From: Anaerolineae bacterium
GTDB taxonomy: Bacteria > Chloroflexota > Anaerolineae > UBA7937 > B3-Chlor
Direction: 5' to 3'
Length of the DNA: 64,000 nt
Assembly (NCBI GenBank): GCA_034411995.1
Contig: DAOUME010000022.1
Location: 3,965-67,964 of the forward strand
The position numbers were made by a program, and so were the translations under genes. The notes beneath the pieces were generated by a model, which was given only the letters and a program-made list of their open reading frames with translations, had not been told where the DNA came from and searched no databases. Positions 1 to 64,000 of this stretch are shown here, one piece after another (position 1 is the first letter of the stretch; the number at the start of each line of letters is the position of its first letter).

Positions 1-8
1 CTGACCCC

Positions 9-389
9 TTGCCTCCCGTATGGGGACTAGCGAATCAACTGAAGCAAGTCTTCCTCAACATCATCATCAACGCCGTGGAAGCGATGCCTGGGGGAGGCGA
101 TCTGCACATCGATACGGATGGGGACGAAGAACGGGGCGAGGTAAGTGTGAGCTTCACCGACACGGGTGCGGGTATCCCCCTCTCGGAACTCGGCAACATC
201 TTCGATCCCTTCTTCACCTCAAAGCCCAAGGGTACGGGGCTCGGCCTTTCTATCAGCCACGGCATCATTGAGAGACACGGAGGGAGGATCGAGGTCAAGA
301 GCGAGGCCGGCAAAGGGTCCACGTTCACCGTACATCTTCCCACTCAGGCGCGGAGCCTACACGCGAACGCAATTTCTCCGGCTCGGTGA
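9..389 (+). CDS. Sensor histidine kinase, C-terminal HATPase_c fragment (5-prime end cut by window edge)
   Basis: Translation contains the G-box motifs GTGLGLSISHGIIERHGGRIEVKSEAGKGSTFTVHLP typical of the HATPase_c domain of histidine kinases; the ORF runs from the window start. Confidence 0.8.
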   Translation: MPPVWGLANQLKQVFLNIIINAVEAMPGGGDLHIDTDGDEERGEVSVSFTDTGAGIPLSELGNIFDPFFTSKPKGTGLGLSISHGIIERHGGRIEVKSEAGKGSTFTVHLPTQARSLHANAISPAR

Positions 390-597
390 GCAGCATGATC
401 CACGAGCGTTGCAGCACGAGCGCGCAGTTGTTGACAACTGCGAGAAAAGGTGATATACTACACTGGCAAGGCCCTCGCGTCTGCAACCACGTTGGTCCCT
501 TGTCTTGCCGAGGGGAGTTAGTCAGCAGGTCAGCTTCTGTGGAGATGGAATAGGGGGCTGGCCTTTTTTGCATTCGGGTAGATGACGAGGGGAGGGC

Positions 598-1203
598 ATG
601 AGAAGACAGGCCGTTTCTTCACTGTCGGGGGAGTACCTGGAAGCCATCAGCAGGAGGCTGAAAGAACTGCTTGTCGATGCCGATGCGGCGTCCGTGGTCA
701 TGGTCGACACCATGGGCCAGGTCATCGCGCAGGCCGGAGAAGTCGGCGATCTCGACATCACCACCGTCGTTTCGCTCCTGGCAGCCAGCTTCGCCACCAC
801 CTCGGAAATGTCACGTCAATTGAAGGAGGCGCGCAGGACGTTCAACCTCACCTTCCACGAAGGAGAGAGGTATGACATCTATGCGTCCAACATCGCCAGC
901 GGTCTGTTCCTGGTCCTGATTTTCGACAGGCATGCCTATGCTCCCAAGATCGGGATGGTCTGGCTGTACATCAAGCGGAGCATTCAGGACCTGCTGCGCA
1001 TCGTGGCCGAGACAGACGCCGCAAGGCCCAAGGAGACCCTGACCTCTGACTTCGCCAAGTCCCTTAGCAGCGAGCTGGATAACCTCTTCCAGGATAGAAA
1101 AGCGCCAGCGCCACCGAGTGGCAAATGGGAGGAGGAACAGATGCAGGACCTGATCCGTTGGCGAACCAGAGGCCCGCAAGGGTCCACGAAAGGGGAGGGG
1201 TAG
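598..1203 (+). CDS. Roadblock/LC7 (MglB-like) domain protein with C-terminal extension
   Basis: N-terminal about 120 aa with the Roadblock/LC7 pattern (VVMVDTMGQVIAQAGEV...); GGGAGGG RBS directly upstream of the ATG. Confidence 0.65.
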   Translation: MRRQAVSSLSGEYLEAISRRLKELLVDADAASVVMVDTMGQVIAQAGEVGDLDITTVVSLLAASFATTSEMSRQLKEARRTFNLTFHEGERYDIYASNIASGLFLVLIFDRHAYAPKIGMVWLYIKRSIQDLLRIVAETDAARPKETLTSDFAKSLSSELDNLFQDRKAPAPPSGKWEEEQMQDLIRWRTRGPQGSTKGEG

Positions 1204-1893
1204 ATGCCGCTCGAGGGAAACCTGCGGGAGCTAAGCCTGACGAACATCATCCAGTTGAACTGCAACGAAATGAACACCGCCACAGTGGTTCTGATGCACG
1301 AAGGCAGGGAGGGCATCGTCTGCTTCTCAGATGGAGCGGTCGTGCACGCTGCCGTGGAGGACCTGGTCGGTGAGGAGGCTGTCTACGAACTCCTCGCCTG
1401 GCCGGACGGGTCTTTCGTCGTGCACCAGGGACAGGCGGCGCCGGAGAGAACCATCTCAGGCAATTGGAACACCCTTCTTCTCGAGGGTATTCGCCGACTG
1501 GATGAAGGCGAGAGCGTGACGTGGGACAAGGTGGAGGCGGAACCCGCCACGGCCTCATCCGATCAGGGTGATGACATGACCAGACTCGCTCACGATCTGA
1601 AGATGATAGGCGGTGTGGAAGGGACGGTCATCATCTCCCACGACGGAGTGGTCTTCGCCAGTGACATCGATGGCAACCCTGAGAAAGAGGGTGCGGTCGC
1701 TGTGTTCGTGGGCAATGCGGCCAAGGAAGCAGGGGAAATGATGGAGCTTGCCCCGTTCGACTGGGGACTGATTACCATGGGCAAAGACAGAATGCTGGTC
1801 ATGGAACGGCCCAGGTTCTTCGTCGGCCTGGCCTTGGGCGAGAAGGCGTCACCGGCCCTGGTGAGCGCCGAGGCAGCGAAAATTCTGGGATAG
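1204..1893 (+). CDS. DUF4388 plus Roadblock/LC7 two-domain protein
   Basis: N-terminal LRELSLTNIIQLNCNE...GAVVHAA...YELLAWPDGSFVV resembles DUF4388; the C-terminal half (TVIISHDGVVFASDIDG) is Roadblock-like. The start overlaps the stop of the upstream gene (TAGATG). Confidence 0.6.
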   Translation: MPLEGNLRELSLTNIIQLNCNEMNTATVVLMHEGREGIVCFSDGAVVHAAVEDLVGEEAVYELLAWPDGSFVVHQGQAAPERTISGNWNTLLLEGIRRLDEGESVTWDKVEAEPATASSDQGDDMTRLAHDLKMIGGVEGTVIISHDGVVFASDIDGNPEKEGAVAVFVGNAAKEAGEMMELAPFDWGLITMGKDRMLVMERPRFFVGLALGEKASPALVSAEAAKILG

Positions 1894-1909
1894 AAACGGA
1901 GGGAGGCCC

Positions 1910-3070
1910 GTGGAACAACTCTTGGCTGACATCAATGCTGTGGCTGGCGTGAAGGGGTCCTTCGTATGCGACGTAGACGGCGCGATAGTGGCGCGAGCCC
2001 TACCCGCATCCCTCGATGAGACCAGAATCCTGCCTGCCGCTCGTACCATTCTGCAAACCATCGACGGATTGGAAACCACCAGACGGCGCAAGGTCCAGGA
2101 ATTGGACATACTCTTTCGCGACGCACGGATGGTCGTCAAGAACCTGCGTGTAGGCTGCCTGTACGTCGTCTGCGCGCGCAACATCAATGTCCCCCTGCTG
2201 AACTTGACGGCCAACCTGTCGGCGAAGAAGCTGGCCGAGATGCTGAAGGAGCCAGAGTCGGAAACCGCCGGCCCTCCAGCGGTAGCAGTGGCCGCGGAGA
2301 AAGCCGCAACGCTCGAGGAGGTCCCCACCGGAGACCCCTCCGTCTTGCTGCTGGCGCGGGCCCACGAGCTCATCGGCGCTGCCTCGCGGAGAGGTATCTG
2401 TCTGCGCCTCCTGGGAGGCATGGCCGTCAAGGCCACGTGTGGGAGCGCGGCCAGCATTTCCCTGCCACCGGAGGGACTCGACCTGGATCTCGCCGCCTAT
2501 GGCAAGGATCGCAAGCAACTGGAACTCGTCATGGAGGAGCTGGGTTATGATCCTCAGCGACGCTTCAACGCCCTGCACGGGCACAGACGCCTCAAGTACT
2601 TTAACGAGGAGCAGGGCCTTGGGCTGGACGTGTTCGTCGATACCTTCCACATGTGTCACCAACTGCCCTTCAGCGATCGCCTGGAGATGAGCGAGTTCAC
2701 GCTGCCCATGGCCGATCTGTTGCTGTCCAAGCTGCAGATAGTGCAGATGGGAGAGAATGACCTTAGAGACATCTACGCCATCTTATGTGATCACGAACTC
2801 GGGCACCTGGGAGACGTGGACAGCGTGGAAGCCAGCTACATCGGCTCCATCTGCAGCGATGACTGGGGCTGGTACAAGACGATCACCCTGAACCTGACCA
2901 AGAGTATAGAGTTGGTAGATGACTTCCTGGCAGACGAGGAGAGGGAGGTTTACGTATCCCGCGCCCGTCAACTCATGCAAGTCATCGAGGCGGTGCCCAA
3001 GTCGCTCCGCTGGCAGGCCAGGGCAAGGATTGGCGAGGCCAGGCGCTGGTACGACTTGCCTGAAGAGTAG
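1910..3070 (+). CDS. Roadblock-like N-terminal domain fused to an uncharacterised C-terminal domain (nucleotidyltransferase-like GG..GS..DLDL motif)
   Basis: GTG start with GGAGGGAGG RBS. The first about 120 aa are Roadblock-like (SFVCDVDGAIVARALP). The C-terminal about 250 aa contain LLGGMAVKATCGSAAS...LDLDL, a possible Pol-beta-like NTase signature; the domain assignment is uncertain. Confidence 0.45.
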   Translation: MEQLLADINAVAGVKGSFVCDVDGAIVARALPASLDETRILPAARTILQTIDGLETTRRRKVQELDILFRDARMVVKNLRVGCLYVVCARNINVPLLNLTANLSAKKLAEMLKEPESETAGPPAVAVAAEKAATLEEVPTGDPSVLLLARAHELIGAASRRGICLRLLGGMAVKATCGSAASISLPPEGLDLDLAAYGKDRKQLELVMEELGYDPQRRFNALHGHRRLKYFNEEQGLGLDVFVDTFHMCHQLPFSDRLEMSEFTLPMADLLLSKLQIVQMGENDLRDIYAILCDHELGHLGDVDSVEASYIGSICSDDWGWYKTITLNLTKSIELVDDFLADEEREVYVSRARQLMQVIEAVPKSLRWQARARIGEARRWYDLPEE

Positions 3071-3094
3071 CGACCAACTGATGGAGATGGCAAG

Positions 3095-3577
3095 ATGCAG
3101 CATCTGAATCCCCCAGACGAGCTTTTCGTCCGCATGGATGACTGCCTCGAGCGGCTCCTCGATCGGAGCCGGGCAGTCTGCGTACTACTGGCCGACATCA
3201 GCGGACAGTTGATCGTACAAAGAGGCAAGGACACCAGATTGGACACCTCGGCGCTGGCAGCCGTCACCGCCAGCAACATGGCAGCGACCGAGGAGATGGC
3301 CAGGCAGATAGGTGAGCCTGCACCTTTTTCCTACCTCTTCCACGAGGGGACCAGGCGGAGCATCTACGTCTCGGCCGTCGGCAAGACTTTTCTGCTGGTG
3401 ATCGTCTTTGACGAGATGTCACAAGTGGGGTTGGTGCGCATCTTCGCCAGGCTCGCGGTGAACGAACTGCTGGAGGTCACCACCGAGCTCGAGCCCTGGT
3501 TGGAGAAGGCAGGTTCGGTGGTGGATCGCGACTTCGGTGGGGCACTGGCCGACCAACTGGACAAAGCGTTCATCTGA
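3095..3577 (+). CDS. Roadblock/LC7 domain protein
   Basis: AVCVLLADISGQLIVQRGKD...SYLFHEGTRRSIYVSAVGKTFLLVIVFD fits the Roadblock/LC7 fold; GGAG RBS. Confidence 0.7.
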   Translation: MQHLNPPDELFVRMDDCLERLLDRSRAVCVLLADISGQLIVQRGKDTRLDTSALAAVTASNMAATEEMARQIGEPAPFSYLFHEGTRRSIYVSAVGKTFLLVIVFDEMSQVGLVRIFARLAVNELLEVTTELEPWLEKAGSVVDRDFGGALADQLDKAFI

Positions 3578-3613
3578 TCGAGAGGAACCACGGCCTTTGC
3601 CGTGGAGTGCACC

Positions 3614-4186
3614 ATGTTCGTCAACTGGAAGATGCGCGAGATCAACCTCAAAGTGGTGTACTACGGGCCGGCCCTCAGCGGCAAGACTACCAACCTGGAG
3701 TACATCTACAGCCGAACCAACCCAGAGCTCAGGGGAGAGCTCATCTCCCTCAAGACCCGCGGTGATCGCACGGTGTACTTCGATTTCATGCAGCTTGAGC
3801 TAGGGCGGATCAAGGGACTCAAGCCCAAGTTCAACCTCTACACCGTGCCCGGGCAGCCCTGCTACATAGCCAGTCGAAGACTGGTTCTCCAGGGTGCGGA
3901 CGGTGTGGTCTACGTGGCCGATTCCCAATTGAACCGACTCAAGGCCAACATAGATACGATGCGGAGCCTGCACCAGAACCTTCAGACCCTGGGGTTCGAT
4001 CCGCGCGACTTTCCCCTGGTGATGCAGTACAATAAGCGGGATCTGCCCAGCATAGCGCCCGTCGCCCTTCTGCGGATGCAGCTAGCCCACGACGGCGTCC
4101 CGCAGTTCCAATCGGTAGCCACCGAGGGCGTCGGCGTTCTGGAGACACTGAAGGCCGCCATCAACTTGGTAGTTTCCAGGCTGTAG
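3614..4186 (+). CDS. mglA: MglA-like Ras-superfamily small GTPase
   Basis: REINLKVVYYGPALSGKTTNLEYIY (P-loop), DRTVYFDF, and the NKRD G4 motif (MQYNKRDL) are typical of the MglA / conservon CvnD-like GTPase family. The ORF was trimmed to the ATG at 3614, which has a GGAG RBS. Confidence 0.75.
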   Translation: MFVNWKMREINLKVVYYGPALSGKTTNLEYIYSRTNPELRGELISLKTRGDRTVYFDFMQLELGRIKGLKPKFNLYTVPGQPCYIASRRLVLQGADGVVYVADSQLNRLKANIDTMRSLHQNLQTLGFDPRDFPLVMQYNKRDLPSIAPVALLRMQLAHDGVPQFQSVATEGVGVLETLKAAINLVVSRL

Positions 4187-4191
4187 GAAGA

Positions 4192-4572
4192 ATGCCCAAG
4201 ATACCCTTCGAAGAGACCCTGGAGAGAATCAACCGCGAAGGCAAGTTCGAGGCCTCGGTGCTCGCCACCCACGACGGCCTGCCCATCGCCACCGCACCCT
4301 CGGACTACGACACCGAGATCACGGCCGCCATGGTGGCCCTGCTGAGAAGTGCGGCACAGCAGACTCAGGTCCAGGTGGGATTGGCTGCGGTGGACGAAGT
4401 CTCCATCAGGTCCTCCGATCACATACGGCTGGTGTGCCGCTCTTTCCAGGTGGACGGCGAGGATTTCATCCTGGCGGTCGTGGTGCCCGCCGAGCAACGC
4501 TACTACAGGCAGCTCACCAACCGGGCGATCAAGGAGCTCAGAACAGCCTGGCGCGCCATGGTCCGGGCTTGA
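4192..4572 (+). CDS. Roadblock/LC7 (MglB-like) protein immediately downstream of the GTPase
   Basis: 126 aa, Roadblock pattern (ASVLATHDGLPIATAPS...); classic MglA-MglB gene pairing. Confidence 0.7.
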   Translation: MPKIPFEETLERINREGKFEASVLATHDGLPIATAPSDYDTEITAAMVALLRSAAQQTQVQVGLAAVDEVSIRSSDHIRLVCRSFQVDGEDFILAVVVPAEQRYYRQLTNRAIKELRTAWRAMVRA

Positions 4573-5187
4573 CGGCCCGCGCACTCGACGAAGTTGCGGT
4601 ATCCGGGTGCACGCTGGATATCTCTCCGGTTTCTTCGTCCGTTCGAGGCCACTGGCGGGGATCCCGAGAGCAAGCCCGGCGCCGGACCGCCAGGACCACG
4701 GACTACCAGCCCGACTCGTCGTACCTGCCCCTGGCCGCAGCCAATCACACCAGGCAGACGTGCCTTCTTTCAGTCCGATCCTTCTCGCCCATGTAGCCCT
4801 CGCTGACGATCAGCATACGATTCTGGCACTGATCGTCTTCCTCGCACCTCGCTGGTCGGTTTTCGGATCGTGCGCCCCCTCCGCAGGGAAAGCGGAGTAG
4901 TGGTTGGGCTTCCACCCTCCTGGAAGCGAAGTCCCACGCGCCGCAACGGACACCCCCTCGTCTGGAGCGACGTGGGCGCGGCTCACGCTGGTCACCCTGA
5001 CGGGGAGTCGCAGAGGCTCCCCTTCACGGCCTGACGCCGAAGATGGCCCAGGGCTACCAGTTCCCGAAAGGGAGAGGTCCCCCGGTGTTCGACCGAGGGA
5101 CCTCTGGCGATGGCGTCTAGCCTTGAGTCTGGCAGCGCACCGCCACGGCGGATGCCCACGGCGCGCCTGGCGGTCTGAGCTTTTGCG

Positions 5188-5856
5188 TCACTCCCCCACC
5201 GCCGTCTCCGTGGCTCTCGGCGTGGAGACAGCACCAGGGGTGGCGGGCTCTGCGCTCACCGTCGGTCCCGGTGTATCGGTGGGTGTGGGCGTGGGTTTCT
5301 CGGGCGGCTCGCTGATCAGCCGCTCCAGATCCCCGATGGCGGAGGAGGCCACCAGATAGACTTCGCTGCCCCCTTCTCTTTGTACGTAACTGGAGTAACC
5401 AGCGGGGTTCTTGTTCCCGACCAGGAGTACCTGGCTGCCACCGTCTGCCAGGCCAACCTCCACGCGCAGGGCCGGTTCGGCGAGACCGAAGGCCTCCAGA
5501 TCCACATCCTCCCCCTCCACGACTCTCGTGGACTGCATCTGCGACAGGCTCCCCAGGAGCCCCTCAATCCGCGTCGCATCCGCCTCGGCCTCGAGAGGCG
5601 CGGTCAAACGCCACATCCCCTCCGCAAGCCTCCGGACCATCACCGATTCGCTGCTCCTCTGATCGGTCACCTCCAGCGTTACGGCGTCTTCCACTTCGAA
5701 AGAAAACACGGGTACTCTACCCTCTTCCTCGGGCGCCGTCTCCTGGCCGCCCCTCATCTCCAGCACGAAGACCAGTGCCGCCAGGACCACGAAGACGGCC
5801 ACCACTATGATCGTAGTTCGCTGGTGTAATCTCATCGCTGTTACCTTCGCCTCCAC
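5188..5856 (-). CDS. DUF4340 domain protein (accessory component of GldG-type ABC systems)
   Basis: N-terminal TM helix, central DUF4340-like region and a Pro/Thr-rich C-terminal tail; co-oriented with and overlapping the GldG-like gene. The start could be the internal Met (MRLHQ...). Confidence 0.55.
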   Translation of the reverse strand: MEAKVTAMRLHQRTTIIVVAVFVVLAALVFVLEMRGGQETAPEEEGRVPVFSFEVEDAVTLEVTDQRSSESVMVRRLAEGMWRLTAPLEAEADATRIEGLLGSLSQMQSTRVVEGEDVDLEAFGLAEPALRVEVGLADGGSQVLLVGNKNPAGYSSYVQREGGSEVYLVASSAIGDLERLISEPPEKPTPTPTDTPGPTVSAEPATPGAVSTPRATETAVGE

Positions 5857-7373
5857 CAGACCACGGCGCCGACCAGCAGGATTGCCGCCGGCAAGAAGAT
5901 GACGCTGGAGTACTGCAAGAAACGAGCTTGCCCAGGGGACAGGACCAGGACGCGAGACACGGGCGGCTTCGGCCTTATGGAAATCAGCTCCTCTTCCTCA
6001 GCCAACCAGTTCACGCTATTGAGGAAGAGATCGCTGTTTCCTCCCAGCGTCAGGCTGGAGTTGCCGGCAAAATCCGAGTCTCCAAAGACCACCAGGCGCG
6101 TCCCCACGGTCGCCTCTCCTTCGCCCTGAGCCTCCACGCCCATGGCCATGGACAGCGGTCCCGCGGTGTCTGCGCCAACGTCGTACCGGGCTTCCTGCCG
6201 GCGCAGCGCCTCAAAGTCGGTTTCTCCCCAGCTCCCCTCACTGGATTCCACGAGGGCGAGCGCCGTCACCCCCTCCGGCTGCTCCACCGTGCGGGTAATC
6301 GACCTCGCCGTACTCAGCACCACGCCGGGCAAGTCCCGTGTGATTTCGCTGAACCGGAAGCTATCGACCACGGGCGACAGCGGATCGACGCCGAAAAGCC
6401 CTCGCTCAGGATCTATGACCACGTCATCCTCGTACTCCACACCCCACTCGCCCAGCACCTCGCTCAGGGCCGGTTCCTGCCCAGGTTCTTGCATGATCAG
6501 TGCCTTTCCCCCCTGCTGCAAGTAAGCGCTGATAGCCTCGCTCTCCTGCTCCAGCAAGGGAGTGCTGGGCGCCGCCACCACCAGGACAGATGCATCGACG
6601 GGAACGGTGCTGCTGATCGCCAGATTCAGCGTATTGACGACGTAGTTATCTCGCTCCAGGGCATCCCGGATCTCACTGTAGTCAGACTGATCGTACCCAC
6701 CCGGGTCGCGCTCACCGTGTCCGGTGAGGAAGTAGACGACCTTCTGCGAGTCTCGCGATACCTTCAGAAGGGCCCCGGTGATCTCCTGCTCGTCCACCGT
6801 CAAGCTGTCCTGTCTTCTCCCCGCGCACTCGAAGACGATCGTGCCGTATGACGTGATACCATACTGTTGAGCCACAAAGGGCTGCACGTCGGGATCCACG
6901 ACCTCATACGTGATCTTGTCCGTATGGTACACATACTCGGCCAGCAGGTCATCCAGTTCCTGCTGCGCGGGATCGCCCTGCACGAAGAAGGCCGTCACCT
7001 TCACAGGCTCAGTGAGATCAGACAAGATCTGCATCGTCTCAGGCGACAGCGTATAATCCTGAAACTCCGTCAGATCCAGACGTCGATGATGTCGATCCCC
7101 CAGGAAATTGAGGAGAACCAGTATGCCCAGGAAAGCTACGATGGCGATGCCAATGTTGGAGCCATACCTGGCCGCACGCCCAGTGATGGCAGACCTCAAG
7201 GCGTCCGGCCTGGCCGCCACGGACGCCACCAGCAGGATGGCACCCAGCCCCAACAACGCCTCCACGCGCAGGTCCAGCTCTTGGGTCAGTAGATACAGAA
7301 TCACCGCCAAGGTCAGAATAGCCAGCCCGGCGATGCCACCAGGAATAGCCAGGCGTTTCCACCAACCGCGCAT
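5841..7373 (-). CDS. GldG-like ABC transporter auxiliary/substrate-binding component
   Basis: 510 aa with N- and C-terminal TM segments and a large extracytoplasmic domain; lies in the conserved GldA-GldF-GldG order. Confidence 0.6.
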   Translation of the reverse strand: MRGWWKRLAIPGGIAGLAILTLAVILYLLTQELDLRVEALLGLGAILLVASVAARPDALRSAITGRAARYGSNIGIAIVAFLGILVLLNFLGDRHHRRLDLTEFQDYTLSPETMQILSDLTEPVKVTAFFVQGDPAQQELDDLLAEYVYHTDKITYEVVDPDVQPFVAQQYGITSYGTIVFECAGRRQDSLTVDEQEITGALLKVSRDSQKVVYFLTGHGERDPGGYDQSDYSEIRDALERDNYVVNTLNLAISSTVPVDASVLVVAAPSTPLLEQESEAISAYLQQGGKALIMQEPGQEPALSEVLGEWGVEYEDDVVIDPERGLFGVDPLSPVVDSFRFSEITRDLPGVVLSTARSITRTVEQPEGVTALALVESSEGSWGETDFEALRRQEARYDVGADTAGPLSMAMGVEAQGEGEATVGTRLVVFGDSDFAGNSSLTLGGNSDLFLNSVNWLAEEEELISIRPKPPVSRVLVLSPGQARFLQYSSVIFLPAAILLVGAVVWWRRR

Positions 7374-8084
7374 CTACCTCCACCTCCTCAACTGCAACAT
7401 CTGTACCGACAAGAAGAGAAACCCAGCGGTAGCGCTGAGGTAGAAGATGACGTCTTTGGTATCCACGATACCCCTGAGGAAATCGAAGTAGTGAGCGGAC
7501 ATCGAAAGGTAAGCCACGACATCACCCACAGGAGGGCCAAAGAGGCTTCCTGCGACGTCCACCAGCCAGAGGATGAGCATCGCTCCAAAGGCCAGCAAGG
7601 CTGCCACTACCTGATTTCGACTCAAGGAAGACGTAAACAGCCCAATAGACAAGAACGTCGCCCCCAGCAACGCCAGACCCACATATCCGCCGATGATGGC
7701 ACCTCGATCGGGATTACCGAGGCTGATCATGAGGAGCGGGTAGTATAGAGTCAGGGCCAGCATGACCCCGTAGACACCCAGACCGGCCAGGAACTTGCCC
7801 AGGACCACCTCCCAGTCCCTGACGGGCAGGGTGAGCAACAACTCGATGGTGCCTGACCTCTGTTCTTCGGCCAACAGTCGCATGGTCAGCGCGGGGGTCA
7901 CGAACAGCAAGGTGACCGCCATGTTGGCAAAGACTCCCCTCAGCGAGGCCTCTCGGGTATAGTAGACGATCAGCGAGAAGAAGAACCCCATGATCGCCAG
8001 AAAGGCAGCGATCACCACGTAGGCGATGGGGGATGCAAAATAGGCGTGCAGCTCTTTGCGGGCGATGACGACCATGTTCCTCAT
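7374..8084 (-). CDS. ABC-2 family permease (GldF-like)
   Basis: 236 aa, six predicted TM helices; stop/start abutting the upstream ATPase gene. Confidence 0.7.
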   Translation of the reverse strand: MRNMVVIARKELHAYFASPIAYVVIAAFLAIMGFFFSLIVYYTREASLRGVFANMAVTLLFVTPALTMRLLAEEQRSGTIELLLTLPVRDWEVVLGKFLAGLGVYGVMLALTLYYPLLMISLGNPDRGAIIGGYVGLALLGATFLSIGLFTSSLSRNQVVAALLAFGAMLILWLVDVAGSLFGPPVGDVVAYLSMSAHYFDFLRGIVDTKDVIFYLSATAGFLFLSVQMLQLRRWR

Positions 8085-9026
8085 TTAGGCAGCCTCCTCT
8101 CCCTTGTGCGCTTCCTCTTCCGTGGTCAACCTCAGGAAGATGTCTTCCAGCGTGAGCCCCAGCGGGCGCAGCTCCAGCAAGCCCCAACCCTGCTGAACCA
8201 CCAGAGAGGAGATCTCGGCACGGGGGTCCAGTCCGGCGCCGCACGCGACCACGTACTGGCCGTCTCCGCTGGTCTCCACGCCCGTCACACCCTCTATGGC
8301 GCCCACGAGTCTCACCACGTCTGGAGATGGATCCCGCACCTGAACCAGGACACGCCGAGCCTGCTCGAGCTTCGATCCCAACTCCTCGGGAGTGCCCTCA
8401 GCGGCTATCTCCCCCTCGTTGATGATCACCAACCGATTGCAGACCTCGCTGGCCTCGGGAAGGATGTGGGTACTGAGAATGACAGTGTGACTTCCTCCCA
8501 GACCCTTGATCAGTTGCCGCACCTCGCGGATCTGTCTGGGATCCAACCCGATGGTTGGCTCATCGAGGATGAGCACCTGGGGATCGTGGACCAGAGCCTG
8601 GGCCAACCCCACTCGCTGGCGATAGCCCTTGGAAAGTCTGCCGATCAAGGCGCCTGCGAAGTCGGTGAGATCGCACGTATCCATGATCTCCTCGATGCGC
8701 CGGCGACCATCGCTCACGTGGCGAATGCTGGCCACGAAGCTCAGGTACGAGGACACCGTCATCTCCGGGTAGAGAGGGACCATCTCGGGCATGTATCCGA
8801 TGCGCTTCCTCACCTCGAGAGAATCCTCCCAGACGTCGAACCCGGCGACGCGGGCCGTTCCAGCGCTGGGAGGCATGAAGGCAGTGAGAATGCGCATCGT
8901 GGTGGTCTTGCCCGCCGCGTTGGGACCCAGGAAAGCCAGGATCTCGCCGTCCTCGACTCGAAAACTCACGTCCTTGATCGCTGCGAAGCTCCCATAGTAC
9001 TTGGTGAGGCCCTCAACCTCTATCAT
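8085..9026 (-). CDS. ABC transporter ATP-binding protein (GldA-like)
   Basis: Walker A GPNAAGKTT, signature LSKGYRQRVGLAQAL, Walker B LILDEPT. The start was moved to the internal ATG (MIEVEGLTKYYG), which has a GGAGGA RBS. Confidence 0.8.
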   Translation of the reverse strand: MIEVEGLTKYYGSFAAIKDVSFRVEDGEILAFLGPNAAGKTTTMRILTAFMPPSAGTARVAGFDVWEDSLEVRKRIGYMPEMVPLYPEMTVSSYLSFVASIRHVSDGRRRIEEIMDTCDLTDFAGALIGRLSKGYRQRVGLAQALVHDPQVLILDEPTIGLDPRQIREVRQLIKGLGGSHTVILSTHILPEASEVCNRLVIINEGEIAAEGTPEELGSKLEQARRVLVQVRDPSPDVVRLVGAIEGVTGVETSGDGQYVVACGAGLDPRAEISSLVVQQGWGLLELRPLGLTLEDIFLRLTTEEEAHKGEEAA

Positions 9027-9262
9027 CTTTATCCTCCACTGGTGCTGGCCAGTCCTCAAATAGAGTGAAAGCACAAGGCTCGGCTCTCCGTCGCGTCACC
9101 ATGTGCTTCCCACCATGCGTTCTGTCAGCGCCGATATTACGGCACAAGCGGCACAGTGTCAAGTCACCAACAACTCAGGGTACCTCCGTCCTTCGGGGCG
9201 ATGGTCGAAATAGTATGCCCACCGCGGTGCGGGGCATCGGCCGCTCCGGGTCATCAGGGATC

Positions 9263-10663
9263 TCAGATGGCAGCCTTGTCTCGGAAGAATGTGAAGAACG
9301 TCTTGATAATGATCTTCAGGTCGAACAGGATCGACCAGTTCTCTATGTAGTAAAGGTCGTACTTGGTCCTCGTCACGATGGACGTGTCGCCCCTGAGACC
9401 GTTGACCTGAGCCCAGCCGGTCATCCCTGCCTTTTCCTGGTGCCGCTCGACGTAGCGGGGGATGATCTGCTTGAACTGCTCCACGAACACGGGCCGCTCG
9501 GGCCTGGGTCCTACCAGGCTCATCTCCCCGAGGAAGACGTTGATGAACTGGGGCAACTCATCGAGAGAATAGCGCCTTATGAACGCACCCAGTCTGGTCC
9601 GTCGCGGATCGCCCTTGACGGCCCACACTGGTCCTGTGTCGTTCTCCGCTCCCTCCTTCATCGATCTGAACTTGATCATCCGGAACGGCTTCTCGTCCAG
9701 TCCCATGCGCTCCTGGGTGTAGAAGGCAGATCCCGGAGAATCGAGCTTGATGAGCAGTGCGACGAGCACCATTAGCGGCGAAAGTATGACCAGGCCCACA
9801 GCGCTGCCGGTGATGTCCATGGCCCGCTTGAGAGTCAGTCTCCAGCCCCTGAGCACGGTATCCCTCACCGTCAGCAGCGGCAGGCCGCCCAGATGGCCAA
9901 TGCTCAGATCGGACGTGATGAGCTGGAACGCACTGGGATAGACCCTGGTGGCCACCCTCGCTCGGTGGCAATCGGAGATGATGGGCAAGATCTCACGGCT
10001 GGCCGCGTCCGGCAGGGCAATGATCACCTCATCGATGCGCTCCGAGCGTATCAAGGAAAGCAGCTCGTCAGTGGTTCCCAGAGTCGGGACTCCAAGGTCC
10101 ACACTCTGCTGCGAAGCCTGGCTCACCATCCCCACTACCGCGTACCCCAGGCCGGGCAGCCTGCGCATAGCCTGCAATACCATGCGCCCGGTCTCTCCCG
10201 TGCCCACGATGAGCACCCTGGCCCCGCCGACACCTCTGCTCTGGAGGCTCCATATCAAGCGGCTGTAAACCAACCGACCGAGCGTCACCAGGACGATGGT
10301 CAGCAACCAGCAGAAGACGATCATCCGCCTCGAGTAGTCGGGCCCGTTCCTGATGAGAAACGAGTTGGCCGCCACGGAGATGATGGTCCCCACAGAGACG
10401 GCCACGAAGACGGAGTAGAACTCATCCACGTGAGACAAGCCCCGCTGCCGGTGGTACAACCTGGAGAAGAAAAACACCGAGACCAGGGTCAGCACCTGGA
10501 TGACGATCACACTCGCGTAACCCCGCAAAGAGCCGAGTTCGGCCGGGGTCAGCCGCTCGGTCCACAGCCTCAGGTAGTAGGTGAAGACGAAGGCCAGGAC
10601 CATCATCGCCATGTCGATGATCACCAGGAGTCCTGCGAACAGCACCGCGCTCTTGCCCTTCAC
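9263..10663 (-). CDS. Polyprenyl-phosphate sugar phosphotransferase (WbaP/CpsE-like bacterial sugar transferase)
   Basis: N-terminal TM segments, a Rossmann-like linker and a C-terminal Bac_transf domain (KFRSM...DELPQFINVFLGEMSLVGPRPE). GTG start with GGAGG RBS, chosen to avoid overlap with the upstream GT2 gene. Confidence 0.8.
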   Translation of the reverse strand: MKGKSAVLFAGLLVIIDMAMMVLAFVFTYYLRLWTERLTPAELGSLRGYASVIVIQVLTLVSVFFFSRLYHRQRGLSHVDEFYSVFVAVSVGTIISVAANSFLIRNGPDYSRRMIVFCWLLTIVLVTLGRLVYSRLIWSLQSRGVGGARVLIVGTGETGRMVLQAMRRLPGLGYAVVGMVSQASQQSVDLGVPTLGTTDELLSLIRSERIDEVIIALPDAASREILPIISDCHRARVATRVYPSAFQLITSDLSIGHLGGLPLLTVRDTVLRGWRLTLKRAMDITGSAVGLVILSPLMVLVALLIKLDSPGSAFYTQERMGLDEKPFRMIKFRSMKEGAENDTGPVWAVKGDPRRTRLGAFIRRYSLDELPQFINVFLGEMSLVGPRPERPVFVEQFKQIIPRYVERHQEKAGMTGWAQVNGLRGDTSIVTRTKYDLYYIENWSILFDLKIIIKTFFTFFRDKAAI

Positions 10664-10665
10664 CA

Positions 10666-11556
10666 CTAAGCCTCCGCAGCCGTCTGTTCTCCCTCCAGGC
10701 GCACCATCTCTCGCAGCATCCTCCTCCCGCCGCGCAACGCCAGCCCTCCGAGAACCAGATAGTGAGCCCACGACGGAGTCGTTTCGGCATAATGCTTGCG
10801 ATAGAAGATGTACATCGCGCGCCAGAACTCGTAGTTGGCCTTGTCCCTGTTCTGCTCGCTGGCCTTTCGCTTGTAGTGGAGCACAGTCACTTCGGGATAG
10901 TAATAGACCTTCCAGCCAGCCTGCTTGGCCCGAAGAGCCCAGTCCAAGTCCTCAGCGTACATGAAGTAGGACTCGTCCAGACCGCCCACCTGCTCGATGA
11001 CCTCCCCGCGGACTATCATAAACGCGCCCACCACCGAGTCTACCTCAGCCGTCTCGTCGGGGTCAAGATACGTCAGGTTGTACCGTCCGAAGCGCTTGCT
11101 CTTGGGGAAGAGATGGCTCAAACCGAACAGCTTGTAGAAGGAGTTCTCCACGGTCGGGAAACTGCGCCGGCAAGCCAGGTCCAAACTCCCGTCGGCCAGG
11201 ACCAGCTTGGGGCCCGCCATGCCGGCCTCAGGGTGGGTATCCATGAACTCCAGCATCTGCTCGAGGGCGTGCGGAGGAAGCACTGTGTCGCTGTTCAGCA
11301 AGAGGTAGTAGCGCGCGTGGAAGCGCCGCAACCCCAGGTTGTTCGCGTAGGCGTAGCCACCATTGATCTCACTCTCGATGACGTGCACCTGGGGGAACTC
11401 GTGTCCCACCATGGCACAGCTCCCGTCGCGAGAGCAGTTGTCCACGACCACGGTTTCGAAGGTGAACAAACCTTCGCTCTCGTATACGGACTTCAGGCAA
11501 TCCCGCAGCAGCTCTCGGGTATTCCAGTTGACGATGACGATCGAGAGATCACGCAT
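10666..11556 (-). CDS. Family 2 glycosyltransferase
   Basis: [18 protein letters not shown]...[10 protein letters not shown] is a typical GT2 N-terminus; contains a DxD-like motif. Confidence 0.8.
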
Positions 11557-11625
11557 GGTAAGCTACCGAAGACAGCCGTTCCACTGGGCCCGGCACAGGA
11601 TCATCCAGACGGAGGCACAGAAGCC

Positions 11626-12294
11626 TCACTCGGGGGCCGTATCCTCCCCCCGTTCTCCCACCGCCGATAGCACCCTCTGGAGCATGAGTGGTTCAGGCAC
11701 CATCCCGTCCACGAAGGTGGTCTGGTTGATCACGGTACGCGGCACACCGCGGACTTGATAATTGATTGCCAACTGGGGAAACTCGGTGGCCTCCACCATG
11801 TCTGCGGTAACGTAATCACTCTCCACCGCCATCCTGTGCGTCAGCACGACCGCGCTGGGGCAGTATGGTCAAGTAGGAGTGACGAAAACCTGAAAGTGGA
11901 TCGCTTCATCTATCCCCGCCAGCGCCTTCCTCGTGGCCTCGCACAACCTGGACTGTCCGGAGGAGACCGCCTTGATGGCCTCGATCAAAGAGACGAACTC
12001 GTAACCTGAGGGTATGCCATAGAAACGTACCCCGTAATCCCTCTCACCCACGACGGCGATGGCCGGGATCTTGTCTATGCCATACTCATCGACCTCGTCC
12101 TTGTCCGTGGCGAAATCGTAGATCTCGGCCTCCACCTTGTCGGACAGAGAGGCCAGCTCCTCCACCAGCTCGTGCGTTTCGGCGCAGAAGTCGCATTCCA
12201 AGTTCTGCGTGAACATCAACAGCCGCACCGGGCTCACCAGCTCGGCCAGTTGCTTGCCGACCTCCTTCCTGTCCTCATCCCTCAGCATGGGCAT
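11626..12294 (-). CDS. Two-domain thioredoxin-fold protein (Pyrococcus PDO / glutaredoxin-like family), candidate selenoprotein with in-frame TGA (Sec) at 11869-11871
   Basis: ORF 11869..12294 ends ...HFQVFVTPT-TGA. Reading straight through in the same frame gives PYCPSAVV and then the 11626..11847 ORF (LTHRMAVESDY...). The first domain has a CDFC motif. The second site therefore reads TPT-U-PYC, i.e. the canonical CPYC with Sec replacing the first Cys. Confidence 0.6.
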
Positions 12295-12327
12295 GACTTT
12301 CCCTCCTCGTCCAAGGGGACACGGCCC

Positions 12328-13095
12328 TCACCGCCGACTCGCCGCTGGCTTCCTGCCCAGGGCCCAGAAATGGGGCATGAAGAACAGACGCGATCCGTCC
12401 TGGAGAGCCTTCCACGCCCGGTTCCGATACCCCCGCAGTAAGGCTCCGTCGGCGACGTTGTCCAGCGTCTCGAAGATGAAATCCCATTCTGCATCGAACT
12501 CCTCCGAGAGCTGCCGGTCGTCCCAAACAGAGCCGATAATCCCCGCTTGCGCCACCAGCCCGGCGCCCGAGAGAAGCGCCTTCAAGCGCCGGCCGAGGCG
12601 AGGATTCGCCCCCTCGCGGCGCAGCGACTCCTCCATCAGCGGGCCCAGCTCAATGTCTTCTGGATAGTCTATCCGTCCCCCGTAGTCAGGCTCCGTCGTG
12701 GCCAGGACCGCGCCACCCTCCTTGACCACGCGAGCCATCTCCTGCACTACCAACGCCGGGCTCTCCACCCACAACAACAGGTAGCTGCACACCACCAGGT
12801 CGAAGCTCCCGTCTCGGAACGGCAACTGCTGGGCATCTCCCACCAGCCAGTCCACATCCGAGATCCAGGCGGCCGCAAACCTGATCACGGACGGGTCCAG
12901 ATCGAGACCCGTCACCCTCCCTCGGGTTCGCTGCGCGATCTCTGCGGTCACGGCCCCGGTGCCGCAGCCGACGTCGAGCACCCTCTCCGCGCCCCACAGT
13001 CCCGCCTGGCGATAGAGATGAAAACGTGTTTCCTGGGTCCAGTGAGCCTGCCGCTGGAACTGCCGATGCCATTGCTCAACGGTGAGGCTCACCAA
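12328..13095 (-). CDS. Class I SAM-dependent methyltransferase
   Basis: VLDVGCGTGAVTAEIAQ motif I, DLVVCSYLLLWV motif; 255 aa. Confidence 0.75.
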   Translation of the reverse strand: MVSLTVEQWHRQFQRQAHWTQETRFHLYRQAGLWGAERVLDVGCGTGAVTAEIAQRTRGRVTGLDLDPSVIRFAAAWISDVDWLVGDAQQLPFRDGSFDLVVCSYLLLWVESPALVVQEMARVVKEGGAVLATTEPDYGGRIDYPEDIELGPLMEESLRREGANPRLGRRLKALLSGAGLVAQAGIIGSVWDDRQLSEEFDAEWDFIFETLDNVADGALLRGYRNRAWKALQDGSRLFFMPHFWALGRKPAASRR

Positions 13096-13158
13096 TGTCG
13101 CTCCATCCTGCCTGCCGATGGCCCCCGTACGGAAGAGCCGATGATCACGAAGAGCGAT

Positions 13159-14532
13159 CTAGACCGCGGTTGACGTGCTCTCGACGCACAGGGCACCCTG
13201 GTTCTTCAGGTACAGGGGGCACCCACCACCACACAGCGGCAGCTCATCGCAGGAACGACATTTCTCCATCACCCAGTCCCTGTTCCTGAGACTCACCGCC
13301 TCCTCATGATTCCAGATGGAACCCCAGTCGTCTCGAAGTATGTTCCCCAGGCTCGAATAGTAGCTCTGGCAGGGAATGACGTCCCCGTTGGGCTCGACGC
13401 ACATGTTGTACCTGGCGGCCGTACAGAACTTGGCTCCCAACTCCAGATCCACCGGATGGAACTCACAATACTGCGTCGGCGTGTACCAGATGAGCCTCAT
13501 CCCCTCAGCGATCGCCTTGTCGCGCACCCTGACCATGAGACCTTCCAGCTCTGTTTCCAGGATGCCGATGCCGCTGGAGGGCCCCTTCCCAGAATAGATG
13601 AGACTGTTGCAGGCAAAGGTCTCGATCCCCAGCTCCTTCAGGAACTCTATGGTCCGCTCGAACTGCGGAGCGTTCAGAGTGGTCAGCGTGCTATTGGTGA
13701 TCGTATAGACGTCCGTGGCGACCGCGTTCTTGATGCCCTGCACCGTCTGCTTCCAGACCTCTGCCCCCACCATCCGGTTGTGGATCGCCTCGTCGTGAGA
13801 CTCCAGCGTGATCTGAATGTGGTCCAACCCCGCGTCCACCAGCTCTTCAAGGTACCCTTCGTCCGCCAGCTTGATGCCGTTGGTTAGCAGACCAGCGACC
13901 AGCCCCACGTCCTCGGCGTGCCGAACCAGCTCGACCAGGTCGGGGTACAGGGTCGCCTCTCCCCCGGTGAAGACCACGTGCGGTATGCCCAGGTCCCACA
14001 GCTTGTCGATAACCTGTTTCCACTCCGCCGTGGTCAGGCTCTCCATATCCCTGGGGCGGCCAACGTAGCAGTGCCCGCAGTCAGCGTTGCACCTGTAGGT
14101 GAGCGCCAGGTCCATACGGTAGGGCGCCGAGACAGGTGTGTTGAAGGGTTCGATCCTCTGTACGTCCAGATACGAGATGGGGCACACGTTGTCGGTGGTA
14201 GCCAGGGTGAAGATGGTGTCTTTCAGGTGCTCGTAATCCTCGCGCAGCCTGGCCGTCGACGCTTTGTAACGCCTCTTCAGCTCTCTGACCGCCTCATCTG
14301 TGTCTTTGCCCTCGACGAGCAGCTTGGCATGCTCGGTGGCCGTCTTGTTGAGGTGCAAGACCTTCGCGGCGTTGACCACCAGGATACCCTCGCCGTTATC
14401 CTCCACCCGCAAATGGATCCGGAATCGCTGGTCAGCACCATCCGGAGTCATGTAATGGAACATGCCCTTCTCCAAGGGTTCGGGTGCCGTAGGAAAGAAG
14501 GTGTCCTTCAAAGACCGCCAAACGCTCATCAC
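13159..14532 (-). CDS. Radical SAM / SPASM-domain enzyme with N-terminal PqqD-like RRE domain (putative peptide-modifying maturase)
   Basis: CNADCGHC (CxxxCxxC) after an about 115 aa N-terminal region resembling PqqD/RRE (VLHLNKTATEHAKLLVEGKDTDEAVRELKRRY). C-terminal Cys-rich SPASM region (CVEPNGDVIPCQ...CRSCDELPLCGGGCP). Confidence 0.7.
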   Translation of the reverse strand: MMSVWRSLKDTFFPTAPEPLEKGMFHYMTPDGADQRFRIHLRVEDNGEGILVVNAAKVLHLNKTATEHAKLLVEGKDTDEAVRELKRRYKASTARLREDYEHLKDTIFTLATTDNVCPISYLDVQRIEPFNTPVSAPYRMDLALTYRCNADCGHCYVGRPRDMESLTTAEWKQVIDKLWDLGIPHVVFTGGEATLYPDLVELVRHAEDVGLVAGLLTNGIKLADEGYLEELVDAGLDHIQITLESHDEAIHNRMVGAEVWKQTVQGIKNAVATDVYTITNSTLTTLNAPQFERTIEFLKELGIETFACNSLIYSGKGPSSGIGILETELEGLMVRVRDKAIAEGMRLIWYTPTQYCEFHPVDLELGAKFCTAARYNMCVEPNGDVIPCQSYYSSLGNILRDDWGSIWNHEEAVSLRNRDWVMEKCRSCDELPLCGGGCPLYLKNQGALCVESTSTAV

Positions 14533-14637
14533 ACGCCCTCCGCCCGTTTTCTAGAATGTCGCAGCGCCCTCGTCACTCCGCGACCCCGACGGTGCCCTGG
14601 CCCGTCGACATCGTGCGCGCATCCCTCTACTTCCGCT

Positions 14638-14666
14638 AGTATACCATAGAGGATAGTCTCAAGCAA
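14638..14666 (-). promoter_or_regulatory. Sigma70-like promoter for the radical-SAM operon (-35 TTGCTT, 17 nt spacer, -10 TATACT on minus strand)
   Basis: Minus-strand TTGCTTgagactatcctctatggTATACT about 100 nt upstream of the radical-SAM start; GGAGGG RBS before the ATG. Confidence 0.45.
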
Positions 14667-14669
14667 AAG

Positions 14670-14701
14670 AGGCCGCCTCAACAGAGACTGAGGCGGCCTC
14701 C
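14670..14701 (-). terminator. Rho-independent terminator downstream of the SIMPL gene
   Basis: Perfect 12-bp inverted repeat GAGGCCGCCTCA-acagagac-TGAGGCGGCCTC, followed on the minus strand by TCTTTTGCTT. Confidence 0.6.
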
Positions 14702-14737
14702 GATGTTTCCCGCGAGCGCGTTGCTCCAGGGAGACTA

Positions 14738-15478
14738 TTAGCGAATGTCGAAGGTGACCTGGACCTGCACCGAGACCTCCAACTGGCCCGGCTGCACCGG
14801 CGCCGCACCTCCGCCTATCGCTCTCTCCGCGGTAGCGTAGATCGGCTCCAGATAGTACGGTGGCGACTCCGTGAAGGATTCGTTGATGTACCGGGGTCTC
14901 CCCAGCCCTACACCAGCCAACTGAGCCAGCGCCTCTGCCTTGTCTCGCGCCTGAGCCATCGCGTCGGCCCTGGCCTCTTCACGTAGCGCTGTGGGATCAT
15001 CGAACGTGAACCGGATGCCGTAGATGTTATTGGCTCCCGCCCCGGTCGCCGCATCCAGTACGTCTCCCGCCTTGTCTACCTCTCGCAGTTTCACCACCAC
15101 GGAGTTGTCGACCACGTAGCCGATGACCCGCTGCTCGTCGTCCTCCCAGTCGATCTCAGCCCGGACGCTGTAATCCACCGTCTGGACGTCCTCCTCAGCG
15201 ACTCCCAGCTCCAGGATCGCAGCCATCACGTCGGCCATCCGCTCGTCGTTCTCCGCGGCCGCCGCCCGGGCTTCTGCATTCCTCGTCTCCACCCCGATGG
15301 TGATCATGGCCAGATCTGGTTTCGCCGTCGCTTTTCCCTGGGCCATGACTGTGATGCCGGTCGGCTCTGTCACACCGCCCGACGGGCTAGGCACCGCCAC
15401 CACCATCAACTGAAGCACCAGCACGACAGCCACTAGGACCAGGCCCACTGCACCCACGACGATACCTGCTTTGGACAT
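14738..15478 (-). CDS. SIMPL-domain (DUF541) protein
   Basis: N-terminal TM/signal, then the SIMPL-like pattern (VETRNAEARAAAAENDERMADVMAAILELGV...DYSV...GYVVDNSVVVKL). Confidence 0.65.
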   Translation of the reverse strand: MSKAGIVVGAVGLVLVAVVLVLQLMVVAVPSPSGGVTEPTGITVMAQGKATAKPDLAMITIGVETRNAEARAAAAENDERMADVMAAILELGVAEEDVQTVDYSVRAEIDWEDDEQRVIGYVVDNSVVVKLREVDKAGDVLDAATGAGANNIYGIRFTFDDPTALREEARADAMAQARDKAEALAQLAGVGLGRPRYINESFTESPPYYLEPIYATAERAIGGGAAPVQPGQLEVSVQVQVTFDIR

Positions 15479-15621
15479 CTCGACTTGCCCTCCTTACAGA
15501 CTTGGTCTGATCGCGCCCCAAAAGCGCGTCTCTCTCAGCATGTAGACGACGCGGAGAGGAAGAAGGTTCCCCAGCCCCAGGGAGGAGCGAGAAACAAGAG
15601 CGGAGGCTAGCACCATACCAC

Positions 15622-15650
15622 AAAAAAGGCCCCAGCTCACGCCGGGGCTC
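15622..15650 (-). terminator. Rho-independent terminator after tRNA-Leu
   Basis: GC hairpin (GAGCCCCGGCGTGAGCTGGGGCC on minus strand) followed by TTTTTT. Confidence 0.5.
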
Positions 15651-15660
15651 CCATGCTCAG

Positions 15661-15744
15661 TGCCGAGAAAGGGACTCGAACCCTTACGGGGTTACCCCCA
15701 CTGCGCCCTGAACGCAGCGCGTCTACCTGTTCCGCCACCTCGGC
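15661..15744 (-). tRNA. tRNA-Leu(CAG): tRNA-Leu (anticodon CAG), type II with long variable arm
   Basis: Minus-strand sequence GCCGAGGTGGCGGAACAGGTAGACGCGCTGCGTTCAGGGCGCAGTGGGGGTAACCCCGTAAGGGTTCGAGTCCCTTTCTCGGCA folds with a 7-bp acceptor stem, D-arm, anticodon loop TTCAGGG (anticodon CAG), long variable arm and T-loop GGTTCGAGTCC; CCA is not encoded. Confidence 0.85.
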
Positions 15745-15789
15745 ACGGCACCTGAAGCCAGTATATACTCACTGGACCCGTTTGTCAAG

Positions 15790-17442
15790 TCATTCCTGCG
15801 GCTCCTCGCTGACCACCATTCTCCGGGTCTTGATGTACCACTGGCTGACGGTACGGAAGCGATCGCTGGGGTCGACGAGGGGACTCAACTGCACGCCGTT
15901 CACCATCTCGTCGACCGCGTAGTTGTACACCGGGTAGTAGAGCAGCAAGGCCGGCACCTCGTCGGCGAATAGATCCTGGAAGTCCCGGTACAGTTCGGCT
16001 CGTTCGGCTTGATCGGTGCTCTGGCGGCCCTGCTCCAGGAGCTGGTCGATGTCCACGTTGTTTAGGCCGCCATAGTTCTGCCCCTCCCCACCAATCTGCG
16101 TCGAGTGCCACATCAAGTAGGGGTCAGGATCGCTGGGCAGATTGCCCCAACTGAACAACAGCGCATCGAAGTTGCGGGGTCGAAGGGCCTCGTTCACCAC
16201 CCAGGCGCTGTCTTCCACGACGGGCACTACTCTGACTCCCACCTCCCACAGTTGGCGGGCGATCTCTTCGATGATCTGTCGACGCAGAGGGTCCTTGTTG
16301 GTAAGCAGGTTGAACTCCAGCCTGACCTGCTCCTTCTCGCGAACACCGTCATGATCGCTGTCCACCCAGCCGGCCTCCGTCAGCAATTCAGCGGCCTTGC
16401 CCGGATCGTAGGTGTACTGGTGGACATCGTGGTTGTACGCCCAGGAGTCAGGCATGATCGGGGTGTGGGCCACGATGCCCTGCCCGTCGAGGATGCTATC
16501 GATGATACCCTGGCGGTCGATGCCCCACAGCAACGCCTGCCGCACCTCCTTGTCTTCGAAGATGGGCAGGTCGAGATTGAGAAAGATCAACGTGTAGCCG
16601 GACAGACGCGCGGTGTACAGGTTCAGGTACTCCTCCTCCCGCACCTTGGGCAGGTCCTCCGGCAAGACCTCGCTGATGCCCTCCACCTCGCCTTGCTGAT
16701 AGGCGGTGAAGATGCTCTGGTTGTCCGGATAGAACTTGAACTCGATCTTCGAGAGGAGAGGTTGCTCGCCGTAGTAGTCCGGGTTGGCCTCCAGGATCAC
16801 GTAGTCGGTGCTGACCTCACTGATCTTGAACATGCCCGTCCCCACGGGGCGCACGCTGAACTGATCTCCCGGCAGGTCGCCGGCCGGAACGCTGGCCAGC
16901 ACGTGCTCCGGAAGCATGCCCACCGTCGTGTAATCCAGGAACGTGGCCAGCGGGGCCTGCAAGGTGAACGTGACGGTGTAGTCGTTGATCTTCTCGGCGA
17001 CCACCGTGCGCCACAGCTCGGCCAGTTCAGGTGGGCCCTGGTAGTCCTCATCCTGCATGGCGCTTACCGTGAACAGCACGTCATCTGCCGTGAACGCCTC
17101 CCCATCGTGCCAGACCACGTCCCTGCGCAGATAAAAGGTGTACACCAGGCCATCGTCAGACAAGTCCCAGTCCCTGGCCAGAGCAGGCACGATCTCGCCA
17201 CGCTCGTTGAGGTCGGTGAGACCCGAGAAGATGAGGGAGACCAGATCGGTGTCGACCTGGTTGTACTGACAGAGGATGGGGTTGATGTAGCTGGGGCGTC
17301 CGGCGACGCCCTCCACGTAGGTGCCACCGGCGTCAGGGACGACCACGGTGGTGGTGGTGTACGCGACATACCACAGGAGCAGAATGATCAGCGCCACGCC
17401 TACGATGGCGATGACAGCTTGCCAGCGGATATGTCTCGTCAA
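15790..17442 (-). CDS. ABC transporter substrate-binding protein, family 5 (OppA/DppA-like)
   Basis: 550 aa, N-terminal TM anchor, SBP_bac_5-like pattern (YTFYLRRDVVWHDGEAFTADDVLFT). Confidence 0.8.
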   Translation of the reverse strand: MTRHIRWQAVIAIVGVALIILLLWYVAYTTTTVVVPDAGGTYVEGVAGRPSYINPILCQYNQVDTDLVSLIFSGLTDLNERGEIVPALARDWDLSDDGLVYTFYLRRDVVWHDGEAFTADDVLFTVSAMQDEDYQGPPELAELWRTVVAEKINDYTVTFTLQAPLATFLDYTTVGMLPEHVLASVPAGDLPGDQFSVRPVGTGMFKISEVSTDYVILEANPDYYGEQPLLSKIEFKFYPDNQSIFTAYQQGEVEGISEVLPEDLPKVREEEYLNLYTARLSGYTLIFLNLDLPIFEDKEVRQALLWGIDRQGIIDSILDGQGIVAHTPIMPDSWAYNHDVHQYTYDPGKAAELLTEAGWVDSDHDGVREKEQVRLEFNLLTNKDPLRRQIIEEIARQLWEVGVRVVPVVEDSAWVVNEALRPRNFDALLFSWGNLPSDPDPYLMWHSTQIGGEGQNYGGLNNVDIDQLLEQGRQSTDQAERAELYRDFQDLFADEVPALLLYYPVYNYAVDEMVNGVQLSPLVDPSDRFRTVSQWYIKTRRMVVSEEPQE

Positions 17443-17501
17443 GGGAAGAATCAGGCTCCTTCCAGAGGTCTAGGGCGAAGGTCTGCCCCTACACCGGGGC
17501 T

Positions 17502-17726
17502 TTACGGCTTGACAAGAACCGAGGCCAGCGAGAAGACGAAGAAGACAACCGTCAGGACGATGGTGAGGTTGAACAACGTCTTCTCTGCACCGCGGCGCGT
17601 CTTGTAGATCCCGGCGTCAGTGCCCCCGAAGATGCCCCCCAGGCCCTGACCTTTGACCTGGAGAAGAACGGCCACGATGAGACAGGTCGAGATTATGATC
17701 TGCACGATTTGCAAGTAGCCAAGCAC
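17502..17726 (-). CDS. secG: Preprotein translocase subunit SecG
   Basis: 74 aa, two TM helices, conserved LLQ.KG.GLGG motif (VAVLLQVKGQGLGGIFGG). Confidence 0.8.
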   Translation of the reverse strand: MLGYLQIVQIIISTCLIVAVLLQVKGQGLGGIFGGTDAGIYKTRRGAEKTLFNLTIVLTVVFFVFSLASVLVKP

Positions 17727-17810
17727 TTGACCACCTCCAGACTTCCTACATTATAGCATCCCACCCGTCCACCTGTCAAACTCCGCCCACAGGAGGTTGT
17801 CATGTAGGGG

Positions 17811-17842
17811 CGACCCGGCGGGTCGACCCTACTCTTACCATA
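17811..17842. repeat. REP-like GC-rich palindrome (GTAGGGGCGACCCG-GC-GGGTCGACCCTAC)
   Basis: Imperfect palindrome with GTAGGGG / CCCTAC arms in the secG-lepA divergent intergenic region; same family as the elements at 27315 and 44048. Confidence 0.6.
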
Positions 17843-17943
17843 CCCTCCAGCACCGTCTTTCAGTTTGGGGTCGATTCAAGTATAATGAATCGAAGCCAAC
17901 GTAAAGACACTACCAGTGCCCTGCGAGCACTCTCTCCCCGGCC

Positions 17944-19746
17944 ATGGACCAGGAAAGAATCAGGAACTTCTCCATCATCGCACACATCGATCACGGCAAG
18001 TCCACCCTGGCGGACCGCCTGCTGGAGTACACAGGCACTATCTCCCCCCGGGAGATGGCCGATCAGGTCCTGGACCAGATGGACCTGGAGCGCGAGAAGG
18101 GCGTGACCATCAAGTCCTCCGCCGTGCGCATGCGCTACCAGGCCGACGATGGCCAAGAGTACGAGCTCAACCTCATCGACACGCCGGGCCACGTGGACTT
18201 CACCTACGAGGTCTCCCGGGCCCTGGCGGCCTGCGAAGGCGCCGTCCTGGTGGTGGATGCCACCCAGGGGGTGGAAGCGCAGACTCTGGCCAACCTCTAC
18301 CTGGCCCTGGAGCACGATCTGGCCATCATCCCCGTGGCCAACAAGATCGACCTGGAAAGCGCCCGCCCGGAGGATGTGGCGCACGAGCTGGAAGAGCTGC
18401 TGGGCATCCCGGCGGAGCAGGTGCTGCGAACCTCGGCACGAGAAGGGATAGGGACCAAGGGTGTCCTGGAGGCCATCGTCAGGGCCGTCCCGCCGCCCCA
18501 GGGTCATTCTGAAGCCCCCCTGCGCGCTCTCATCTTCGACTCCCACTACGACCCGTACAAGGGCGTGGTGGCCTACGTGAGGATCGTGGACGGCCAGCTA
18601 AGGGGTCACCAGCGACTCGAGCTTATGTCAAACGAGCGGGCCTTCGAGCCTCTGGAGATCGGTGTCTTTACACCAGGAATGAGACCCACATCTGAGCTGG
18701 CCACCGCCGAAGTGGGATACATCGCCACCGGCCTCAAGAACGTCCGGGACTGCTCCGTGGGCGATACGATCACCACCGCCACAGACTCCGCCCAGGAGCC
18801 GCTCCCCGGATACCGGCCCATCAAGCCCATGGTCTTCGCCGGACTCTATCCCGCGGAAGCTGAAGACTATCACCTGTTGAGGGATGCCCTGGACAAGCTG
18901 CACCTCAACGATGCTTCGCTCTCCTACCAGCCAGAGGACTCCCAGGCTCTGGGCTTCGGCTTTCGCTGCGGGTTTCTGGGCCTCTTCCACATGGAGATCG
19001 TCCAGGAACGGTTGGAGAGGGAATACGGCCTCAGCCTCCTGGCCACGGCGCCCAGCGTGGAATACCACGTCCTGACCGGGGACGGCGAGCTGATCGAAGT
19101 CGACCGCCCCGCTGATCTGCCGGCACCGGTGGACATCGAGTCTATCGAGGAGCCGTGGGTCAAGATCAGCGTCTTCAGTCCCGAGGACTACATCGGCCCC
19201 ATCATGGAGCTGGTCACTTCCCGGCGCGGCGAGTACGAGTCCATGGAATACCTGGACCCTCAGCGGGTGCTGCTCACCTACCAGATGCCTTTGGGCGAGA
19301 TGATCGTGGAGTTCTACGACCAGCTCAAGTCTCGCACCAGGGGATACGCCTCTCTCGACTACGCCCTGTCTGGCTACCGGCCTGGGGACCTGGTCAGGCT
19401 CGACGTGCTGGTGAACAATCAGGCGGTGGATGCGTTGTCCCTGATCACCCACAGGGACCAGGCCTACGGCAAGGGCAGCTTGCTGGTCAAGAAGCTGAAG
19501 GAGGTGATCCCCCGGCAGTTGTTTCCCGTGCCGATTCAGGCCGCCGTGGGCAGCCACGTCATCGCTCGCGAGACGGTGAAGGCGCTGCGCAAGAACGTGC
19601 TGTCCAAGTGCTACGGCGGCGACGTGACCCGCAAACGGAAGCTGCTGGAGAAGCAGAAGGCCGGAAAGAAGAGAATGAAGAAGATCGGCCAGGTGAACAT
19701 CCCCCAGGAAGCGTTCATGGCCGTCTTGAACCTGTCGGAAGAGTAG
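17944..19746 (+). CDS. lepA: Elongation factor 4 (LepA)
   Basis: [35 protein letters not shown] GTPase motifs and the LepA C-terminal domain; 600 aa. Confidence 0.95.
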
Positions 19747-19764
19747 GAACAGCCAGAGCAGGCC

Positions 19765-21198
19765 ATGACCTCAGGCACCACCCGGCTGACCATCCTCCAT
19801 ACCAACGATCTGCACGGGCGCATCGAGCAACTGCCGTTCCTCAGCGCCATGGCCAGGGCCATCCGCAGGGAAGTGGCCAGCCAGGGGGGCCACGCGCTGC
19901 TCTGGGACGCGGGCGACGCAGAGGATCGTATCCTCCTGGAGAGCGACGTCACCAAGGGCGCGGCGATCGTGCCGCTGATGTCTGCCGTGGGCTACGACGC
20001 AGCGGCGGTCGGCAATTCCATCGGCGTCACCTACGGCCCCCAGAACCTGTCCCAGCTGGCGAAGATCGCCCCCTACCCGCTGATGGCCGCGAACCTGGCC
20101 TGGTCCGACACCGGCCAACTGGTAGAGGGGTTGGTGCCGTACAAGCTGTGGGACCTGGGCCCGGCCAGGCTGGGCGTGGTGGGGCTCACCGCTCCCTCCG
20201 TGGCCTACTCGTCGTTCGGCGCTCGCTGCTACGTCCCGGCGCCCCTGGTCACGGAGCTGACCCGTCACCTGCGGGAGCAGGGAGCCACCATCATCTCCAT
20301 CCTCTCGCACCTGGGGCTGGAGGATGACCGGGCGCTGGCCGAGTCAGTGGAAGGCATCGATCTCATCGTCGGTGGGCACTCGCACACCCTGCTAGAGGAG
20401 CCTCTGCTGGTCCAGGGGACGCTCATCACCCAGGCCGGCTCCTACGGACAGCACCTGGGTCAGATCGACCTGGAGGTAGACGACGCCTCTGGAAGGGTCT
20501 TGGAGCGACGGGCACAGGTGCTGCCGGTGGAGACGTCCCGAGCCGACGACGTGGTGGTGGAGGCCATCCAGGCGCAGGCGCAGGAGGTGCAGAAGCTGCT
20601 GGGTCGCGTCGTCGGTCAGACCGTGGCCTTCCTAGACGTGAACTACTTCCAGGAATGCGCCCTCGGCAACTTCCTGGCTGACGTATTACGAGCGCGCATG
20701 GGCACCGAACTGGCCTTCGTGGTCACCGGCATGCTGGACGAGGCCCTCAGGGAAGGCCCCATCACCTTCGGCGACCTGTGCAGAGCCACGTCCTCCACGG
20801 CCAACCCCGGCCGGGCTGAGCTGACCGGCGAGCAGATACTGGGCGCCCTGAACCACGGTCTCCGCCCTGAGGTGGCGCAGGACCGTCCATCTCCCATGCG
20901 CGGCAACCCCCAGGGGATCCTTCAGGTGTCGGGACTCACGGTCACCTACGACCCTTACGGCGACCCCCAGGAGCAGGTGGTGGCGGTTCTGGTAGGAAAG
21001 GAACCGCTGGACAGGAACCGTACCTACACTGTGGCCTCGACAGACTGGGAGCTGGGCCACCTCACCGCCTACGTCGACCTGGACCGGGACGACGTGAGAT
21101 ACGACGTACCGACGATTCTCCGCGAAGCGATGGAGGAGCATTTGCGTCAGCACTCTCCCATCTCCGTAGCAGTGGAGGGGAGAATGCAGCCCGTATGA
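19765..21198 (+). CDS. Bifunctional metallophosphatase / 5-prime-nucleotidase (UshA-like)
   Basis: LTILHTNDLHGR metallophosphoesterase motif, GNHE-like motif, C-terminal 5-nucleotidase domain. Confidence 0.8.
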   Translation: MTSGTTRLTILHTNDLHGRIEQLPFLSAMARAIRREVASQGGHALLWDAGDAEDRILLESDVTKGAAIVPLMSAVGYDAAAVGNSIGVTYGPQNLSQLAKIAPYPLMAANLAWSDTGQLVEGLVPYKLWDLGPARLGVVGLTAPSVAYSSFGARCYVPAPLVTELTRHLREQGATIISILSHLGLEDDRALAESVEGIDLIVGGHSHTLLEEPLLVQGTLITQAGSYGQHLGQIDLEVDDASGRVLERRAQVLPVETSRADDVVVEAIQAQAQEVQKLLGRVVGQTVAFLDVNYFQECALGNFLADVLRARMGTELAFVVTGMLDEALREGPITFGDLCRATSSTANPGRAELTGEQILGALNHGLRPEVAQDRPSPMRGNPQGILQVSGLTVTYDPYGDPQEQVVAVLVGKEPLDRNRTYTVASTDWELGHLTAYVDLDRDDVRYDVPTILREAMEEHLRQHSPISVAVEGRMQPV

Positions 21199-22373
21199 AA
21201 GCCAGAGCTCTTCCGGGGGGTTACAGCCCCACTTTCTACCTGGCCTTCCTGTCCTGCTTTCTCTTCTTCAGCAGTATTCACTTGCTGATCACACCGCTGC
21301 CCACCTACATCGAGGCCCTGGGAGGGGGCCCGGTCCACGTCGGGCTGGCCGGGACGACCTTCGCCCTGGCGGCCCTCGTCCTCCGCCCCTGGATGGGCCG
21401 CCTGGTGGACACTCGAGGGCGCAAGATAGCCCTGCTCATCGGAACGGCCGTCTTCACCGTAGGGCCTCTGTGCTACATTGTGACCACCACCCTGCCCGCC
21501 TTTCACCTGGCGCGGGTCTTCCACGGCATCGGCATCGCCGCGTTCACCAGTGCGTACTTTGCCCTCATCGCCGACGTCACGCCGCCCGCCCGCTGGGGTG
21601 AAGCCCTGGGACTGGCCGGCGTCGCCGCCTCTCTCTCCGTGATCATCGCCTCACCCGCAGGGACGGCGCTCCTCGAACACACCAGCCATCGACTGGTCTT
21701 CGTCGCCTCCAGCCTGACGGCACTGGCCAGCTTCGCCGTCGCCCTTTCCATCCACGAGTCCAGACGGGCGGTCGTCGCCTCCCAGAGCCTGGATTCCAGC
21801 CAAGAGGGCCTGCTCGACGTGATCAAGCTGCCTGGCGTGAGCGCACCGTCCATGGTCACTCTGGCCCTGGGGCTGAGCTACGGCGCGGTCTACTCCTTCC
21901 TGCCCCTCTTTGCCCGAGATCGCAACCTGGGCAACGTGGGGTTCTTCTTCACCGGCCTGAGCCTCTCCATGGTGGTCTCCCGATCCATGGGCGGACGGGT
22001 GTCGGACAGGCTGGGCCGCCTCCCTGTGATCCTGCCCATGGGTGGCCTCCTGGCCCTCAGCCTGGCGGGCCTCAACTGGACCTACGCCTTCGGCACGCTC
22101 ATGCTCATGGCCGTCTTTCATGGCTTGGGCTTCGGGGGCGCCCGGGTGGTCCTGGAGACCATGGTCGTGGACAGCGCACCGGCCAGGGTGAGAGGAAGGG
22201 CCTTGAGTATCGTGTACTTCTGTTTCGACACCGGCCTGGCCGCCAGCGGGCTGTTGTTGGGGCCGGTCATCGATCTGGCGGGATACGGGATGGCCTTCCT
22301 CTTGGTGGGTGGTGTCTGCGTCCTCGCTCTGATCCTCTTCGCGGCGGCCATGAGGCGGGCAGAGACCGCCTAG
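21195..22373 (+). CDS. MFS transporter
   Basis: 392 aa, 12 predicted TM helices, MFS motif GRLVDTRGRK between TM2 and TM3; start overlaps the upstream stop (ATGA). Confidence 0.8.
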   Translation: MKARALPGGYSPTFYLAFLSCFLFFSSIHLLITPLPTYIEALGGGPVHVGLAGTTFALAALVLRPWMGRLVDTRGRKIALLIGTAVFTVGPLCYIVTTTLPAFHLARVFHGIGIAAFTSAYFALIADVTPPARWGEALGLAGVAASLSVIIASPAGTALLEHTSHRLVFVASSLTALASFAVALSIHESRRAVVASQSLDSSQEGLLDVIKLPGVSAPSMVTLALGLSYGAVYSFLPLFARDRNLGNVGFFFTGLSLSMVVSRSMGGRVSDRLGRLPVILPMGGLLALSLAGLNWTYAFGTLMLMAVFHGLGFGGARVVLETMVVDSAPARVRGRALSIVYFCFDTGLAASGLLLGPVIDLAGYGMAFLLVGGVCVLALILFAAAMRRAETA

Positions 22374-22383
22374 TATCCCGAGC

Positions 22384-23502
22384 TCAGACAGGCCCCTGGT
22401 CGGCCACTTCCAGCAGGACCTCCAGCACCCTCCCTGCCGTCACCCCCCAATCGAAGGCCCGCAACCGGTCACGGCCCCGCCGCACCAGTTCGGAGCGTAG
22501 TGCTCGATCCATGATAACCCGCAACGTGGCCTGGGCTATCCCCTCCACGTCCAGGGGGTCGACCAGCAGCGCCGCCTCCCCCGCCACCTCGGCCAGGGCG
22601 GAAGTGTCCGAGGTCACCACGGGCACGCCGTACGCGGCGGCCTCCAGGATGGGGAAACCGAAGCCCTCGTACAGCGAGGGGAAGAGGAAAGCCTCGGCCC
22701 CGGCGAAGAGGCCGGCCTTCTCCCGGCCCACGTATCCGGTGAGCACCACGTCCACGCCGTGTGGTGAGGCGTTGATCAAGCGCGCCACCTCCTCGAACCC
22801 CACGCCGGGCGTGCCCCCCAGCACCAGTTGATGCGGCAGGCCGCGCTCTTTGAGCCTCAGGAAGGCCTGCACGATGCGCGCCACGTTCTTCTTCGTCTCC
22901 AACCGCCCCAGGAAGAGGAGGTACGGCGGGGTGATCTCGTACCGCTCCAACGTGGCGGCCACCTGGTCAGGTGTCGGCAGCTCCGCCTCGGTGACGGTCA
23001 ACCCGGAGAGGACGGCTTCGATGCGCGCCGGGTCAACACCGTAGATGCGCACCAGGTCGTCCTTCGTGGCCTGGGAGACAGCGATGATCTTCGCCGCCGT
23101 GCGCAGGGCGAAGCGGGTGGTGAGCTCCAGGTACCAGCGCGCCAGCGGCGAGTAACACTCCGGGAAGTAGTGAAAGGCCACGTCGTGGATGGTGGTCACG
23201 CAGCGCGGCGGACGCAGGAAGGGGATGACGTTGGCCGGAGCGAAGAACACGTCGGGCTTCAGCCGTCGCAGCTCCGTGGCCATCCGAGTCTGCGCCCACA
23301 GGGTGCGTCGCGGTATCTCGAGAGGGACGAAGTTGGAGGGCAGGTCCCCGAACTCCTCCGGCACCCTGTCGTTCAACAAGAGGGTGTACTGGTTGGTGGA
23401 GTCCAGCCGCGCCAGAGCCAGGATCAGGTGTAGCGTGTAGAACTCCGTGCCGGTCCGGCGTTTCTTGGCCGCCGGGGAAGCGTCGATGGCGATCCTCTTC
23501 AC
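22384..23502 (-). CDS. Family 4 (GT-B) glycosyltransferase
   Basis: C-terminal Glycos_transf_1 pattern (AFLFPSLYEGFGFPILEAAAYGVPVVTSD). The ORF was trimmed to the GTG at 23502 (RBS GGAGGG); the 114-aa Arg/Gly-rich N-terminal extension in the six-frame track looks spurious. Its GTG start overlaps the stop of the upstream methyltransferase (GTGA). Confidence 0.75.
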   Translation of the reverse strand: MKRIAIDASPAAKKRRTGTEFYTLHLILALARLDSTNQYTLLLNDRVPEEFGDLPSNFVPLEIPRRTLWAQTRMATELRRLKPDVFFAPANVIPFLRPPRCVTTIHDVAFHYFPECYSPLARWYLELTTRFALRTAAKIIAVSQATKDDLVRIYGVDPARIEAVLSGLTVTEAELPTPDQVAATLERYEITPPYLLFLGRLETKKNVARIVQAFLRLKERGLPHQLVLGGTPGVGFEEVARLINASPHGVDVVLTGYVGREKAGLFAGAEAFLFPSLYEGFGFPILEAAAYGVPVVTSDTSALAEVAGEAALLVDPLDVEGIAQATLRVIMDRALRSELVRRGRDRLRAFDWGVTAGRVLEVLLEVADQGPV

Positions 23503-24539
23503 CCTACGCCCTCCACCGGTTTCCGGGCCACGGCGGTGAGCCCGTACTCGACGAAGAGCAGCCCAGCCAGGTTGGCCCCCTGCGAACGGAGCATCCTCCG
23601 TGCCCACGCTCCCTTCCACATCCGTCTGGTGAGGGCGAAGAGCGAAGACTTCACCCTCCCCCCCTCTGGGGCTCCCTCCTCCCCGTCCAGCATGGCGCGC
23701 AGCGCCCCGGGGAGGTAGTAGCGGGGATTCAGCCCTGCGGCCCCGAAGGCCTGGCGGTAGTCGAGGATGGTATAGGCGTGCTCGTTGATGCCCGCCTCCG
23801 TCTCCTCGTTGTCCACGCGTTTGTCCTTGAGGATCCTGTAGCACGGCTCACTGGTCAGCGCCAGCCTCCCTCCCTCTCTCAGCACGCCAGCGCACTGTAT
23901 CACCACCTGACCCAGCATCGGGCTATGGTGGATGCTGGCCACGGAGAGCACCAGGTCGAAGGTCTCAGGACGAAAGGGCAGCTTCTCCATGCTGGCCAGG
24001 ACCCGCTCGAAGGGAGGGGTCCCCTGCCGCAGGTACACCTCCCCCGTCTCCAACCCTCCTGCCCGTCTGTCCCTCACCACGTCCAGGGCCACCACCTGGC
24101 ACCCCGCCCGCGCCAGAAAAGCGCTGGCCCAGCACCGTCCAGCCCCCAGCTCCAGCACCCGCTCTCCACCGCGCAGGTCCAGCAGTTCCATCAGGCCGAA
24201 GAAGTTGTCGCCCTGCCTCTTCCAGTGGGCTACGCTCTGGAGGTTGGAGGTGACGCCCTGGTGCACGCGGGGCAGGGACAGGATCCACTCCTCCCTCATC
24301 TCCTCGGCGCCGCCCTGAAGGAACCTCTCCCAGCCGGCCCGCTCCCGAAGGACCGCCTCGGGCGGGTGCGGAAGGAGGTCCAGGACACCGTGGCTGAGGG
24401 CGTAGCGAGCGCCGCAGGCCCCACACTCCAGCCAGCCCTCGGTGAGAACGTCTGGCTGTGCGCTGCGCAGGGCTTCCAGGTGCCAGTGGCCTTCCCCGCA
24501 GGCCGGGCAAACCAGCCAATCCAGTAGCTCCTCTCTCAT
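23499..24539 (-). CDS. Trm112-like zinc-ribbon domain fused to class I SAM-dependent methyltransferase
   Basis: N-terminal LDWLVCPACGEGH...CGACGARY (Trm112/DUF343-like double CxxC), then VLELGAGRCWASAFLARAG methyltransferase motif I. Confidence 0.7.
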   Translation of the reverse strand: MREELLDWLVCPACGEGHWHLEALRSAQPDVLTEGWLECGACGARYALSHGVLDLLPHPPEAVLRERAGWERFLQGGAEEMREEWILSLPRVHQGVTSNLQSVAHWKRQGDNFFGLMELLDLRGGERVLELGAGRCWASAFLARAGCQVVALDVVRDRRAGGLETGEVYLRQGTPPFERVLASMEKLPFRPETFDLVLSVASIHHSPMLGQVVIQCAGVLREGGRLALTSEPCYRILKDKRVDNEETEAGINEHAYTILDYRQAFGAAGLNPRYYLPGALRAMLDGEEGAPEGGRVKSSLFALTRRMWKGAWARRMLRSQGANLAGLLFVEYGLTAVARKPVEGVG

Positions 24540-24626
24540 GGTCAGCCTATCATATCAGCGCTATGGGGCAGAGTCAAGGCAAGGACGTTGGGGCGAGGCG
24601 GCCTTGCCCCCCTTCTTTGCCTCGTC

Positions 24627-24648
24627 GCCGCACGGCATGCCGTGCGGC
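24627..24648. repeat. Perfect 22-nt palindrome GCCGCACGGCATGCCGTGCGGC
   Basis: Shares the CACGGCATGCCGTG core with the palindrome at 27315..27342. Confidence 0.7.
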
Positions 24649-24710
24649 TACACCCAACGCGCGCGCTGCACACATCCTCCCACCTGCGAATCCCTTGCCC
24701 CCCGCAATCC

Positions 24711-24735
24711 GTAGGGCAAGCTTAAGCTTGCCTAG
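24711..24735. repeat. Imperfect palindrome GTAGGGCAAGCTTAAGCTTGCCTAG
   Basis: GGCAAGCTT/AAGCTTGCC inverted repeat with GTAGGG/CCTA flanks; REP-like family member. Confidence 0.6.
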
Positions 24736-24982
24736 CGCTGGATGCCTGATCCTGCGCGTGCCTTCCACGCTCCCATGTCGGCGCCAATACCTGTCCTGCC
24801 ACCCTCGCCCCACGTCGAGCTGAAGCTCGACGCTACATCAGCCCTAAACGCGCCACAGCGCGTTCCTCCCCCCCACCACCCCCTGCTGCACCCCGTCCCC
24901 TGCGTCACCAAGCAGGCATTCCCCATGCCCGGCGACTCGGCCTGCCCCCCCGCCCCTACCCCCGTTCCCAGCCGCACCTGAC

Positions 24983-25011
24983 GTGACACCTGTCACCAGA
25001 CATGGTACAAT
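24983..25011 (+). promoter_or_regulatory. Sigma70-like promoter (-35 GTGACA, 17 nt, -10 TACAAT) with overlapping palindromic operator GTGACAccTGTCAC
   Basis: GTGACAcctgtcaccagacatggTACAAT; the -35 hexamer is the left arm of a 6+2+6 perfect inverted repeat, suggestive of a repressor site. It sits about 45 nt upstream of a GGAGGAA RBS and the small ORF at 25054. Confidence 0.5.
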
Positions 25012-25053
25012 AGCCTGTGACCATCGCCGCTGCTCGAAACGGAGGAATAGCCC

Positions 25054-25299
25054 GTGAGCACGGAAGAAGACCTCATCCCCGAGGAAGCCATCGGGGGTGG
25101 TGGCGCGGCACGCGCCCCATCCCGGCCTCCCTGTGGCTCCGTGGTTCACCATTTCTACTCAAGCACACCGTTCGGCAGCGATGAACGAAGCGTTGGACTT
25201 CTCTGTGACGCCATAGGCCCCGGCTTCGGGGCGTTCGACGCCGTCCTGACCGGCTACTGCTACCCCTCACGGAGATCGCCAGCGAGGTGGTTACGGTGA
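25054..25299 (+). CDS. Small hypothetical protein (81 aa, acidic N-terminus, Gly run, 4 Cys), translationally coupled to the downstream membrane protein
   Basis: GTG start 6 nt after GGAGGAA; sequence MSTEEDLIPEEAIGGGG...CGSVVHHFYSS...LLCDAIGPGFGAFDAVLTGYCY; its stop TGA overlaps the GTG start of the next gene (GTGA). Coding status unproven. Confidence 0.3.
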   Translation: MSTEEDLIPEEAIGGGGAARAPSRPPCGSVVHHFYSSTPFGSDERSVGLLCDAIGPGFGAFDAVLTGYCYPSRRSPARWLR

Positions 25300-27134
25300 A
25301 GAAGAACCTGTGCGGAATAGCCAAGCTCCTGATTCTGCTCGTCGCGCTGGCTCTAGTCATGCCGGCGCGAAACCCTGTGGAAGCCCAGGAAGGAGGGCAA
25401 ACGGTAACCCTCGAGCTGATCCCCGTGGGTATCGAAGGGGAGGTCGGCGGGTCGATATCCTTCCGTCTCCCCCCAGGCTACGAACCGTGGGGGTCCTATC
25501 CCCACGAATCCAGGTGGGGGCCGGCCACGGCTATCTGGACCGACTACGATTACCACGGCACACGAGTGGTCCAGACCGTGACCTTCCCCGATGGTGCCCA
25601 GGACCGACGTACAGGCGATGAGATCGACGGCGTCGGCTTTGGCGGCGGCGTGCTCTATGTCAGAGGGTATGCGGACATTCACACCGAGGCGGAGGAGTCC
25701 CAGAGGCCGTACGTGGCGGGGGTGATCTACGAGGAAGGGGCCACTACCGTAGCTGGGGATGGAGTGGCGTACGATGCGTACTACTACCTCTCCTCACGGA
25801 CCGAAGAGGAGCAAGGGGACTATGAGTGGGTTTACGGCTACCACAATCTGGCGCTCAGGATAGCGCTCTCCGACACTGAGCCCCTTTACACCCTCTGGCT
25901 TCACTTCTGGACCTGGGGGCCTGCCGACTTCACCGACAGCCAGGGTACGGATTATACTTTCACGCTGGACGGCAACCCGGCGATGGACGCCCACCACGAA
26001 TACCTGAAGGCCATGCTCTCCAGCGTCACCATCACCGGCTGGAAGGCGCCACCGGCTGTCGCACCGCCAGAGACGGAGCTCACCGGCAGCGACTGGCTGG
26101 ATACGATCCCCCTGCCCACGGAAATCTCCACCGAGCCCAAGGTGGTGGGCACGAACCTGGGACTGGCTCTCTTCTTCGCCCTGGCCTTCGGGCTCACTTC
26201 GGAGCTCTTCAACGCCACCCTGAAGGAGAACGAAGAGCTCCTCCACGCCCGGCTGGCACCAGTGCTGGCGCCTCTCCGGCGTGGAAAGAAGCGGCTGCCG
26301 CGCCTGGAGGGAGGGCGGTGGACCCGTTTCGCCAAAGCGATGCTCATGCTCCTCCTCTCAGCCCTCCTCTACGCCTTTCTCGACCCTGGATTCGGCCTCA
26401 GCCCCAGCGGGGCCATCGTCTTCCTTTCCCTCTTCGTCGCCCTGCTGGTGGTGGTCTACTCGTACGACGGGTGCCAGGCCCTGCTGGGAGCCAGGTTCTA
26501 CGAGCTGAGGTCCCGCTTTCAACTCTTCCCCATCGCCCTGGCTTTTGGTCTGGCTTGCGTGCTGGTCACGCGAGGTATGGACTTCCACCCTGGCTATCTC
26601 TACGGCTTCGTGGCTGGCCTGGGTCTGCTGGGTCTGGAGGCGGAGACACCACGCCGCCAGGCGCTTCTGGTGCTGGGGGGCGTCGGGGCGCTCCTGGCCG
26701 CCACCCTGGTGGCCTGGGGGTTGGCCGTGCCGGTGGCTGGGCTGGCCGAGGGTGGCCTGCCTGGCGCCTCGGTTCTCTACGGCGTGCTGGTGGCCATCTT
26801 CGTCGCCGGGCTGGAGGGCCTCCTCTTTTCCCTGGTGCCGCTGGCTTTCATGGACGGATCCAAGGTCATGGCCTGGAGCCGGGTCGTCTGGGCGGTGACC
26901 TTCGGCCTGGCAGCCTGGCTGTTCTTCCACGTGCTCATCAACCCCGGCAGCGCTTATCTGGAGGCACTGAGCAGCAAGAAGGTCCTGTTGATGGTGGGGA
27001 CGTTGGCCGCCTACGGTGCCCTGACCGCCGGCACCTGGCTCTGCTTCCGGTGGTATGGGCCAGAAAGCGAGCCAGGACAGGCCGGGCCAGCTATGGAGAC
27101 CATGCAAAGAAAAGGCCGAGCCGGCCGCCGCTGA
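25296..27134 (+). CDS. Large membrane protein: signal peptide plus about 270-aa extracytoplasmic domain followed by about 8 TM helices (unknown function)
   Basis: VKKNLCGIAKLLILLVALALVMPA signal-like N-terminus (GTG at 25296, RBS GAGGTGG); the C-terminal half is highly hydrophobic with multiple helices. Confidence 0.6.
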   Translation: MKKNLCGIAKLLILLVALALVMPARNPVEAQEGGQTVTLELIPVGIEGEVGGSISFRLPPGYEPWGSYPHESRWGPATAIWTDYDYHGTRVVQTVTFPDGAQDRRTGDEIDGVGFGGGVLYVRGYADIHTEAEESQRPYVAGVIYEEGATTVAGDGVAYDAYYYLSSRTEEEQGDYEWVYGYHNLALRIALSDTEPLYTLWLHFWTWGPADFTDSQGTDYTFTLDGNPAMDAHHEYLKAMLSSVTITGWKAPPAVAPPETELTGSDWLDTIPLPTEISTEPKVVGTNLGLALFFALAFGLTSELFNATLKENEELLHARLAPVLAPLRRGKKRLPRLEGGRWTRFAKAMLMLLLSALLYAFLDPGFGLSPSGAIVFLSLFVALLVVVYSYDGCQALLGARFYELRSRFQLFPIALAFGLACVLVTRGMDFHPGYLYGFVAGLGLLGLEAETPRRQALLVLGGVGALLAATLVAWGLAVPVAGLAEGGLPGASVLYGVLVAIFVAGLEGLLFSLVPLAFMDGSKVMAWSRVVWAVTFGLAAWLFFHVLINPGSAYLEALSSKKVLLMVGTLAAYGALTAGTWLCFRWYGPESEPGQAGPAMETMQRKGRAGRR

Positions 27135-27256
27135 CATGGTGGGGGAGGGCCCTCTCGCCGAACCAGCGGCGAGGGTCCCTGACGAGGTCAAGCGGGTACT
27201 GCTGGCTGCTCAGCCTGGTTTCCTGCCGGGACATCCTTGCGCTACCCCACACCGTC

Positions 27257-27280
27257 CTGTAGGGCAAACTTCAGTTTGCC
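27257..27280. repeat. REP-like palindrome CTGTAGGGCAAACTTCAGTTTGCC
   Basis: GGCAAACT-TC-AGTTTGCC inverted repeat preceded by CTGTAGGG. Confidence 0.6.
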
Positions 27281-27314
27281 GCACCCCACACCCCGCAGCG
27301 ATGCCACCGCCCTG

Positions 27315-27342
27315 TAGGGGCACGGCATGCCGTGCCCCTACC
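27315..27342. repeat. Perfect 28-nt palindrome GTAGGGGCACGGCATGCCGTGCCCCTAC (REP-like; possible terminator of the membrane-protein gene)
   Basis: Exact palindrome downstream of the 25296..27134 gene; same arms as the elements at 44048 and 17811 and the same core as 24627. Confidence 0.7.
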
Positions 27343-27514
27343 AAGGCGTACACCCCACCTGTTTTTCTGAGCGCAGCGAAGAATCTCAGGCACAGATTCT
27401 TTGCTTCGACTGGGCTCAGGGCAAGCTCTGGTTCGCGCCTCAGGACGACAGGGGGACCGGGCCCCGAGGGCGGGTGATCCACCAAGTCTTGCCGCGCGGG
27501 CCTCGCCCCGCGCT

Positions 27515-27532
27515 GGGCAAGCCAGCTTGCCC
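27515..27532. repeat. Palindrome GGGCAAGC-CA-GCTTGCCC upstream of the RM gene
   Basis: Perfect 8-bp arms; about 110 nt upstream of the RM gene start. Confidence 0.5.
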
Positions 27533-27646
27533 TCGCTGGCCAGTTGTGCTACTATTGATTGACTTCGCCCCTACTTCGAGAACCGCTCGACAGACGCCTC
27601 GCCCCGGCAATGACCCGGGTCTGCCCACGCGCCAGAGGAGGAAAGC

Positions 27647-30600
27647 TTGGTGGCTCAAGAGGATCGCCCACAGGCAACCGCCCCGCCGGAGAGCCGTCGG
27701 GAGATCGAGGGTCTCGTCCAGCGCTTCGCCCGCAACCGCGACGTGTACACCCGCCCCGACTACAAAGAGACCCAGGTCCGCGTGGAGTTCATCGACCCCT
27801 TCTTCGAGGCCCTGGGCTGGGACGTGCGCAACGTCAAAGGGTACGCGGAACAGTACAAGGACGTGGTCCACGAGGACGCCATCAAGATCAGCGGGGCCAC
27901 CAAGGCCCCCGACTACTGCTTCCGCGTGGGCGGGGTGAGGAGGTTCTTCCTGGAGGCCAAGAAGCCCTCCACCGCGGTCAAGGGTGAGGTAGGCCCGGCC
28001 TACCAACTGCGCCGCTACGCCTGGAGCGCCAGGCTGCCCCTCAGTCTGCTCACCGACTTCGAGGAGCTCGCCGTCTACGACTGCCGCCAGCGGCCCCGGC
28101 CCACCGACAAGGCTGGCGTGGGCCGGGTGATGTATTACACCTTCGACCAGTACCTGGAGCGCCTGGACGAGATCTACTCCATCTTCGCCCGGGAATCGGT
28201 CCTCAAAGGCTCCTTCGACCGGTACGTGGAGGACACCAAACGCCAGCGCGGCACCAGCGAGGTGGACGTGGAGTTCCTCAAGGAGATCGAGGGCTGGCGC
28301 GACGAGCTGGCCCGCAACCTGGCCCTGAGGAACCCCCAGCTCTCCGTCCACGAGCTGAACTTCGCCGTGCAGCGCACCATCGACCGCATCATCTTCCTGA
28401 GGATGTGCGAGGACCGGGGCATCGAGAGGTATGGCGGCCTGCTGGGCCTGACCGCCGGTCCCCACGTCTACGACCGTCTGGGGGAGCTGTACCGCGAGGC
28501 CGATCAGAAGTACGACTCCGACCTCTTCGACTTCCAGGCGGACAGACTGACCAGGTCCCTCTCCCTCGACGACAAGACCCTCAAGCCCATCCTCTCCGGC
28601 CTGTACTACCCCGACTGCCCCTACGAGTTCTCCGTGCTCCCCCCGGAGATCCTGGGCCAGGTGTACGAGCAGTTCCTGGGCAAGGTCATCCGCCTCACCG
28701 CGGGCCACCGGGCCAAGGTGGAGGAGAAGCCGGAGGTGAAGAAGGCGGGCGGCGTGTACTACACCCCCTCCTACATCGTGGAGTACATCGTCCAGCAAAC
28801 GGTGGGTCGCCTCATCGAAGGCAAGACGCCCCAGCAGATCTCCAAGCTGCACATCCTGGACCCCGCCTGCGGCTCCGGATCGTTCCTGCTGGGCGCTTAC
28901 CAGCACCTGCTGGACTACCACCGGCGCTGGTACGAAGAGCACGACCCGGAGAAGTACGCCACGGCCAAGCGCCCCGCCCTGTACCAGGGCCGCGGGGGCG
29001 AGTGGCGGCTGACCACGGGGGAGAAGAAGCGCATCCTGCTCAACAACATCTACGGCGTGGACATCGACCGCCAGGCGGTGGAGGTGACCAAGCTGAGCCT
29101 GCTGCTCCAGGTGCTGGAGGGAGAGAGCCAGGAGACGTTGGGCCAGCAGTTGAAGCTGTGGCGGGAGAGGGCCCTGCCCGACCTGGGGGAGAACATCAAG
29201 TGTGGCAACTCCTTGATCGGCCCGGACTACTTTGAGGGGCAGTTGCTGCCCGACGAGGAGGAGATGCGCCGGGTGAACCCCTTCGACTGGGAGAAGGAGT
29301 TCCTCCAGATTATGAAGGCGGGCGGCTTTGACGCGGTCATCGGGAACCCGCCCTACATCCGCATCCAGAGGATCGAGCATAGCGTGGCGGACTACCTCTT
29401 CCGCTCCTATCGGGCTCCGACAAGCAAGACCGACCTCTCTCTGGTGTTTCTTGAGCGCGCTCTGGCCCTAGCAACGGACAGCGGACTTGTCGGCTTCATA
29501 TGCACGTCTCAGTGGCTGTCGACAGACTACGGGCGGAACATGCGGGCCATGCTGTCCGATGGGCGACTTCACCAAGTGGTCGACTTCGGCTCCCTGCCAG
29601 TCTTCCAGAAAGCCAATACATACCCTGCGATCCTGATCCTGAGCCCGACCCGATGCGACGCCCTTGCGCTTAAGCGGATCCGGCGAGGTGAACAGCTGAA
29701 CCTGCCGGGCATCCAAGCTACCGATCCGGTCTTGATCGATCTGGATGGACTATCGGACGACCCATGGAACCTTGGGCGTTTGGATATACCAACGCTGCTC
29801 GGCGAGCGCGGGCTCGAATGGAGACCGCTCAGCGCGTACGCGAACGCGTACATCGGAGTCCTGACCGGCATGGACAGGGCCTTCGTCGTCGAGACGAGGG
29901 CTGCCAAGCAACTCCAGTTGGAGACGGACCTGCTCTTGCCGTACGCGTACCGAGGGGCCGAAGTCCAGCGATATGCTCAGGTGGAGCCTGGGGCCCTGGT
30001 GATTTACCCGTACCGTGAAGGGCCAGGGGGCGCGCCGAGGCTCATCCCCGAACCAGAACTGAGGCGGCACTACCCGAATATCCACCAGCATCTCGTGGCT
30101 CACAAGGATGCTCTGCGTGAGCGAAGAGATAGCCGGAGATTCTACGCGAAGGGGCCAGACTGGTATCGTCACCTGCGCGCGGGCTCCTTCGACTACATTC
30201 ATGCCCGCAAGCTCCTCGTCAAGGGTATTGAGACCCGTACGGTCGTAGGCCTGTTGGACGCGGGGACAGCATTCAATGGCGCGAACTGTCCGGGCGTAAT
30301 CGTCGAAGAGCCACAACAACTCTCGCCTCTCTACATCCTGGGGATCCTCAATTCCGGCGTCATGTCGTATCACCTTCGGATGATCTGCCCGGCGAAGCTA
30401 GGCGGCTACACTAGATTCAATGCTCGCGGCATCAACAGTGCACCCATCCGCACCCTCAGTCGCACAGACCGGGCCGAGGAAGCCCGACACGACAAGATGA
30501 TCGCGCTGGTGGAGCGGATGTTGGACCTGCATGAGAAGCTGGCCGCGGCCACCATCCCCGCCGACAAGAAACTCTACCAGCGTCAGATCGAGGCCACAGA

Positions 30601-30679
30601 TGAGGAGATAGACGCGCTGGTGTATGAGTTGTATGGGTTGACCGAGGAGGAGATCGCTATCGTGGAGGGTCGGGCGTGA
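27647..30679 (+). CDS. Type IIG restriction-modification enzyme (single-chain endonuclease + N6-adenine methyltransferase + TRD; MmeI/Eco57I-like)
   Basis: 1010 aa; N-terminal PD-(D/E)xK-like region (APDYCFRVGG...FFLEAKKP), FxGxG-like SAM motif (ILDPACGSGSFLLGAY), NPPY motif (VIGNPPYIRIQ), and C-terminal methyltransferase-type tail DALVYELYGLTEEEIAIVEGRA. GTG start 9 nt after GAGGAGG. Confidence 0.8.
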   Translation: MVAQEDRPQATAPPESRREIEGLVQRFARNRDVYTRPDYKETQVRVEFIDPFFEALGWDVRNVKGYAEQYKDVVHEDAIKISGATKAPDYCFRVGGVRRFFLEAKKPSTAVKGEVGPAYQLRRYAWSARLPLSLLTDFEELAVYDCRQRPRPTDKAGVGRVMYYTFDQYLERLDEIYSIFARESVLKGSFDRYVEDTKRQRGTSEVDVEFLKEIEGWRDELARNLALRNPQLSVHELNFAVQRTIDRIIFLRMCEDRGIERYGGLLGLTAGPHVYDRLGELYREADQKYDSDLFDFQADRLTRSLSLDDKTLKPILSGLYYPDCPYEFSVLPPEILGQVYEQFLGKVIRLTAGHRAKVEEKPEVKKAGGVYYTPSYIVEYIVQQTVGRLIEGKTPQQISKLHILDPACGSGSFLLGAYQHLLDYHRRWYEEHDPEKYATAKRPALYQGRGGEWRLTTGEKKRILLNNIYGVDIDRQAVEVTKLSLLLQVLEGESQETLGQQLKLWRERALPDLGENIKCGNSLIGPDYFEGQLLPDEEEMRRVNPFDWEKEFLQIMKAGGFDAVIGNPPYIRIQRIEHSVADYLFRSYRAPTSKTDLSLVFLERALALATDSGLVGFICTSQWLSTDYGRNMRAMLSDGRLHQVVDFGSLPVFQKANTYPAILILSPTRCDALALKRIRRGEQLNLPGIQATDPVLIDLDGLSDDPWNLGRLDIPTLLGERGLEWRPLSAYANAYIGVLTGMDRAFVVETRAAKQLQLETDLLLPYAYRGAEVQRYAQVEPGALVIYPYREGPGGAPRLIPEPELRRHYPNIHQHLVAHKDALRERRDSRRFYAKGPDWYRHLRAGSFDYIHARKLLVKGIETRTVVGLLDAGTAFNGANCPGVIVEEPQQLSPLYILGILNSGVMSYHLRMICPAKLGGYTRFNARGINSAPIRTLSRTDRAEEARHDKMIALVERMLDLHEKLAAATIPADKKLYQRQIEATDEEIDALVYELYGLTEEEIAIVEGRA
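30548..30679 (+). repeat. Master copy (3-prime end of the RM gene) of a 35-130 bp direct repeat found five more times downstream
   Basis: GCCACCATCCCCGCCGACAAG...GAGGAGATCGCTATCGTGGAGGGTCGGGCGTGA; see partial copies at 31680, 33545, 34771, 37506 and 43994. Confidence 0.85.
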
Positions 30680-30789
30680 GCGGACGGCGCAGCTGGTCGA
30701 GCCGCACATCCGCTGGTAGGCGCGATGGCCCCGAATCTCGCAATCAGGGCAACCCAATGGGCAGCTAGGTTCGACAGCCGGCCGCGGCC

Positions 30790-31656
30790 GTGCGGATATT
30801 GGCTGGGCCGGGAGCGCGGAGAGTTGGAGTGACCGCAGTTGTAGGCGTAAGTTTCCTCTCGGAAGTCATAATGATCGCAGATACTAGGGTGTCCTGGCCA
30901 GGCGCCCCACGGCCACCAGCAGATATGTTGCGGAAGCTGTACCCGGTCTTTTCGCCGCGAACTCCACAAAAGGCAGCTGTGCTGGGTTTCTCCGGCACAA
31001 TATCGGCGGCCAAAACAGTAATGATACACCTCGTGAAGGACAAGCTTCGCAACTACAATCGGCCCCTGATAATGGTCAATCTGAAAGACCATTTGAAGTG
31101 CTGGATAGAAGAAGTGACGGTGACCTGCCTGAGTCCGAGGAGCAGAACCGGCCTCACCTTCATGCTCTGCGGGCTTGAACCCTCCCGCACTGCTGCTGCA
31201 AGAAAGGGAAACGCGCTCGTGAGGTATAGACAGATCTTGGAAACCCACATATACGTCTTCAGTGTGAGCCAGAGCACCGGCAGAGTAGACGTGGTGAAGA
31301 AAGGCCTCTTCGCCGTCATTGGCTCGGGTGCAACACTCGAGCGAGAGCTGAAACGGAAGATTCCGCCAATGATCAGGTTCGGATTCAACCAGCCGAATCT
31401 GCATTGGGCACGAGCTCGCTTGGTGGGCGAAGTAGCGCGAGGAGTTTTTGACAGCGGCGGCGCAACCACAGTTGGCGGACCGTTTCAAGTGTTCCGCATC
31501 ACAGCAGAAGGCTTGGTCACCGAGTACATCTGGCCGGCAAGTATACAACCAAGAGACGTCAGCGTACGACAAGAAGGCCAAAAGACCATAATACAGAATC
31601 GAGACCTCAACCAGACTTACACGCTCCATCCCATATGGGACCTGCCATTGCAGTAG
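30790..31656 (+). CDS. Hypothetical protein, weak resemblance to Ntn-hydrolase / HslV-proteasome-like fold (cassette A)
   Basis: Segments AVLGFSGTISAAKTVMIHLVKDKL and LFAVIGSGATLERELKRK resemble HslV/proteasome-beta motifs (IAGFAGGTADAF.., AIGSGG..). The start is uncertain (GTG 30790 or ATG 30874). Lower GC than surrounding sequence. Confidence 0.4.
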   Translation: MRILAGPGARRVGVTAVVGVSFLSEVIMIADTRVSWPGAPRPPADMLRKLYPVFSPRTPQKAAVLGFSGTISAAKTVMIHLVKDKLRNYNRPLIMVNLKDHLKCWIEEVTVTCLSPRSRTGLTFMLCGLEPSRTAAARKGNALVRYRQILETHIYVFSVSQSTGRVDVVKKGLFAVIGSGATLERELKRKIPPMIRFGFNQPNLHWARARLVGEVARGVFDSGGATTVGGPFQVFRITAEGLVTEYIWPASIQPRDVSVRQEGQKTIIQNRDLNQTYTLHPIWDLPLQ

Positions 31657-31679
31657 TGGGCGAACCAGCAAGTGGCGCC

Positions 31680-31811
31680 GCCACCATCCCCGCTGACAAG
31701 AAGCTCTGCCAGCGCCAGATGGAGGCCACCGATGAGCAAATCGACGCGCTGGTGTACAAATTGTATGGGGTGACGGAGGAAGAGATCGCTATCGCGGAGG
31801 GCCGGGGTTGA
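31680..31811 (+). repeat. Direct repeat copy 2 of the RM-gene 3-prime end (about 130 bp, about 88% identical), ends in TGA
   Basis: GCCACCATCCCCGCTGACAAGAAGCTCTGCCAGCGCCAGATGGAGGCCACCGATGAGCAAATCGACGCGCTGGTGTACAAATTGTATGGGGTGACGGAGGAAGAGATCGCTATCGCGGAGGGCCGGGGTTGA. Translated in frame it reproduces ATIPADKK...ALVYKLYGVTEEEIAIAEGRG*. Confidence 0.85.
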
Positions 31812-31851
31812 CAGCCAGAAACCCGATGCGGTAGGGACCTAGACGGGCGGC

Positions 31852-33510
31852 TTGCGGCATGACCAGACCGGCCTCCTCTCGCAGAGCGCAAGGCCGGGCA
31901 ATGCAGCGACCGGGGGCATCAGGGGAAATACATTGACAACCATCTCGCAGGGTGAACTGAACAACCTGAGCGTGCTCATCGTGGAAGATGCGCGGCAGGC
32001 TCTGGAGATGCTACTACGGTATCAGCAGAAGTACCGCGACGACATCAATTTCGCCGCGAACAAAGGAGGTTTGCTGATTGACATTGGTAGTCGTCTCGGC
32101 GACACCGGTGTTGTACGGCAGGGCATGGCGTCGATTGATGAGTTGCTGCCGAGGGCTGGTGAGCAATCTCGTCCCCTTCTCCTCTACAATCTAGGCAACG
32201 GGTATATGGCGTTGCACTCCATTGCTCGGCGCCAACCTGGCTTCTCATTCGACCCCGATGACACTAGACTCCGTGAAGCCAAGCGCTGTTACCGCGGCGT
32301 GCTGGGAGGATCAGAGCGTCTTGATGCCAACCAACGCGCTGGACTCCGAGTGAACTATGGCAACTGTCTCGCGAGTCTTGGCCGTTCCCTCGAGGCAATC
32401 CACCAATACGAGACGGCTCTCCGCCACGCGCCCAATCACCCCATGGCATGGGGGAACCTGGGAGTTGAGTTGGAGCGCTTCGCGTTCGTTGGTCAAGACC
32501 CGGCCATCCTGCGGGCTGCGAATGAAGGGCTACTCAGGGCTCTTGCAGATGATAGCCTTGAGCAAATGGGAGAGGATTCGGCGCGCCCCGGTTTCGAAAA
32601 GGCGCAGCAACGTATTGCACGGCTGTTGAGCCAGCTTGTAGAAGACGCGGGACTGGGCGGGCCCGAGGTGCCCCAGGCCGCGACACCGTATCATCAAGCG
32701 TACAGCGAGTTCTGTGTGAAGCATGAACTCTTCCTGAATTTCTGTCTGAAGGGCCGCCCATGCCAGCGGGTGGCTGAAGATGCTGTCAGTTTGTCAATTA
32801 CCACGCCACTTGATGACGAGACGACCTACCCTCGGCTCGCACGAGTGGTCAACGAGATCAAAGAACGATACGCGGTCGCCCGCCTACTGCTGTTCGAAGC
32901 CTGCAATCCGCCTCTTGACACTCAGCCATATGACGAGATGACCTACTACGCGGACAATCTCGACTACGCCGTATACGGGATTGGTCCCACCAAGCTGAAG
33001 CTGGCCTTTGAAAGTGCCTACAACATCTTGGACAAGCTGGCCTTCTTCGTCAACGACTATCTCGATCTGGGGATCAAGGTGCGGCTGGTGAGTTTTCAGG
33101 GGCTATGGAAGGAGCGCAAGACGGCCGCTCTCAGGCCTGCGATTGTCGAACGTGGTAATTGGCACCTGTATGGCCTGTACGACCTCTCCAAAGACCTAGC
33201 ACCGACAGGCTACCTTGAGCACCTGCGGCTCACCCGAGACTATCTAACACACCGCTATCTGGTGCTCCATGTTGAGGGGCTAGATTGGCTAACGTCCGCC
33301 GATGGTCCTGGGTACCACTCGGGCTACCGCCAGTTGCTGACCAACACGATCGAATTGATGCGACTCGTCCGCAGTGCGGTCATCTACCTCATCGCCTTCA
33401 TCGACCGAGAGGAGCGCGCGAAACGCCAAGACGGAGAGGGCTCTATTGCACCCATGCGTGTCCCGCCTTATAGGCCTTACCGGTTGGGTCCGCAGGATGC
33501 TCCAATGTAG
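31852..33510 (+). CDS. TPR-repeat protein with C-terminal HEPN-like domain (candidate defence/abortive-infection effector; cassette B)
   Basis: TPR-like helical repeats in the N-terminal half (LLYNLGNGYMALH..., YETALRHAPNHPMAWGNLG). C-terminal region with Rx4H motif (LRLTRDYLTHRYLVLH) in a context resembling LA2681/Abi-type HEPN domains. Confidence 0.5.
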   Translation: MRHDQTGLLSQSARPGNAATGGIRGNTLTTISQGELNNLSVLIVEDARQALEMLLRYQQKYRDDINFAANKGGLLIDIGSRLGDTGVVRQGMASIDELLPRAGEQSRPLLLYNLGNGYMALHSIARRQPGFSFDPDDTRLREAKRCYRGVLGGSERLDANQRAGLRVNYGNCLASLGRSLEAIHQYETALRHAPNHPMAWGNLGVELERFAFVGQDPAILRAANEGLLRALADDSLEQMGEDSARPGFEKAQQRIARLLSQLVEDAGLGGPEVPQAATPYHQAYSEFCVKHELFLNFCLKGRPCQRVAEDAVSLSITTPLDDETTYPRLARVVNEIKERYAVARLLLFEACNPPLDTQPYDEMTYYADNLDYAVYGIGPTKLKLAFESAYNILDKLAFFVNDYLDLGIKVRLVSFQGLWKERKTAALRPAIVERGNWHLYGLYDLSKDLAPTGYLEHLRLTRDYLTHRYLVLHVEGLDWLTSADGPGYHSGYRQLLTNTIELMRLVRSAVIYLIAFIDREERAKRQDGEGSIAPMRVPPYRPYRLGPQDAPM

Positions 33511-33544
33511 TCCCCAGGTGCCGCGTGCAGAACTCTAGTTCGGG

Positions 33545-33598
33545 GTGCTAGTGTATGAGTTATATGGGTTGACCGAGGAGGAGATCGCGATTGTCTGA
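33545..33598 (+). repeat. Direct repeat copy 3 of the RM-gene 3-prime end (about 55 bp), ends in TGA
   Basis: GCTAGTGTATGAGTTATATGGGTTGACCGAGGAGGAGATCGCGATTGTCTGA. Confidence 0.8.
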
Positions 33599-33631
33599 AG
33601 GGCTTCCTCAGCGCAGAGAGTAGGCTGTAGC

Positions 33632-34135
33632 ATGATTCAGCCTTGGAGCGACCCCATACCGTACGACCTATCCCGCACGCTGCGTCGGGCAAGTGTCCCG
33701 CCGGGGTTCAGCAGTAGTGTGCCGCAGACTCCGGGTACGTACGTGATCTATTGCACCGCTCAACCAGACCTATGTGAAGCTATCATTGATATCGGAGAAG
33801 CTGGCCCGCGCGCCAAAGCGAGACCAAAGGGCCTCCGAGGGAGGCTGGCAACTACAGTTGCCCACACGGCCTCTGAAAGGATGGCCGCTGACGTACAGGC
33901 CGGCAAACTCCCGAACAGACTCCGTGTAGTTTGGATCGAGAGGCCGTCCAAAGAGGACGCCAAGGAGTTACAGGACGCACTTATCAGCCTCTTCCGAACG
34001 GATTGCGGACGCCAGCCGCGACACAACAAGAGACTGGAGCAGCACCCAAAGCCTGAGGCCTTCCTGGCGATTTGCGCCGCCCTGAAGAGGCACATTGGCG
34101 GCCTATTGCGCCACCCGACGGCCCGCTGCGGGTGA
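33632..34135 (+). CDS. Hypothetical protein with GIY-YIG-like nuclease motif (cassette C)
   Basis: PGTYVIYCTAQ...AIIDIGEAG...R..E spacing resembles GIY-(10-11)-YIG with downstream Arg/Glu; weak and unverified. Confidence 0.35.
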   Translation: MIQPWSDPIPYDLSRTLRRASVPPGFSSSVPQTPGTYVIYCTAQPDLCEAIIDIGEAGPRAKARPKGLRGRLATTVAHTASERMAADVQAGKLPNRLRVVWIERPSKEDAKELQDALISLFRTDCGRQPRHNKRLEQHPKPEAFLAICAALKRHIGGLLRHPTARCG

Positions 34136-34245
34136 CCAGACCGGCGTGCCCCAGGTTGGAGTGAGCGCTGCCCCCCGGCGGGCTCAGCCCGAGGGGGCCG
34201 GGGGCAAATCGTTCGGTGCAACAGCAGAATCAAAGGAGGAGGAGA

Positions 34246-34691
34246 TGTCTGAGTTGCTCACTGCTATCGGCGTCGTATCAGCCGCTAGTGTGTCGATCCT
34301 TAGTGTCTTTGTCCCTTCTTACTACGACAGGCAGCACCGCAAGGAGGAGAAAGCCGACGCCGAACTCCGAAGAATAGACGAGACTACCTTGGGTTTTCTA
34401 GCACAGCTCTCGAACTTCCGGCATTGGGAACCCAGGAGCCTTCAGAAGATCGCGGGGGATCGTGCACTAGAGCATCTCTACACCGACTTGCAGGTAGCGC
34501 AGTATGCTTGGGAGCGCGCCGTTTGGCCAAAACTGGGTGATCAAGACCGCGCCAAGGTCGAGACCATCCGCACAAGGCTTGAAGGGGTCCATACCGCCAA
34601 CGACCTGTCGAGACGCGCAAATGAGTCGGATGTTCCTGCATTGGCAGATCAAATCCTCGCATTGGCTCGTGCCGCAAATGGACGGCCCTAG
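34246..34691 (+). CDS. Hypothetical small membrane-anchored protein (cassette C)
   Basis: ATG directly after GGAGGAGGAG; N-terminal TM helix (LLTAIGVVSAASVSILSVFV) then a charged helical region. Confidence 0.4.
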
Positions 34692-34770
34692 TCGACCAAG
34701 TGTGTTTGGTTTTGGTGTACAGTGTGCACTGACGCACAGCTGCTTCGGCCCAACAATGGCTTGACCCCAT

Positions 34771-34848
34771 GGGGAGATCGACACGTTGGTGTATCACTTG
34801 TATGGGTTGACGGAGGGAGAGATCGCTATCGTGGAGGGGCGATCGCTG
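34771..34848 (+). repeat. Direct repeat copy 4 of the RM-gene 3-prime end (about 78 bp), ends in TGA
   Basis: GGGGAGATCGACACGTTGGTGTATCACTTGTATGGGTTGACGGAGGGAGAGATCGCTATCGTGGAGGGGCGATCGCTGA. Confidence 0.85.
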
Positions 34849-35029
34849 AACGCGCTGCGCGGACCGGCTACCCCGAAACAGAGTTCGGTGATCTCTCGGG
34901 GCTCGGATGTGGCATGGTGATGGGGACCAACGTTGGGCCACTGCGCCAGTTGAGGTGACTGGGTGGAAAGATGTCCGCATAATCATTAGTTAGCACGCTT
35001 CACGCCGCTGACGCTCGGGAAGGAAAACC

Positions 35030-36085
35030 ATGAGCAAAGAAATCCTAGTGAGAATGGACATACCAATCCCCGCTCACAAAATCGTCAATACACCTGCCAT
35101 GGTTTTCAGCAGGTGGATGCCTCTGGACGAGGATGAGTCTATTGTAGTCCAAGAGGAAAACGCCACCCTGAGGTTATGGTTCGACAGAAGTTGCTGGCAT
35201 AACGTGACTCACGCGGGAGGAGACATACCTAATCACGTGAATGTTCTCGTAGACAAGGTATTCGCAGATGTAACGCTCCGCGACTTGTCTGAGGGTTTAG
35301 TAGACTACATTGAACTCACAGCCACTGAACCTCACCCTCCAGAGAGCCCCTACCAGCAAGAGTACCGGGAGCTAGGACAGAAAGTGTACCTTCTAACTCT
35401 CACCTACCTGAACAGATTGATTAACTACGCACGAAGCATGAAGGGGCAATACTGGCTACAAGAATACCCCCTTAGCGAAGCTGAGGGCCTGTCTACTGTC
35501 AACCTGGCTTTCAAAGCCCGTGTCCTAATCGACTCTGAATGGGTTAGGTGGTTCCCGGATGTCAGGCAGCTAGTTATCGGCAGGGTGGGAGGCTGTCAAG
35601 ACAGAGAGCGTTTCATAGACAAGGACTCCTGGTCACAGGTCAGGAGCTTCATCACATCAAAGCAACGGGCCTCACTTGTCCGGGAACTCCTCGCCGGGGC
35701 AGAGTGGCTCGCTGGAATTGGGCACCGCAGAAGTGCATTGACAGAAGCAATAACAGCACTTGAAGCCGCAATCACCACATTCTCAAACCAGCCCAAAGCA
35801 GAGGAAGCTTTCGGCTCTCTTATTACGGAGAGAATGAACGTGAGCTCACTGAGCAATTGGACTGAAAAGATGGGTTTGTCGGGCACCATTCACTACCTCT
35901 TCCCACTGGTATTCTCTGAAGAGATGATGCCCACCGACATTCTGACAGATTGTCAGGAGGCGATACTAGAGCGCCAGAATGTGGTGCACAACGCTCAGCG
36001 AGATGTTCAGGAAGATAAGCTGTCAGTGTACCTGGAGGCAATTCGCAATATGTGTCGCCTGCTCGAAACTTACCAGCAAACTTAG
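35030..36085 (+). CDS. Hypothetical protein, 351 aa, markedly lower GC (cassette D)
   Basis: AT-richer codon usage than the flanking DNA. No recognisable domain; a C-terminal Rx4H (ERQNVVH) could be an HEPN-like motif or chance. Confidence 0.45.
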   Translation: MSKEILVRMDIPIPAHKIVNTPAMVFSRWMPLDEDESIVVQEENATLRLWFDRSCWHNVTHAGGDIPNHVNVLVDKVFADVTLRDLSEGLVDYIELTATEPHPPESPYQQEYRELGQKVYLLTLTYLNRLINYARSMKGQYWLQEYPLSEAEGLSTVNLAFKARVLIDSEWVRWFPDVRQLVIGRVGGCQDRERFIDKDSWSQVRSFITSKQRASLVRELLAGAEWLAGIGHRRSALTEAITALEAAITTFSNQPKAEEAFGSLITERMNVSSLSNWTEKMGLSGTIHYLFPLVFSEEMMPTDILTDCQEAILERQNVVHNAQRDVQEDKLSVYLEAIRNMCRLLETYQQT

Positions 36086-36259
36086 TACCTAGTCACGCAG
36101 TCCATCCCGAGAAGAGCGTGGTAACAGGTCGCTGGCGGCGACAGCCCCTGTCGGTGCCAGGCTGCGTGTGGAGCGACGACTCGGCGATACTCCAGGCTAG
36201 CGGAAGAGCGTCGACGAGAAGACTCAGGCACGCGAAATGACCTATCGCTTCTACGAGAA

Positions 36260-36460
36260 TTGTGCGTGCGACCCAAGAAGGCGAAGATACATTTCTCCAA
36301 TTGCAGGTCCTGCAACTACGGATTAGGAAAAAACAAGCACAAGGTGGAAGGGCTTCACGGGAGATGGCACGGCCCATTCTCGACGTTCGAGGAGGCATGG
36401 GACGCAGCACAACACACCGGCAAGAAGCCGACCACCTGCGGCCACTGCAGACCTCGGTGA
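36260..36460 (+). CDS. Possible small zinc-ribbon protein (two CxxC pairs)
   Basis: SNCRSC...TCGHC in 66 aa. TTG start and no clear RBS, so low confidence. Confidence 0.2.
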   Translation: MCVRPKKAKIHFSNCRSCNYGLGKNKHKVEGLHGRWHGPFSTFEEAWDAAQHTGKKPTTCGHCRPR

Positions 36461-36574
36461 GAGGGGCGGCGCTGCGCCTTGTGCGCTTGCGCGCCGCTGG
36501 TCCAGCTCTACCCAAGCAGACCGCTCTGCCATGGAGGGGTCAATCACCCAGGCACCCAGCGACACCTTCGTAGA

Positions 36575-36593
36575 GGCGGGTCTGAGACCCGCC
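36575..36593. repeat. Palindrome GGCGGGTCTGAGACCCGCC (member of the GGGTCTSAGACCCGCCC repeat family)
   Basis: Perfect 9+1+9 palindrome followed by CGCAAG, the same tail as the copy at 46635. Confidence 0.6.
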
Positions 36594-36734
36594 CGCAAGC
36601 GGCCTCCCGATTCGTCATGGTCGTTCGCACAAACCTCGGCCGGTGCGCCGGTTTGGAGCACCACGCGCGACGCTGTCGGCCAGGCAGCTCGGATCAAAGA
36701 GCTCCATAGTCACGAGTGAGGGACTAGCAACGTC

Positions 36735-37478
36735 ATGAGCATTCGTTTACTCGATTGCGCGCCGATGGCTCCCCGGTACCCACGGTGGCACCTGGGGACT
36801 CCCTGTCTGCTCGTCGACACCGACCAGGGCCTCGTTCTCGTCGATACCGGCCTCGGCCTGCACGACTTTCTGGCCCCAGGGCCCCTGGTCCGCCTCTTCG
36901 CGTGGGCTTTGCGCTTCCCTCACGATCCCGAGCACGCCGCCGTGCGCCAGCTCTCGCGCCTGGGCCACGACCCCGAATCTGTCCGGCACATCGTGATGAC
37001 CCACCTCCATTTCGACCACGCCGGGGGCCTTCCCGACTTCCCCCACGCTCAGGTTCACGTACACCGCCGCGAGTACGAGGCCATGCTCCATCCTCGCAGT
37101 CTGCTAGAGCTGGGCTACGATGGCCTCGATTTCGCCCATGGGCCCTCCTGGGTTCTCTACGACCAACCCACCGAGGACTGGCTCGGGTTCGAGGCTTTCC
37201 GGCTGCCCTTCACGCCGGAGATGTATCTCGTCCCACTCTTCGGCCACACCCGCGGCCATTGCGGGGTAGCCATCCAGGACGATGATGGTTGGGTCTTGCA
37301 GTGTGCCGACGCCCTGCCCACGAATGCTGACTTCGACCTCACCCCGCCATGGCTCAACCGTTTGGTGATCGGACCGCACGTTGCCAGGTTGCGGGAGTGG
37401 GCTTGCCGCCATCCCGAAGTTCGCCTGTTGGCCGGGCACATGCGGCACCCTTTCCCCGATCACAAGGGCGAAGTCTGA
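36735..37478 (+). CDS. MBL-fold metallo-hydrolase
   Basis: HxHxDH motif (MTHLHFDHAGG) and downstream His/Asp ligands (GHTRGH). Confidence 0.8.
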   Translation: MSIRLLDCAPMAPRYPRWHLGTPCLLVDTDQGLVLVDTGLGLHDFLAPGPLVRLFAWALRFPHDPEHAAVRQLSRLGHDPESVRHIVMTHLHFDHAGGLPDFPHAQVHVHRREYEAMLHPRSLLELGYDGLDFAHGPSWVLYDQPTEDWLGFEAFRLPFTPEMYLVPLFGHTRGHCGVAIQDDDGWVLQCADALPTNADFDLTPPWLNRLVIGPHVARLREWACRHPEVRLLAGHMRHPFPDHKGEV

Positions 37479-37505
37479 GAGTCCCCGGCCGAAGCGGACC
37501 CGACT

Positions 37506-37544
37506 GGAGAAGAGATCGCTATCGTCGAGGGCCGGAATTGCTGA
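37506..37544 (+). repeat. Direct repeat copy 5 of the RM-gene 3-prime end (about 39 bp), ends in TGA
   Basis: GGAGAAGAGATCGCTATCGTCGAGGGCCGGAATTGCTGA. Confidence 0.8.
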
Positions 37545-37836
37545 ACCGCTGAGGCCAGCTTCGCAAGGCCAGGCCTGACACCCGCCCCTACCAACCCCCC
37601 AGCCCTGCGTGCGGCGGGCCTTTCTTTGCCCAACACAGACTCGCGAAAGAACCTGAGCTCAGCATACACTTGCGGCAGCTAGCCCTTCTGGCGCCACTGA
37701 GTGCCGCCCGGACACAGCCCATTGGCGAGGACAAACGTGCGCCTGAGGCGCCAGATGGCTTGACGGCGCCGAACGATATCCCCATAATCACTAGTTGGGA
37801 GGACACAACAGGAGGGAATATGAAAGAGCGCGAATC

Positions 37837-38832
37837 AGTATGGGAAGATTGAGAGTCGGCTTGCTGAACAAGAAACGGGGCAACTTTGCACTCGAAGAAA
37901 GGTTCATAGGCCCCGATGGCGTCGTTGATAGGACGAACGCCGAAGCAGAACATCACCAGCGGGCCCTGACCGAAGCCGGTTACGTTGTCCGCCAGATTCG
38001 CTGGGGCCCTGATTTCATCAACGATCTACAGGCTTCCCCAGTCGATCTTGTGTTCAACGTTTCCAGTCTGGTAGAAGCCGCGATCCTCGAAGAATTGCAG
38101 ATACCCTACGTGGGCTCCGATACGTTCACCATCGCCATCGCCACCGACAAATCGCTGGCGAAAAGGCTCTGGCAGCAGGCGGGCCTGCCGACATCGCCTT
38201 TCTGGCTGGCCAGATCGCAGAAGGACTGTGGCCTGTTTGGGGGCATCCCACCCTTCGAGTATCCCCTGTTCGTCAAGCCGGTGGCCGGCCGAGGCAGCGC
38301 AGGGATCGACGACACGTCCATCGTTCACAGCTACGACCAACTGGTCAGCGCAGTTGTGGAAAGGCTGGAGACTATCGGTCAACCAGTCCTCATAGAGAAG
38401 CTGCTGCGGGGCAGAGAAATCACCCTGGGCGTCCTGGGAAATGAGCGCGCAAGGGCCCTTCCTCCATTAGAGATCGCGTATTGCGAGGGGGATGACACAC
38501 TGACTTTCGAGAAGAAAGAGTTGGACAACGATACCTTCCTCTGCCCTGCTCCGCTGACCGCTGAAGAGACCCACACCATGCAGCAATTGGCGCTTCGGGC
38601 CTACCACGTGTTGGGCTTCAGGGACTTTGGCCGAATTGACACGATCTTGACCGACGAAGGGCCGTGCTTGTTGGAGGGGAACACTTTCGCGGGGCTCATG
38701 TGCACACCCAAGGAGAAACCTCGTAGCTATATTGGCTTCATGGCTCGCGCAGAGGGAAAGGACGGCAAGGCTCTGCTGGATGAGATCATGCAGATAGCTA
38801 TCAGGAGACTCAACTTGAAAGCCTGTGATTGA
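37837..38832 (+). CDS. ATP-grasp enzyme of the D-alanine--D-alanine ligase family
   Basis: Ddl-like N-terminal and ATP-grasp patterns (LRVGLLNKKRG..., EYPLFVKPVAGRGSAGI, ITLGVLG). The ORF was trimmed to the ATG at 37837. Confidence 0.7.
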   Translation, partial: SMGRLRVGLLNKKRGNFALEERFIGPDGVVDRTNAEAEHHQRALTEAGYVVRQIRWGPDFINDLQASPVDLVFNVSSLVEAAILEELQIPYVGSDTFTIAIATDKSLAKRLWQQAGLPTSPFWLARSQKDCGLFGGIPPFEYPLFVKPVAGRGSAGIDDTSIVHSYDQLVSAVVERLETIGQPVLIEKLLRGREITLGVLGNERARALPPLEIAYCEGDDTLTFEKKELDNDTFLCPAPLTAEETHTMQQLALRAYHVLGFRDFGRIDTILTDEGPCLLEGNTFAGLMCTPKEKPRSYIGFMARAEGKDGKALLDEIMQIAIRRLNLKACD

Positions 38833-39436
38833 GATGTCAGTACCTCGGATAGAGATAGAACTCGACAAACTGAGCCATAACGCCCGCAAGCTGATAGCTC
38901 TATACGGTTCCAAGCGAATCCACATCGTGGCTGTCACGAAGGGGCTCTGTGGCTCTCCCAGGATTGCGAATCCTCTGCTCAAGAGCGGATTCCGCTGCTT
39001 CGGCGACTCACGCACCCCCAACGTACGAGAGCTGCGCGAGGGTGGCATAGATGCGCAATTCACCTTCATCCGCTCCCCCATGCCCAGCCGGGTCGAGCGA
39101 GTGCTCGAATCTGACGACGTAAGTCTCGATACAAAGATCGCCGTTATGCAGCTTCTTGCCGATGAGGCCACCAGATGTGGCAGAAGCCATCGAGTCAGTC
39201 TGATGGTTGGGCTGGCCTATCTACGGGAGGGCATACTACCCTCCGATCTCGAGCCGGTGGTGAAGGGGATCATTGGCATGCAAGGCATGGATCCACTTGT
39301 CTCCGGCAGGCTGCGGGACGATAATCTGCTGGGCTGGGGTAGTGCCCGCCCGTGGGAGGAAAGGGCAGGCCCAGCGTGCTCATCCGCGTGGATCGGCGGA
39401 AGGGTCGCGCCTGATTCTCTCCCTGAGCAGCGATGA
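38825..39436 (+). pseudogene. Alanine-racemase-like N-terminal (PLP-binding barrel) fragment, apparently truncated or frameshifted
   Basis: LIALYGSKRIHIVAVTKGLCGS resembles the alanine racemase N-terminal domain. Only about 200 aa are present, the C-terminal 60 aa look like out-of-frame read-through, and the ORF overlaps the downstream ADH start. Confidence 0.35.
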
Positions 39437-39483
39437 CCTTCGAGCAGTCGAACCGGCGCGGTTCGGAAAGGAGGGCTACACCA

Positions 39484-40512
39484 ATGTCTGCTTCAACCAT
39501 ACTGGGATACGCCGCGAGGGCGGTGGGACAACCGCTCGAGCCCTTCACCTACGAGCCGCCGCCGTTGGACGAACACGACGTGCGGGTTTCTGTCACTCAC
39601 TGCGGCGTCTGCCACACCGACGTCCACGCCATCGACGACTACTACGGAATCACCACCTATCCCTTCGCGCCCGGTCACGAGATCGTGGGCTACGTCTCGG
39701 ATGTGGGCCCGGCAGCGTCCGGCCTGAAGGAAGGGGACAGGGTGGGCATAGGCTGGCAGGGCCGTTCTTGCGGGCAGTGTGAGTGGTGCTTGAAGGGAGA
39801 AGAGCAACTGTGTATGGACATCGTCCAGGCGGCAACCTGGCTCCCCTACGGAGGGTTCTCCTCCTCCGTCGTCGTGGACAGCCGCTTCGCCTACGGGCTC
39901 CCTGACGGTATGCCCTCGGAGATAGCCTCGGTGCTCATGTGCGCCGGGATCACCGTCTACTCTCCCCTCCGCTCCTTCGCCGCGCCACCCTCGCAGAAAC
40001 TCGGCATCGTCGGCGTGGGAGGGCTGGGCCATCTCGCCCTACAGTTCGCCCGCGCCTTCGGCTACGAGGTCACCGCCATTTCCTCGTCCCCAGAGAAGAA
40101 GGAGCAGGCGCTGGCCTTCGGCGCAGACCACTTCGTCGTCTCGGACCAGGCCAGCCTGTCCGAGCTCGAGTTCACCTTCGACCTGCTGCTATGCACCGCC
40201 AGCGGCAAGATCGACTGGGTGCCGCTGCTGGACACTCTGAAGAAGAACGGCAAGATGATCCTCGTCGGCTTCCCCGACGTGGAGCTCAATTCGACCGACC
40301 TGGTGGCGCACCAACTCTCCATCCTCACGTCCTTCCTGGGCAACCGGGCGCGAATGCGGGAGATGCTGTCGTTCGCGCAGGCCCACGGCATTACCCCCGC
40401 CATCGAGCAAATGCCCATGTCGGAGGTCAACGAAGCCCTTCAGAGAGTGAGAGACAACCAGGCCCGCTACCGCATCGTGCTCGTCAACGAGACGGAGAGC
40501 ACAGGGGCCTAG
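39484..40512 (+). CDS. Zinc-dependent alcohol dehydrogenase (MDR family)
   Basis: CGVCHTDVH, GHEIVGYV, a structural-zinc Cys cluster (CGQCEWCLKGEEQLC) and GxGxxG (GIVGVGGLGH); ATG at 39484 with GGAGGG RBS. Confidence 0.85.
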   Translation: MSASTILGYAARAVGQPLEPFTYEPPPLDEHDVRVSVTHCGVCHTDVHAIDDYYGITTYPFAPGHEIVGYVSDVGPAASGLKEGDRVGIGWQGRSCGQCEWCLKGEEQLCMDIVQAATWLPYGGFSSSVVVDSRFAYGLPDGMPSEIASVLMCAGITVYSPLRSFAAPPSQKLGIVGVGGLGHLALQFARAFGYEVTAISSSPEKKEQALAFGADHFVVSDQASLSELEFTFDLLLCTASGKIDWVPLLDTLKKNGKMILVGFPDVELNSTDLVAHQLSILTSFLGNRARMREMLSFAQAHGITPAIEQMPMSEVNEALQRVRDNQARYRIVLVNETESTGA

Positions 40513-40590
40513 TCCCCCCTTCCCTCACGGGTGATCTGGTCCAGCCAGACTCGCACCATTACTGCTCAGACTACGGCACAGGAGGCCACC

Positions 40591-41823
40591 ATGGATTACG
40601 ACTTCGACGCCGAGGTCGACCGCCGAGGCACCGACTCTCTGAAATGGGAGTTCATACAGAGCGACGAAGATCCGCTGAAGTGGGAGCTCACCGATTCTTT
40701 CTTCGGAGAAGACCGTACCCTCCCCTTGTGGGTGGCGGACATGGACTTCCCCTGTCCCCAGCCGGTAGTGGATGCGCTGGTGGCCAGGGCCCAGCACGGG
40801 ATCTACGGCTACACCATGCCCTCTCCCGCCTTCTATCGATCCGTCGTCGGCTGGATGCGGAGACGGCACGGGTGGGAGATAGCGCCCGAATGGATCTGTA
40901 TCACCCCTGGGGTCGTGCCGGCCGTCAACATGCTGGTCCGCGCCTTCGTCGCCCCTGGCGACAAAGTACTGATCCAGCCCCCGGTCTACTATCCTTTCTA
41001 CTCCGCCATCGAGAACAACGGCGCCGAGCTGGCCCTCAACCCCCTGATCTACGAGGACGGTCGCTATCGCATGGACCTGGCGGACCTGGAGGCCAAATGC
41101 CAGGATCCTCAGGTCAAGCTGGCCATCCTGTGCAGTCCGCACAACCCCGTGGGGCGCGTGTGGACCCCGGAGGAGCTCCGCCGCTTTGGGGAGATCTGTA
41201 TCGACAACGACGTGCTCGTCGTCTCTGACGAGATCCACGCCGACCTGATCTTCAAAGGTCACGTGTTTACGCCCTTCGCCAAGGTCAGCGAACCCTTCGC
41301 CCAGCATTCCGTCACCTGCACCGCGCCCAGCAAGACCTTCAACCTGGCCGGGTTGCAGACCTCTTGTATCGTCATCCCCAATCACGATCTGCGCTCCGTC
41401 TTCGATAGAATCGTGCAGAGCAACGGGCTGGTCACCGTCGGCACCTTCGGCGCGGTTGCCCTTCAGGCCGCGTACGATCTTGGAGAGGAATGGCTGGGGC
41501 AGCTTCTCGACTATCTCCAGGGGAACCTCGAATACCTCGAGCAGTACGTGGCGGAGCAGATCCCGCAACTATCCGTGGTGCGACCAGAGGGGACCTACCT
41601 GGTCTGGCTCGACTGTCGCCGGCTTGGGCTCAGCAAGTGGGGGCTAAAGCAACTCATGCTGGAGGAGGCGAGAGTCTATCTCGACGAGGGTTTCGTGTTC
41701 GGCCCCCAGGGTGAGGGCTTCGAACGTCTCAACATCGCTTGCCCCCGAGGAGTCCTGGCTGAGGCGCTCGATCGAATCAGGCAGGCCGTGGAAAGCCTGC
41801 CGGCCGGACCGATGTCCGCGTAG
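40591..41823 (+). CDS. PLP-dependent C-S lyase / aminotransferase class I-II (MalY/PatB-like)
   Basis: GTDSLKWE N-terminus, PLP-Lys region (SPHNPVGRVW...S.SKTFNLAGL). Start set at MDYDFDAEVD. Confidence 0.75.
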   Translation: MDYDFDAEVDRRGTDSLKWEFIQSDEDPLKWELTDSFFGEDRTLPLWVADMDFPCPQPVVDALVARAQHGIYGYTMPSPAFYRSVVGWMRRRHGWEIAPEWICITPGVVPAVNMLVRAFVAPGDKVLIQPPVYYPFYSAIENNGAELALNPLIYEDGRYRMDLADLEAKCQDPQVKLAILCSPHNPVGRVWTPEELRRFGEICIDNDVLVVSDEIHADLIFKGHVFTPFAKVSEPFAQHSVTCTAPSKTFNLAGLQTSCIVIPNHDLRSVFDRIVQSNGLVTVGTFGAVALQAAYDLGEEWLGQLLDYLQGNLEYLEQYVAEQIPQLSVVRPEGTYLVWLDCRRLGLSKWGLKQLMLEEARVYLDEGFVFGPQGEGFERLNIACPRGVLAEALDRIRQAVESLPAGPMSA

Positions 41824-41881
41824 CCGGTCGCTGAGCAGCCCCACGCCGTGCTCGTCACATCTCCCAGAGGGTTACAGGAAG

Positions 41882-42886
41882 ATGAACGAAGAGGACCAAC
41901 CTGCTTGGGTGAATCCGCGTCTCGTGCGGCCGCACGGCTGGTCACCCATACTGCACGTCGACCTGGAAAAGATGACAGACCAGCAGAGGCAGACGTTTGC
42001 CCTTCATCGCCTCTCCGGTTTCACGGCTGCGGGTTACCCTGCAGAGAGGTGCTACCATTTCTACACCAACAAGCAAGCTGAGTCCTTCTCGCTGCCCACC
42101 TACGTGTGGACACCCTGGAGCAGAGACTCAACCGCGTTGGAACCCGCGAAGATCGAATCGGTGCAGGAAATGCTGCCGTACGTCGCGGATGAGGAAATTG
42201 TCCATGTCTGTCGTTCTCTCATCGAACAGGGACAACTGCTGGACCACACCAGCGAGCAACTGGGCCGGGCACTCGCCGACTTCCTTGGCCTACCCTCCCC
42301 AGAAACCGACCGGCATTCCGAGCAACTGTGGCGACGAGCGAACGAGTATCGCGCGAAGCACGGCCCGGCCTGGGCAAGTCAGGCACAGATCAGGCCACTG
42401 GTCGCCCAGTTGAAGGACGTCTTCGTGGAGCTGAGTTCGTCGCAGTTTGAGCTTCACGGCAGGCTCCGACCCTATTACGAGCGCCTGGCCCCAGGTGGCG
42501 CGGAGATGGGCGATCAACGAGCCGACGACCTGGTCAACCAGGCCATGGAAGAGCCCGACGCCGATCGTGCCATACGCCTGCTCGAGAGAGCCTTACGATA
42601 CGGCAAGACCGGTATCCCGGCCAGCAGGGCCTACGTGGAACTTGCCGGACGCTACTCAGACCGGGGGGAGACCAAGAGAGCCATCGCCTACTACACCAAG
42701 TCCATCGAAGCCTCCAAGATTCCTAACGCCTACGCTCTCTACTGGCGGGGAGAGCTATACTATCAGCAAGAGGAGTGGGACAAGGCGCTCGGCGATTTCG
42801 AACGGGCGGTGTCCATAGGGCTTTTCTCGCCCGAGTGCGAGCAGGCGCAAGAGTATCTAGCCGAGCTGCGTGGCCGTCAGCCCTAG
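41882..42886 (+). CDS. Hypothetical protein with C-terminal TPR repeats
   Basis: ATG at 41882; C-terminal AIAYYTKSIEA..AYALYWRGELYYQQEEWDKALGDFERAV are TPR-like. Confidence 0.5.
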   Translation: MNEEDQPAWVNPRLVRPHGWSPILHVDLEKMTDQQRQTFALHRLSGFTAAGYPAERCYHFYTNKQAESFSLPTYVWTPWSRDSTALEPAKIESVQEMLPYVADEEIVHVCRSLIEQGQLLDHTSEQLGRALADFLGLPSPETDRHSEQLWRRANEYRAKHGPAWASQAQIRPLVAQLKDVFVELSSSQFELHGRLRPYYERLAPGGAEMGDQRADDLVNQAMEEPDADRAIRLLERALRYGKTGIPASRAYVELAGRYSDRGETKRAIAYYTKSIEASKIPNAYALYWRGELYYQQEEWDKALGDFERAVSIGLFSPECEQAQEYLAELRGRQP

Positions 42887-42897
42887 CGATGACCCGT

Positions 42898-42959
42898 GGG
42901 GGTGGGTCTCAGACCCGCCCCTACGCAGGTGCCCTTGCTACGTGGGGTGATCTCACCCC
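42898..42959. repeat. Dispersed about 50-60 bp repeat (GGGGGTGGGTCTCAGACCCGCCCCTACGCAGGTGCC..TTGCTACGTGG) containing two hairpins
   Basis: About 90% identical to 45063..45110; the core palindrome GGGTCTSAGACCC also occurs at 36575 and 46635. Confidence 0.7.
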
Positions 42960-43066
42960 CGCATACCGTCCGGGCCTGAACAGACATGTCGGCATAGCCA
43001 GTAATCAGCCGCCCCGTCGTGGTACTCACGGTCCCGCTTCGTGGGCAAGGGTAGAGCGGAGGGAGA

Positions 43067-43882
43067 GTGATGACCAAGAAAGGCGAGGACAGTCGCAAAC
43101 CGCTTGGCACCCGCGAATGGTACGATTTCGTTGGTCAACTCGCAGACGCGCTGCCAGGGATGCACCTGGGAGGACAGGAAGCTACGCAGAAACTGCTGGA
43201 GATGTGCGATCTGGAAGCGACGAGCCGCGTTCTCGATGTGGGCTGCGGTGGCGGGAACACAGCCTGCTTCATCGCCGAGCAGTACGGTTCGTCTGTCCGA
43301 GGGATAGACATATCCGAGGTCATGATCGACAAGTCCAAAGAGAGGGCGCGCCGACAGGGACTGGAGGACAAAGTCGAGTTCCGGGTTGCCGACGCGGCCG
43401 AGCTACCCTTCGAGGATGACTCATTTGACGTGGTCATCGTTGAGTCCGTCTTGACGCCGATACCTGGCGACAAGAGCAAGGCGCTTGGGGAGATGGTCAG
43501 GGTTGCGCGTGCCGGAGGGCGGATTGGGGCCAATGAATCCACTGTGGATCCGTCGGCGCCGGAAGAGTGGCTGGCTCTCCTGGACGAGCACCCGGCCATA
43601 CATGGGTACTTCACGCCGCAGACGCTCCGCAGCCTGTTCGAAGAATCCGGGCTGCAAGTGGTGGAGATGATCGAGGCTCAATACGTGGATACCCCGAAGG
43701 CGCTCAAGGACATGGGCCTACGCGCGGTGTTCTCCTTCATGCTCAGGGCCTATCCAAAGATCCTGCTCCGGCTGCTGCGCGACGCACGGATCAGGGAAGC
43801 CAGCAGGGTCGATGGCCAAATGACGAAGCGGGGCAAGGAGTACATGGGCTACACCTTGATCGTTGGGCAGAAACCTGGATAG
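43067..43882 (+). CDS. Class I SAM-dependent methyltransferase (UbiE/COQ5-like)
   Basis: VLDVGCGGGNTACFIAEQYG motif I and DVVIVESVL post-I motif. Confidence 0.75.
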   Translation: MMTKKGEDSRKPLGTREWYDFVGQLADALPGMHLGGQEATQKLLEMCDLEATSRVLDVGCGGGNTACFIAEQYGSSVRGIDISEVMIDKSKERARRQGLEDKVEFRVADAAELPFEDDSFDVVIVESVLTPIPGDKSKALGEMVRVARAGGRIGANESTVDPSAPEEWLALLDEHPAIHGYFTPQTLRSLFEESGLQVVEMIEAQYVDTPKALKDMGLRAVFSFMLRAYPKILLRLLRDARIREASRVDGQMTKRGKEYMGYTLIVGQKPG

Positions 43883-43993
43883 CGACCGCGGCCACGTCGT
43901 AGAAAGTGCAGCGCAAAACGGCAGGTGTCGAATGGATTGTGTTCATAGGGGCGACGGCCCATAAGGCGCTACAGGGCCAGACTCGGGCCACCG

Positions 43994-44030
43994 CTGGAGA
44001 GATCGCTACGGTGGAGGGGCGGGACCGCTG
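43994..44030 (+). repeat. Direct repeat copy 6 of the RM-gene 3-prime end (about 37 bp), ends in TGA
   Basis: GGAGAGATCGCTACGGTGGAGGGGCGGGACCGCTGA. Confidence 0.75.
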
Positions 44031-44047
44031 AGAACAGCGAGGGCGCA

Positions 44048-44078
44048 CTGTAGGGGCGAGTCGGCGACTCGCCCCTAC
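44048..44078. repeat. REP-like palindrome CTGTAGGGGCGAGTCGGCGACTCGCCCCTAC
   Basis: 13-bp perfect arms with GTAGGGG/CCCCTAC ends, located directly after direct-repeat copy 6. Confidence 0.7.
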
Positions 44079-44417
44079 TGCTCGATGGACAAAAACGAAA
44101 GCATGACCCCACGATGAATCGAATATCCCAGGCCCAAACCGCTGACCCCACCTACCGGAGCCTCTACAAATTGGGCGGCGCGGCCGCCTTCATCGTGGTG
44201 GGCTTGACCCTGAGCGAGGTCGTCGGCTTCACCATCTTCAGGCAACCTGCCACGGCAGCAGGCTGGTTCGAACTGTTCCAGGGGAACACCGTCCTCGGAC
44301 TTCTGGGGGTTGGAAGTCCCCATGTACGTGTTGTTCGCTTTGGTATATCTGGCGCTCTGCGCCGTGCTCAGAAATGCCAGCCCGGCTGGATATCATCCTC
44401 GTGGGGGTACAATCGTA

Positions 44418-44803
44418 TGAAAGCTGACCACGGCACACCCCGGACTATTGACCAGTACATCGCCGGCTTCCCCGATGAAGTTCGAGAGATCCTGCAACAG
44501 GTGAGGAAAACGATCAGCGAGGCAGCGCCGGACGCGGAAGAGGCCATCAAGTATCGAATGCCGACCTTCACTCTGAGAGGCAATCTGGTTCATTTTGCCG
44601 CGTACAAGAGGCACCTCGGCTTTTATCCCACGTCGACGGGAATCGAAGCGTTCAAGAACGAGCTATCTGCCTATAAGAGCTCGAAGGGTGCGGTACAGTT
44701 TCCGTTGGACAAACCGATCCCTTTCGACCTGATAGGCAGGATCGTGAGGTTCAGGGTAGAGGAGAATCTGGCCAGAGCAGCAGCGAAAGGGAAGAAGAGA
44801 TAG
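44418..44803 (+). CDS. DUF1801 (YdhG-like) domain protein
   Basis: PRTIDQYIAGFPDEVREILQQVRKTI...YRMPTFTLRGNLVHFAAYKRHLGFYP is the DUF1801 pattern. The ORF was trimmed to the ATG at 44418; upstream in-frame sequence lacks this similarity. Confidence 0.65.
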
Positions 44804-45062
44804 AGAGCACCGCCTGCCCTTCGCCCTGTTGTTCACGTCGAGAATCACCGCCCCACAGCTTGCACCGGCGACGGTTGCCGTGCCACCGCCGACCCCGAGC
44901 GCAGGATGCCCGGCCCGCCGCGAGAATCAGGTTCATGGATCCACTGGCACACGCTTCGGTGGGATTGATGGCCAGTCCGTCTCAACCCCCCAACGCTTCT
45001 CCAGGCGGCTGCTACTCGAGATGCTGGGGCTCTGGCGGTATCGGACGCGTGCCGCCCTGGCG

Positions 45063-45110
45063 GGGGTGGGTCTGAGACCCGCCCCTACGAAGGTGCCGTT
45101 GGTACGTGGA
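45063..45110. repeat. Second copy of the dispersed repeat seen at 42898 (GGGGGTGGGTCTGAGACCCGCCCCTACGAAGGTGCCGTTGGTACGTGG)
   Basis: About 44/48 identity to 42898..42945. Confidence 0.7.
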
Positions 45111-45287
45111 TCGATTCTGCCCCAACGCACTCCGCAGCCGGGAGCGGAGGGGGGCCTCTCTGCGGCCGGCACGCCACCGACGTGAACGAAACCCTGCGCG
45201 GCACCAGGTCGGGCCGGCAAAGCCCTCCCGGACGGCACGGTAGCCACCAACGTCGGCGGCGTGCACCAGACGCGGTGACCAGCTACA

Positions 45288-45734
45288 ATGACGTCCACAT
45301 CATCAGTAGTCGGGCGGCGCAGGACGTCCGCCGTGGAGAAGCTATCGTGGCCAGGAGGATTTGCAGTGCGAAACGATCACCGGTGGTTACCGCTGGCCCT
45401 GTTGTTCGTCATGGTGCTAGCCTGCCGATGGACAGGCGCGTCCCTCACGTTCTCGCCGCCTGAGCTTCCGGAGGCCCAGGTGGGCCGGCCGTACGAGGCG
45501 ACCATCGCCGTTTCCGGCAACCACACGCCGGTGTTCCTCATCTCCGTCGACCATGAGGAGCTTCCGCCGGGTCTGACCCTGCAGTACGAAGAGGGCGCCA
45601 GCACCGCCGACATCTCGGGAGTCCCCCAACAGGCCGGGGAGTTCCAGCTCACGGTGCGCGCCTCGTGCTACGGCACCAACGTATCGGGGCAGACCGGGGA
45701 GCGACGGTACAGGTTGCTGGTTCGAGAGGAGTGA
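45288..45734 (+). CDS. Secreted/membrane-anchored protein with Ig-like (putative cadherin-like) domain
   Basis: Hydrophobic leader WLPLALLFVMVLAC, then a beta-rich about 90-aa domain (PPGLTLQYEEGASTADISGVPQQAGEFQLTVRAS). Start uncertain. Confidence 0.45.
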   Translation: MTSTSSVVGRRRTSAVEKLSWPGGFAVRNDHRWLPLALLFVMVLACRWTGASLTFSPPELPEAQVGRPYEATIAVSGNHTPVFLISVDHEELPPGLTLQYEEGASTADISGVPQQAGEFQLTVRASCYGTNVSGQTGERRYRLLVREE

Positions 45735-45843
45735 CGTCGGGGGTGGCAGAAGGGGGGCGAAGCTGAACGAGAAATCAGAATTCGTCGCCGCGCTTGGTGA
45801 AGAGCTCGATCGTTGGGAAGGATTCCTGGCTAGCCTGAACGAA

Positions 45844-46224
45844 GTGCAGATCACCGCCCCGCTCCCGCCTTCTCACTGGTCCGTCAAAGACGTGGTGGCC
45901 CACTTCCGGGCCTGGCAGCAGGTCTCCATCGCCCGCCTGGAAGCCGCTCTGTCGAACGAAGAACCCCAGTTTCCAGAATGGATTGGCGGAGCGCATCCAG
46001 AAGCGGAGGATAATCGAGAGACGTACAACGAAAGGATCTATCGAGCGCATCGTGACCAGCCCTGGGCAGCCGTGCACCGAGCGTGGAAAGAAGGGTTCGT
46101 GCGGTGTCTGGAACTGGCAGAAACGATTCCTGAGGAGGATCTGCTGGAGAGCGGACGTTATCCCTGGCTCGAAGAATACCCTCTCTCAGCGGTTCTTCTT
46201 GGTACCTGCAATCATCATCGATAA
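45844..46224 (+). CDS. ClbS/DfsB-family (DUF1706) four-helix-bundle protein; N-terminus probably extends upstream to about 45763
   Basis: WSVKDVVAHFRAWQQVSIARLEA...ERIYRAHRDQPWAAVHRAWKEGF matches the ClbS/DfsB family. The in-frame upstream sequence (EFVAALGEELDRWEGFLASL) also matches the family but has no ATG/GTG/TTG; a CTG lies 5 nt after an AGGGGGG RBS. Confidence 0.55.
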   Translation: MQITAPLPPSHWSVKDVVAHFRAWQQVSIARLEAALSNEEPQFPEWIGGAHPEAEDNRETYNERIYRAHRDQPWAAVHRAWKEGFVRCLELAETIPEEDLLESGRYPWLEEYPLSAVLLGTCNHHR

Positions 46225-46634
46225 CATCTCGAACCTCTTCTGGTGTTGTTCGGTCAACAGCGAGCGTGAGCCTAGTCCTCCCTGCACCGGCCAGCGAAGC
46301 GCGCCGCGGAGCGCCTGGAGGCCGAGACCGAGGAACACCACCGGACTGGCGCGGTAGAATCGCCTGAGAGGCGTCCACCGACCACACCTCGCTCGCGGCT
46401 CTTGGGAGCTGTCGCTGGGTGCTGCCAGGAGGCAGCACCCCTGCTTTGCGCTGGTGGAAGTTATGTCTATGTGGCGGTACTGTGCAGCCCGATTCCGCTC
46501 AGAGATGGTTATCGAAGCCCAGAGTTCAACTTGCCTCAGTGGTTCAAGGCGAGACAATGCTCCGTGGGGTCGGCGGCCGAGACGGGAACAATCGTGTCAC
46601 GCTGGTTCGCATACAACAACCCCCCGTGGGCACA

Positions 46635-46655
46635 GGACTGAGACCCGCCCGCAAG
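46635..46655. repeat. Half-copy of GGGTCTGAGACCCGCCCGCAAG repeat (GGACTGAGACCCGCCCGCAAG)
   Basis: Identical over 18 nt to 36584..36601. Confidence 0.55.
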
Positions 46656-46831
46656 TGACCTGCCATCGGCGTCAGCCGTTTCCTCTTCGCCCAACCGCGA
46701 CAGTGGTTTGACGGAGAAGCCCTGCGGGGGCAGAATTGCGCCCGGCTTAGTCAGCGGCTGTCCGCCGTTGACTCGAGCTCGCATCCATGTACATCTTCCA
46801 TCTGCATGATGGACAACAGGAGGTTCGTGTG

Positions 46832-47734
46832 TCACACGCGATATCTCGAGCTATCAAACCGCTGGTAATCTTGTCTCTGGCCGCGGTGCTGATCGGTTGC
46901 GCGTCCGCAGCGCAGCCGCAGCCCACGCCCACTCCAGAGTCGGCGGCCCAGATCGCCAACCCCGCCTCCCAGAACTGCGTGGACCAGGGCGGCATGCTGG
47001 TCATTCAGGAACGCCCTGATGGAGGCCAGTACGGTGTGTGTGCCTTCGAGGATAACAAGCAATGCGAGGAGTGGGCCATGTTCCGCGGCGAGTGCCCGGT
47101 CGGTGGGGTCAAGGTCACCGGCTACATCACTCCCGCAGCTTTGTACTGCGCCATCACCGGAGGAGAGTATCAGGTCACGGGCAGCAGCAACACCGAAGAG
47201 GAACAGGGGACCTGCACCCTCCAGAACGGCCAGACCTGCGATGTGTGGGAGTACTACGGAGGGACGTGCAGCGGCGGCGCCGAGGCGAGCCCCTCGTCGT
47301 GGAGCGACCCCTTTGCCTATTGCGCGGCGGTGGGGACCATCGACGCCCCAGACGAGCGATACGACGGGCCCCCGATGCCGGACTCCATCGTTCAGGCCAT
47401 GATCCGCCAGGACATCGTGTCGGCCGATGCGCCGCTGGAGTTCCAGCAGCACGCCGTGTGGCGGTGTTTGGAGAACAGCGTGTGGGTCTGCCATTTTGGG
47501 GCCAACCTCCCCTGCGAGGAAAAAGCCGACACCTCCCAGGTGCCGAACGAGGGCATGGAAGAGTATTGCACGGAAAACCCCACCGCCGAGATCATTCCGG
47601 TTTTCGCCACCGGGCGAGCGACGGTGTACGAATGGGCCTGTCAGGACGGCCAACCCCAGGTGGTCAAGCAGGTCCTCACCGCTGATCCACGAGGGTACCT
47701 GGCCGAATTCTGGTACGAGCTGAGCCCGGAATGA
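46832..47734 (+). CDS. DUF333-domain lipoprotein (tandem DUF333 repeats)
   Basis: GTG start giving a lipoprotein signal (LVILSLAAVLIGC). Two repeats of the ANPASxNCxxQGG...G.C.F.D...C..W pattern are followed by a Cys-rich C-terminal domain. Confidence 0.6.
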   Translation, partial: SHAISRAIKPLVILSLAAVLIGCASAAQPQPTPTPESAAQIANPASQNCVDQGGMLVIQERPDGGQYGVCAFEDNKQCEEWAMFRGECPVGGVKVTGYITPAALYCAITGGEYQVTGSSNTEEEQGTCTLQNGQTCDVWEYYGGTCSGGAEASPSSWSDPFAYCAAVGTIDAPDERYDGPPMPDSIVQAMIRQDIVSADAPLEFQQHAVWRCLENSVWVCHFGANLPCEEKADTSQVPNEGMEEYCTENPTAEIIPVFATGRATVYEWACQDGQPQVVKQVLTADPRGYLAEFWYELSPE

Positions 47735-47835
47735 GCGTTCGAACGAGACCGCCTGTGGTGGCCCCTGGCTGATGGAGGTGAGGCCAGGGAACGAGGAGAA
47801 CGGGAGGGTCGCCCCCCCATAGAGAGGGCTTACCG

Positions 47836-48603
47836 ATGGACGAGAAGCCTCTCGTGATTGCGCGAAGGGGTGACCTGGAGAGGGCGCCCGAGAACACGCT
47901 GCCTGCTTTCGAGAGCGCCATCGCCAGAGGGGCGGACGGCGTGGAGCTGGACGTCCATCTCTCCCGGGATGGTCAACTCGTGGTCCATCACTTCTACAAC
48001 CTGGGCGCCACCGACGACGGCCAGGGCCTGGTCGGCGAGCACACGCTGGCCGAGTTGAAGGCGCTCGACTCCGGTAGCTGGTATGCCGAGCAGTTCGCCG
48101 GTGAGCCGAAGCCCACATTGAGCGAGGTCTTCGAGCTGTGTGCCGGCCGGGCCAGCCTGGAGGTCGACTTGAAGGACTCCAGCCCGGTTTTCCTGCACCT
48201 GGTCATCGAGGAAGTGGAGAGGTTCGACCTGGGGGGCGAGGTGGAGCTGACCACGGCCCACTACCCGCTCCTGACGTTGGTCAAGGAGCTCAACGGGGAG
48301 CTGCGCACCGGGACCTTCTTCTGCGAGCCTCCTGAGTGGATGCCGGTCCGTCTGGCCCAGAACCACCTTCTGGACTGGGCCGAGCTGCTGGGGATCGCCG
48401 TGGCTCACCTGGACATAGCGCTGATCACCCCCGATTTCGTGGACGAGCTGCATGACCGGGGCTTCGTCGTGCACGGCTCGAATCTCGATTCGGTAGAGCA
48501 GATCCAGCGCGGCTTGAATCTGGGGATCGATTCACTGTCGACGGGTCAGCTTGGCCTGGCCTTGCGGCTGCGAGATGAGTTCGTGGAGTCTCGTTGGAGA
48601 TAG
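47836..48603 (+). CDS. Glycerophosphodiester phosphodiesterase
   Basis: LVIARRGDLERAPENTLPAFESAIARGADGVELDVHLSRDGQLVVHH is the GDPD catalytic motif (HR..ENT...E.D). Confidence 0.8.
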   Translation: MDEKPLVIARRGDLERAPENTLPAFESAIARGADGVELDVHLSRDGQLVVHHFYNLGATDDGQGLVGEHTLAELKALDSGSWYAEQFAGEPKPTLSEVFELCAGRASLEVDLKDSSPVFLHLVIEEVERFDLGGEVELTTAHYPLLTLVKELNGELRTGTFFCEPPEWMPVRLAQNHLLDWAELLGIAVAHLDIALITPDFVDELHDRGFVVHGSNLDSVEQIQRGLNLGIDSLSTGQLGLALRLRDEFVESRWR

Positions 48604-48971
48604 TCACTGCCGCTCCAACGTCGTTCGGCAACAGGAGGCAAGAGGTTTCAGTGCGTCAAGCGACCCGTGACACGATCCTCGCCAGCACCGATCCGGCCTT
48701 CGTGCGCGGTGCTGGCGCTGCCCGACGCCGTCTTAGCCGCCAGGCCCGCAACAGATAACGTCAACGACGTGGCTCCCAAGCCCCCACACTTCAAGGCGCA
48801 CGAGCACGGCCTGCACGGGCCGGAAACTTGACCTGGACCGGCTCCTGGGGGATAGTCTACGAAACTGGTCCACCCCTTAGCTGTGGCCGCGAGGTCTGCT
48901 GAAGACGCCCCATCGGCCAGGTCAACGGAACGAGGTCCGCACAGCCGGGTCGCTCTGGCTGGGGAGGAAGA

Positions 48972-49655
48972 ATGGACCACAAGATCATCCTGCGCTACGC
49001 CGTCCGGGAAGCTATGGGGCTTTTCCTCATGGCTGTGGCCCTGTTCTGGTCAGCCGGGCGGATAGACTGGTGGCCAGCCTGGGCTCTGATCGTGCTGATG
49101 CTGGCCTGGACCACGGCCACGGCCATCGTCATCCTGCGTTTCAACCCGGACCTGCTGGCCGATCGTTTGGGACCGCGCCGGGGTGGCAAACGCTGGGACC
49201 TGGCCATCATGAGTATCATAGGCCTCACCACCCTGGTGAGACTGATCGTGGCTGGGCTGGACCAGCGGTATGGCTGGAGCAGGGGTATTCCGCCCACCGC
49301 CCAGGTCGTCGCTCTGGTCGTATCTGCCCTGGGATACGTTCTGGTGGTCTGGGCCACCGCCTCCAACGCCTTCTTTTCGCAGGTCGTCCGTATCCAATCC
49401 GAGCGCGACCACGTTGTGGTTACTGGCGGCCCGTACCGATACGTGCGTCATCCGGCCTACCTGGGCACGATACTCTACGAGCTGGCGGTGCCCATCCTGC
49501 TCGCTTCCTGGTGGGCCTTGGTCGTCGGCGGATTGAACGTCATCCTGTTCGTGCTGCGCACGGCCCTGGAGGACCGCACCTTGCAGGGAGAGTTGAGCGG
49601 CTACGACGACTATGCTCGCCAGGTGCGCTATCGTCTGCTGCCGGGCATCTGGTAG
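48972..49655 (+). CDS. Isoprenylcysteine carboxyl methyltransferase (ICMT/PEMT) family membrane protein
   Basis: Multi-TM protein with C-terminal TGGPYRYVRHPAYLG...E motif, typical of the ICMT family. Confidence 0.65.
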   Translation: MDHKIILRYAVREAMGLFLMAVALFWSAGRIDWWPAWALIVLMLAWTTATAIVILRFNPDLLADRLGPRRGGKRWDLAIMSIIGLTTLVRLIVAGLDQRYGWSRGIPPTAQVVALVVSALGYVLVVWATASNAFFSQVVRIQSERDHVVVTGGPYRYVRHPAYLGTILYELAVPILLASWWALVVGGLNVILFVLRTALEDRTLQGELSGYDDYARQVRYRLLPGIW

Positions 49656-49727
49656 CCACGCGGAGACATGTGCGCACAGTCATCGGTCAGGCACAGTCCC
49701 GAAGTATGAGATCAAAGGGAGGGAGAA

Positions 49728-50366
49728 ATGAATCTGACACTTACTCTCGCGGCACTGCTGGCTACTTTCGAGAGCTACAACCTCGCAATCTGGCCCATGC
49801 AGGTGCTGGCCTACGCGCTGGGGCTGGTGGCGCTGTTCTTCGCCATCAGACCGGGCAGGTATTCCAGTAGAATCATCAGCGGTATCCTCTGTTTCCTGTG
49901 GCTGTGGACGGCGATTGTGTTCTTCCCGTTCTACTTCGGTCCGGTCTACACCCCTGCCTACGGATTCGGCCTGTTGTTTCTCATCCAGGGCCTGGTCTTC
50001 CTGGCCAGCGTGGTCAAGCCGCGAATCTCCTTTGGCTTCCACGGGAGCGTGTACTCCATCGTGGGGCTCCTGTTCGTCGCCTATGCCATGATCGGCTATC
50101 CCGTATTCGGCTACTTCCTGGGTCACGTATTCCCACAATCACCCCCCTTCGGGCTCACTCCTTGTCCCGCTACCATCTACACCTTTGGCCTGTTCCTGCT
50201 CACCGACAAGAAGGTGCCGAGGCTGTTTCTGGTCATTCCGCTGCTCTGGGGCCTGGGCGGAATCTTGCCGGTGTCTATCGGCATCCTAGAGGATCTGGGC
50301 CTGATCACCTCCGGCGTCCTGGGCACGGCCATGATCCTGTACCGGGATAGGAAGATGCAGGCTTAG
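49728..50366 (+). CDS. Polytopic membrane protein (DUF6064-like)
   Basis: 212 aa, about 6 TM helices; no catalytic motif recognised. Confidence 0.5.
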   Translation: MNLTLTLAALLATFESYNLAIWPMQVLAYALGLVALFFAIRPGRYSSRIISGILCFLWLWTAIVFFPFYFGPVYTPAYGFGLLFLIQGLVFLASVVKPRISFGFHGSVYSIVGLLFVAYAMIGYPVFGYFLGHVFPQSPPFGLTPCPATIYTFGLFLLTDKKVPRLFLVIPLLWGLGGILPVSIGILEDLGLITSGVLGTAMILYRDRKMQA

Positions 50367-50506
50367 GAGCGCTGGGTCCCCGACCCGCTGAGCGGGAGGC
50401 GAACAAAGTAAGGCGGTGGGGAGCAACGTCCGGCGCGGGACGACAGATGAGGTCACCAACGGCTGCGGCGTCCCCGTGACCACACGTCAGGCCGCAAACG
50501 AGCCAG

Positions 50507-52334
50507 GTGGACAGTTTCCAGAGCCGTAGCGGCCAGCATGGCCCACTGCGGAAGGTAACCATGGGGCAGGCAGAAAACAGGAGAGCTGTGGCTGGTTCTG
50601 GGCGAAGAAAGGCCCTGAGGGCGTTGCTCGTGGCCGTGGCCTGCGTTGTTTTGGCCGCGATCACGACGAGCCCAGACCTGGCGCAAGAGGGCGAGATGCA
50701 ACTGCCGCCCGAATATGACTACGAGATCATATACCGTCCAGAAATCACAGGGCTCAGCGGGATCGTCGCCAGCCACGATGGCACACTGTACGCCAGACAC
50801 TTGAACTCGACCGGCGGGGTAATGGTCTCCCAGGTAGACGTGGACCTGGGAACGCTGACCACGGTGCTGGACCTGCCGCCAGAGACCTCGGTCTCCGGCA
50901 TCGTCGGCGGCCCTGAAGAGACCTTTTTCGCTTCAGTAGACGGGGAGTTCCGCCAGGTATGGCCCGATGCACTTTACGAGGTTTGGGGCGTCATTTCACC
51001 CGCCGGCTTCCCCATGTACTACACCACAGACGACCACATGCTGGGCATATCGAACGACGGGACCGCCGTCCTGGAGCTCTTCTCAGACGGCTCCTACGAC
51101 ACGCTGCTCATCGGACTGACGTCGGCCTACGACCTCGTGGCTGCTGACGACGGCACGATCTTCGTCGCGGACATGGGAGCCGGCGAGCTCGTTCGTCTCG
51201 AGACCGGCGGCACTCACAGCGTCCTGGCCACGATTGCGCAGGACAATACCGATCTGGCCTTTGACCACGGGGGGAGAGCTCTACGTCAACAACGCCAAAG
51301 ACCGTTTCTCCCAGGTCGACCTCCTCACCGGAGCGTTCACTGAGATGACCGCCCCCAATGCGGAATGTCCAGTGATCAGGAGCCCCGCCGCCGTGGCCTT
51401 CGACAGCTCCAATAGAGCCGTCTTCGGCGCCTGGGCAGAGAACCTGATCACCTGGGCTGATCTGAGCGCAGGTGACGGTGGGTTGGTCATTCACCAACAC
51501 TGGTCCAACTCGAACGCGGCGGACATCGGCCCGGACCAGGCGCTGTATCTCAGCGTGAACGGCTGTGGCAGCTCCCCGTCATCGTTAATCGAGCGCTTCA
51601 CCGCAGATGGTTCGCACGCCACATACCTCAACGGTCTGGTCGGTGGTATCCACGGCCTGGCCTTTGACTCCGCCGGGGGACTGTACGTCTCCCTGGCAAC
51701 GCAGACCGGCAGCGGGGTCTACTTCGTGGCAGCGGGGACCACTACCCTCACGCTGGTCCCCGATTCTGCCAATGCTGACATAGGCTACCTGGCCGTGGAC
51801 CCGGTAACCGGGCACGTCTTCGGCTATGGGGGCCAGGACCCGGCAGATCAGACTCGCGCTGTGCTGGTGGAGTTCTCCACGCTGGGCAAAGTCGACGAAT
51901 ACCAGGTGAAGCTGCCCATGGCAGCGATCGAGGTCCTCCTGGACTTTGCACCCGATGGCACGCTCTACGCCTTCGCCACAGAGGAAGCCCGGTTCATGAC
52001 CGGTCCCGAGGTGGAGCGCTGGATACTGCGTGTGGACCTGGCAGGAGAGACCTCGGAGCTCGTGGCCCAGGTCAATCGAGTGGGTTGTTGTCCCATGGGC
52101 AGCTTCAGCGTCGATGGCGGTGGATACGTCTGGTGGCTCCTCAACCCTGACTTCCTGCTCTATCGGATCTCTCCCAACGATAGGATGAGACTGTTTGGCG
52201 AGAACCTGCCTGTCGATGCAGGTTACGTAAATCGGAACTCCAACGGAGACGTCTTCGTCAACTCGCCTGACGGACTGTACCGGTTGTGGGTCTGGGCCGA
52301 CCACAGGGCGAGCCTGCCCCTCGCCTTGCACTAG
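50507..52334 (+). pseudogene. Secreted NHL/SMP-30-like beta-propeller protein disrupted by a +1 frameshift in a G6 homopolymer (51269-51274)
   Basis: ORF 50507..51343 ends ...TDLAFDHGG and ORF 51234..52334 continues ...GGELYVNNAKDRF. Joining across the G-run restores the NHL-like repeat DLAFDHGGELYVNN. Repeated DxxGxxYVxD motifs occur throughout. Confidence 0.6.
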
Positions 52335-52426
52335 GACGCTGCCCAACGACTTCTTGTCCCTAACGCCGGAGTCCCCATGGACACCGCCTCCTCGCCACCA
52401 TCGTGCGGCTACCCGTTTCCGTACAC

Positions 52427-52455
52427 TTGCCGCATCCCTCCACTTAGGCTATAAA
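52427..52455 (+). promoter_or_regulatory. Sigma70-like promoter (-35 TTGCCG, 17 nt, -10 TATAAA)
   Basis: TTGCCGcatccctccacttaggcTATAAAT about 50 nt upstream of the zinc-ribbon gene. Confidence 0.4.
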
Positions 52456-52505
52456 TCAAGGCGACGCGCGTTTACCTAGATCGACGTTCGTGCAAGGAGA
52501 CCCTT

Positions 52506-53033
52506 ATGCCAGAGATTCCTGACCTCTCGGAATTGTTCGCCACCCTGGGGTTGATCGGCCAGGTGCTGTTCTGGGTGATCGGCGCCTACTTCGTGGCCTT
52601 CTGGTTCAGCCTCATCGTCTGGACCTTTCGAGACGTTCGTTCCCGGTCCCGAGACCTGTTCACGCAAGCGTTGGGCACCCTGTTGGTCGTGCCCCCTCCC
52701 CCCATGGACCTCCTTGGCCTGGTACTGTACCTCATCCTCCGGCCCCGCGAGACCCTGTCCGAGGCGTACGACCGCTCCCTGGAAGAGGAGATCCTGCTCC
52801 AGGGCATCGAGGACGTGAACGTCTGCCCGGCCTGCAAGCAGCTCATCCAGCAAGACTACATCGTCTGTCCCAGTTGCTATACGCAGCTCAGAAAGCAGTG
52901 CCCCGAATGCGGGCGCCTCCTGGAGCTGGGCTGGACCGTCTGCGCCTATTGCGGCGCGAAGGTGCCCGGTCGAGCGGTCCCTGCGACCACACCTACTGAC
53001 CGGCTGCCCGAAAAGCATAGTGAGCCCGAGTGA
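52506..53033 (+). CDS. Membrane protein with C-terminal double zinc-ribbon
   Basis: TM helix (VLFWVIGAYFVAFWFSLIVWTF) then CPACKQL...CPSCYTQL...CPECGRL...CAYCG (four CxxC pairs). Confidence 0.6.
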   Translation: MPEIPDLSELFATLGLIGQVLFWVIGAYFVAFWFSLIVWTFRDVRSRSRDLFTQALGTLLVVPPPPMDLLGLVLYLILRPRETLSEAYDRSLEEEILLQGIEDVNVCPACKQLIQQDYIVCPSCYTQLRKQCPECGRLLELGWTVCAYCGAKVPGRAVPATTPTDRLPEKHSEPE

Positions 53034-54000
53034 CGTCTCCGTCATAGTCACCGTCAAGAACGAAGCCTCCACCATCCACCGGCTGCTGGACTCCCTGCGC
53101 GACCAGACTATCGCCCCTTCTGAGGTGGTGGTGGTCGACGGAGGTTCCACCGACGGGACGGTGGAACGCATAGAAAGCTACCGCCCGCGACTTCCCATCA
53201 AGCTTCTCCTGCGCGCGGGGACCAACATCTCCGAGGGGAGAAACGAGGCTATCAGGGCTGCCGGGGGCAAGATCATCGCCAGCACCGACGCCGGCGTGCG
53301 ACTGGTCCCCCACTGGCTGGAAGAGCTGACCCGCCCGCTGGAAGAGGACGTTTCCCTGGACGTGGTCAGCGGGTTCTTCCTCCCCGATCCCCAGACCGTC
53401 TTCGAGAGGGCCATGGGAGCGGCCGTGCTTCCCGTGGAAGGCGACGTGCATGCGGAGCGTTTCCTGCCCTCCAGCCGCTCCGTGGCCTTTCGCCGGGAGG
53501 CCTGGCAGGAGGTGGGCGGTTATCCTCAGTGGCTGGACTTCTGCGAGGACCTGGTCTTCGACCTGGCCCTGCTGCGTGCTGGCCGCAAATTCACCTTCGC
53601 GCCCCAGGCAGTGGCCTACTTCCGCCCCCGGGAGAGCCTGTCAGCCTTCTGGCGGCAGTACTACCGGTACGCTCGGGGAGACGGCAAGGCCGATCTGTGG
53701 CGCAAGCGCCACGCCATACGCTACCTCACCTATCTCGTCGGGGTACCCCTGGTGACTGTGGCGGGCGTGGCCTACCATCCGCTGTGCTGGATGCTGCTCC
53801 CCCTGGCTGCGGCCGTTTACCTCTGGTCCCCCTACCGGCGTCTAGGGCCGATGATCGAGGGGCTCGCGGTGGGGGAGAAGATCAAGGCCGTCCTCTGGGT
53901 GCCCATCATCCGTCTCTGGGGAGACGTGGCCAAGATGGTGGGGTATCCCGTGGGGGTGTTGTGGAGATTACGCCACCGGGACCTGGTCAGAGCCAGGTGA
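53020..54000 (+). CDS. Family 2 glycosyltransferase with C-terminal TM segments
   Basis: VSVIVTVKNEASTIHRLLDSLRDQT...VVVVDGGSTDGT and a downstream DAG (DxD-like) motif. Confidence 0.75.
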   Translation: MSPSDVSVIVTVKNEASTIHRLLDSLRDQTIAPSEVVVVDGGSTDGTVERIESYRPRLPIKLLLRAGTNISEGRNEAIRAAGGKIIASTDAGVRLVPHWLEELTRPLEEDVSLDVVSGFFLPDPQTVFERAMGAAVLPVEGDVHAERFLPSSRSVAFRREAWQEVGGYPQWLDFCEDLVFDLALLRAGRKFTFAPQAVAYFRPRESLSAFWRQYYRYARGDGKADLWRKRHAIRYLTYLVGVPLVTVAGVAYHPLCWMLLPLAAAVYLWSPYRRLGPMIEGLAVGEKIKAVLWVPIIRLWGDVAKMVGYPVGVLWRLRHRDLVRAR

Positions 54001-54275
54001 GTCTGCAGGAGAAGCCGTCGTAGCCCCCCGCCCTCTGGCACGGCAGTCGCCGTCCACCGCGCGCCAAGCCTACTCGTCACTCGCCATCTCCATGCAACCG
54101 TTGAACCACTGATTTCGACCATTTGCCGCAAAACCGTTGACCCAGCTCAAATCCTCTTCTATAATGGTCATGCAGCCGATATCTACGGCCCATTGCGAGA
54201 AGACCTCGCCGAATCGTCTCCACACGATAGCTGTGCCAGATGTAGCCCGACCGCGACACGGCGAGGAGATCCGGA

Positions 54276-55300
54276 TGGTGACTACTCGAGACGAAGTCAG
54301 GAGATTATTGATCTGGGATGCCCTGGGCGCGCTGGCGGTGGGGCTCATCGCCGGTTTTTTCAGTGGGGACTACGTCTACGCCCTCGCTATCAGCTTCGCC
54401 ATGGTCTACATGGTCGAGGTCTTCTACTTCCTGACCAAGCACCTTCTCAGACCAAGGATCGAGAGCCTCCCGCGCGTGAGGAGGGTGCTGGTGGAGATCG
54501 GTGCCTCCTTCGGGAGCCACCTGCTGGGCGGCGTCCTCGGCGCGTTGTTGGTTACCCTGCTCCTCCAGCGCTACACCCCTTTGCTGCTCGTCTATCTGGT
54601 GACCTTCTCCCTCTTCTTCCCGGCGGCTCACTCGGTGCAGTACGTCCGCATGTTCTACCGGGAGCTGAGAGAGACGGAGCTCCAGGAGGAACGGCTCAAG
54701 TCCCTGGCGGCTGAAGCCGAGCTCAAGGCGCTCAAGGCCCAGATCAACCCCCACTTTCTGTTCAACACCCTCAACACCATAGCCCACCTCATACGCACCG
54801 ATCCCTCGAGGGCTGAGAGGATGGTCGAGAGGCTGGCCGAGGTCTTTCGCTACGCACTCTTCGCCATCGAACGAGATACGGTCTCCTTGGAGGAGGAACT
54901 CGCCTTCATCGAGGATTATCTCGACCTGGAACACGAGCGCTTTGGAGACAGGCTGTCGGTGGAGGTCCGCGTGGCACCGAGCAGCCTTCGGGTCGCGGTA
55001 CCTCCCCTGATTCTCCAACCCCTCGTAGAAAACGCCCTGAAACACGGCCAGGGCCCGAAAGGAGAGGTGTTTCTGGAGCTGCAGGCCTCTCTCGACGATC
55101 AGCGCCTGACCATCGCCGTGAAGGACCAGGGTCCCGGGCTACCAGTTCAGAGGCGACAGGCACGCAGAGACGGCATCGGACTGCGAAACGTCCGGGAGCG
55201 GCTGAAAAAGACCTATGGAGAGGCATACCATCTGAGACTTGCCCCCAACGAGCCAAGGGGAGCAAAGGTCACCATCACCATTCCCCTGGAGCGAACATGA
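54276..55300 (+). CDS. LytS/YehU-family sensor histidine kinase
   Basis: N-terminal TM helices, His_kinase domain INPHFLFNTLNTIAHL, C-terminal HATPase_c (GIGLRNVRERL). The ORF was trimmed to the ATG at 54276. Confidence 0.8.
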
Positions 55301-56046
55301 AGCTGACCACCCTCATCGTTGATGACGAAGCGCCGGCCAGAGACCGGCTCCGGCACCTTCTGGCCGGCAACGAACTCGTGGACCTGGTCGGCGAGGCCAG
55401 GGACGGCGCCGAGGCGATAGAAGCCGTCGAGCGACTCTCTCCGGACCTCGTGCTGCTGGACATCCAGATGCCGGTGCTCGACGGTTTCGAGGTCATCGAA
55501 GCGCTCGACAAGCCGCCCGCCATCATCTTCGTGACCGCTTACGACGAATACGCCATCCGGGCGTTCGAGGTCAACGCACTGGACTACCTCTTGAAGCCCT
55601 TCCGGCAAGAGAGGCTGGAGAGGGCTGTAGCCAGAGCTCACGAGGAACTGACCGCGGGGCGCGAATTCGCCAGCAGAATCGGACCGCTTCTGGAGACCCT
55701 CCGTGAGGAGAAGCGCCTCCTGACTCGTGTGGCTGTACGCAAACCCGGTAGTCTCCTGGTGGTGGATGTCCGTGATATCGACTGGATGGAGGCCAGGGAA
55801 GGCGGTGTGCTCCTCCACATCGGCGCCGAGGAGCACGCCATAAGTCGCACGTTGACAGAGCTGGAGTCCCGACTAGACCCCAGCCTGTTCTTCCGCGCAC
55901 ACCGGTCGATCATCGTCAATCTCGATCGGGTCAAGGAGATCGTGCCCTGGTTCGCAGGGAGCCACCGGCTGCGCTTGACCACCGGGACGGAGGTGGATCT
56001 GAGCCGCTCCCGGGCCAGGGAACTCCGCGAGATACTGGGCCTCTAG
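55297..56046 (+). CDS. LytTR-family response regulator
   Basis: Receiver domain (LIVDDE...DLVLLDIQMP) plus C-terminal LytTR DNA-binding domain; start overlaps the kinase stop (ATGA). Confidence 0.85.
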   Translation: MKLTTLIVDDEAPARDRLRHLLAGNELVDLVGEARDGAEAIEAVERLSPDLVLLDIQMPVLDGFEVIEALDKPPAIIFVTAYDEYAIRAFEVNALDYLLKPFRQERLERAVARAHEELTAGREFASRIGPLLETLREEKRLLTRVAVRKPGSLLVVDVRDIDWMEAREGGVLLHIGAEEHAISRTLTELESRLDPSLFFRAHRSIIVNLDRVKEIVPWFAGSHRLRLTTGTEVDLSRSRARELREILGL

Positions 56047-56074
56047 ATGCCCTGTCAGGCGAGGAGGAGAGGGC

Positions 56075-56992
56075 ATGCCAGCCATCGAGGTCCAGCAACT
56101 CGTGAAGACGTACCACCAGGTGAGAGCGGTGGATGGCATCACCTTCTCCGTGGGCCAAGGAGAGGTCTTCGGGTTCCTGGGACCCAACGGTGCCGGCAAG
56201 ACGACCACCATAGAGATTCTGGAAGGATATCGCAGGCCCGACTCTGGGCTGGTGAGCGTGCTGGGCCTGGATCCCTGTGACGATGGCTACGAGCTCAAAG
56301 AGCGCGTGGGCATCCTGCTCCAGTCAACCTCCCTCCACCCTGACCTGACGGTGGCCGAACTGGTGTCCCTGTTTGAGGGATACTACCGGCACGCCACTCG
56401 ACCAGACACGCTCCTGCAAGCGATGGGACTGGGCGAGAAGCGTAGCGCCCGATACAGAGAGTTGTCAGGAGGTCAGCAGCAGAGGCTAGCTCTGGTTCTG
56501 GGCTTCATCAACGATCCTCGCCTCCTGTTCCTCGACGAGCCCACCGCTGGCCTCGATCCTCAGTCGCGACAAGCCGTGTGGGGATGGATCGTCCAGGCGC
56601 GCCTCGACAGCAAGACTGTCTTCCTCACCACACACCACATCGAGGAAGCACAGGAGTTGTGTGACCGGGTGGCTATCATCGACCACGGCAAGATCATCGC
56701 CCTGGACACCCCCCGGCGTTTGATGGCAGATCTGGGGATCGAGCAGAAGATCGTGTTCCTCACCGAGGACCCCGTGGACCTGGCCAGGCTTTCGTCGCTA
56801 CCGGGAGTGTGGGCAGCCGTGAGCCGCAGGGAGGGCGAATACTTGCTCCACGCAGAGGATCCACAACTGGCCCTCGCAGGTCTGATGGAGCTGGCCTCCG
56901 AGGAAGGGTTTCGACCAAGAGACCTGAGACTCGAGGGTGCCGCTCTGGAGGACGTGTTCATCAGTCTGACCGGCAGGAGAATGAGGGAATGA
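56075..56992 (+). CDS. ABC transporter ATP-binding protein
   Basis: Walker A GPNGAGKTT, signature LSGGQQQRL, Walker B LLFLDEPT. Confidence 0.85.
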   Translation: MPAIEVQQLVKTYHQVRAVDGITFSVGQGEVFGFLGPNGAGKTTTIEILEGYRRPDSGLVSVLGLDPCDDGYELKERVGILLQSTSLHPDLTVAELVSLFEGYYRHATRPDTLLQAMGLGEKRSARYRELSGGQQQRLALVLGFINDPRLLFLDEPTAGLDPQSRQAVWGWIVQARLDSKTVFLTTHHIEEAQELCDRVAIIDHGKIIALDTPRRLMADLGIEQKIVFLTEDPVDLARLSSLPGVWAAVSRREGEYLLHAEDPQLALAGLMELASEEGFRPRDLRLEGAALEDVFISLTGRRMRE

Positions 56993-57735
56993 AAGTCCTG
57001 TGGTCCGAGGTGCTGATTAACGTGAAGCTCTACTTCCGCAACGGACACGCCCTGGTGCCCACGGCGGGGTTTCCTCTGATCCTGATGATGCTCTTCGGCT
57101 ACATGTGTCGCGGCGAGAGCACGGGCGACGTGCCCCTGGTGGCCTACGTATTCGCCAGCACCGTCAGCATGTCGGTGGGAGGAACCGCGTTTCTCAACCT
57201 CTCCATCAGCCTGGTTGAGGAGCGAGACCAGGGAATCCTGAAGAGGCTCCGGGGCACGCCGCTCCGGGAGTGGCAGCTCCTGGGAGGAAAGGTCTTTGCT
57301 GCCAGCCTGGTCATCTGCTTGCAGTTGCTCGTCCTCTCCGTTGTCGGCGTGGCGCTCTTCGAACTCCGCCTGAAGGGGACTCCCCTCCCGTCATTGACCA
57401 TCCTCGTCGTGGGAACCCTGACCTTCCTGGCCATGGGCTTTTGCCTGGCCAGTCTGATGAAGAACGCCAGAGCGGCGGAGGCCTGGGCACTGGCCCTGTT
57501 CCTACCCATGCTGTTCATCGGTGGGGGGTTCTTCCCCACTGAGTCGCTGCCGCGAGCCGTACAGCAACTGGCGTGGGCCTTGCCTCTGACCCACTTCTAC
57601 GAAGCCCTGGTCTCGGTAATGGTGGAGGGCAGCAGCATCGTGAACAGCGCTCATCATCTGCTGATCGTGGGCCTCTGGGCGATAGGTTGTTTTGCGGTGA
57701 CGCTCAAAGCGTTCCGCTGGGAATCAAGCAGATAG
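56989..57735 (+). CDS. ABC-2 type permease
   Basis: MKVLWSEVLINVKLYFRN start overlapping the ATPase stop (ATGA); six TM helices. Confidence 0.75.
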   Translation: MKVLWSEVLINVKLYFRNGHALVPTAGFPLILMMLFGYMCRGESTGDVPLVAYVFASTVSMSVGGTAFLNLSISLVEERDQGILKRLRGTPLREWQLLGGKVFAASLVICLQLLVLSVVGVALFELRLKGTPLPSLTILVVGTLTFLAMGFCLASLMKNARAAEAWALALFLPMLFIGGGFFPTESLPRAVQQLAWALPLTHFYEALVSVMVEGSSIVNSAHHLLIVGLWAIGCFAVTLKAFRWESSR

Positions 57736-57924
57736 GAGAGTACAGGGTGGACTGGCCAGCGGGCAGAGAGGGCGGCGAGGATGCCATGGCCAGAGAACGG
57801 ATTCCCTTCGCCGCCGTGTGCGTATCGCTCGTCCGTAGCTCAGAAGGAGCAATGACCGGCGGGCGATCAGGGACGGCATCTACGGCACGCTGAGCCGGCT
57901 ACCAGTATTCCTGGGAGGACCCAA

Positions 57925-58470
57925 ATGACTTCTTTCAAGGAGCAACTATACAGACTCAACCCCTGGATCCTTTCGTCAGTGGCGGGCGTTCTCACAGCGG
58001 TGCAGATTGGCCTGTGCATCGTTCGCTCCCATCCGGAGGGTGTGCCCCTGCTCAGATATACGGGCTATGTCCTCTGGACAGCAGCCGTGGTCTTCGCTGT
58101 GCTGCCCGTCTTCACCCTCAAGCGCAAGGGGCGGGTGGCCGAGGGCCAGAGCTACATGAAGACCACAACCCTGGTGACCAGCGGGGTGTACTCTCTGGTT
58201 CGGCATCCGCAGGGAGGCCTGGCCTGGCTGCTGATGAACCTGGCAGTGATGCTGGTGGGGCAGACCTGGCCCATCGTACTCCTGGGCGGCGTGTCCATGC
58301 TCCTGGTGTACCTGGACGCGCACAAGACCGATCAGTACTGTGTTGAGAAGTTCGGCGAGGAGTATGAACGTTATATGGAGATTGTGCCCAGGGTCAACGT
58401 GATAGTGGGAGCAACACGGCTGCTGCGGAGAAAGGCAGGGGGTGGCCAGCAACCGGACCCCTCCATCTGA
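57925..58470 (+). CDS. ICMT/PEMT-like methyltransferase-family membrane protein
   Basis: TM helices plus LVTSGVYSLVRHPQ motif typical of isoprenylcysteine carboxyl methyltransferase-like proteins. Confidence 0.55.
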   Translation: MTSFKEQLYRLNPWILSSVAGVLTAVQIGLCIVRSHPEGVPLLRYTGYVLWTAAVVFAVLPVFTLKRKGRVAEGQSYMKTTTLVTSGVYSLVRHPQGGLAWLLMNLAVMLVGQTWPIVLLGGVSMLLVYLDAHKTDQYCVEKFGEEYERYMEIVPRVNVIVGATRLLRRKAGGGQQPDPSI

Positions 58471-58594
58471 GGAACCCAGCACGGGAACACGAGGCAAAGA
58501 AACAGCCCCCGCGATCGCGGGGGCTGTCGTCTTCCTGGTACGAATGCCGAGCGGCGGCGTGTCCGTCGTCTGCGTCAGCCGTAGGGCCTACAGC

Positions 58595-59935
58595 TCATCT
58601 GTTGGGAGTGCAGCAATACGCCTGACCAACGCCGGGAGAGTCCATGGCATCCGTGGCGATCCGATCAAGGTCCAGGCCTACCAGGAAACTTCCATTCGGA
58701 CACCAGGTCACGGGCTGGTGGCTGTTAATCCCGGCCTGTTCCACCTTCACCCAGGAACATGAACCCCAGCCACTGTACTTGGGGTCACCCAGCGGACAGC
58801 AGAAACCTTGTCCAACTCCTGGGGAGTCCATGGGGTCGGTCGCGATACGATCCAGGTCCAGGCCTGTCAGATACTGGCCGTTGGGACACCAAGCCACGGG
58901 CTGGTGGCTATTGATGCCGGCCTGTTCCACCTTCACCCAGGAACACTGGCCCCAGGGACTGAACTGGGCAACACTCAGTGGGCAGCAAAAACCCGCACCA
59001 ACCCCGGGAGAGTCCATGGGGTCCGTGGCGATCCGATCGAGGTCCAGACCGGCCAGGAAACTCCCGTTGGGACACCAGGTCTTCGGCTGATGGCTGTTGA
59101 TCCCTGCCTGTTCCACTCCCACCCAGGAACACTGACCCCACACGGGGACGAAAGTTGTTGGCGTCGCCGTGGCCGCCGGAGGTGGCGGCGGTGGCTGAGT
59201 TGCCGTAGCCGCAGGAGGTGCGGGTGGCTGAGTCGCCGTGGCCGCAGGGGGAGCCGGTGGCTGCGGCGTGGGCTCTGGTGGCGCGCCGTCCTCGACGTGC
59301 AGGGTCACGTTGCGCGTCTGAGGTCCTCCCGGTCCTTCCACCAACAGCTCGTAGGTGACGGTTCCCTCGGGGCACTCCTCCCTCTCCCCAATGGGCGGCG
59401 CCTCCTGACCATTGACGAAGGTGGGGAACTCGGGAGGCTGTACCTCCCAGTGCAGCATGGCGCACCCACCCTTGGGGATCACGTCAGGGTCGACGATGAA
59501 GTTGATGACCTCTGGTCCTCCTTCAGGAGGTGGCTCTTCCGGTGGGACTTCCTCCGGAGGGCCTTCTTCCGGCGGCGGTTCCTCGCCTCCGCCCTCGACC
59601 CGGATCAGCACGGTCTCCCTCACCGATCCGCTGGGTGCCGCCACCACCAGCTCGAAGGTCCTGGTCTCGTCGAGACACACGTCCTGCTCACCCGAGGCAG
59701 GGACTTCCCGGCCGTCGAAGAAGATCGGATAGTCTTCGGCGCCGCTAACGTCCCAGTGCACCAACGTGCACCCGCCCGGCGGGACCACTTCCTCGCTCGA
59801 CCAGAGCTGTATCTCGGGCTCCGTGCCAACACCCGGAAACACGCTGGGAAGCGTACAGCCAGCGGCGCCGGCGAACAGTGCGAGAGCCACCGCCAGCGTC
59901 AGCCCAAGTAAGACTGGAGATCTCTGTCTACTCAT
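58595..59935 (-). CDS. Secreted lipoprotein with two Ig-like modules, Pro-rich linkers and three tandem 62-aa Cys-rich repeats (unknown domain)
   Basis: ATG at 59935 preceded by AGGGAGGA; lipoprotein signal LALALFAGAAGC; repeats WGQCSWV(K/G)VEQAGINSHQPxxWCPNGxxLxGLDLDRIATDPMDSPGVGxGFCC, three copies; PPxE and PPAPPAATATQ linkers. Confidence 0.65.
   Translation of the reverse strand: MSRQRSPVLLGLTLAVALALFAGAAGCTLPSVFPGVGTEPEIQLWSSEEVVPPGGCTLVHWDVSGAEDYPIFFDGREVPASGEQDVCLDETRTFELVVAAPSGSVRETVLIRVEGGGEEPPPEEGPPEEVPPEEPPPEGGPEVINFIVDPDVIPKGGCAMLHWEVQPPEFPTFVNGQEAPPIGEREECPEGTVTYELLVEGPGGPQTRNVTLHVEDGAPPEPTPQPPAPPAATATQPPAPPAATATQPPPPPPAATATPTTFVPVWGQCSWVGVEQAGINSHQPKTWCPNGSFLAGLDLDRIATDPMDSPGVGAGFCCPLSVAQFSPWGQCSWVKVEQAGINSHQPVAWCPNGQYLTGLDLDRIATDPMDSPGVGQGFCCPLGDPKYSGWGSCSWVKVEQAGINSHQPVTWCPNGSFLVGLDLDRIATDAMDSPGVGQAYCCTPNR
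58598..59145. repeat. Tandem 186-bp coding repeat, three copies (inside the Cys-rich repeat gene)
   Basis: Repeat visible in both the minus-strand gene and its plus-strand shadow ORF 58644..59090 (MASVAIRSRSRP.. repeated three times). Confidence 0.75.
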
Positions 59936-60123
59936 CTGATCCTCCCTTCTAGTGCCCTCACTCATTGGGGCCCGGGCACCTGAGCCCCCCCAATGGATTT
60001 CGATTACTATAGCAGCCAGCCAGCACAATGTCAACCCGGTGACGGAGCAGGGTGCGGAAAAAGGCGGCGAGCGAGGGGCGCTGTACAGGCTCGAAAACCA
60101 CACGTATAATGACAGGCAGGGCC

Positions 60124-61554
60124 ATGTCGCGAGCAGGCCATCCTGGTCTGCTGAAGAAACACGTACCGGTGTGGCCGTGCCCGGAACAGGCAGTGAAAGG
60201 TCGAATACTCCTCATCAACCCCTGGATCTACGACTTCGCCGCCTACTGCGAATGGAGCGAGCCCCTGGGCCTGCTCTCCGTCGCCGCCGTGCTGAAGGAG
60301 AACGGCTATGAGGTCTCCCTCATCGACTGCCTGGACAGGCACCATCCCCAACTGCCCACCGGGTCTCGTGAAGACTCCTATGGCCGCGGCAAGTTCCTGA
60401 AGACCTTCATCGAGACACCGCCCCTCCTCTCCCACGTCCCACGTCGCTACGGGCGATACGGCCTCCCGGCGGAGGTCTTCGAGGAGGAGCTGGAGCGGCA
60501 GCCCCGGCCTGACATCACTATGGTCACCTCCGGGATGACCTACTGGTACCCGGGGCCTTTCGAGGCCATCCGGAGAGCCAAGGCGCACTTCCCGGGGGTG
60601 CCCACCGTTCTGGGGGGCGTCTACGCCACGCTCTGCCCCCATCACGCCCGGGAAGAGTCAGGCGCCGATCACATCGTCACGGGCGAGGGGGAGCTCCAGG
60701 CGCTGCGCCTCGTTGATGAGTTGACCGGCAACAGGTCCGACTACGGGCCGTACAGCTCGGATCTCGACTCCCTGCCCTGGCCTTCCCACGAGCTGCGCAG
60801 GAATCAGGGGTACGCAGCTATCCAGACGTCGCGCGGCTGCCCCTTCCACTGCACGTATTGCGCTTCTTCCCTGCTGCACCCACAGGGCTTCAGGCGAAGA
60901 GCTCCACACCGCGTGGCGGACGAGATAGAACAGTGCCGAAGGGAGTTGGGAATCCGCGATTTCGCCTTCTACGACGACGCCCTCCTGGTGGAGGCCACCG
61001 GTCACCTCCACCTCCTCCTGGACCAGGTGCTGCAACGGCGCCTGGACTGCCGGTTTCACACCCCCAACGGCCTGCACGCTCGTTACCTGGACGAACCCCT
61101 GGCCTCCAAGATGTACCGGGCTGGGTTCAGAACGATCAGGCTGGGGTTGGAGACCTCGGATGCCCGCGAGCAGCAGCGCACCGGCTCCAAGGTCAACAAC
61201 GAGGACTTCCGCTCCGCCGTCCGAGCCCTGAAGGGGGCCGGCTTCAGGACGGATCAGATCACCGCCTACGTGCTCATGGGACTGCCCGGGCAAGCGGTGC
61301 CGGAGGTGATGGACAGCGTGGATTTCGCCCACGAAAACGGGGTACTGGTCCAGATCGAGGCCCTCTCACTCATCCCTGGGACCGTGGAATGGGAGCGCGC
61401 CCGGCTCGGCGGCCACCTGGACGGCGGTGTCGACCCGCTTCTGCACAACAACTCCCTCTACCCCTTTTCCTGGTGCGCAGCCAGTATGGATGACTTCCAG
61501 AAAGCCAAGTCGCGCGCCACGGCGGGAAACCGCGCCCTGGTCCGCGCCTCATGA
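60124..61554 (+). CDS. B12-binding domain radical SAM protein
   Basis: N-terminal B12-binding Rossmann region ([15 protein letters not shown]...[21 protein letters not shown]), radical SAM cluster motif ([10 protein letters not shown]). The ORF was trimmed to the ATG at 60124. Confidence 0.75.
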
Positions 61555-61661
61555 CCTGGCCCTGCAAGTGTGGTTTCCACAATCAACCGTTCTATGTTAG
61601 AATACTCTTGGACCCCAGGCTCGCACGCAGAGCAGAGCACCCGGGTCAGGAGGTTGTGGTT

Positions 61662-62567
61662 GTGAGCAAGATTGGCAGGAACGACCCTTGCCCTTGCGGC
61701 AGTGGGAAGAAGTACAAGCACTGCTGTCTCCAGAAGGAAGCGGCCGGCAAGTCGGAAGCCATGAGCCGCGACCGGGCCTGGGACACGATGATGGACAAGC
61801 TCCTCGACTTCTCGCGCGAGACACGATTCCGTGTGGATCTGGAAGCGGCGTTTGACCTCTTCTGGAACAAGAGCTACACCCTCGAACAGAGCGGCGAACT
61901 CGTGCCTCCGCAGATCATGAGTTTTCTGGACTGGTACGTCCACGACTACCAGACCTCGGCTGACGGCCGGAGGATCGTGAAGATCTTCCTCGAGGAGAAG
62001 GGCCGTGCGCTTTCCGAGCAAGAGCGGAACCTGCTGCGAGCGGACACCGACGCCCTCCTCAGCGCCTTCAAGGTCACCGGGGCGGAACCGGGTGAAACCA
62101 TCGGGCTGCTGGACGTGTTTCAGAACTCGGAGGTGGAGCTGCCCCACACTCCCTCTTTGCGGGGCGTGGAGGAAGGTCAGTTGTTGCTGGCTCGCCTGGT
62201 CACCGCGGGCGAGTACCGCCGTTTCTCCTGGATCAGCGCCCTCATACCGCCAGAGGTCGAGGAGAGCTTCACAGCCCACGTCCAGGAGATGTTCGCCGCC
62301 TACCAGGACGAGCACTACCAGGCCCCGTGGCCGCAGTTCCTGCGGCAAAGGAGCTACGTCTTCAATCACTTCCTGCTAGAGCTGAGAGGAGAGGTGGCCC
62401 CACCCAGGATCATACTGCCCGACCAGGAGAGGACTCAGGCTGAGCCTCGGCCCACCGTTCTCACCCTCGACGACCTGCGATCGAAGGATGGTCCTCCCGT
62501 TGCTGTGCCGGGGCAGAAGGAGCGCAGACCCCGACCTACCGTTCTGGTGCCCGGCAGGGACACCTAG
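61662..62567 (+). CDS. SEC-C metal-binding motif protein
   Basis: GTG start after a GGAGG RBS; N-terminal [17 protein letters not shown] (SEC-C motif) followed by about 280 aa of unknown function. Confidence 0.55.
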
Positions 62568-62859
62568 GCGGCGGCCAGACATCGCCGGCGATTGATCGAG
62601 CTCCCAGAATTGCAGCAGATGGACTTCAGGCCGTGGGCCAGTGTGGCGCTCCAGCAACTGAAGGTGTCTCAAGAAAACCACGCTGGACCTCATCGACTTC
62701 CAGGACGACGAGCCCCCAGGGTCGCAATGGCGGTCAGCCTGGAGCACCAGGGGAGGAAAGTCCAACGCAGGCGCTGAAGCGTGCTGCGACCTTCGCGGGC
62801 ATGAATCCGCGGCTCGAAATCCATCGTGGGCGCGAAGTGCTCGAGTGTATTGGGGATGA

Positions 62860-63738
62860 GTGAATCAGGAGCGAGAATTGAACCCAGATGAGCTGGCCGG
62901 TGCACAGCCACAGTCGCGGCCAGTAGAGCTGGAGGCGAAGCTGGACGACCTCAGGCAACTTCTCCGGGACATGGGCCGGGTGATCGTCGCCTACTCCGGA
63001 GGCACGGATAGTACGCTCCTGCTCAAGGTCGCCCACGAGGAACTGGGCCCAGGCGCCGTCGCGGTGACCGCCGTCAGCCCCACCACCCCCAGAGAGGAGC
63101 TGGATAGTGCGGCCAGCGTGGCCAGGGAGATCGGCGCTCAACACCTGCTCGTCGACAGCGATGAACTGGACGACGCGGACTACGTGGCCAACACGCCGGA
63201 ACGGTGTTATCACTGCAAGCACGTGCGCTTCGGCAAGCTCACGGAGATGGCTCGAGACAGAGATTTCTCCTACGTGGTAGATGGAAGTAACCTCGACGAT
63301 CTGGGAGACCACAGGCCGGGCATGAGGGCCGCTCGCGAACTGGGCGTGCGCAGCCCTCTCCGGGAGGCTGGTCTGAACAAGGCTGACATTCGTGCCCTGA
63401 GCCGGAAGCTGGGCCTATCCACCTGGGACAAGCCGTCCGGCGCATGTCTGGCCAGTCGCCTCCCTTACGGGACCCCCATCACCGGCGCGCGTCTAAAACA
63501 GGTCGAAGATGCGGAGAGGTTTGTCCGCAGTCTGGGCATCTCTCAACTGCGCGTCCGGCTCCACGGGGACATAGCCCGCATCGAGGTAGAAGCGAAAGAC
63601 CTGCCGGTACTGCTTCAGAACCGATCGTTGATCGTGAAGGAGTTGCGAGGACTGGGATTTTCGTACGTGACGGCCGATCTGGAGGGGTATCGCACGGGGA
63701 GCATGAACGAGACCCTGGCGGAAGAAGAGCATGAATGA
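62860..63738 (+). CDS. larE: ATP-dependent sacrificial sulfur transferase LarE (PP-loop ATP pyrophosphatase)
   Basis: PP-loop SGGTDS ([14 protein letters not shown]), conserved Cys in ...[13 protein letters not shown]..., and the overall LarE pattern; immediately followed by LarB. Confidence 0.75.
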
Positions 63739-64000
63739 CCGGATGAGAAAGCTCCTGGAAGACGTCAGGAGTGGCCGCCTGGAGGTCGAGGAAGCCCTCT
63801 CCCTCCTGCGGGATCTGCCCTACCAGGATCTGGACTACGCGATACTGGACCACCACCGCGGATTGAGGAAAGGCTTTCCCGAGGTAGTCTTCTGTCAGGG
63901 CAAGACGCCCGCACAGGTCGCGGAGATTCTGGTCGAGTTGTCCAAGCACCACGACCGCGTCATGGCCACGCGGGCCGACGAAGAGACGTTCAGAACGGTG
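63735..64000 (+). CDS. larB: Nickel-pincer cofactor biosynthesis protein LarB (N-terminal part; 3-prime end cut by window edge)
   Basis: [37 protein letters not shown] matches the LarB N-terminal domain; start overlaps the larE stop (ATGA). Confidence 0.7.

Follow-up and report, generated by a model that had tools for sequence, protein, structure and literature searches.

The window analysed here, a 64-kb stretch of an Anaerolineae (Chloroflexota) chromosome, contains a hypervariable island that begins where a type IIG restriction-modification (RM) gene has its 3' end. Matches of LepA to proteins named Anaerolineae point to this source. Between two repeat copies in this island lie a gene for a 351-aa protein (p351), a small Cys-rich mini-ORF and a gene for an MBL-fold metallo-hydrolase, all three on the same strand (Table 1). 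Repeat copy 4, the left edge of what the original prediction treated as a single cassette, is what decay has left of the final ~115 nt of a type IIG RM gene, with the peptide trace ..EIDTLVYHLYGLTEGEIAIVEGRS. Repeat copy 5, rightly predicted to close that cassette, comes from the 3' end of such a gene, of which it keeps a short stretch (..TGEEIAIVEGRN), and accompanies the MBL gene both in the window and in a related array locus (L022). Copy 4 is followed by a leader element belonging to a ~135-nt repeat family, which carries a sigma70-like promoter detected by promoter scan (GTGACT at 34955-34960, a 17-nt spacer and CATAAT at 34978-34983) and ends in TAGTTAG immediately 5' of p351-specific DNA. 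A Shine-Dalgarno-like GGAAGGA is found 7 nt 5' of the p351 coding sequence.

Table 1. Coordinates of features in and upstream of the p351 region, with the evidence or remark for each.
Feature	Position	Strand	Evidence or remark
Type IIG RM gene	27647-30679		upstream
LA2681-like HEPN gene (PF18733)	31852-33510		two slots upstream of p351
Repeat copy 4	34738..34856	+	repeat families D2/D3; nhmmer tail profiles; RM-frame translation
Leader element, ~135-nt repeat family	34858..34999	+	promoter scan
p351 unit	34990..36135	+	blastn and junction comparison
p351 CDS (351 aa)	35030..36085	+	ATG start; ORF list, sequence; identical protein on record (P0001)
N-terminal alpha/beta domain, aa 1-175	35030..35554	+	
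C-terminal HEPN-fold domain, aa 198-347	35621..36070	+	
R315-Q-N317-V-V-H320, Rx4H motif of HEPN ribonucleases	35972..35989	+	homologue alignments
Mini-ORF unit	36187..36476	+	tblastn, translations, blastn
REP-like GC-rich hairpin (GTAGAGGCGGGTCTGAGACCCGCC), then partial leader copy	36570..36666	+	pattern search
MBL unit	36663..37563	+	blastn; includes short RM-tail remnant
MBL CDS, 247 aa, HLHFDH motif	36735..37478	+	Pfam Lactamase_B 8.6e-15
Repeat copy 5	37502..37549	+	repeat search, RM-frame translation, nhmmer

The p351 gene (GC 0.508, GC3 0.577) deviates more in composition than any other gene within the window. Compared with a baseline of 30 genes within the window (GC 0.623 +/- 0.026, GC3 0.783 +/- 0.039), its z-scores are -4.5 for GC and -5.3 for GC3, which bears out the prediction that it is AT-richer than its surroundings. 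The unit that carries it extends from 40 nt before the ATG to 50 nt beyond the stop codon, consists of one gene and has no space for another. This unit is the sole stretch that the window has in common with the closest relative (L014/L015; 88% DNA identity by blastn), where the surrounding context is unrelated to the window, and p351 occurs in none of the 63 related array loci examined, sister strains included. The recent foreign origin originally proposed for the gene is supported by its GC3, by this relative elsewhere and by its absence from the array loci; judged from composition and homology, p351 appears to be a single-gene unit recently gained by horizontal transfer. Carriage by phages or plasmids was also considered and rejected, with no p351 found in INPHARED, PLSDB or IMG/VR.

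The protein falls into two domains. The N-terminal alpha/beta domain has conserved positions W29, P31, F51, N71, Y112 and N128-R129 and a K138-G-Q-Y-W-L motif, and no structural relatives of it were found. The C-terminal half is all-alpha with the four-helix core of the HEPN fold and carries, in R315-Q-N-V-V-H320, the Rx4-6H motif of the HEPN superfamily. Across 94 full-length p351 homologues H320 is invariant and R315, N317, V318 and V319 are at least 90% conserved, and in a 27-sequence set R315, N317 and H320 are all invariant; the C-terminal Rx4H (ERQNVVH) noted in the original prediction is therefore well founded. Searches of p351 against Pfam, NCBIfam and PADLOC gave no match, including no significant match to any Pfam HEPN model, so the earlier statement that no domain could be assigned stands at the sequence level. 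The sole trace of a HEPN model within the family was HEPN_RiboL-PSP, in 5 of the 94 members (best E 0.0088), and at E <= 0.01 none of p351, the mini-ORF and the MBL protein matched a PADLOC-DB v2 family. The p351 family, previously undescribed, ends in a HEPN ribonuclease-type domain, and its fold and motif make a single-gene HEPN RNase with a defence or toxin effector role the most likely identity of p351.

The label of orphan does not fit p351: its relatives make up 118 clusters when grouped at 90% identity, and 1,137 representatives at the 50% level match it with E <= 1e-3. The family is rare, with about 1,100 members among 1.84 billion representatives, and patchy across phyla. An architecture of ~350 aa is constant in the best 150 of the 1,137 representatives; other architectures sharing the N-terminal domain were sought and rejected, as the shorter and longer matches inspected were truncated or frameshifted copies. 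Homologues were AT-richer than their surroundings in seven of eight loci and occur as solitary genes amid island-type neighbours, such as TIR and protein kinase genes (L026), kinase, DUF4365 and DUF4238 genes (L028), integrase and HipA genes (L029), HNH/Mrr, SymE and integrase genes (L002) or MNT/HEPN and AbiEii genes (L016). An all-against-all comparison of neighbours at 13 independent loci found none that was conserved, and four further loci assessed from gene tables had variable neighbours only, giving a total of about 17.

The mini-ORF unit aligns by blastn to positions 4216-4505 of another array locus (L085) with 78.7% identity. It encodes a small Cys-rich protein (..KIHFSNCRSC..GRWHGPF..EA..CGHCRP) that is 72% identical to a 74-aa ORF of L085 and 40% identical to one of 73 aa in L022. 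In both of these loci it forms its own tail-flanked unit with an RM-tail copy directly 3' and other neighbours; in the window this tail is mostly lost. The ancestral ATG lies at 36238; beyond codon 8, near 36261-36264, a net 1 nt has been deleted, so that the window holds a frameshifted copy, or one that restarts at TTG 36260. The ORF predicted at 36260..36460 thus exists and represents a real 74-aa Cys-rich family, but the copy in the window is frameshifted. The stretch between the mini-ORF and MBL units, with its hairpin and a partial leader copy at 36596-36666 (nhmmer leader match; repeat families D7/D10), is filler. The MBL unit has 88.8% identity to L022 9928-10830 (blastn), and the encoded protein scores 55.6 bits against Pfam Lactamase_B (cut-off 22.7) and has the HxHxDH motif, in agreement with the predicted MBL fold. 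The gene is host-typical in GC3 (0.78) and is kept at 85-92% amino acid identity in L021 and L022, beside different genes in each.

In many related contigs from Anaerolineae, single genes of shared orientation are parted by remnants of RM genes, often fused to the ~135-nt leader. The window and array loci together contain 45 leader copies, frequently straight after a tail. The inter-repeat segments have a median length of ~1.3 kb and usually contain one ORF that ends 2-200 nt short of the next repeat; the longest ORF is co-oriented in 80 of 90 segments, and the 114 ORFs fall into 86 families. Slots between RM tails in sister arrays hold Drt4 (4e-180), Drt6, PDC-S11/S18/S19, a CBASS cyclase with a 2TM effector, PIN_8 and Mrr. 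Also among the cargo are many metabolic genes (Ddl-like, Alr-like, ADH, aminotransferase), so position in an array is by itself no proof of a defence role. Comparisons of L056 with L040, of L043, of L077 with L084 and of an ADH scar in L022 reveal internal deletions that have left the repeats as gene remnants, and these scars suggest repeated gain of RM gene plus cargo followed by erosion of the RM gene. A tail peptide under selection was rejected, as copies contain stops and frameshifts (the third-position excess is mild, at 0.22/0.21/0.28), and a sharp left tail boundary due to site-specific recombination was rejected on the broad spread of left ends, 60-220 nt, an analysis confounded by uneven conservation of the RM gene. 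Searching 27-47 kb against Rfam gave no match at E <= 1, and literature searches on the tail peptide or on RM-anchored cassette arrays gave nothing relevant.

Two readings would place p351 within a larger mobile entity. One of these, close to the novel two- or three-gene defence or toxin module of the original prediction, joins p351, a zinc-binding mini-protein and the MBL hydrolase in a single defence or toxin-antitoxin module that is mobile between repeat copies 4 and 5. Their shared orientation between two repeat copies, with no repeat detected in between, would fit such a module, as would a weak precomputed match of the MBL gene to Anti-Pycsar_Apyc1. However, no homologue of the MBL gene, the mini-ORF or the type IIG RM gene lies near p351 homologues at the 13 independent loci, and the four further loci agree; p351 and MBL genes, whose co-occurrence in other genomes had been proposed as a check, occur together at none of the 13. 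DNA homology splits the region into the three units of Table 1, the MBL gene recurs elsewhere next to other genes, the mini-ORF is frameshifted, and GC3 is sharply unequal across p351, mini-ORF and MBL gene (0.58, 0.72 and 0.78). Since p351 shares no neighbour across its loci and the mini-ORF and MBL gene are found elsewhere beside others, the cassette dissolves into three separately distributed units. The three-gene module was rejected on the neighbourhood comparison and block-wise homology, the module reading is already largely refuted, and we consider what is left of it highly improbable. On this sequence comparison, the mini-ORF and MBL hydrolase appear as unrelated passengers, not partners of p351. 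What endures of the prediction is a toxin or defence role for p351 itself, which its HEPN fold and conserved motif make reasonable.

The other reading takes the whole array for a chromosomal integron or integron-like platform, with repeat plus leader as the recombination site and p351 as a mobile gene cassette. The array does consist of diverse, co-oriented single-ORF units between repeated elements, as integron arrays do. Its cargo is cassette-typical (acetyltransferases, CAT, DinB, methyltransferases, defence genes), cassette order is shuffled among strains, and leaders end in GTTAGGC or GTTGGGC, which fits the core GTTRRRY, with p351-specific DNA starting from G|TTAGCAC. Against this, tblastn with IntI1, a query that Pfam recognises as Phage_integrase, found no such tyrosine recombinase in the 64-kb window at E < 1, nor at E <= 0.01 in array loci totalling 343 kb. 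Neither tails nor leaders have a hairpin or imperfect palindrome (fold z-scores -0.6 to +1.2): the alignment of nhmmer leader copies shows no consensus hairpin and no covariation, and tails fold no better than shuffles. A pattern scan of the array for attC R''(RYYYAAC)/R'(GTTRRRY) pairs with folding gave none, and the deletion comparisons above identify the repeats as gene remnants. A classical integron was rejected for the lack of IntI, attC-like folding and R''/R' pairs in these sequences, and an integron-like platform seems improbable.

We lean, if only slightly, towards three independent passengers in the island, with p351 as a solitary HEPN toxin-like gene encoding a latent RNase. We propose that p351 is transcribed from the leader promoter and that its two domains are joined by a flexible linker. 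The HEPN domains might pair into a dimer with a composite active site, and the fused N-terminal domain could keep the protein inactive until a cue linked to infection is sensed; this sensor or inhibitor role is pure inference, given that the domain lacks any structural relative. The cell would then be arrested through RNA cleavage, following the logic of abortive infection or of a self-contained toxin. RNase toxins that stand alone, without an antitoxin, are unusual, so p351 might not be toxic at all. It could instead be a non-catalytic or housekeeping-type HEPN protein (a ligand or nucleotide adaptor, or a factor in RNA metabolism) that was carried along and is unrelated to conflict. We regard this as unlikely, given that the catalytic-type Rx4H is kept throughout the family, that the family is rare, patchy and AT-richer than its hosts, that homologues adjoin integrases, toxins and defence-type genes, and that p351 is missing from sister strains.

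A more far-reaching extension of the solitary HEPN gene is that p351 founds a single-gene anti-phage system with a new fused sensor, in an island that stockpiles defence genes without a recombinase. We offer it tentatively, as a possibility that is doubtful in its full form. A fast-turnover type IIG RM gene would repeatedly import blocks of RM gene, promoter leader and cargo, and superseded RM copies would erode to tails of 60-200 nt, leaving Anaerolineae populations with an integron-like bank of over 80 cargo families. Should p351 prove an active HEPN effector, it would be a compact single-gene addition to the RNase-based mechanisms of abortive infection with a new regulatory domain, and its N-terminal domain would be a candidate for a new infection sensor. 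The island may document how defence islands are built through RM gene turnover with no dedicated recombinase. The tail core GAGATCGCTATCGTSGAGGG together with the leader could serve as a simple signature for mining uncharacterised defence candidates from Chloroflexota metagenomes, in the way that integron cassettes are mined.

Several known systems resemble parts of this locus. With the single-protein HEPN RNases AbiV, AbiD/AbiF-type Abi_2, RnlA/LsoA and Csm6/Csx1, p351 shares the C-terminal four-helix HEPN fold with Rx4H, a non-HEPN domain preceding the RNase domain, and a solitary position in island or defence contexts; it differs in having no sequence match to any of them. In contrast to the CARF domain of Csm6 and the N-terminal domain of RnlA, its own N-terminal domain is without structural relative, and unlike RnlA-RnlB and LsoA-LsoB it has no adjacent antitoxin. 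The toxins of HEPN-MNT pairs (SO_3166-SO_3165, PDB 5yep; 7ae2) are ~130-aa, single-domain proteins that always adjoin an MNT nucleotidyltransferase, whereas p351 has 351 aa, an extra fused domain and no conserved neighbour; no MNT antitoxin gene recurs beside it across the 13 loci, and the unit in the window has one gene. The LA2681-like protein, likewise HEPN, lies in the same island downstream of a type IIG RM remnant, and both genes are low in GC3. Neither hhalign nor sequence comparison relates the two proteins; the LA2681-like protein has an N-terminal TPR in contrast to the unknown fold of p351, and is RM-linked, whereas p351 homologues elsewhere are not beside RM genes. The MBL protein, for its part, shares fold and HxHxDH motif with the AiiA-AttM quorum-quenching lactonases, its nearest named relatives (best matches AiiA-type structures, E ~3e-16), but is far under the NCBIfam equivalog cut-offs for AHL lactonases (64.1 against 390 bits for AttM, 55.9 against 375 for AiiA) and is unlinked to p351.

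The array as a whole invites comparison with the sedentary chromosomal integrons that a preprint (bioRxiv 10.1101/2024.07.02.601686) describes as banks of defence cassettes. As these are portrayed there, both are long arrays whose units share one orientation, mostly hold a single gene and are set apart by a repeated element, and both carry cargo of great diversity, streamlined defence systems among it, which is shuffled from strain to strain. The array studied here differs in lacking IntI and attC, and what recurs in it is a type IIG RM gene's eroded 3' end, joined to a promoter leader.

The gene encoding the 351-aa protein (p351) is the most deviant in the window, with a GC content of 0.508 and a GC3 of 0.577 compared with 0.623 ± 0.026 and 0.783 ± 0.039 for the 30 window genes that served as a baseline (z = -4.5 and -5.3). 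It is missing from all 63 related array loci, and its acquisition was therefore strain-specific and recent; the AT-richness and the recent foreign origin claimed for it in the original prediction are thus both borne out. Homologues of p351 are AT-richer than their flanks in seven of eight loci, and none were found in phage (INPHARED), plasmid (PLSDB) or IMG/VR collections. An independent Logan assembly (L001) matches the window without difference across 29040-43870.

As anticipated from the sequence, p351 has no match in Pfam, NCBIfam or PADLOC. It is not the orphan it was taken for: a word-indexed search returned 118 clusters (90% identity) made up entirely of hypothetical proteins, which occur in Pyrinomonadaceae, Anaerolineae, Burkholderia, Bacteroidales, Polyangiaceae, Obscuribacterales, Planctomycetales and Sneathiella. 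An exhaustive profile search spanning 1.84 billion representatives yielded 1,137 (50% identity) at E ≤ 1e-3 and 309 at E ≤ 1e-30. The family is rare yet widespread, and its best 150 of the 1,137 representatives are, almost without exception, ~350 aa long. The label 'NurA' on a Burkholderia homologue is unsupported, being based on a faint match. The C-terminal Rx4H motif (ERQNVVH) is present as described; across 94 full-length members H320 is invariant and R315, N317, V318 and V319 are at least 90% conserved, and the same level of conservation is seen at R234, along an ALTEAxTALE helix and, within the N-terminal half, in a KGQYWL motif. In the AlphaFold2 model (pLDDT 86.7), residues 1-175 form an alpha/beta N-terminal domain, which a linker modelled at low confidence joins to a wholly helical C-terminal domain (residues 198-347), very probably a HEPN domain. 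Sequence models barely see it, HEPN_RiboL-PSP matching 5 of the 94 members with a best E of 0.0088. p351 is a candidate HEPN effector whose partner domain is novel.

The original prediction united p351, a small Cys-rich ORF (mini-ORF), a metallo-hydrolase gene (MBL) and a closing fifth repeat copy in one candidate defence or toxin module, 'cassette D' (34849-37544). All of these elements exist, and the proposed two- or three-gene module was rejected by neighbourhood comparison and by the separate DNA homology blocks. We compared ~17 independent loci with p351 homologues, 13 by search and four by gene tables. In the first 13, tblastn located neither MBL nor the mini-ORF nor a type IIG gene near the homologue, and when the flanking ORFs were compared all against all, no neighbour recurred; the other four had variable neighbours only. 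The homologues stand alone, set off by long spacers, and their surroundings resemble islands, with a TIR protein and a kinase at one locus, a kinase, DUF4365 and DUF4238 at a second, and elsewhere integrase and HipA, HNH/Mrr, SymE and integrase, or MNT/HEPN and AbiEii (three loci). The closest relative (L014/L015; 84% aa and 88% DNA identity) shares with the window only the p351 coding sequence plus 40 nt upstream of the ATG and 50 nt past the stop, in an unrelated context. Direct repeats of a different kind (~60-190 nt, 76% identity) surround this relative, which may therefore sit in another repeat-bounded array. Since p351, the mini-ORF and MBL have distinct histories, 'cassette D' is, as judged by sequence homology, three units. 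The earlier interpretation thus holds for foreign origin and a toxin-like nature, and fails for the multi-gene module.

Coordinates of the features discussed (window positions unless another locus is named)
Feature	Coordinates	Remarks
p351 gene	35030-36085	+ strand, 351 aa
ERQNVVH motif	35972-35989	within p351
Units of 'cassette D'	34990-36135; 36187-36476; 36663-37563	p351; mini-ORF; MBL
Mini-ORF	36260-36460	66 aa
MBL gene	36735-37478	
Type IIG RM gene	27647-30679	
Tail copies (profile matches)	30543-30680; 31673-31812; 33472-33609; 34738-34856; 37502-37549; 43989-44035	first is the live gene end; 37502-37549 is repeat copy 5
Leader copies	34858-34999; 36596-36666; 37655-37802; 45235-45319; 49647-49692	first three before p351, MBL and the Ddl-like gene
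REP-like hairpins	36570-36600; 37575-37595; 42898-42945; 44050-44078; 45062-45109; 46635-46664; 24948-24959	
First slot after RM gene	30583-31671	
288-aa ORF of that slot	30790-31656	+ strand, GC3 0.62
LA2681-like HEPN gene	31852-33510	552 aa, with TPR
Ddl-like/Ala-racemase-N-like pair	37795-39436	GC3 0.70 and 0.65
Tandem units	58611-59168	within - strand ORF 58595-60103
LepA	17944-19746	
Repeats around p351 relative	L014 3560-3618; 5018-5076	
301-aa protein	L022 8898-9803	directly upstream of MBL

The array of restriction-modification (RM) gene tails and leaders is a more unusual feature than p351 itself. The repeat family of the window corresponds to the 3' terminus of a type IIG RM gene (Eco57I, N6_Mtase and TaqI_C domains; PADLOC REase_MTase_IIG, 2.5e-226), whose product terminates in IDALVYELYGLTEEEIAIVEGRA. 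The window holds six copies of this tail, and the sister loci L021 and L022 hold six and seven. A search of metagenome contigs with the tail core identified 58 loci; in many of them, 2-6 copies share one orientation. The 90 inter-tail segments (median ~1.3 kb) usually hold a single ORF that stops 2-200 nt short of the next tail, and in 80 of them the longest ORF is co-oriented. Their cargo, 114 ORFs in 86 families, includes Drt4, Drt6, PDC-S11/S18/S19, a CBASS cyclase with a 2TM effector, PIN_8, Mrr, a C5 methylase, UvrD and AAA_15/21, along with metabolic genes. Tail-separated single co-oriented cargo genes recur in L021, L022 and L030-L087, with tails that are copies of the last 60-200 nt of a type IIG RM gene. 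The leader, a conserved element of ~135 nt with a sigma70-like promoter (GTGACT-17-CATAAT), terminates in TAGTTRGGC; its 45 copies often lie immediately 3' of a tail and precede many cargo genes, and its end is the exact start of p351-specific DNA. Its final bases match the integron core GTTRRRY, without a hairpin partner. GC-rich REP-like hairpins with GTAG/CTAC ends (e.g. GTAGGGGCGAGTCGGCGACTCGCCCCTAC) are concentrated at intergenic spots of the array.

An integron was rejected as an explanation of the array, as no IntI, attC-like folding or R''/R' pairs turned up in the window and array loci searched. An IntI1 query, validated as a tyrosine recombinase, had no tblastn match in the window, nor in the 343 kb of array loci, and Pfam annotation of the array-flanking genes (lepA, an MFS transporter, glycosyltransferases and methyltransferases) revealed no recombinase. 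Tails folded no better than shuffled sequence, no consensus hairpin was found in the leader, and a scan of the array for R''/R' pairs was negative. Direct comparisons of loci show, through deletion scars, how tails arise. Relative to L040, L056 carries a 2,614-nt deletion that leaves the RM gene's initial ~47 codons joined to its final ~180 nt (5-nt overlap); in L043, a full RM gene is preceded by an RM N-terminal fragment fused to a tail. L077 and L084 are 99.6% identical across 3.7 kb; in L077 the RM gene is swapped for a different type IIG gene and a 103-aa gene, and a 280-nt 3' remnant is left. An ADH scar in L022 consists of a leader and the last 75 nt of the ADH gene, its stop codon mutated. 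Tail right ends cluster at the stop codon, and left ends range from 60 to 220 nt upstream.

We propose that blocks of RM gene, leader and cargo were acquired repeatedly at the locus, that erosion of redundant RM copies would proceed from the left side, with the right end shielded by the promoter leader, and that homologous exchange between repeated modules could shuffle the content. GC3 is lowest in the genes nearest the live RM gene (z -3.0 to -5.3), which fits proximal entry of new DNA; most of the distal array genes (ADH, AT and GDPD) are host-like in GC3, with DinB and DUF1801 as distal exceptions. The window and L022 have a common backbone order (RM - ... - HEPN_LA2681 - mini - MBL - ADH - aminotransferase), and o167 - o148 - tail 4 - leader - p351 is a window-specific insert.

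Several other features accompany the array. The LA2681-like HEPN protein (PF18733, 4.4e-46), 65% identical to its L022 copy and followed by a degenerate tail, lies two slots upstream of p351; profile comparison detected no relation between them, and the island therefore has a second HEPN protein unrelated to p351. Two readings of the first slot downstream of the RM gene are possible, the 288-aa ORF and, on the - strand, a 362-aa ORF, the latter picked by the gene caller for L001; neither has a family match. The low-GC3 pair of Ddl-like ATP-grasp and Ala-racemase-N-like genes, behind a leader copy, is not in L022 and recurs in L045 (89% and 70% aa identity). Three tandem 186-nt units are 74-76% identical. 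The best named matches of LepA are Anaerolineae/Chloroflexota MAGs (74-85% identity).

p351 combines single-gene mobility in conflict-type contexts with a HEPN fold and a conserved Rx4H, and we have moderate confidence in a defence or toxin role. It might act as a dimeric RNase held inactive by the fused N-terminal domain, speculatively a sensor, until an infection-linked cue releases it and growth arrest follows.

Sequence comparison indicates that the mini-ORF belongs to a real protein family. Its L085 homologue is intact at 74 aa (MTYHFYENWTVRPEKAKIHFSNCGSC...GTWHGPF...CGHCKPR) and 72% identical to the window copy, and the L022 homologue has 73 aa and 40% identity; tails lie on both sides in L022 and directly 3' in L085. 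The window copy retains the ancestral ATG (36238, MTYRFYEN) with a net 1-nt deletion, and the originally predicted frame therefore begins at TTG 36260. The MBL protein (Lactamase_B, 8.6e-15; HLHFDH motif) has a host-like GC3 of 0.78, and its unit, short tail included, is 88.8% identical to L022 DNA. Other members of its 90% cluster, in L021 and L022-L025, adjoin different genes: a 94-aa ORF upstream and a DinB-like gene downstream in L021, whereas in L022 the MBL gene lies between a 301-aa protein on its upstream side and a 227-aa protein on its downstream side. The C terminus of the 301-aa protein weakly matches both Nuc_deoxyrib_tr (E 3e-4) and a CAP12/Pycsar TIR model (E 0.08); this protein may be another effector candidate. 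The MBL protein itself is only distantly similar to the AiiA/AttM lactonases, its scores falling far under the equivalog cut-offs.

Follow-up and report, generated by a model that had tools for sequence, protein, structure and literature searches.

A probable mosaic of independently assorting accessory modules downstream of a type IIG restriction-modification gene in an uncultured Anaerolineae chromosome

Results

Genes and repeats of the block

The block described here spans positions 37545-44030 of a 64-kb stretch of an uncultured Anaerolineae chromosome (the whole stretch analyzed is hereafter called the window). An earlier note had named it cassette E and listed six genes in it, all of which exist. 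They lie in the same orientation downstream of a type IIG restriction-modification (RM) gene, between two remnants of the 3' end of that gene (T copies):

27647..30679, + strand: type IIG RM gene, 1010 aa, anchor of the array (Pfam Eco57I, N6_Mtase, TaqI_C and HSDR_N; PADLOC REase_MTase_IIG, 752 bits)
37502..37544, + strand: T5, RM gene 3'-end remnant ending in GEEIAIVEGRNC and the stop, left edge of the block (repeat analysis)
37640..37805, + strand: L, conserved leader element (alignment, BLAST, promoter scan)
37840..38832, + strand: intact Ddl-like ATP-grasp ligase, 330 aa, with a Dala_Dala_lig_C domain, of a highly conserved Anaerolineae family
38834..39287, + strand: pseudogene, in which codons 1-154 remain of a fold-type III PLP racemase of roughly 355 aa (tblastn and blastn breakpoints)
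39288..39483, + strand: deletion junction and leader of the ADH module (homologous from 39296 to L018 13595 onward)
39484..40512, + strand: Zn-dependent alcohol dehydrogenase/aldehyde reductase (ADH), Ahr-like (358 bits, equivalog cutoff of 470 not reached)
40591..41823, + strand: PatB/MalY-type PLP C-S lyase (TIGR04350, 473.5 bits, cutoff 340)
41805..41850, + strand: degenerate L remnant at the PatB/TPR module junction (alignment; 27-nt deletion relative to L030 and L013)
41882..42886, + strand: TPR protein, 334 aa, a separate module (domain search)
42888..42945, no strand assigned: REP-like palindrome GGGTCTCAGACCCGCCCCTAC (7 matches against 0.06 expected)
43070..43882, + strand: class I SAM-dependent methyltransferase (best family DVU_1556, 101 bits against a cutoff of 155)
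43989..44031, + strand: T6, the most decayed RM-terminus remnant, ending in AGEIATVEGRDR and the stop, right edge of the block (z=8.1 against shuffles)

The bounding of the block by RM-terminus repeats was borne out. The source of the repeat is the last 35-136 nt of the RM gene (repeat families D2-D4), and its core GAGATCGCTATCGTGGAGGG, allowing up to 3 mismatches, has 5 matches, all on the + strand, where 0.03 are expected; two of these fall in T5 (37512-37531) and T6 (43999-44018). These are two of six decaying T copies that punctuate the array, and within the window, the farther a copy lies from the RM gene, the shorter and the more decayed it is. A perfect palindrome (44050-44078) follows T6, and further copies of the REP-like palindrome lie at 36563-36606, 45062-45109 and 46634-46650. 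The leader L carries a sigma-70-type promoter (TTGACG-17-CATAAT, 37760-37788, 10/12 match), the best in the region, and copies of L precede unrelated genes both in the window (34897-35000) and in four related contigs (L013, L022, L030 and L037). Positions 29040-43870 are reproduced without a difference (100% identity) by an independent Logan assembly, both assemblies probably deriving from the same reads.

The ATP-grasp ligase

The presence of a Ddl-like ATP-grasp enzyme was confirmed by its Dala_Dala_lig_C domain. Its true start is the ATG at 37840, which yields a protein of 330 aa as in every homolog, and the TTG at 37795 given earlier as the start is an over-extension. The best-scoring families and solved structures are those of Ddl, as would be expected of the housekeeping D-Ala-D-Ala ligase of the organism, yet this identity is hardly credible: the protein reaches 129 bits against a Ddl cutoff of 243 and 117 against 246 for TIGR01205, a domain search detected no Dala_Dala_lig_N domain, and the alignment with DdlB is limited to DdlB residues 75-278 (E=6e-23). 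Within it the ATP/Mg and phosphate-transfer residues K215, R255, D257, E270 and N272 are conserved, while the specificity residue Tyr216 is replaced by Glu, as is the S281/L282 segment by other sequence. Moreover, none of 10 distinct homologous ligase loci has a mur/fts context, transposase genes or fragments adjoin the ligase in two of them (L008 and L102, the former also with a TIR gene), and here the gene sits in a variable island with atypical GC3. The van-type reading of the earlier note fared no better: every Van NCBIfam model stayed well short of its cutoff, and the window ORFs scanned (about half of the window) held no homologs of VanH, VanX or VanRS. By sequence, the ligase is neither a Ddl nor a Van enzyme and belongs to a highly conserved Anaerolineae ligase-racemase pair.

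The ligase is under purifying selection (dN/dS 0.11-0.18, a pairwise value that averages both lineages and could hide recent relaxation), and of 79 near-invariant columns it departs from the family at 5, within the family range of 2-9 and so without excess. The reading frame is intact, the catalytic residues for ATP/Mg are preserved and the promoter ahead of the gene is strong. We infer that the enzyme is active, and it probably still makes an amide bond, with a substrate for which the racemase next to it is not required.

Decay of the racemase

An Ala_racemase_N fragment starts at 38825/38834, and its homology to full-length racemase orthologs (353-436 aa) ends at nt 39287, near codon 154. 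The open reading frame beyond this point is a read-through of unrelated sequence to 39436, the tail (39288-39436) running into the ADH leader. The C-terminal half is encoded in no frame anywhere in the 64 kb, and because it is missing, the remnant cannot be active. The earlier note had called the gene truncated or frameshifted: it is truncated, and a frameshift is ruled out by the lack of the missing half in any frame of the window, the end being a deletion junction that reads could not repair. The overlap with the ADH start that the same note described is seen only in longest-ORF readings; the real ADH start is 39484, the same in an independent gene call of L001 and in the orthologs. That this copy has decayed is also evident from its dN/dS (0.75 against L011 and 0.40 against L009, with 0.16-0.28 in intact copies). 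The racemase was probably truncated by deletion, and the remnant is drifting nearly neutrally. The racemase is Orr-like, its N-terminal half scoring 100 bits where the cutoff is 480. Independent losses of the racemase next to an intact ligase are seen in L008, L004/5 and L102.

In L018 the position homologous to 39296 (13595) follows an RM-terminus copy at a distance of about 30 nt, and a promoter-like site (39297-39325) is found inside the ADH-module leader. The deletion would have fused racemase codon 154 to this leader and would have removed the racemase 3' half along with the RM-terminus copy seen ahead of ADH in related arrays. The ancestral order of ligase, full racemase, T copy and ADH was found in no related contig, and the deletion is therefore a reconstruction rather than an observation.

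The ligase-racemase pair in other Anaerolineae

The claimed pairing of ligase and racemase held up elsewhere: a full-length racemase immediately follows the ligase in 6 of the 10 distinct loci. The homology of the window to these loci is limited to 37807-39287, at 84-87% nt identity. Usual partners of the pair are opine-dehydrogenase-like (Octopine_DH-like) and AsnB-like genes; B12-binding domain proteins, transporters and Na+/H+ exchangers also occur. The pair is a genuine, widespread and very conserved Anaerolineae two-gene unit. A literature search found no paper describing it.

Probable mosaic structure of the block

DNA homology to other contigs splits the block into the leader with the ligase and racemase codons 1-154 (37640-39287), ADH with PatB (39296-41805), the TPR gene and the methyltransferase gene, with internal breakpoints at 37806/37807, 39287/39296 and 41805. 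Codon composition is likewise heterogeneous, GC3 being 0.66-0.70 in the ligase and racemase remnant versus 0.81-0.85 in ADH and PatB. The pieces are found separately and in other orders in related Anaerolineae contigs. ADH and PatB are homologous to L030 15447-17826 (89%) and L018 13595-14667 (86%), where the ADH piece comes right after an RM-terminus copy with no ligase upstream. ADH orthologs with 85-88% aa identity occur in L018, L030 and L103, and a T copy precedes every one of them. PatB orthologs occur in L013, L030 and L103, their homology stopping at 41805, and the gene after PatB in L030 and L013 differs from that in the window. ADH and PatB are neighbours here and in L030, probably also in L018, and the two may form a small functional unit. 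The TPR protein has about 20 relatives, with different neighbours in L103 and L104. L103 has orthologs of all of PatB, ADH, MBL, DinB, TPR and ICMT; their order differs, and decayed T copies lie between them.

The earlier note had read the six genes as one partly decayed module for D-amino-acid peptides or cell-wall remodelling, which had entered between two RM-terminus repeats in one 6.5-kb insertion. A Ddl-like ligase does adjoin an Alr-family racemase, and the six genes do share an orientation between T5 and T6; the reading is nevertheless largely refuted and very improbable. ADH, PatB, TPR and methyltransferase genes are absent from all 10 ligase loci, and they occur without the ligase-racemase pair and reordered in L018, L030, L103 and L104; hence nothing indicates a pathway of all six genes or their insertion in one event. 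The sharp breakpoints and the GC3 discontinuity inside the block also speak against it. T5 and T6 differ in extent and, as estimated by eye, have a similarity of only about 70-75%, so that they do not represent a recent duplication of the target.

At least four unrelated pieces thus lie side by side, and the arrival of a D-amino-acid pathway as a unit is contradicted. We consider it likely that cassette E is a mosaic stretch, not a unit, within a long one-directional array of independently assorting accessory modules. Its first piece (37640-39287) would combine a conserved promoter leader with 1.48 kb of the ligase-racemase unit, and the other three (ADH with PatB, TPR, methyltransferase) would be unrelated passengers.

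Recurrence of the array

Related type IIG RM genes are likewise followed by cassettes with T copies between them. Altogether, 119 T copies were found in 69 loci, none on the opposite strand, and 25 loci hold 2-6 copies. All lie in the same direction and terminate with the stop codon, the right end being fixed and the left end variable (35 to >200 nt). T copies also occur in arrays without an RM gene within 10 kb (L103 and L104). Median T spacing is about 1.4-1.8 kb, with inserts of 0.7-4 kb usually holding one or two genes, and the cassettes are very diverse and mostly single genes (82 ORFs in 71 clusters). Between L038 and L042 there is a 2.7-kb indel with its joint inside T, a recombination between two T copies. 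Such recombination would add or remove cassettes, and T copies might also serve as insertion sites. The array itself is a more interesting feature than the gene set of cassette E.

Discussion

Two other origins of the array were weighed. A chromosomal integron or CALIN, with the separators as attC-type sites for an integron integrase encoded elsewhere, would account for a unidirectional array of small, diverse, mostly single-gene modules split by a recurring sequence, and the mix of defence and accessory genes is typical of sedentary integrons; a nested palindrome (ACTGAAC...GTTCAGT) resembling R''/R' boxes stands behind some T copies, and Chloroflexota are mentioned in integron reviews. We regard this origin as unlikely. 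The palindrome is absent at T5 and T6, and a crude scan for RYYYAAC..GTTRRRY with complementary arms gave no match in the window, L103, L018, L030 or L037. No integrase or recombinase was found among 20 window ORFs (~9-27 kb and 47.8-57 kb), nor a recombinase domain in the 25 most frequent of 43 Pfam families among 71 representative cassette proteins from 21 closely related array loci. Furthermore, the cassettes bear their own promoters, and the separator is the protein-coding 3' end of the RM gene, whereas attC is a self-contained hairpin.

The T copies could instead be scars of serial site-specific integration of small islands at the RM 3' end, each bringing a replacement 3' end, with the integrases since lost. 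Tandem accretion of integrative elements at a gene 3' end is known from tRNA- or fda-type ICE/CIME arrays, and tandem direct repeats of a gene 3' end between successive inserts are its classic signature. In such arrays the older copies are more decayed; here the copies are co-oriented and end at the stop codon, and in the window their decay increases away from the RM gene. This history is also improbable: the same cassette proteins and Pfam families held no integrase remnant, the inserts are very small, the left ends of T vary in length without a common crossover core, and T copies occur in arrays without a nearby RM gene.

Compared with known systems, the central and C-terminal ATP-grasp domains of the ligase align with DdlB (PDB 2DLN/1IOV) and with VanA/VanC/VanG, but it falls far below every curated cutoff, its N-terminal substrate domain is unrecognisable and its genomic context is not a cell-wall cluster. 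Pairs in which a racemase supplies an ATP-grasp ligase with a D-amino acid include VanC/VanT, Aslfm/Racfm of E. faecium and PylC acting on D-ornithine. The Anaerolineae pair resembles them in the six loci with a full-length PLP racemase right after the ligase, often near AsnB-like and dehydrogenase genes, and differs in its Orr-like racemase, dead in the window, and in its Octopine_DH-like, AsnB-like, B12-binding, transporter and Na+/H+ exchanger partners. Finally, as in RM-anchored defence islands, the RM gene in related arrays is followed by HEPN, Old/GajA-like, TIR, PIN, Cap15-receptor-domain and SPFH genes. Unlike such islands, the array is organised by copies of the RM gene's own terminus and a shared promoter leader, and metabolic genes (ADH, PatB, ligase) are mixed into it.

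Gene content and origin of the block

The block at 37545-44030 (Cassette E) lies between two short copies (37502-37544 and 43989-44031) of the 3' end of the type IIG RM gene located at 27647-30679, hereafter T copies. It carries six genes:

ATG start at 37840, + strand, Ddl-like ATP-grasp ligase, 330 aa, the same length as in all homologs
Ends at 39287 (codon ~154), + strand, racemase fragment, Ala_racemase_N / ornithine racemase Orr, N-terminal 150 positions only
39484-40512, + strand, Ahr-like Zn-ADH; ADH_N and ADH_zinc_N exceed the Pfam cutoffs
40591-41823, + strand, PatB C-S lyase
41882-42886, + strand, TPR protein
43070-43882, + strand, class I SAM methyltransferase

The C-S lyase belongs to the PatB/MalY family, scoring 473.5 bits with TIGR04350 (cutoff 340) and covering profile positions 10-383 of 384. 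The ADH passes ADH_N and ADH_zinc_N but scores 357.8 bits against a cutoff of 470 for NF047908, the Ahr NADPH aldehyde reductase equivalog; because of this, judged by its profiles, we class it as a Zn-ADH of Ahr/AdhP type, with Ahr itself unproven. A search of species-representative genome contigs for PatB returned only one 2-kb contig and distant Rhodobacterales matches. The Logan assembly of SRR14802573 was 100% identical to the window across 29040-43870, and therefore the structure is not peculiar to a single assembler. By its LepA, the organism belongs to the uncultured Anaerolineae. An Rfam search of the 30-48 kb region gave no match even at E <= 1, and PADLOC returned none for the ligase, the MBL-fold protein, the HEPN protein or the cassette proteins of unknown function in the window.

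The earlier note had read these six genes as a module that arrived as one 6.5-kb insertion, a reading that did not survive comparison with related metagenome loci (L numbers). Nucleotide homology to loci carrying a ligase and a racemase (84-87%) is confined to 37807-39287. Homology to L018 13595-14667 (86%) sets in at window position 39296, and 39427-41805 is homologous to L030 15447-17826 (89%). Each of these two loci is an array lying 3' of an orthologous type IIG RM gene; its ADH module comes straight after an RM-terminus copy, and it lacks a ligase. The homology of PatB ends at 41805, where L030 and L013 continue with one copy of the conserved promoter leader and then with another gene, and the window with a degenerate leader followed by the TPR gene. 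L103, a 722-kb Anaerolineae-like contig, holds orthologs of PatB, ADH, MBL, DinB, TPR, ICMT and DUF1801 in an array with 23 of 24 genes on one strand and decayed T copies in between, yet its gene order (PatB-PEMT-T-ADH-x-T-MBL-DinB-T-MTase-x-TPR-MTase-ICMT) differs from that of the window; the order in L104 is T-GNAT-T-LCM-TPR. ADH, PatB, TPR and methyltransferase genes were found in none of ten distinct loci whose ligase neighborhoods we compared. GC3 was 0.70 for the ligase, 0.66 for the racemase remnant, 0.85 for ADH, 0.81 for PatB, 0.73 for TPR and 0.75 for the methyltransferase, a spread that supports mixed origin. Given the piecewise homology, the other gene orders and GC3, Cassette E therefore consists of at least four modules rather than one insertion. 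ADH and PatB may form a small two-gene unit.

Upstream of the block, at 36735-37478, the precomputed annotation of the MBL-fold protein includes a weak Anti-Pycsar Apyc1 match and lactonase-like similarity; the L103 array contains an ortholog of this protein with 86% identity.

A truncated racemase next to a constrained ligase

Since the homology stops at 39287, the racemase ends at codon ~154. The remnant matches profile positions 2-150 of 351 only, and the missing C-terminal half was absent from every frame across the 64-kb window. Of the two lesions considered earlier, truncation or frameshift, the former is the correct one. A complete fold-type III PLP racemase has about 350 aa, and its C-terminal domain supplies the second catalytic residue. 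The PLP-binding lysine motif (..AVTKG..) is kept as AVTKGLCGS, which is insufficient for racemase activity. The junction at 39287/39296 falls ~30 nt downstream of the position where the T copy ends in L018; in the simplest history, one deletion would have taken out both the 3' half of the racemase and an intervening T copy.

Estimates of selection differ between the two genes. The remnant shows dN/dS of 0.75 against L011 and 0.40 against L009, compared with 0.16-0.28 for intact copies, and is by this measure evolving almost neutrally. The ligase has dN/dS of 0.11-0.18 in all pairs and deviates at 5 of 79 near-invariant columns (family range 2-9), values indicating that it is still constrained. 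Independent loss of the racemase beside an intact ligase was found at three other loci. In L008 (10995-11901 and 12055-12897) the racemase has two stop codons, one frameshift and a truncation at residue 300, whereas only the first ~12 codons persist in L004/5 and L102 (1962-4360). The surroundings are mobile or variable: L008 has a TIR-domain gene and transposase fragments, and the orphan ligase of L102 adjoins an IS21-type transposase pair. We infer that the ligase probably continues to act, and does so independently of the racemase. Kept without its partner at least four times, and found beside a TIR gene or IS elements, the orphan ligase may have an accessory role of its own, possibly related to defence.

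Identity of the ligase and its family

The proposal that the block is a van-type or peptide-antibiotic module finds no footing in the ligase. Its scores with the Ddl profiles are far below cutoff (NF002378, 128.8 bits against 243; TIGR01205, 116.7 bits against 245.65), Van models gave 50-80 bits against cutoffs of 495-775, and no VanH/VanX (or VanXY/VanT) or VanRS neighbors were present among the scanned window ORFs, about half of the window. In Ddl, the Dala_Dala_lig_N domain carries the D-Ala1 site; this domain was not detected in the ligase, for which Pfam gives only Dala_Dala_lig_C at residues 125-331, and PDB alignments cover DdlB residues 75-278 only. In the HMMER alignment to DdlB (1IOV), K226, R265, D267, E279 and N281 correspond to catalytic K215, R255, D257, E270 and N272. 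The omega-loop Tyr216 of DdlB determines D-Ala2 specificity; the aligned residue in the ligase is Glu227, and the S281/L282 segment of DdlB is replaced as well. On these scores and alignments the ligase is not a Ddl; most probably it actively forms amide bonds at the expense of ATP. Prediction with AlphaFold from 24 close homologs gave no usable model (mean pLDDT 37).

Relatives of the ligase are numerous, with 897 matches at E <= 0.001; the best 120 of the 897 have 100% coverage and 75-91% identity, and most of the few that are named belong to Chloroflexota/Anaerolineales. Conservation of the family is about that of LepA in Anaerolineae. One copy of the ligase-racemase pair with 78% identity is labelled Methanosarcinaceae (P0059).

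The pairing of ligase and racemase is genuine, even if the wider module proposed around it is unsupported: a full-length racemase of 353-436 aa directly follows the ligase in six of the ten loci (L002/3, L006/7, L009, L011/12, L098 and L099-101). With the pair family defined by a 328-330-aa ligase of at least 75% identity and a full-length racemase immediately downstream, the window ligase fits fully and its partner is a remnant only, as in L008. Recurrent neighbors in the paired loci include Octopine_DH-like, AsnB-like and B12-binding domain proteins, DUF2179, CitMHS/ArsB transporters, Na+/H+ exchangers, CBS and a second Ddl-like ATP-grasp protein. The opine-dehydrogenase-like, AsnB-like and ion-transport links suggest a small molecule containing a D-amino acid, which might serve as an osmolyte, as a metallophore or in modifying the wall. 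A search of the literature for a ligase/racemase/opine-DH/AsnB cluster gave nothing relevant. The pair is a very conserved, uncharacterised unit of Anaerolineae, a major uncultured lineage of sediment and sludge, and merits follow-up.

T copies punctuate a recurrent cassette array

That the block is bounded by RM-terminus repeats was confirmed. The T core GAGATCGCTATCGTGGAGGG, allowing up to 3 mismatches, has 5 matches in the window, all on the + strand, against 0.03 expected, and a sixth, more divergent copy is found near 33571. Copy lengths shrink with distance from the RM gene (136, 136, ~55, ~75, ~40 and ~35 nt), and the unidirectional array extends over 30544-44031 and continues to ~50.4 kb. 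The same architecture recurs in L018, L020, L022-L026, L028, L030, L037, L038, L040, L042, L103 and L104. A BLAST survey of 80 metagenomic loci carrying relatives of the RM gene detected 119 T copies in 69 sequences (68 loci and the window) and none on the opposite strand; 25 sequences contain 2-6 copies, typically spaced ~1.4-1.8 kb apart. The right end of T is always the RM stop codon and the left ends are variable, and the other RM fragments in arrays are extreme N-terminal pieces only.

Cassette proteins are highly diverse, with 82 ORFs falling into 71 clusters. Domains of defence type (Old/GajA-like, PIN_8, TIR, Cap15 receptor, SPFH and helicases, with HEPN in the window) are mixed with metabolic ones. 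Some cassettes are common to arrays, such as a 167-aa ORF shared with L022, DUF333 shared with L037, where it is T-bounded, and ADH/PatB. The window cassette at 31933-33510 encodes a protein with TPR and HEPN_LA2681 domains.

Between loci L038 and L042 there is a 2.7-kb indel with its joint inside T, and the last residues of the RM protein are altered as well; T copies therefore do recombine. In addition, "mini-RM" remnants joining RM codons 1-55 to 967-1009 were observed in L020 (2004-2294) and L030 (2975-3265). As both are located 5' of an intact RM gene, complete RM genes too turn over in arrays.

Several other candidate features were set aside. Mismatches between T1 and T2 were not adenine-specific and no reverse transcriptase was found, as opposed to DGR-type template/variable repeats. 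A frameshifted RM gene was considered as orf203 matches RM N-termini, but only via DNA conservation in a second frame, and the RM ORF aligns end to end. A decayed T copy upstream of the window ADH (~39330-39415), hinted at by MAFFT, was not significant (z = 1.0), and the rule that T is always 5' of its module, which ADH obeys in three other arrays, fails for MBL.

Outside the array, 12328-14532 (- strand) encodes a radical SAM/SPASM protein whose N-terminus is PqqD-like; it adjoins a SAM methyltransferase, and the two may act together in RiPP maturation. Within a long ORF, 58611-59168 holds three tandem repeats of 186 nt with 74-76% identity.

Leaders and palindromes

A leader of ~150 nt with a strong sigma-70-type promoter (TTGAC-17-CATAAT) follows many T copies and, in several genomes, precedes cassette genes that are unrelated; within the window, the region's best promoter match is at 37760-37788, upstream of the ligase. 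The ~90 nt upstream of the leader -35 hexamer are likewise conserved. Many T copies have a nested palindrome immediately 3' of them, made of three CACTGAAC and then three GTTCAGTG facing them. This element, whose best copy gives a folding z of -3.4, could serve as a terminator, as an array for protein binding or as a site of recombination. Spacers between the array genes also contain a REP-like GC-rich palindrome, GGGTCTGAGACCCGCCCCTAC, with 7 matches where 0.06 are expected.

Positions of leaders and palindromes
Leader copies: window 34897-35000 and 37640-37805; L013 1243-1279; L022 3073-3169 and 4324-4565; L030 12754-12882 and 14969-15095; L037 10471-10595
Nested palindrome, examples: L024 6432-6520; L037 3144-3230; L040 7273-7360; variant, window 34839-34900
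REP-like palindromes: window 36563-36606, 42888-42945, 45062-45109 and 46634-46650
Other perfect palindromes: window 44050-44078 and 24619-24651/27309-27341

Possible function of the T copies and comparison with integrons

The main value of this analysis for Cassette E is a mis-annotation averted: the block is no van-like or peptide-antibiotic module, but holds a ligase left stranded beside a dead racemase, with neighbors unrelated to them. What deserves further work is the architecture of the array and the uncharacterised ligase-racemase family. A literature search on RM-terminus cassette arrays and the LYGLT motif gave nothing relevant.

We infer that T copies would be sites of insertion, as against substrates for deletion only or scars of lost integrative elements. 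A further step, in which they would serve an integron-like Anaerolineae system without integrase as its working sites of recombination, we regard as rather doubtful. Under such a scheme T, often accompanied by the nested palindrome and the shared promoter leader, would recombine with another T to excise a circular molecule of T plus gene, which could re-enter any genome with a related RM gene. Because the DNA encoding the RM C-terminus is itself conserved, it would supply the homology for re-entry, and repeated re-entry would in time line up defence and metabolic cassettes in one direction behind the RM gene. If T copies were confirmed as functional, they would represent a new route for pooling and exchanging accessory and defence genes, one that needs no dedicated recombinase.

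Components of known integrons were sought directly. No integron IntI, recombinase or transposase domain was found in 20 window ORFs scanned (~9-27 kb and 47.8-57 kb), no recombinase or transposase domain was present among the 25 most frequent of 43 Pfam families in the 71 cassette proteins, and a crude regex and complementarity scan gave no canonical attC-like sites. The cassettes themselves differ from those of integrons: integron cassettes are promoterless, whereas here several are preceded by the conserved leader and its promoter.
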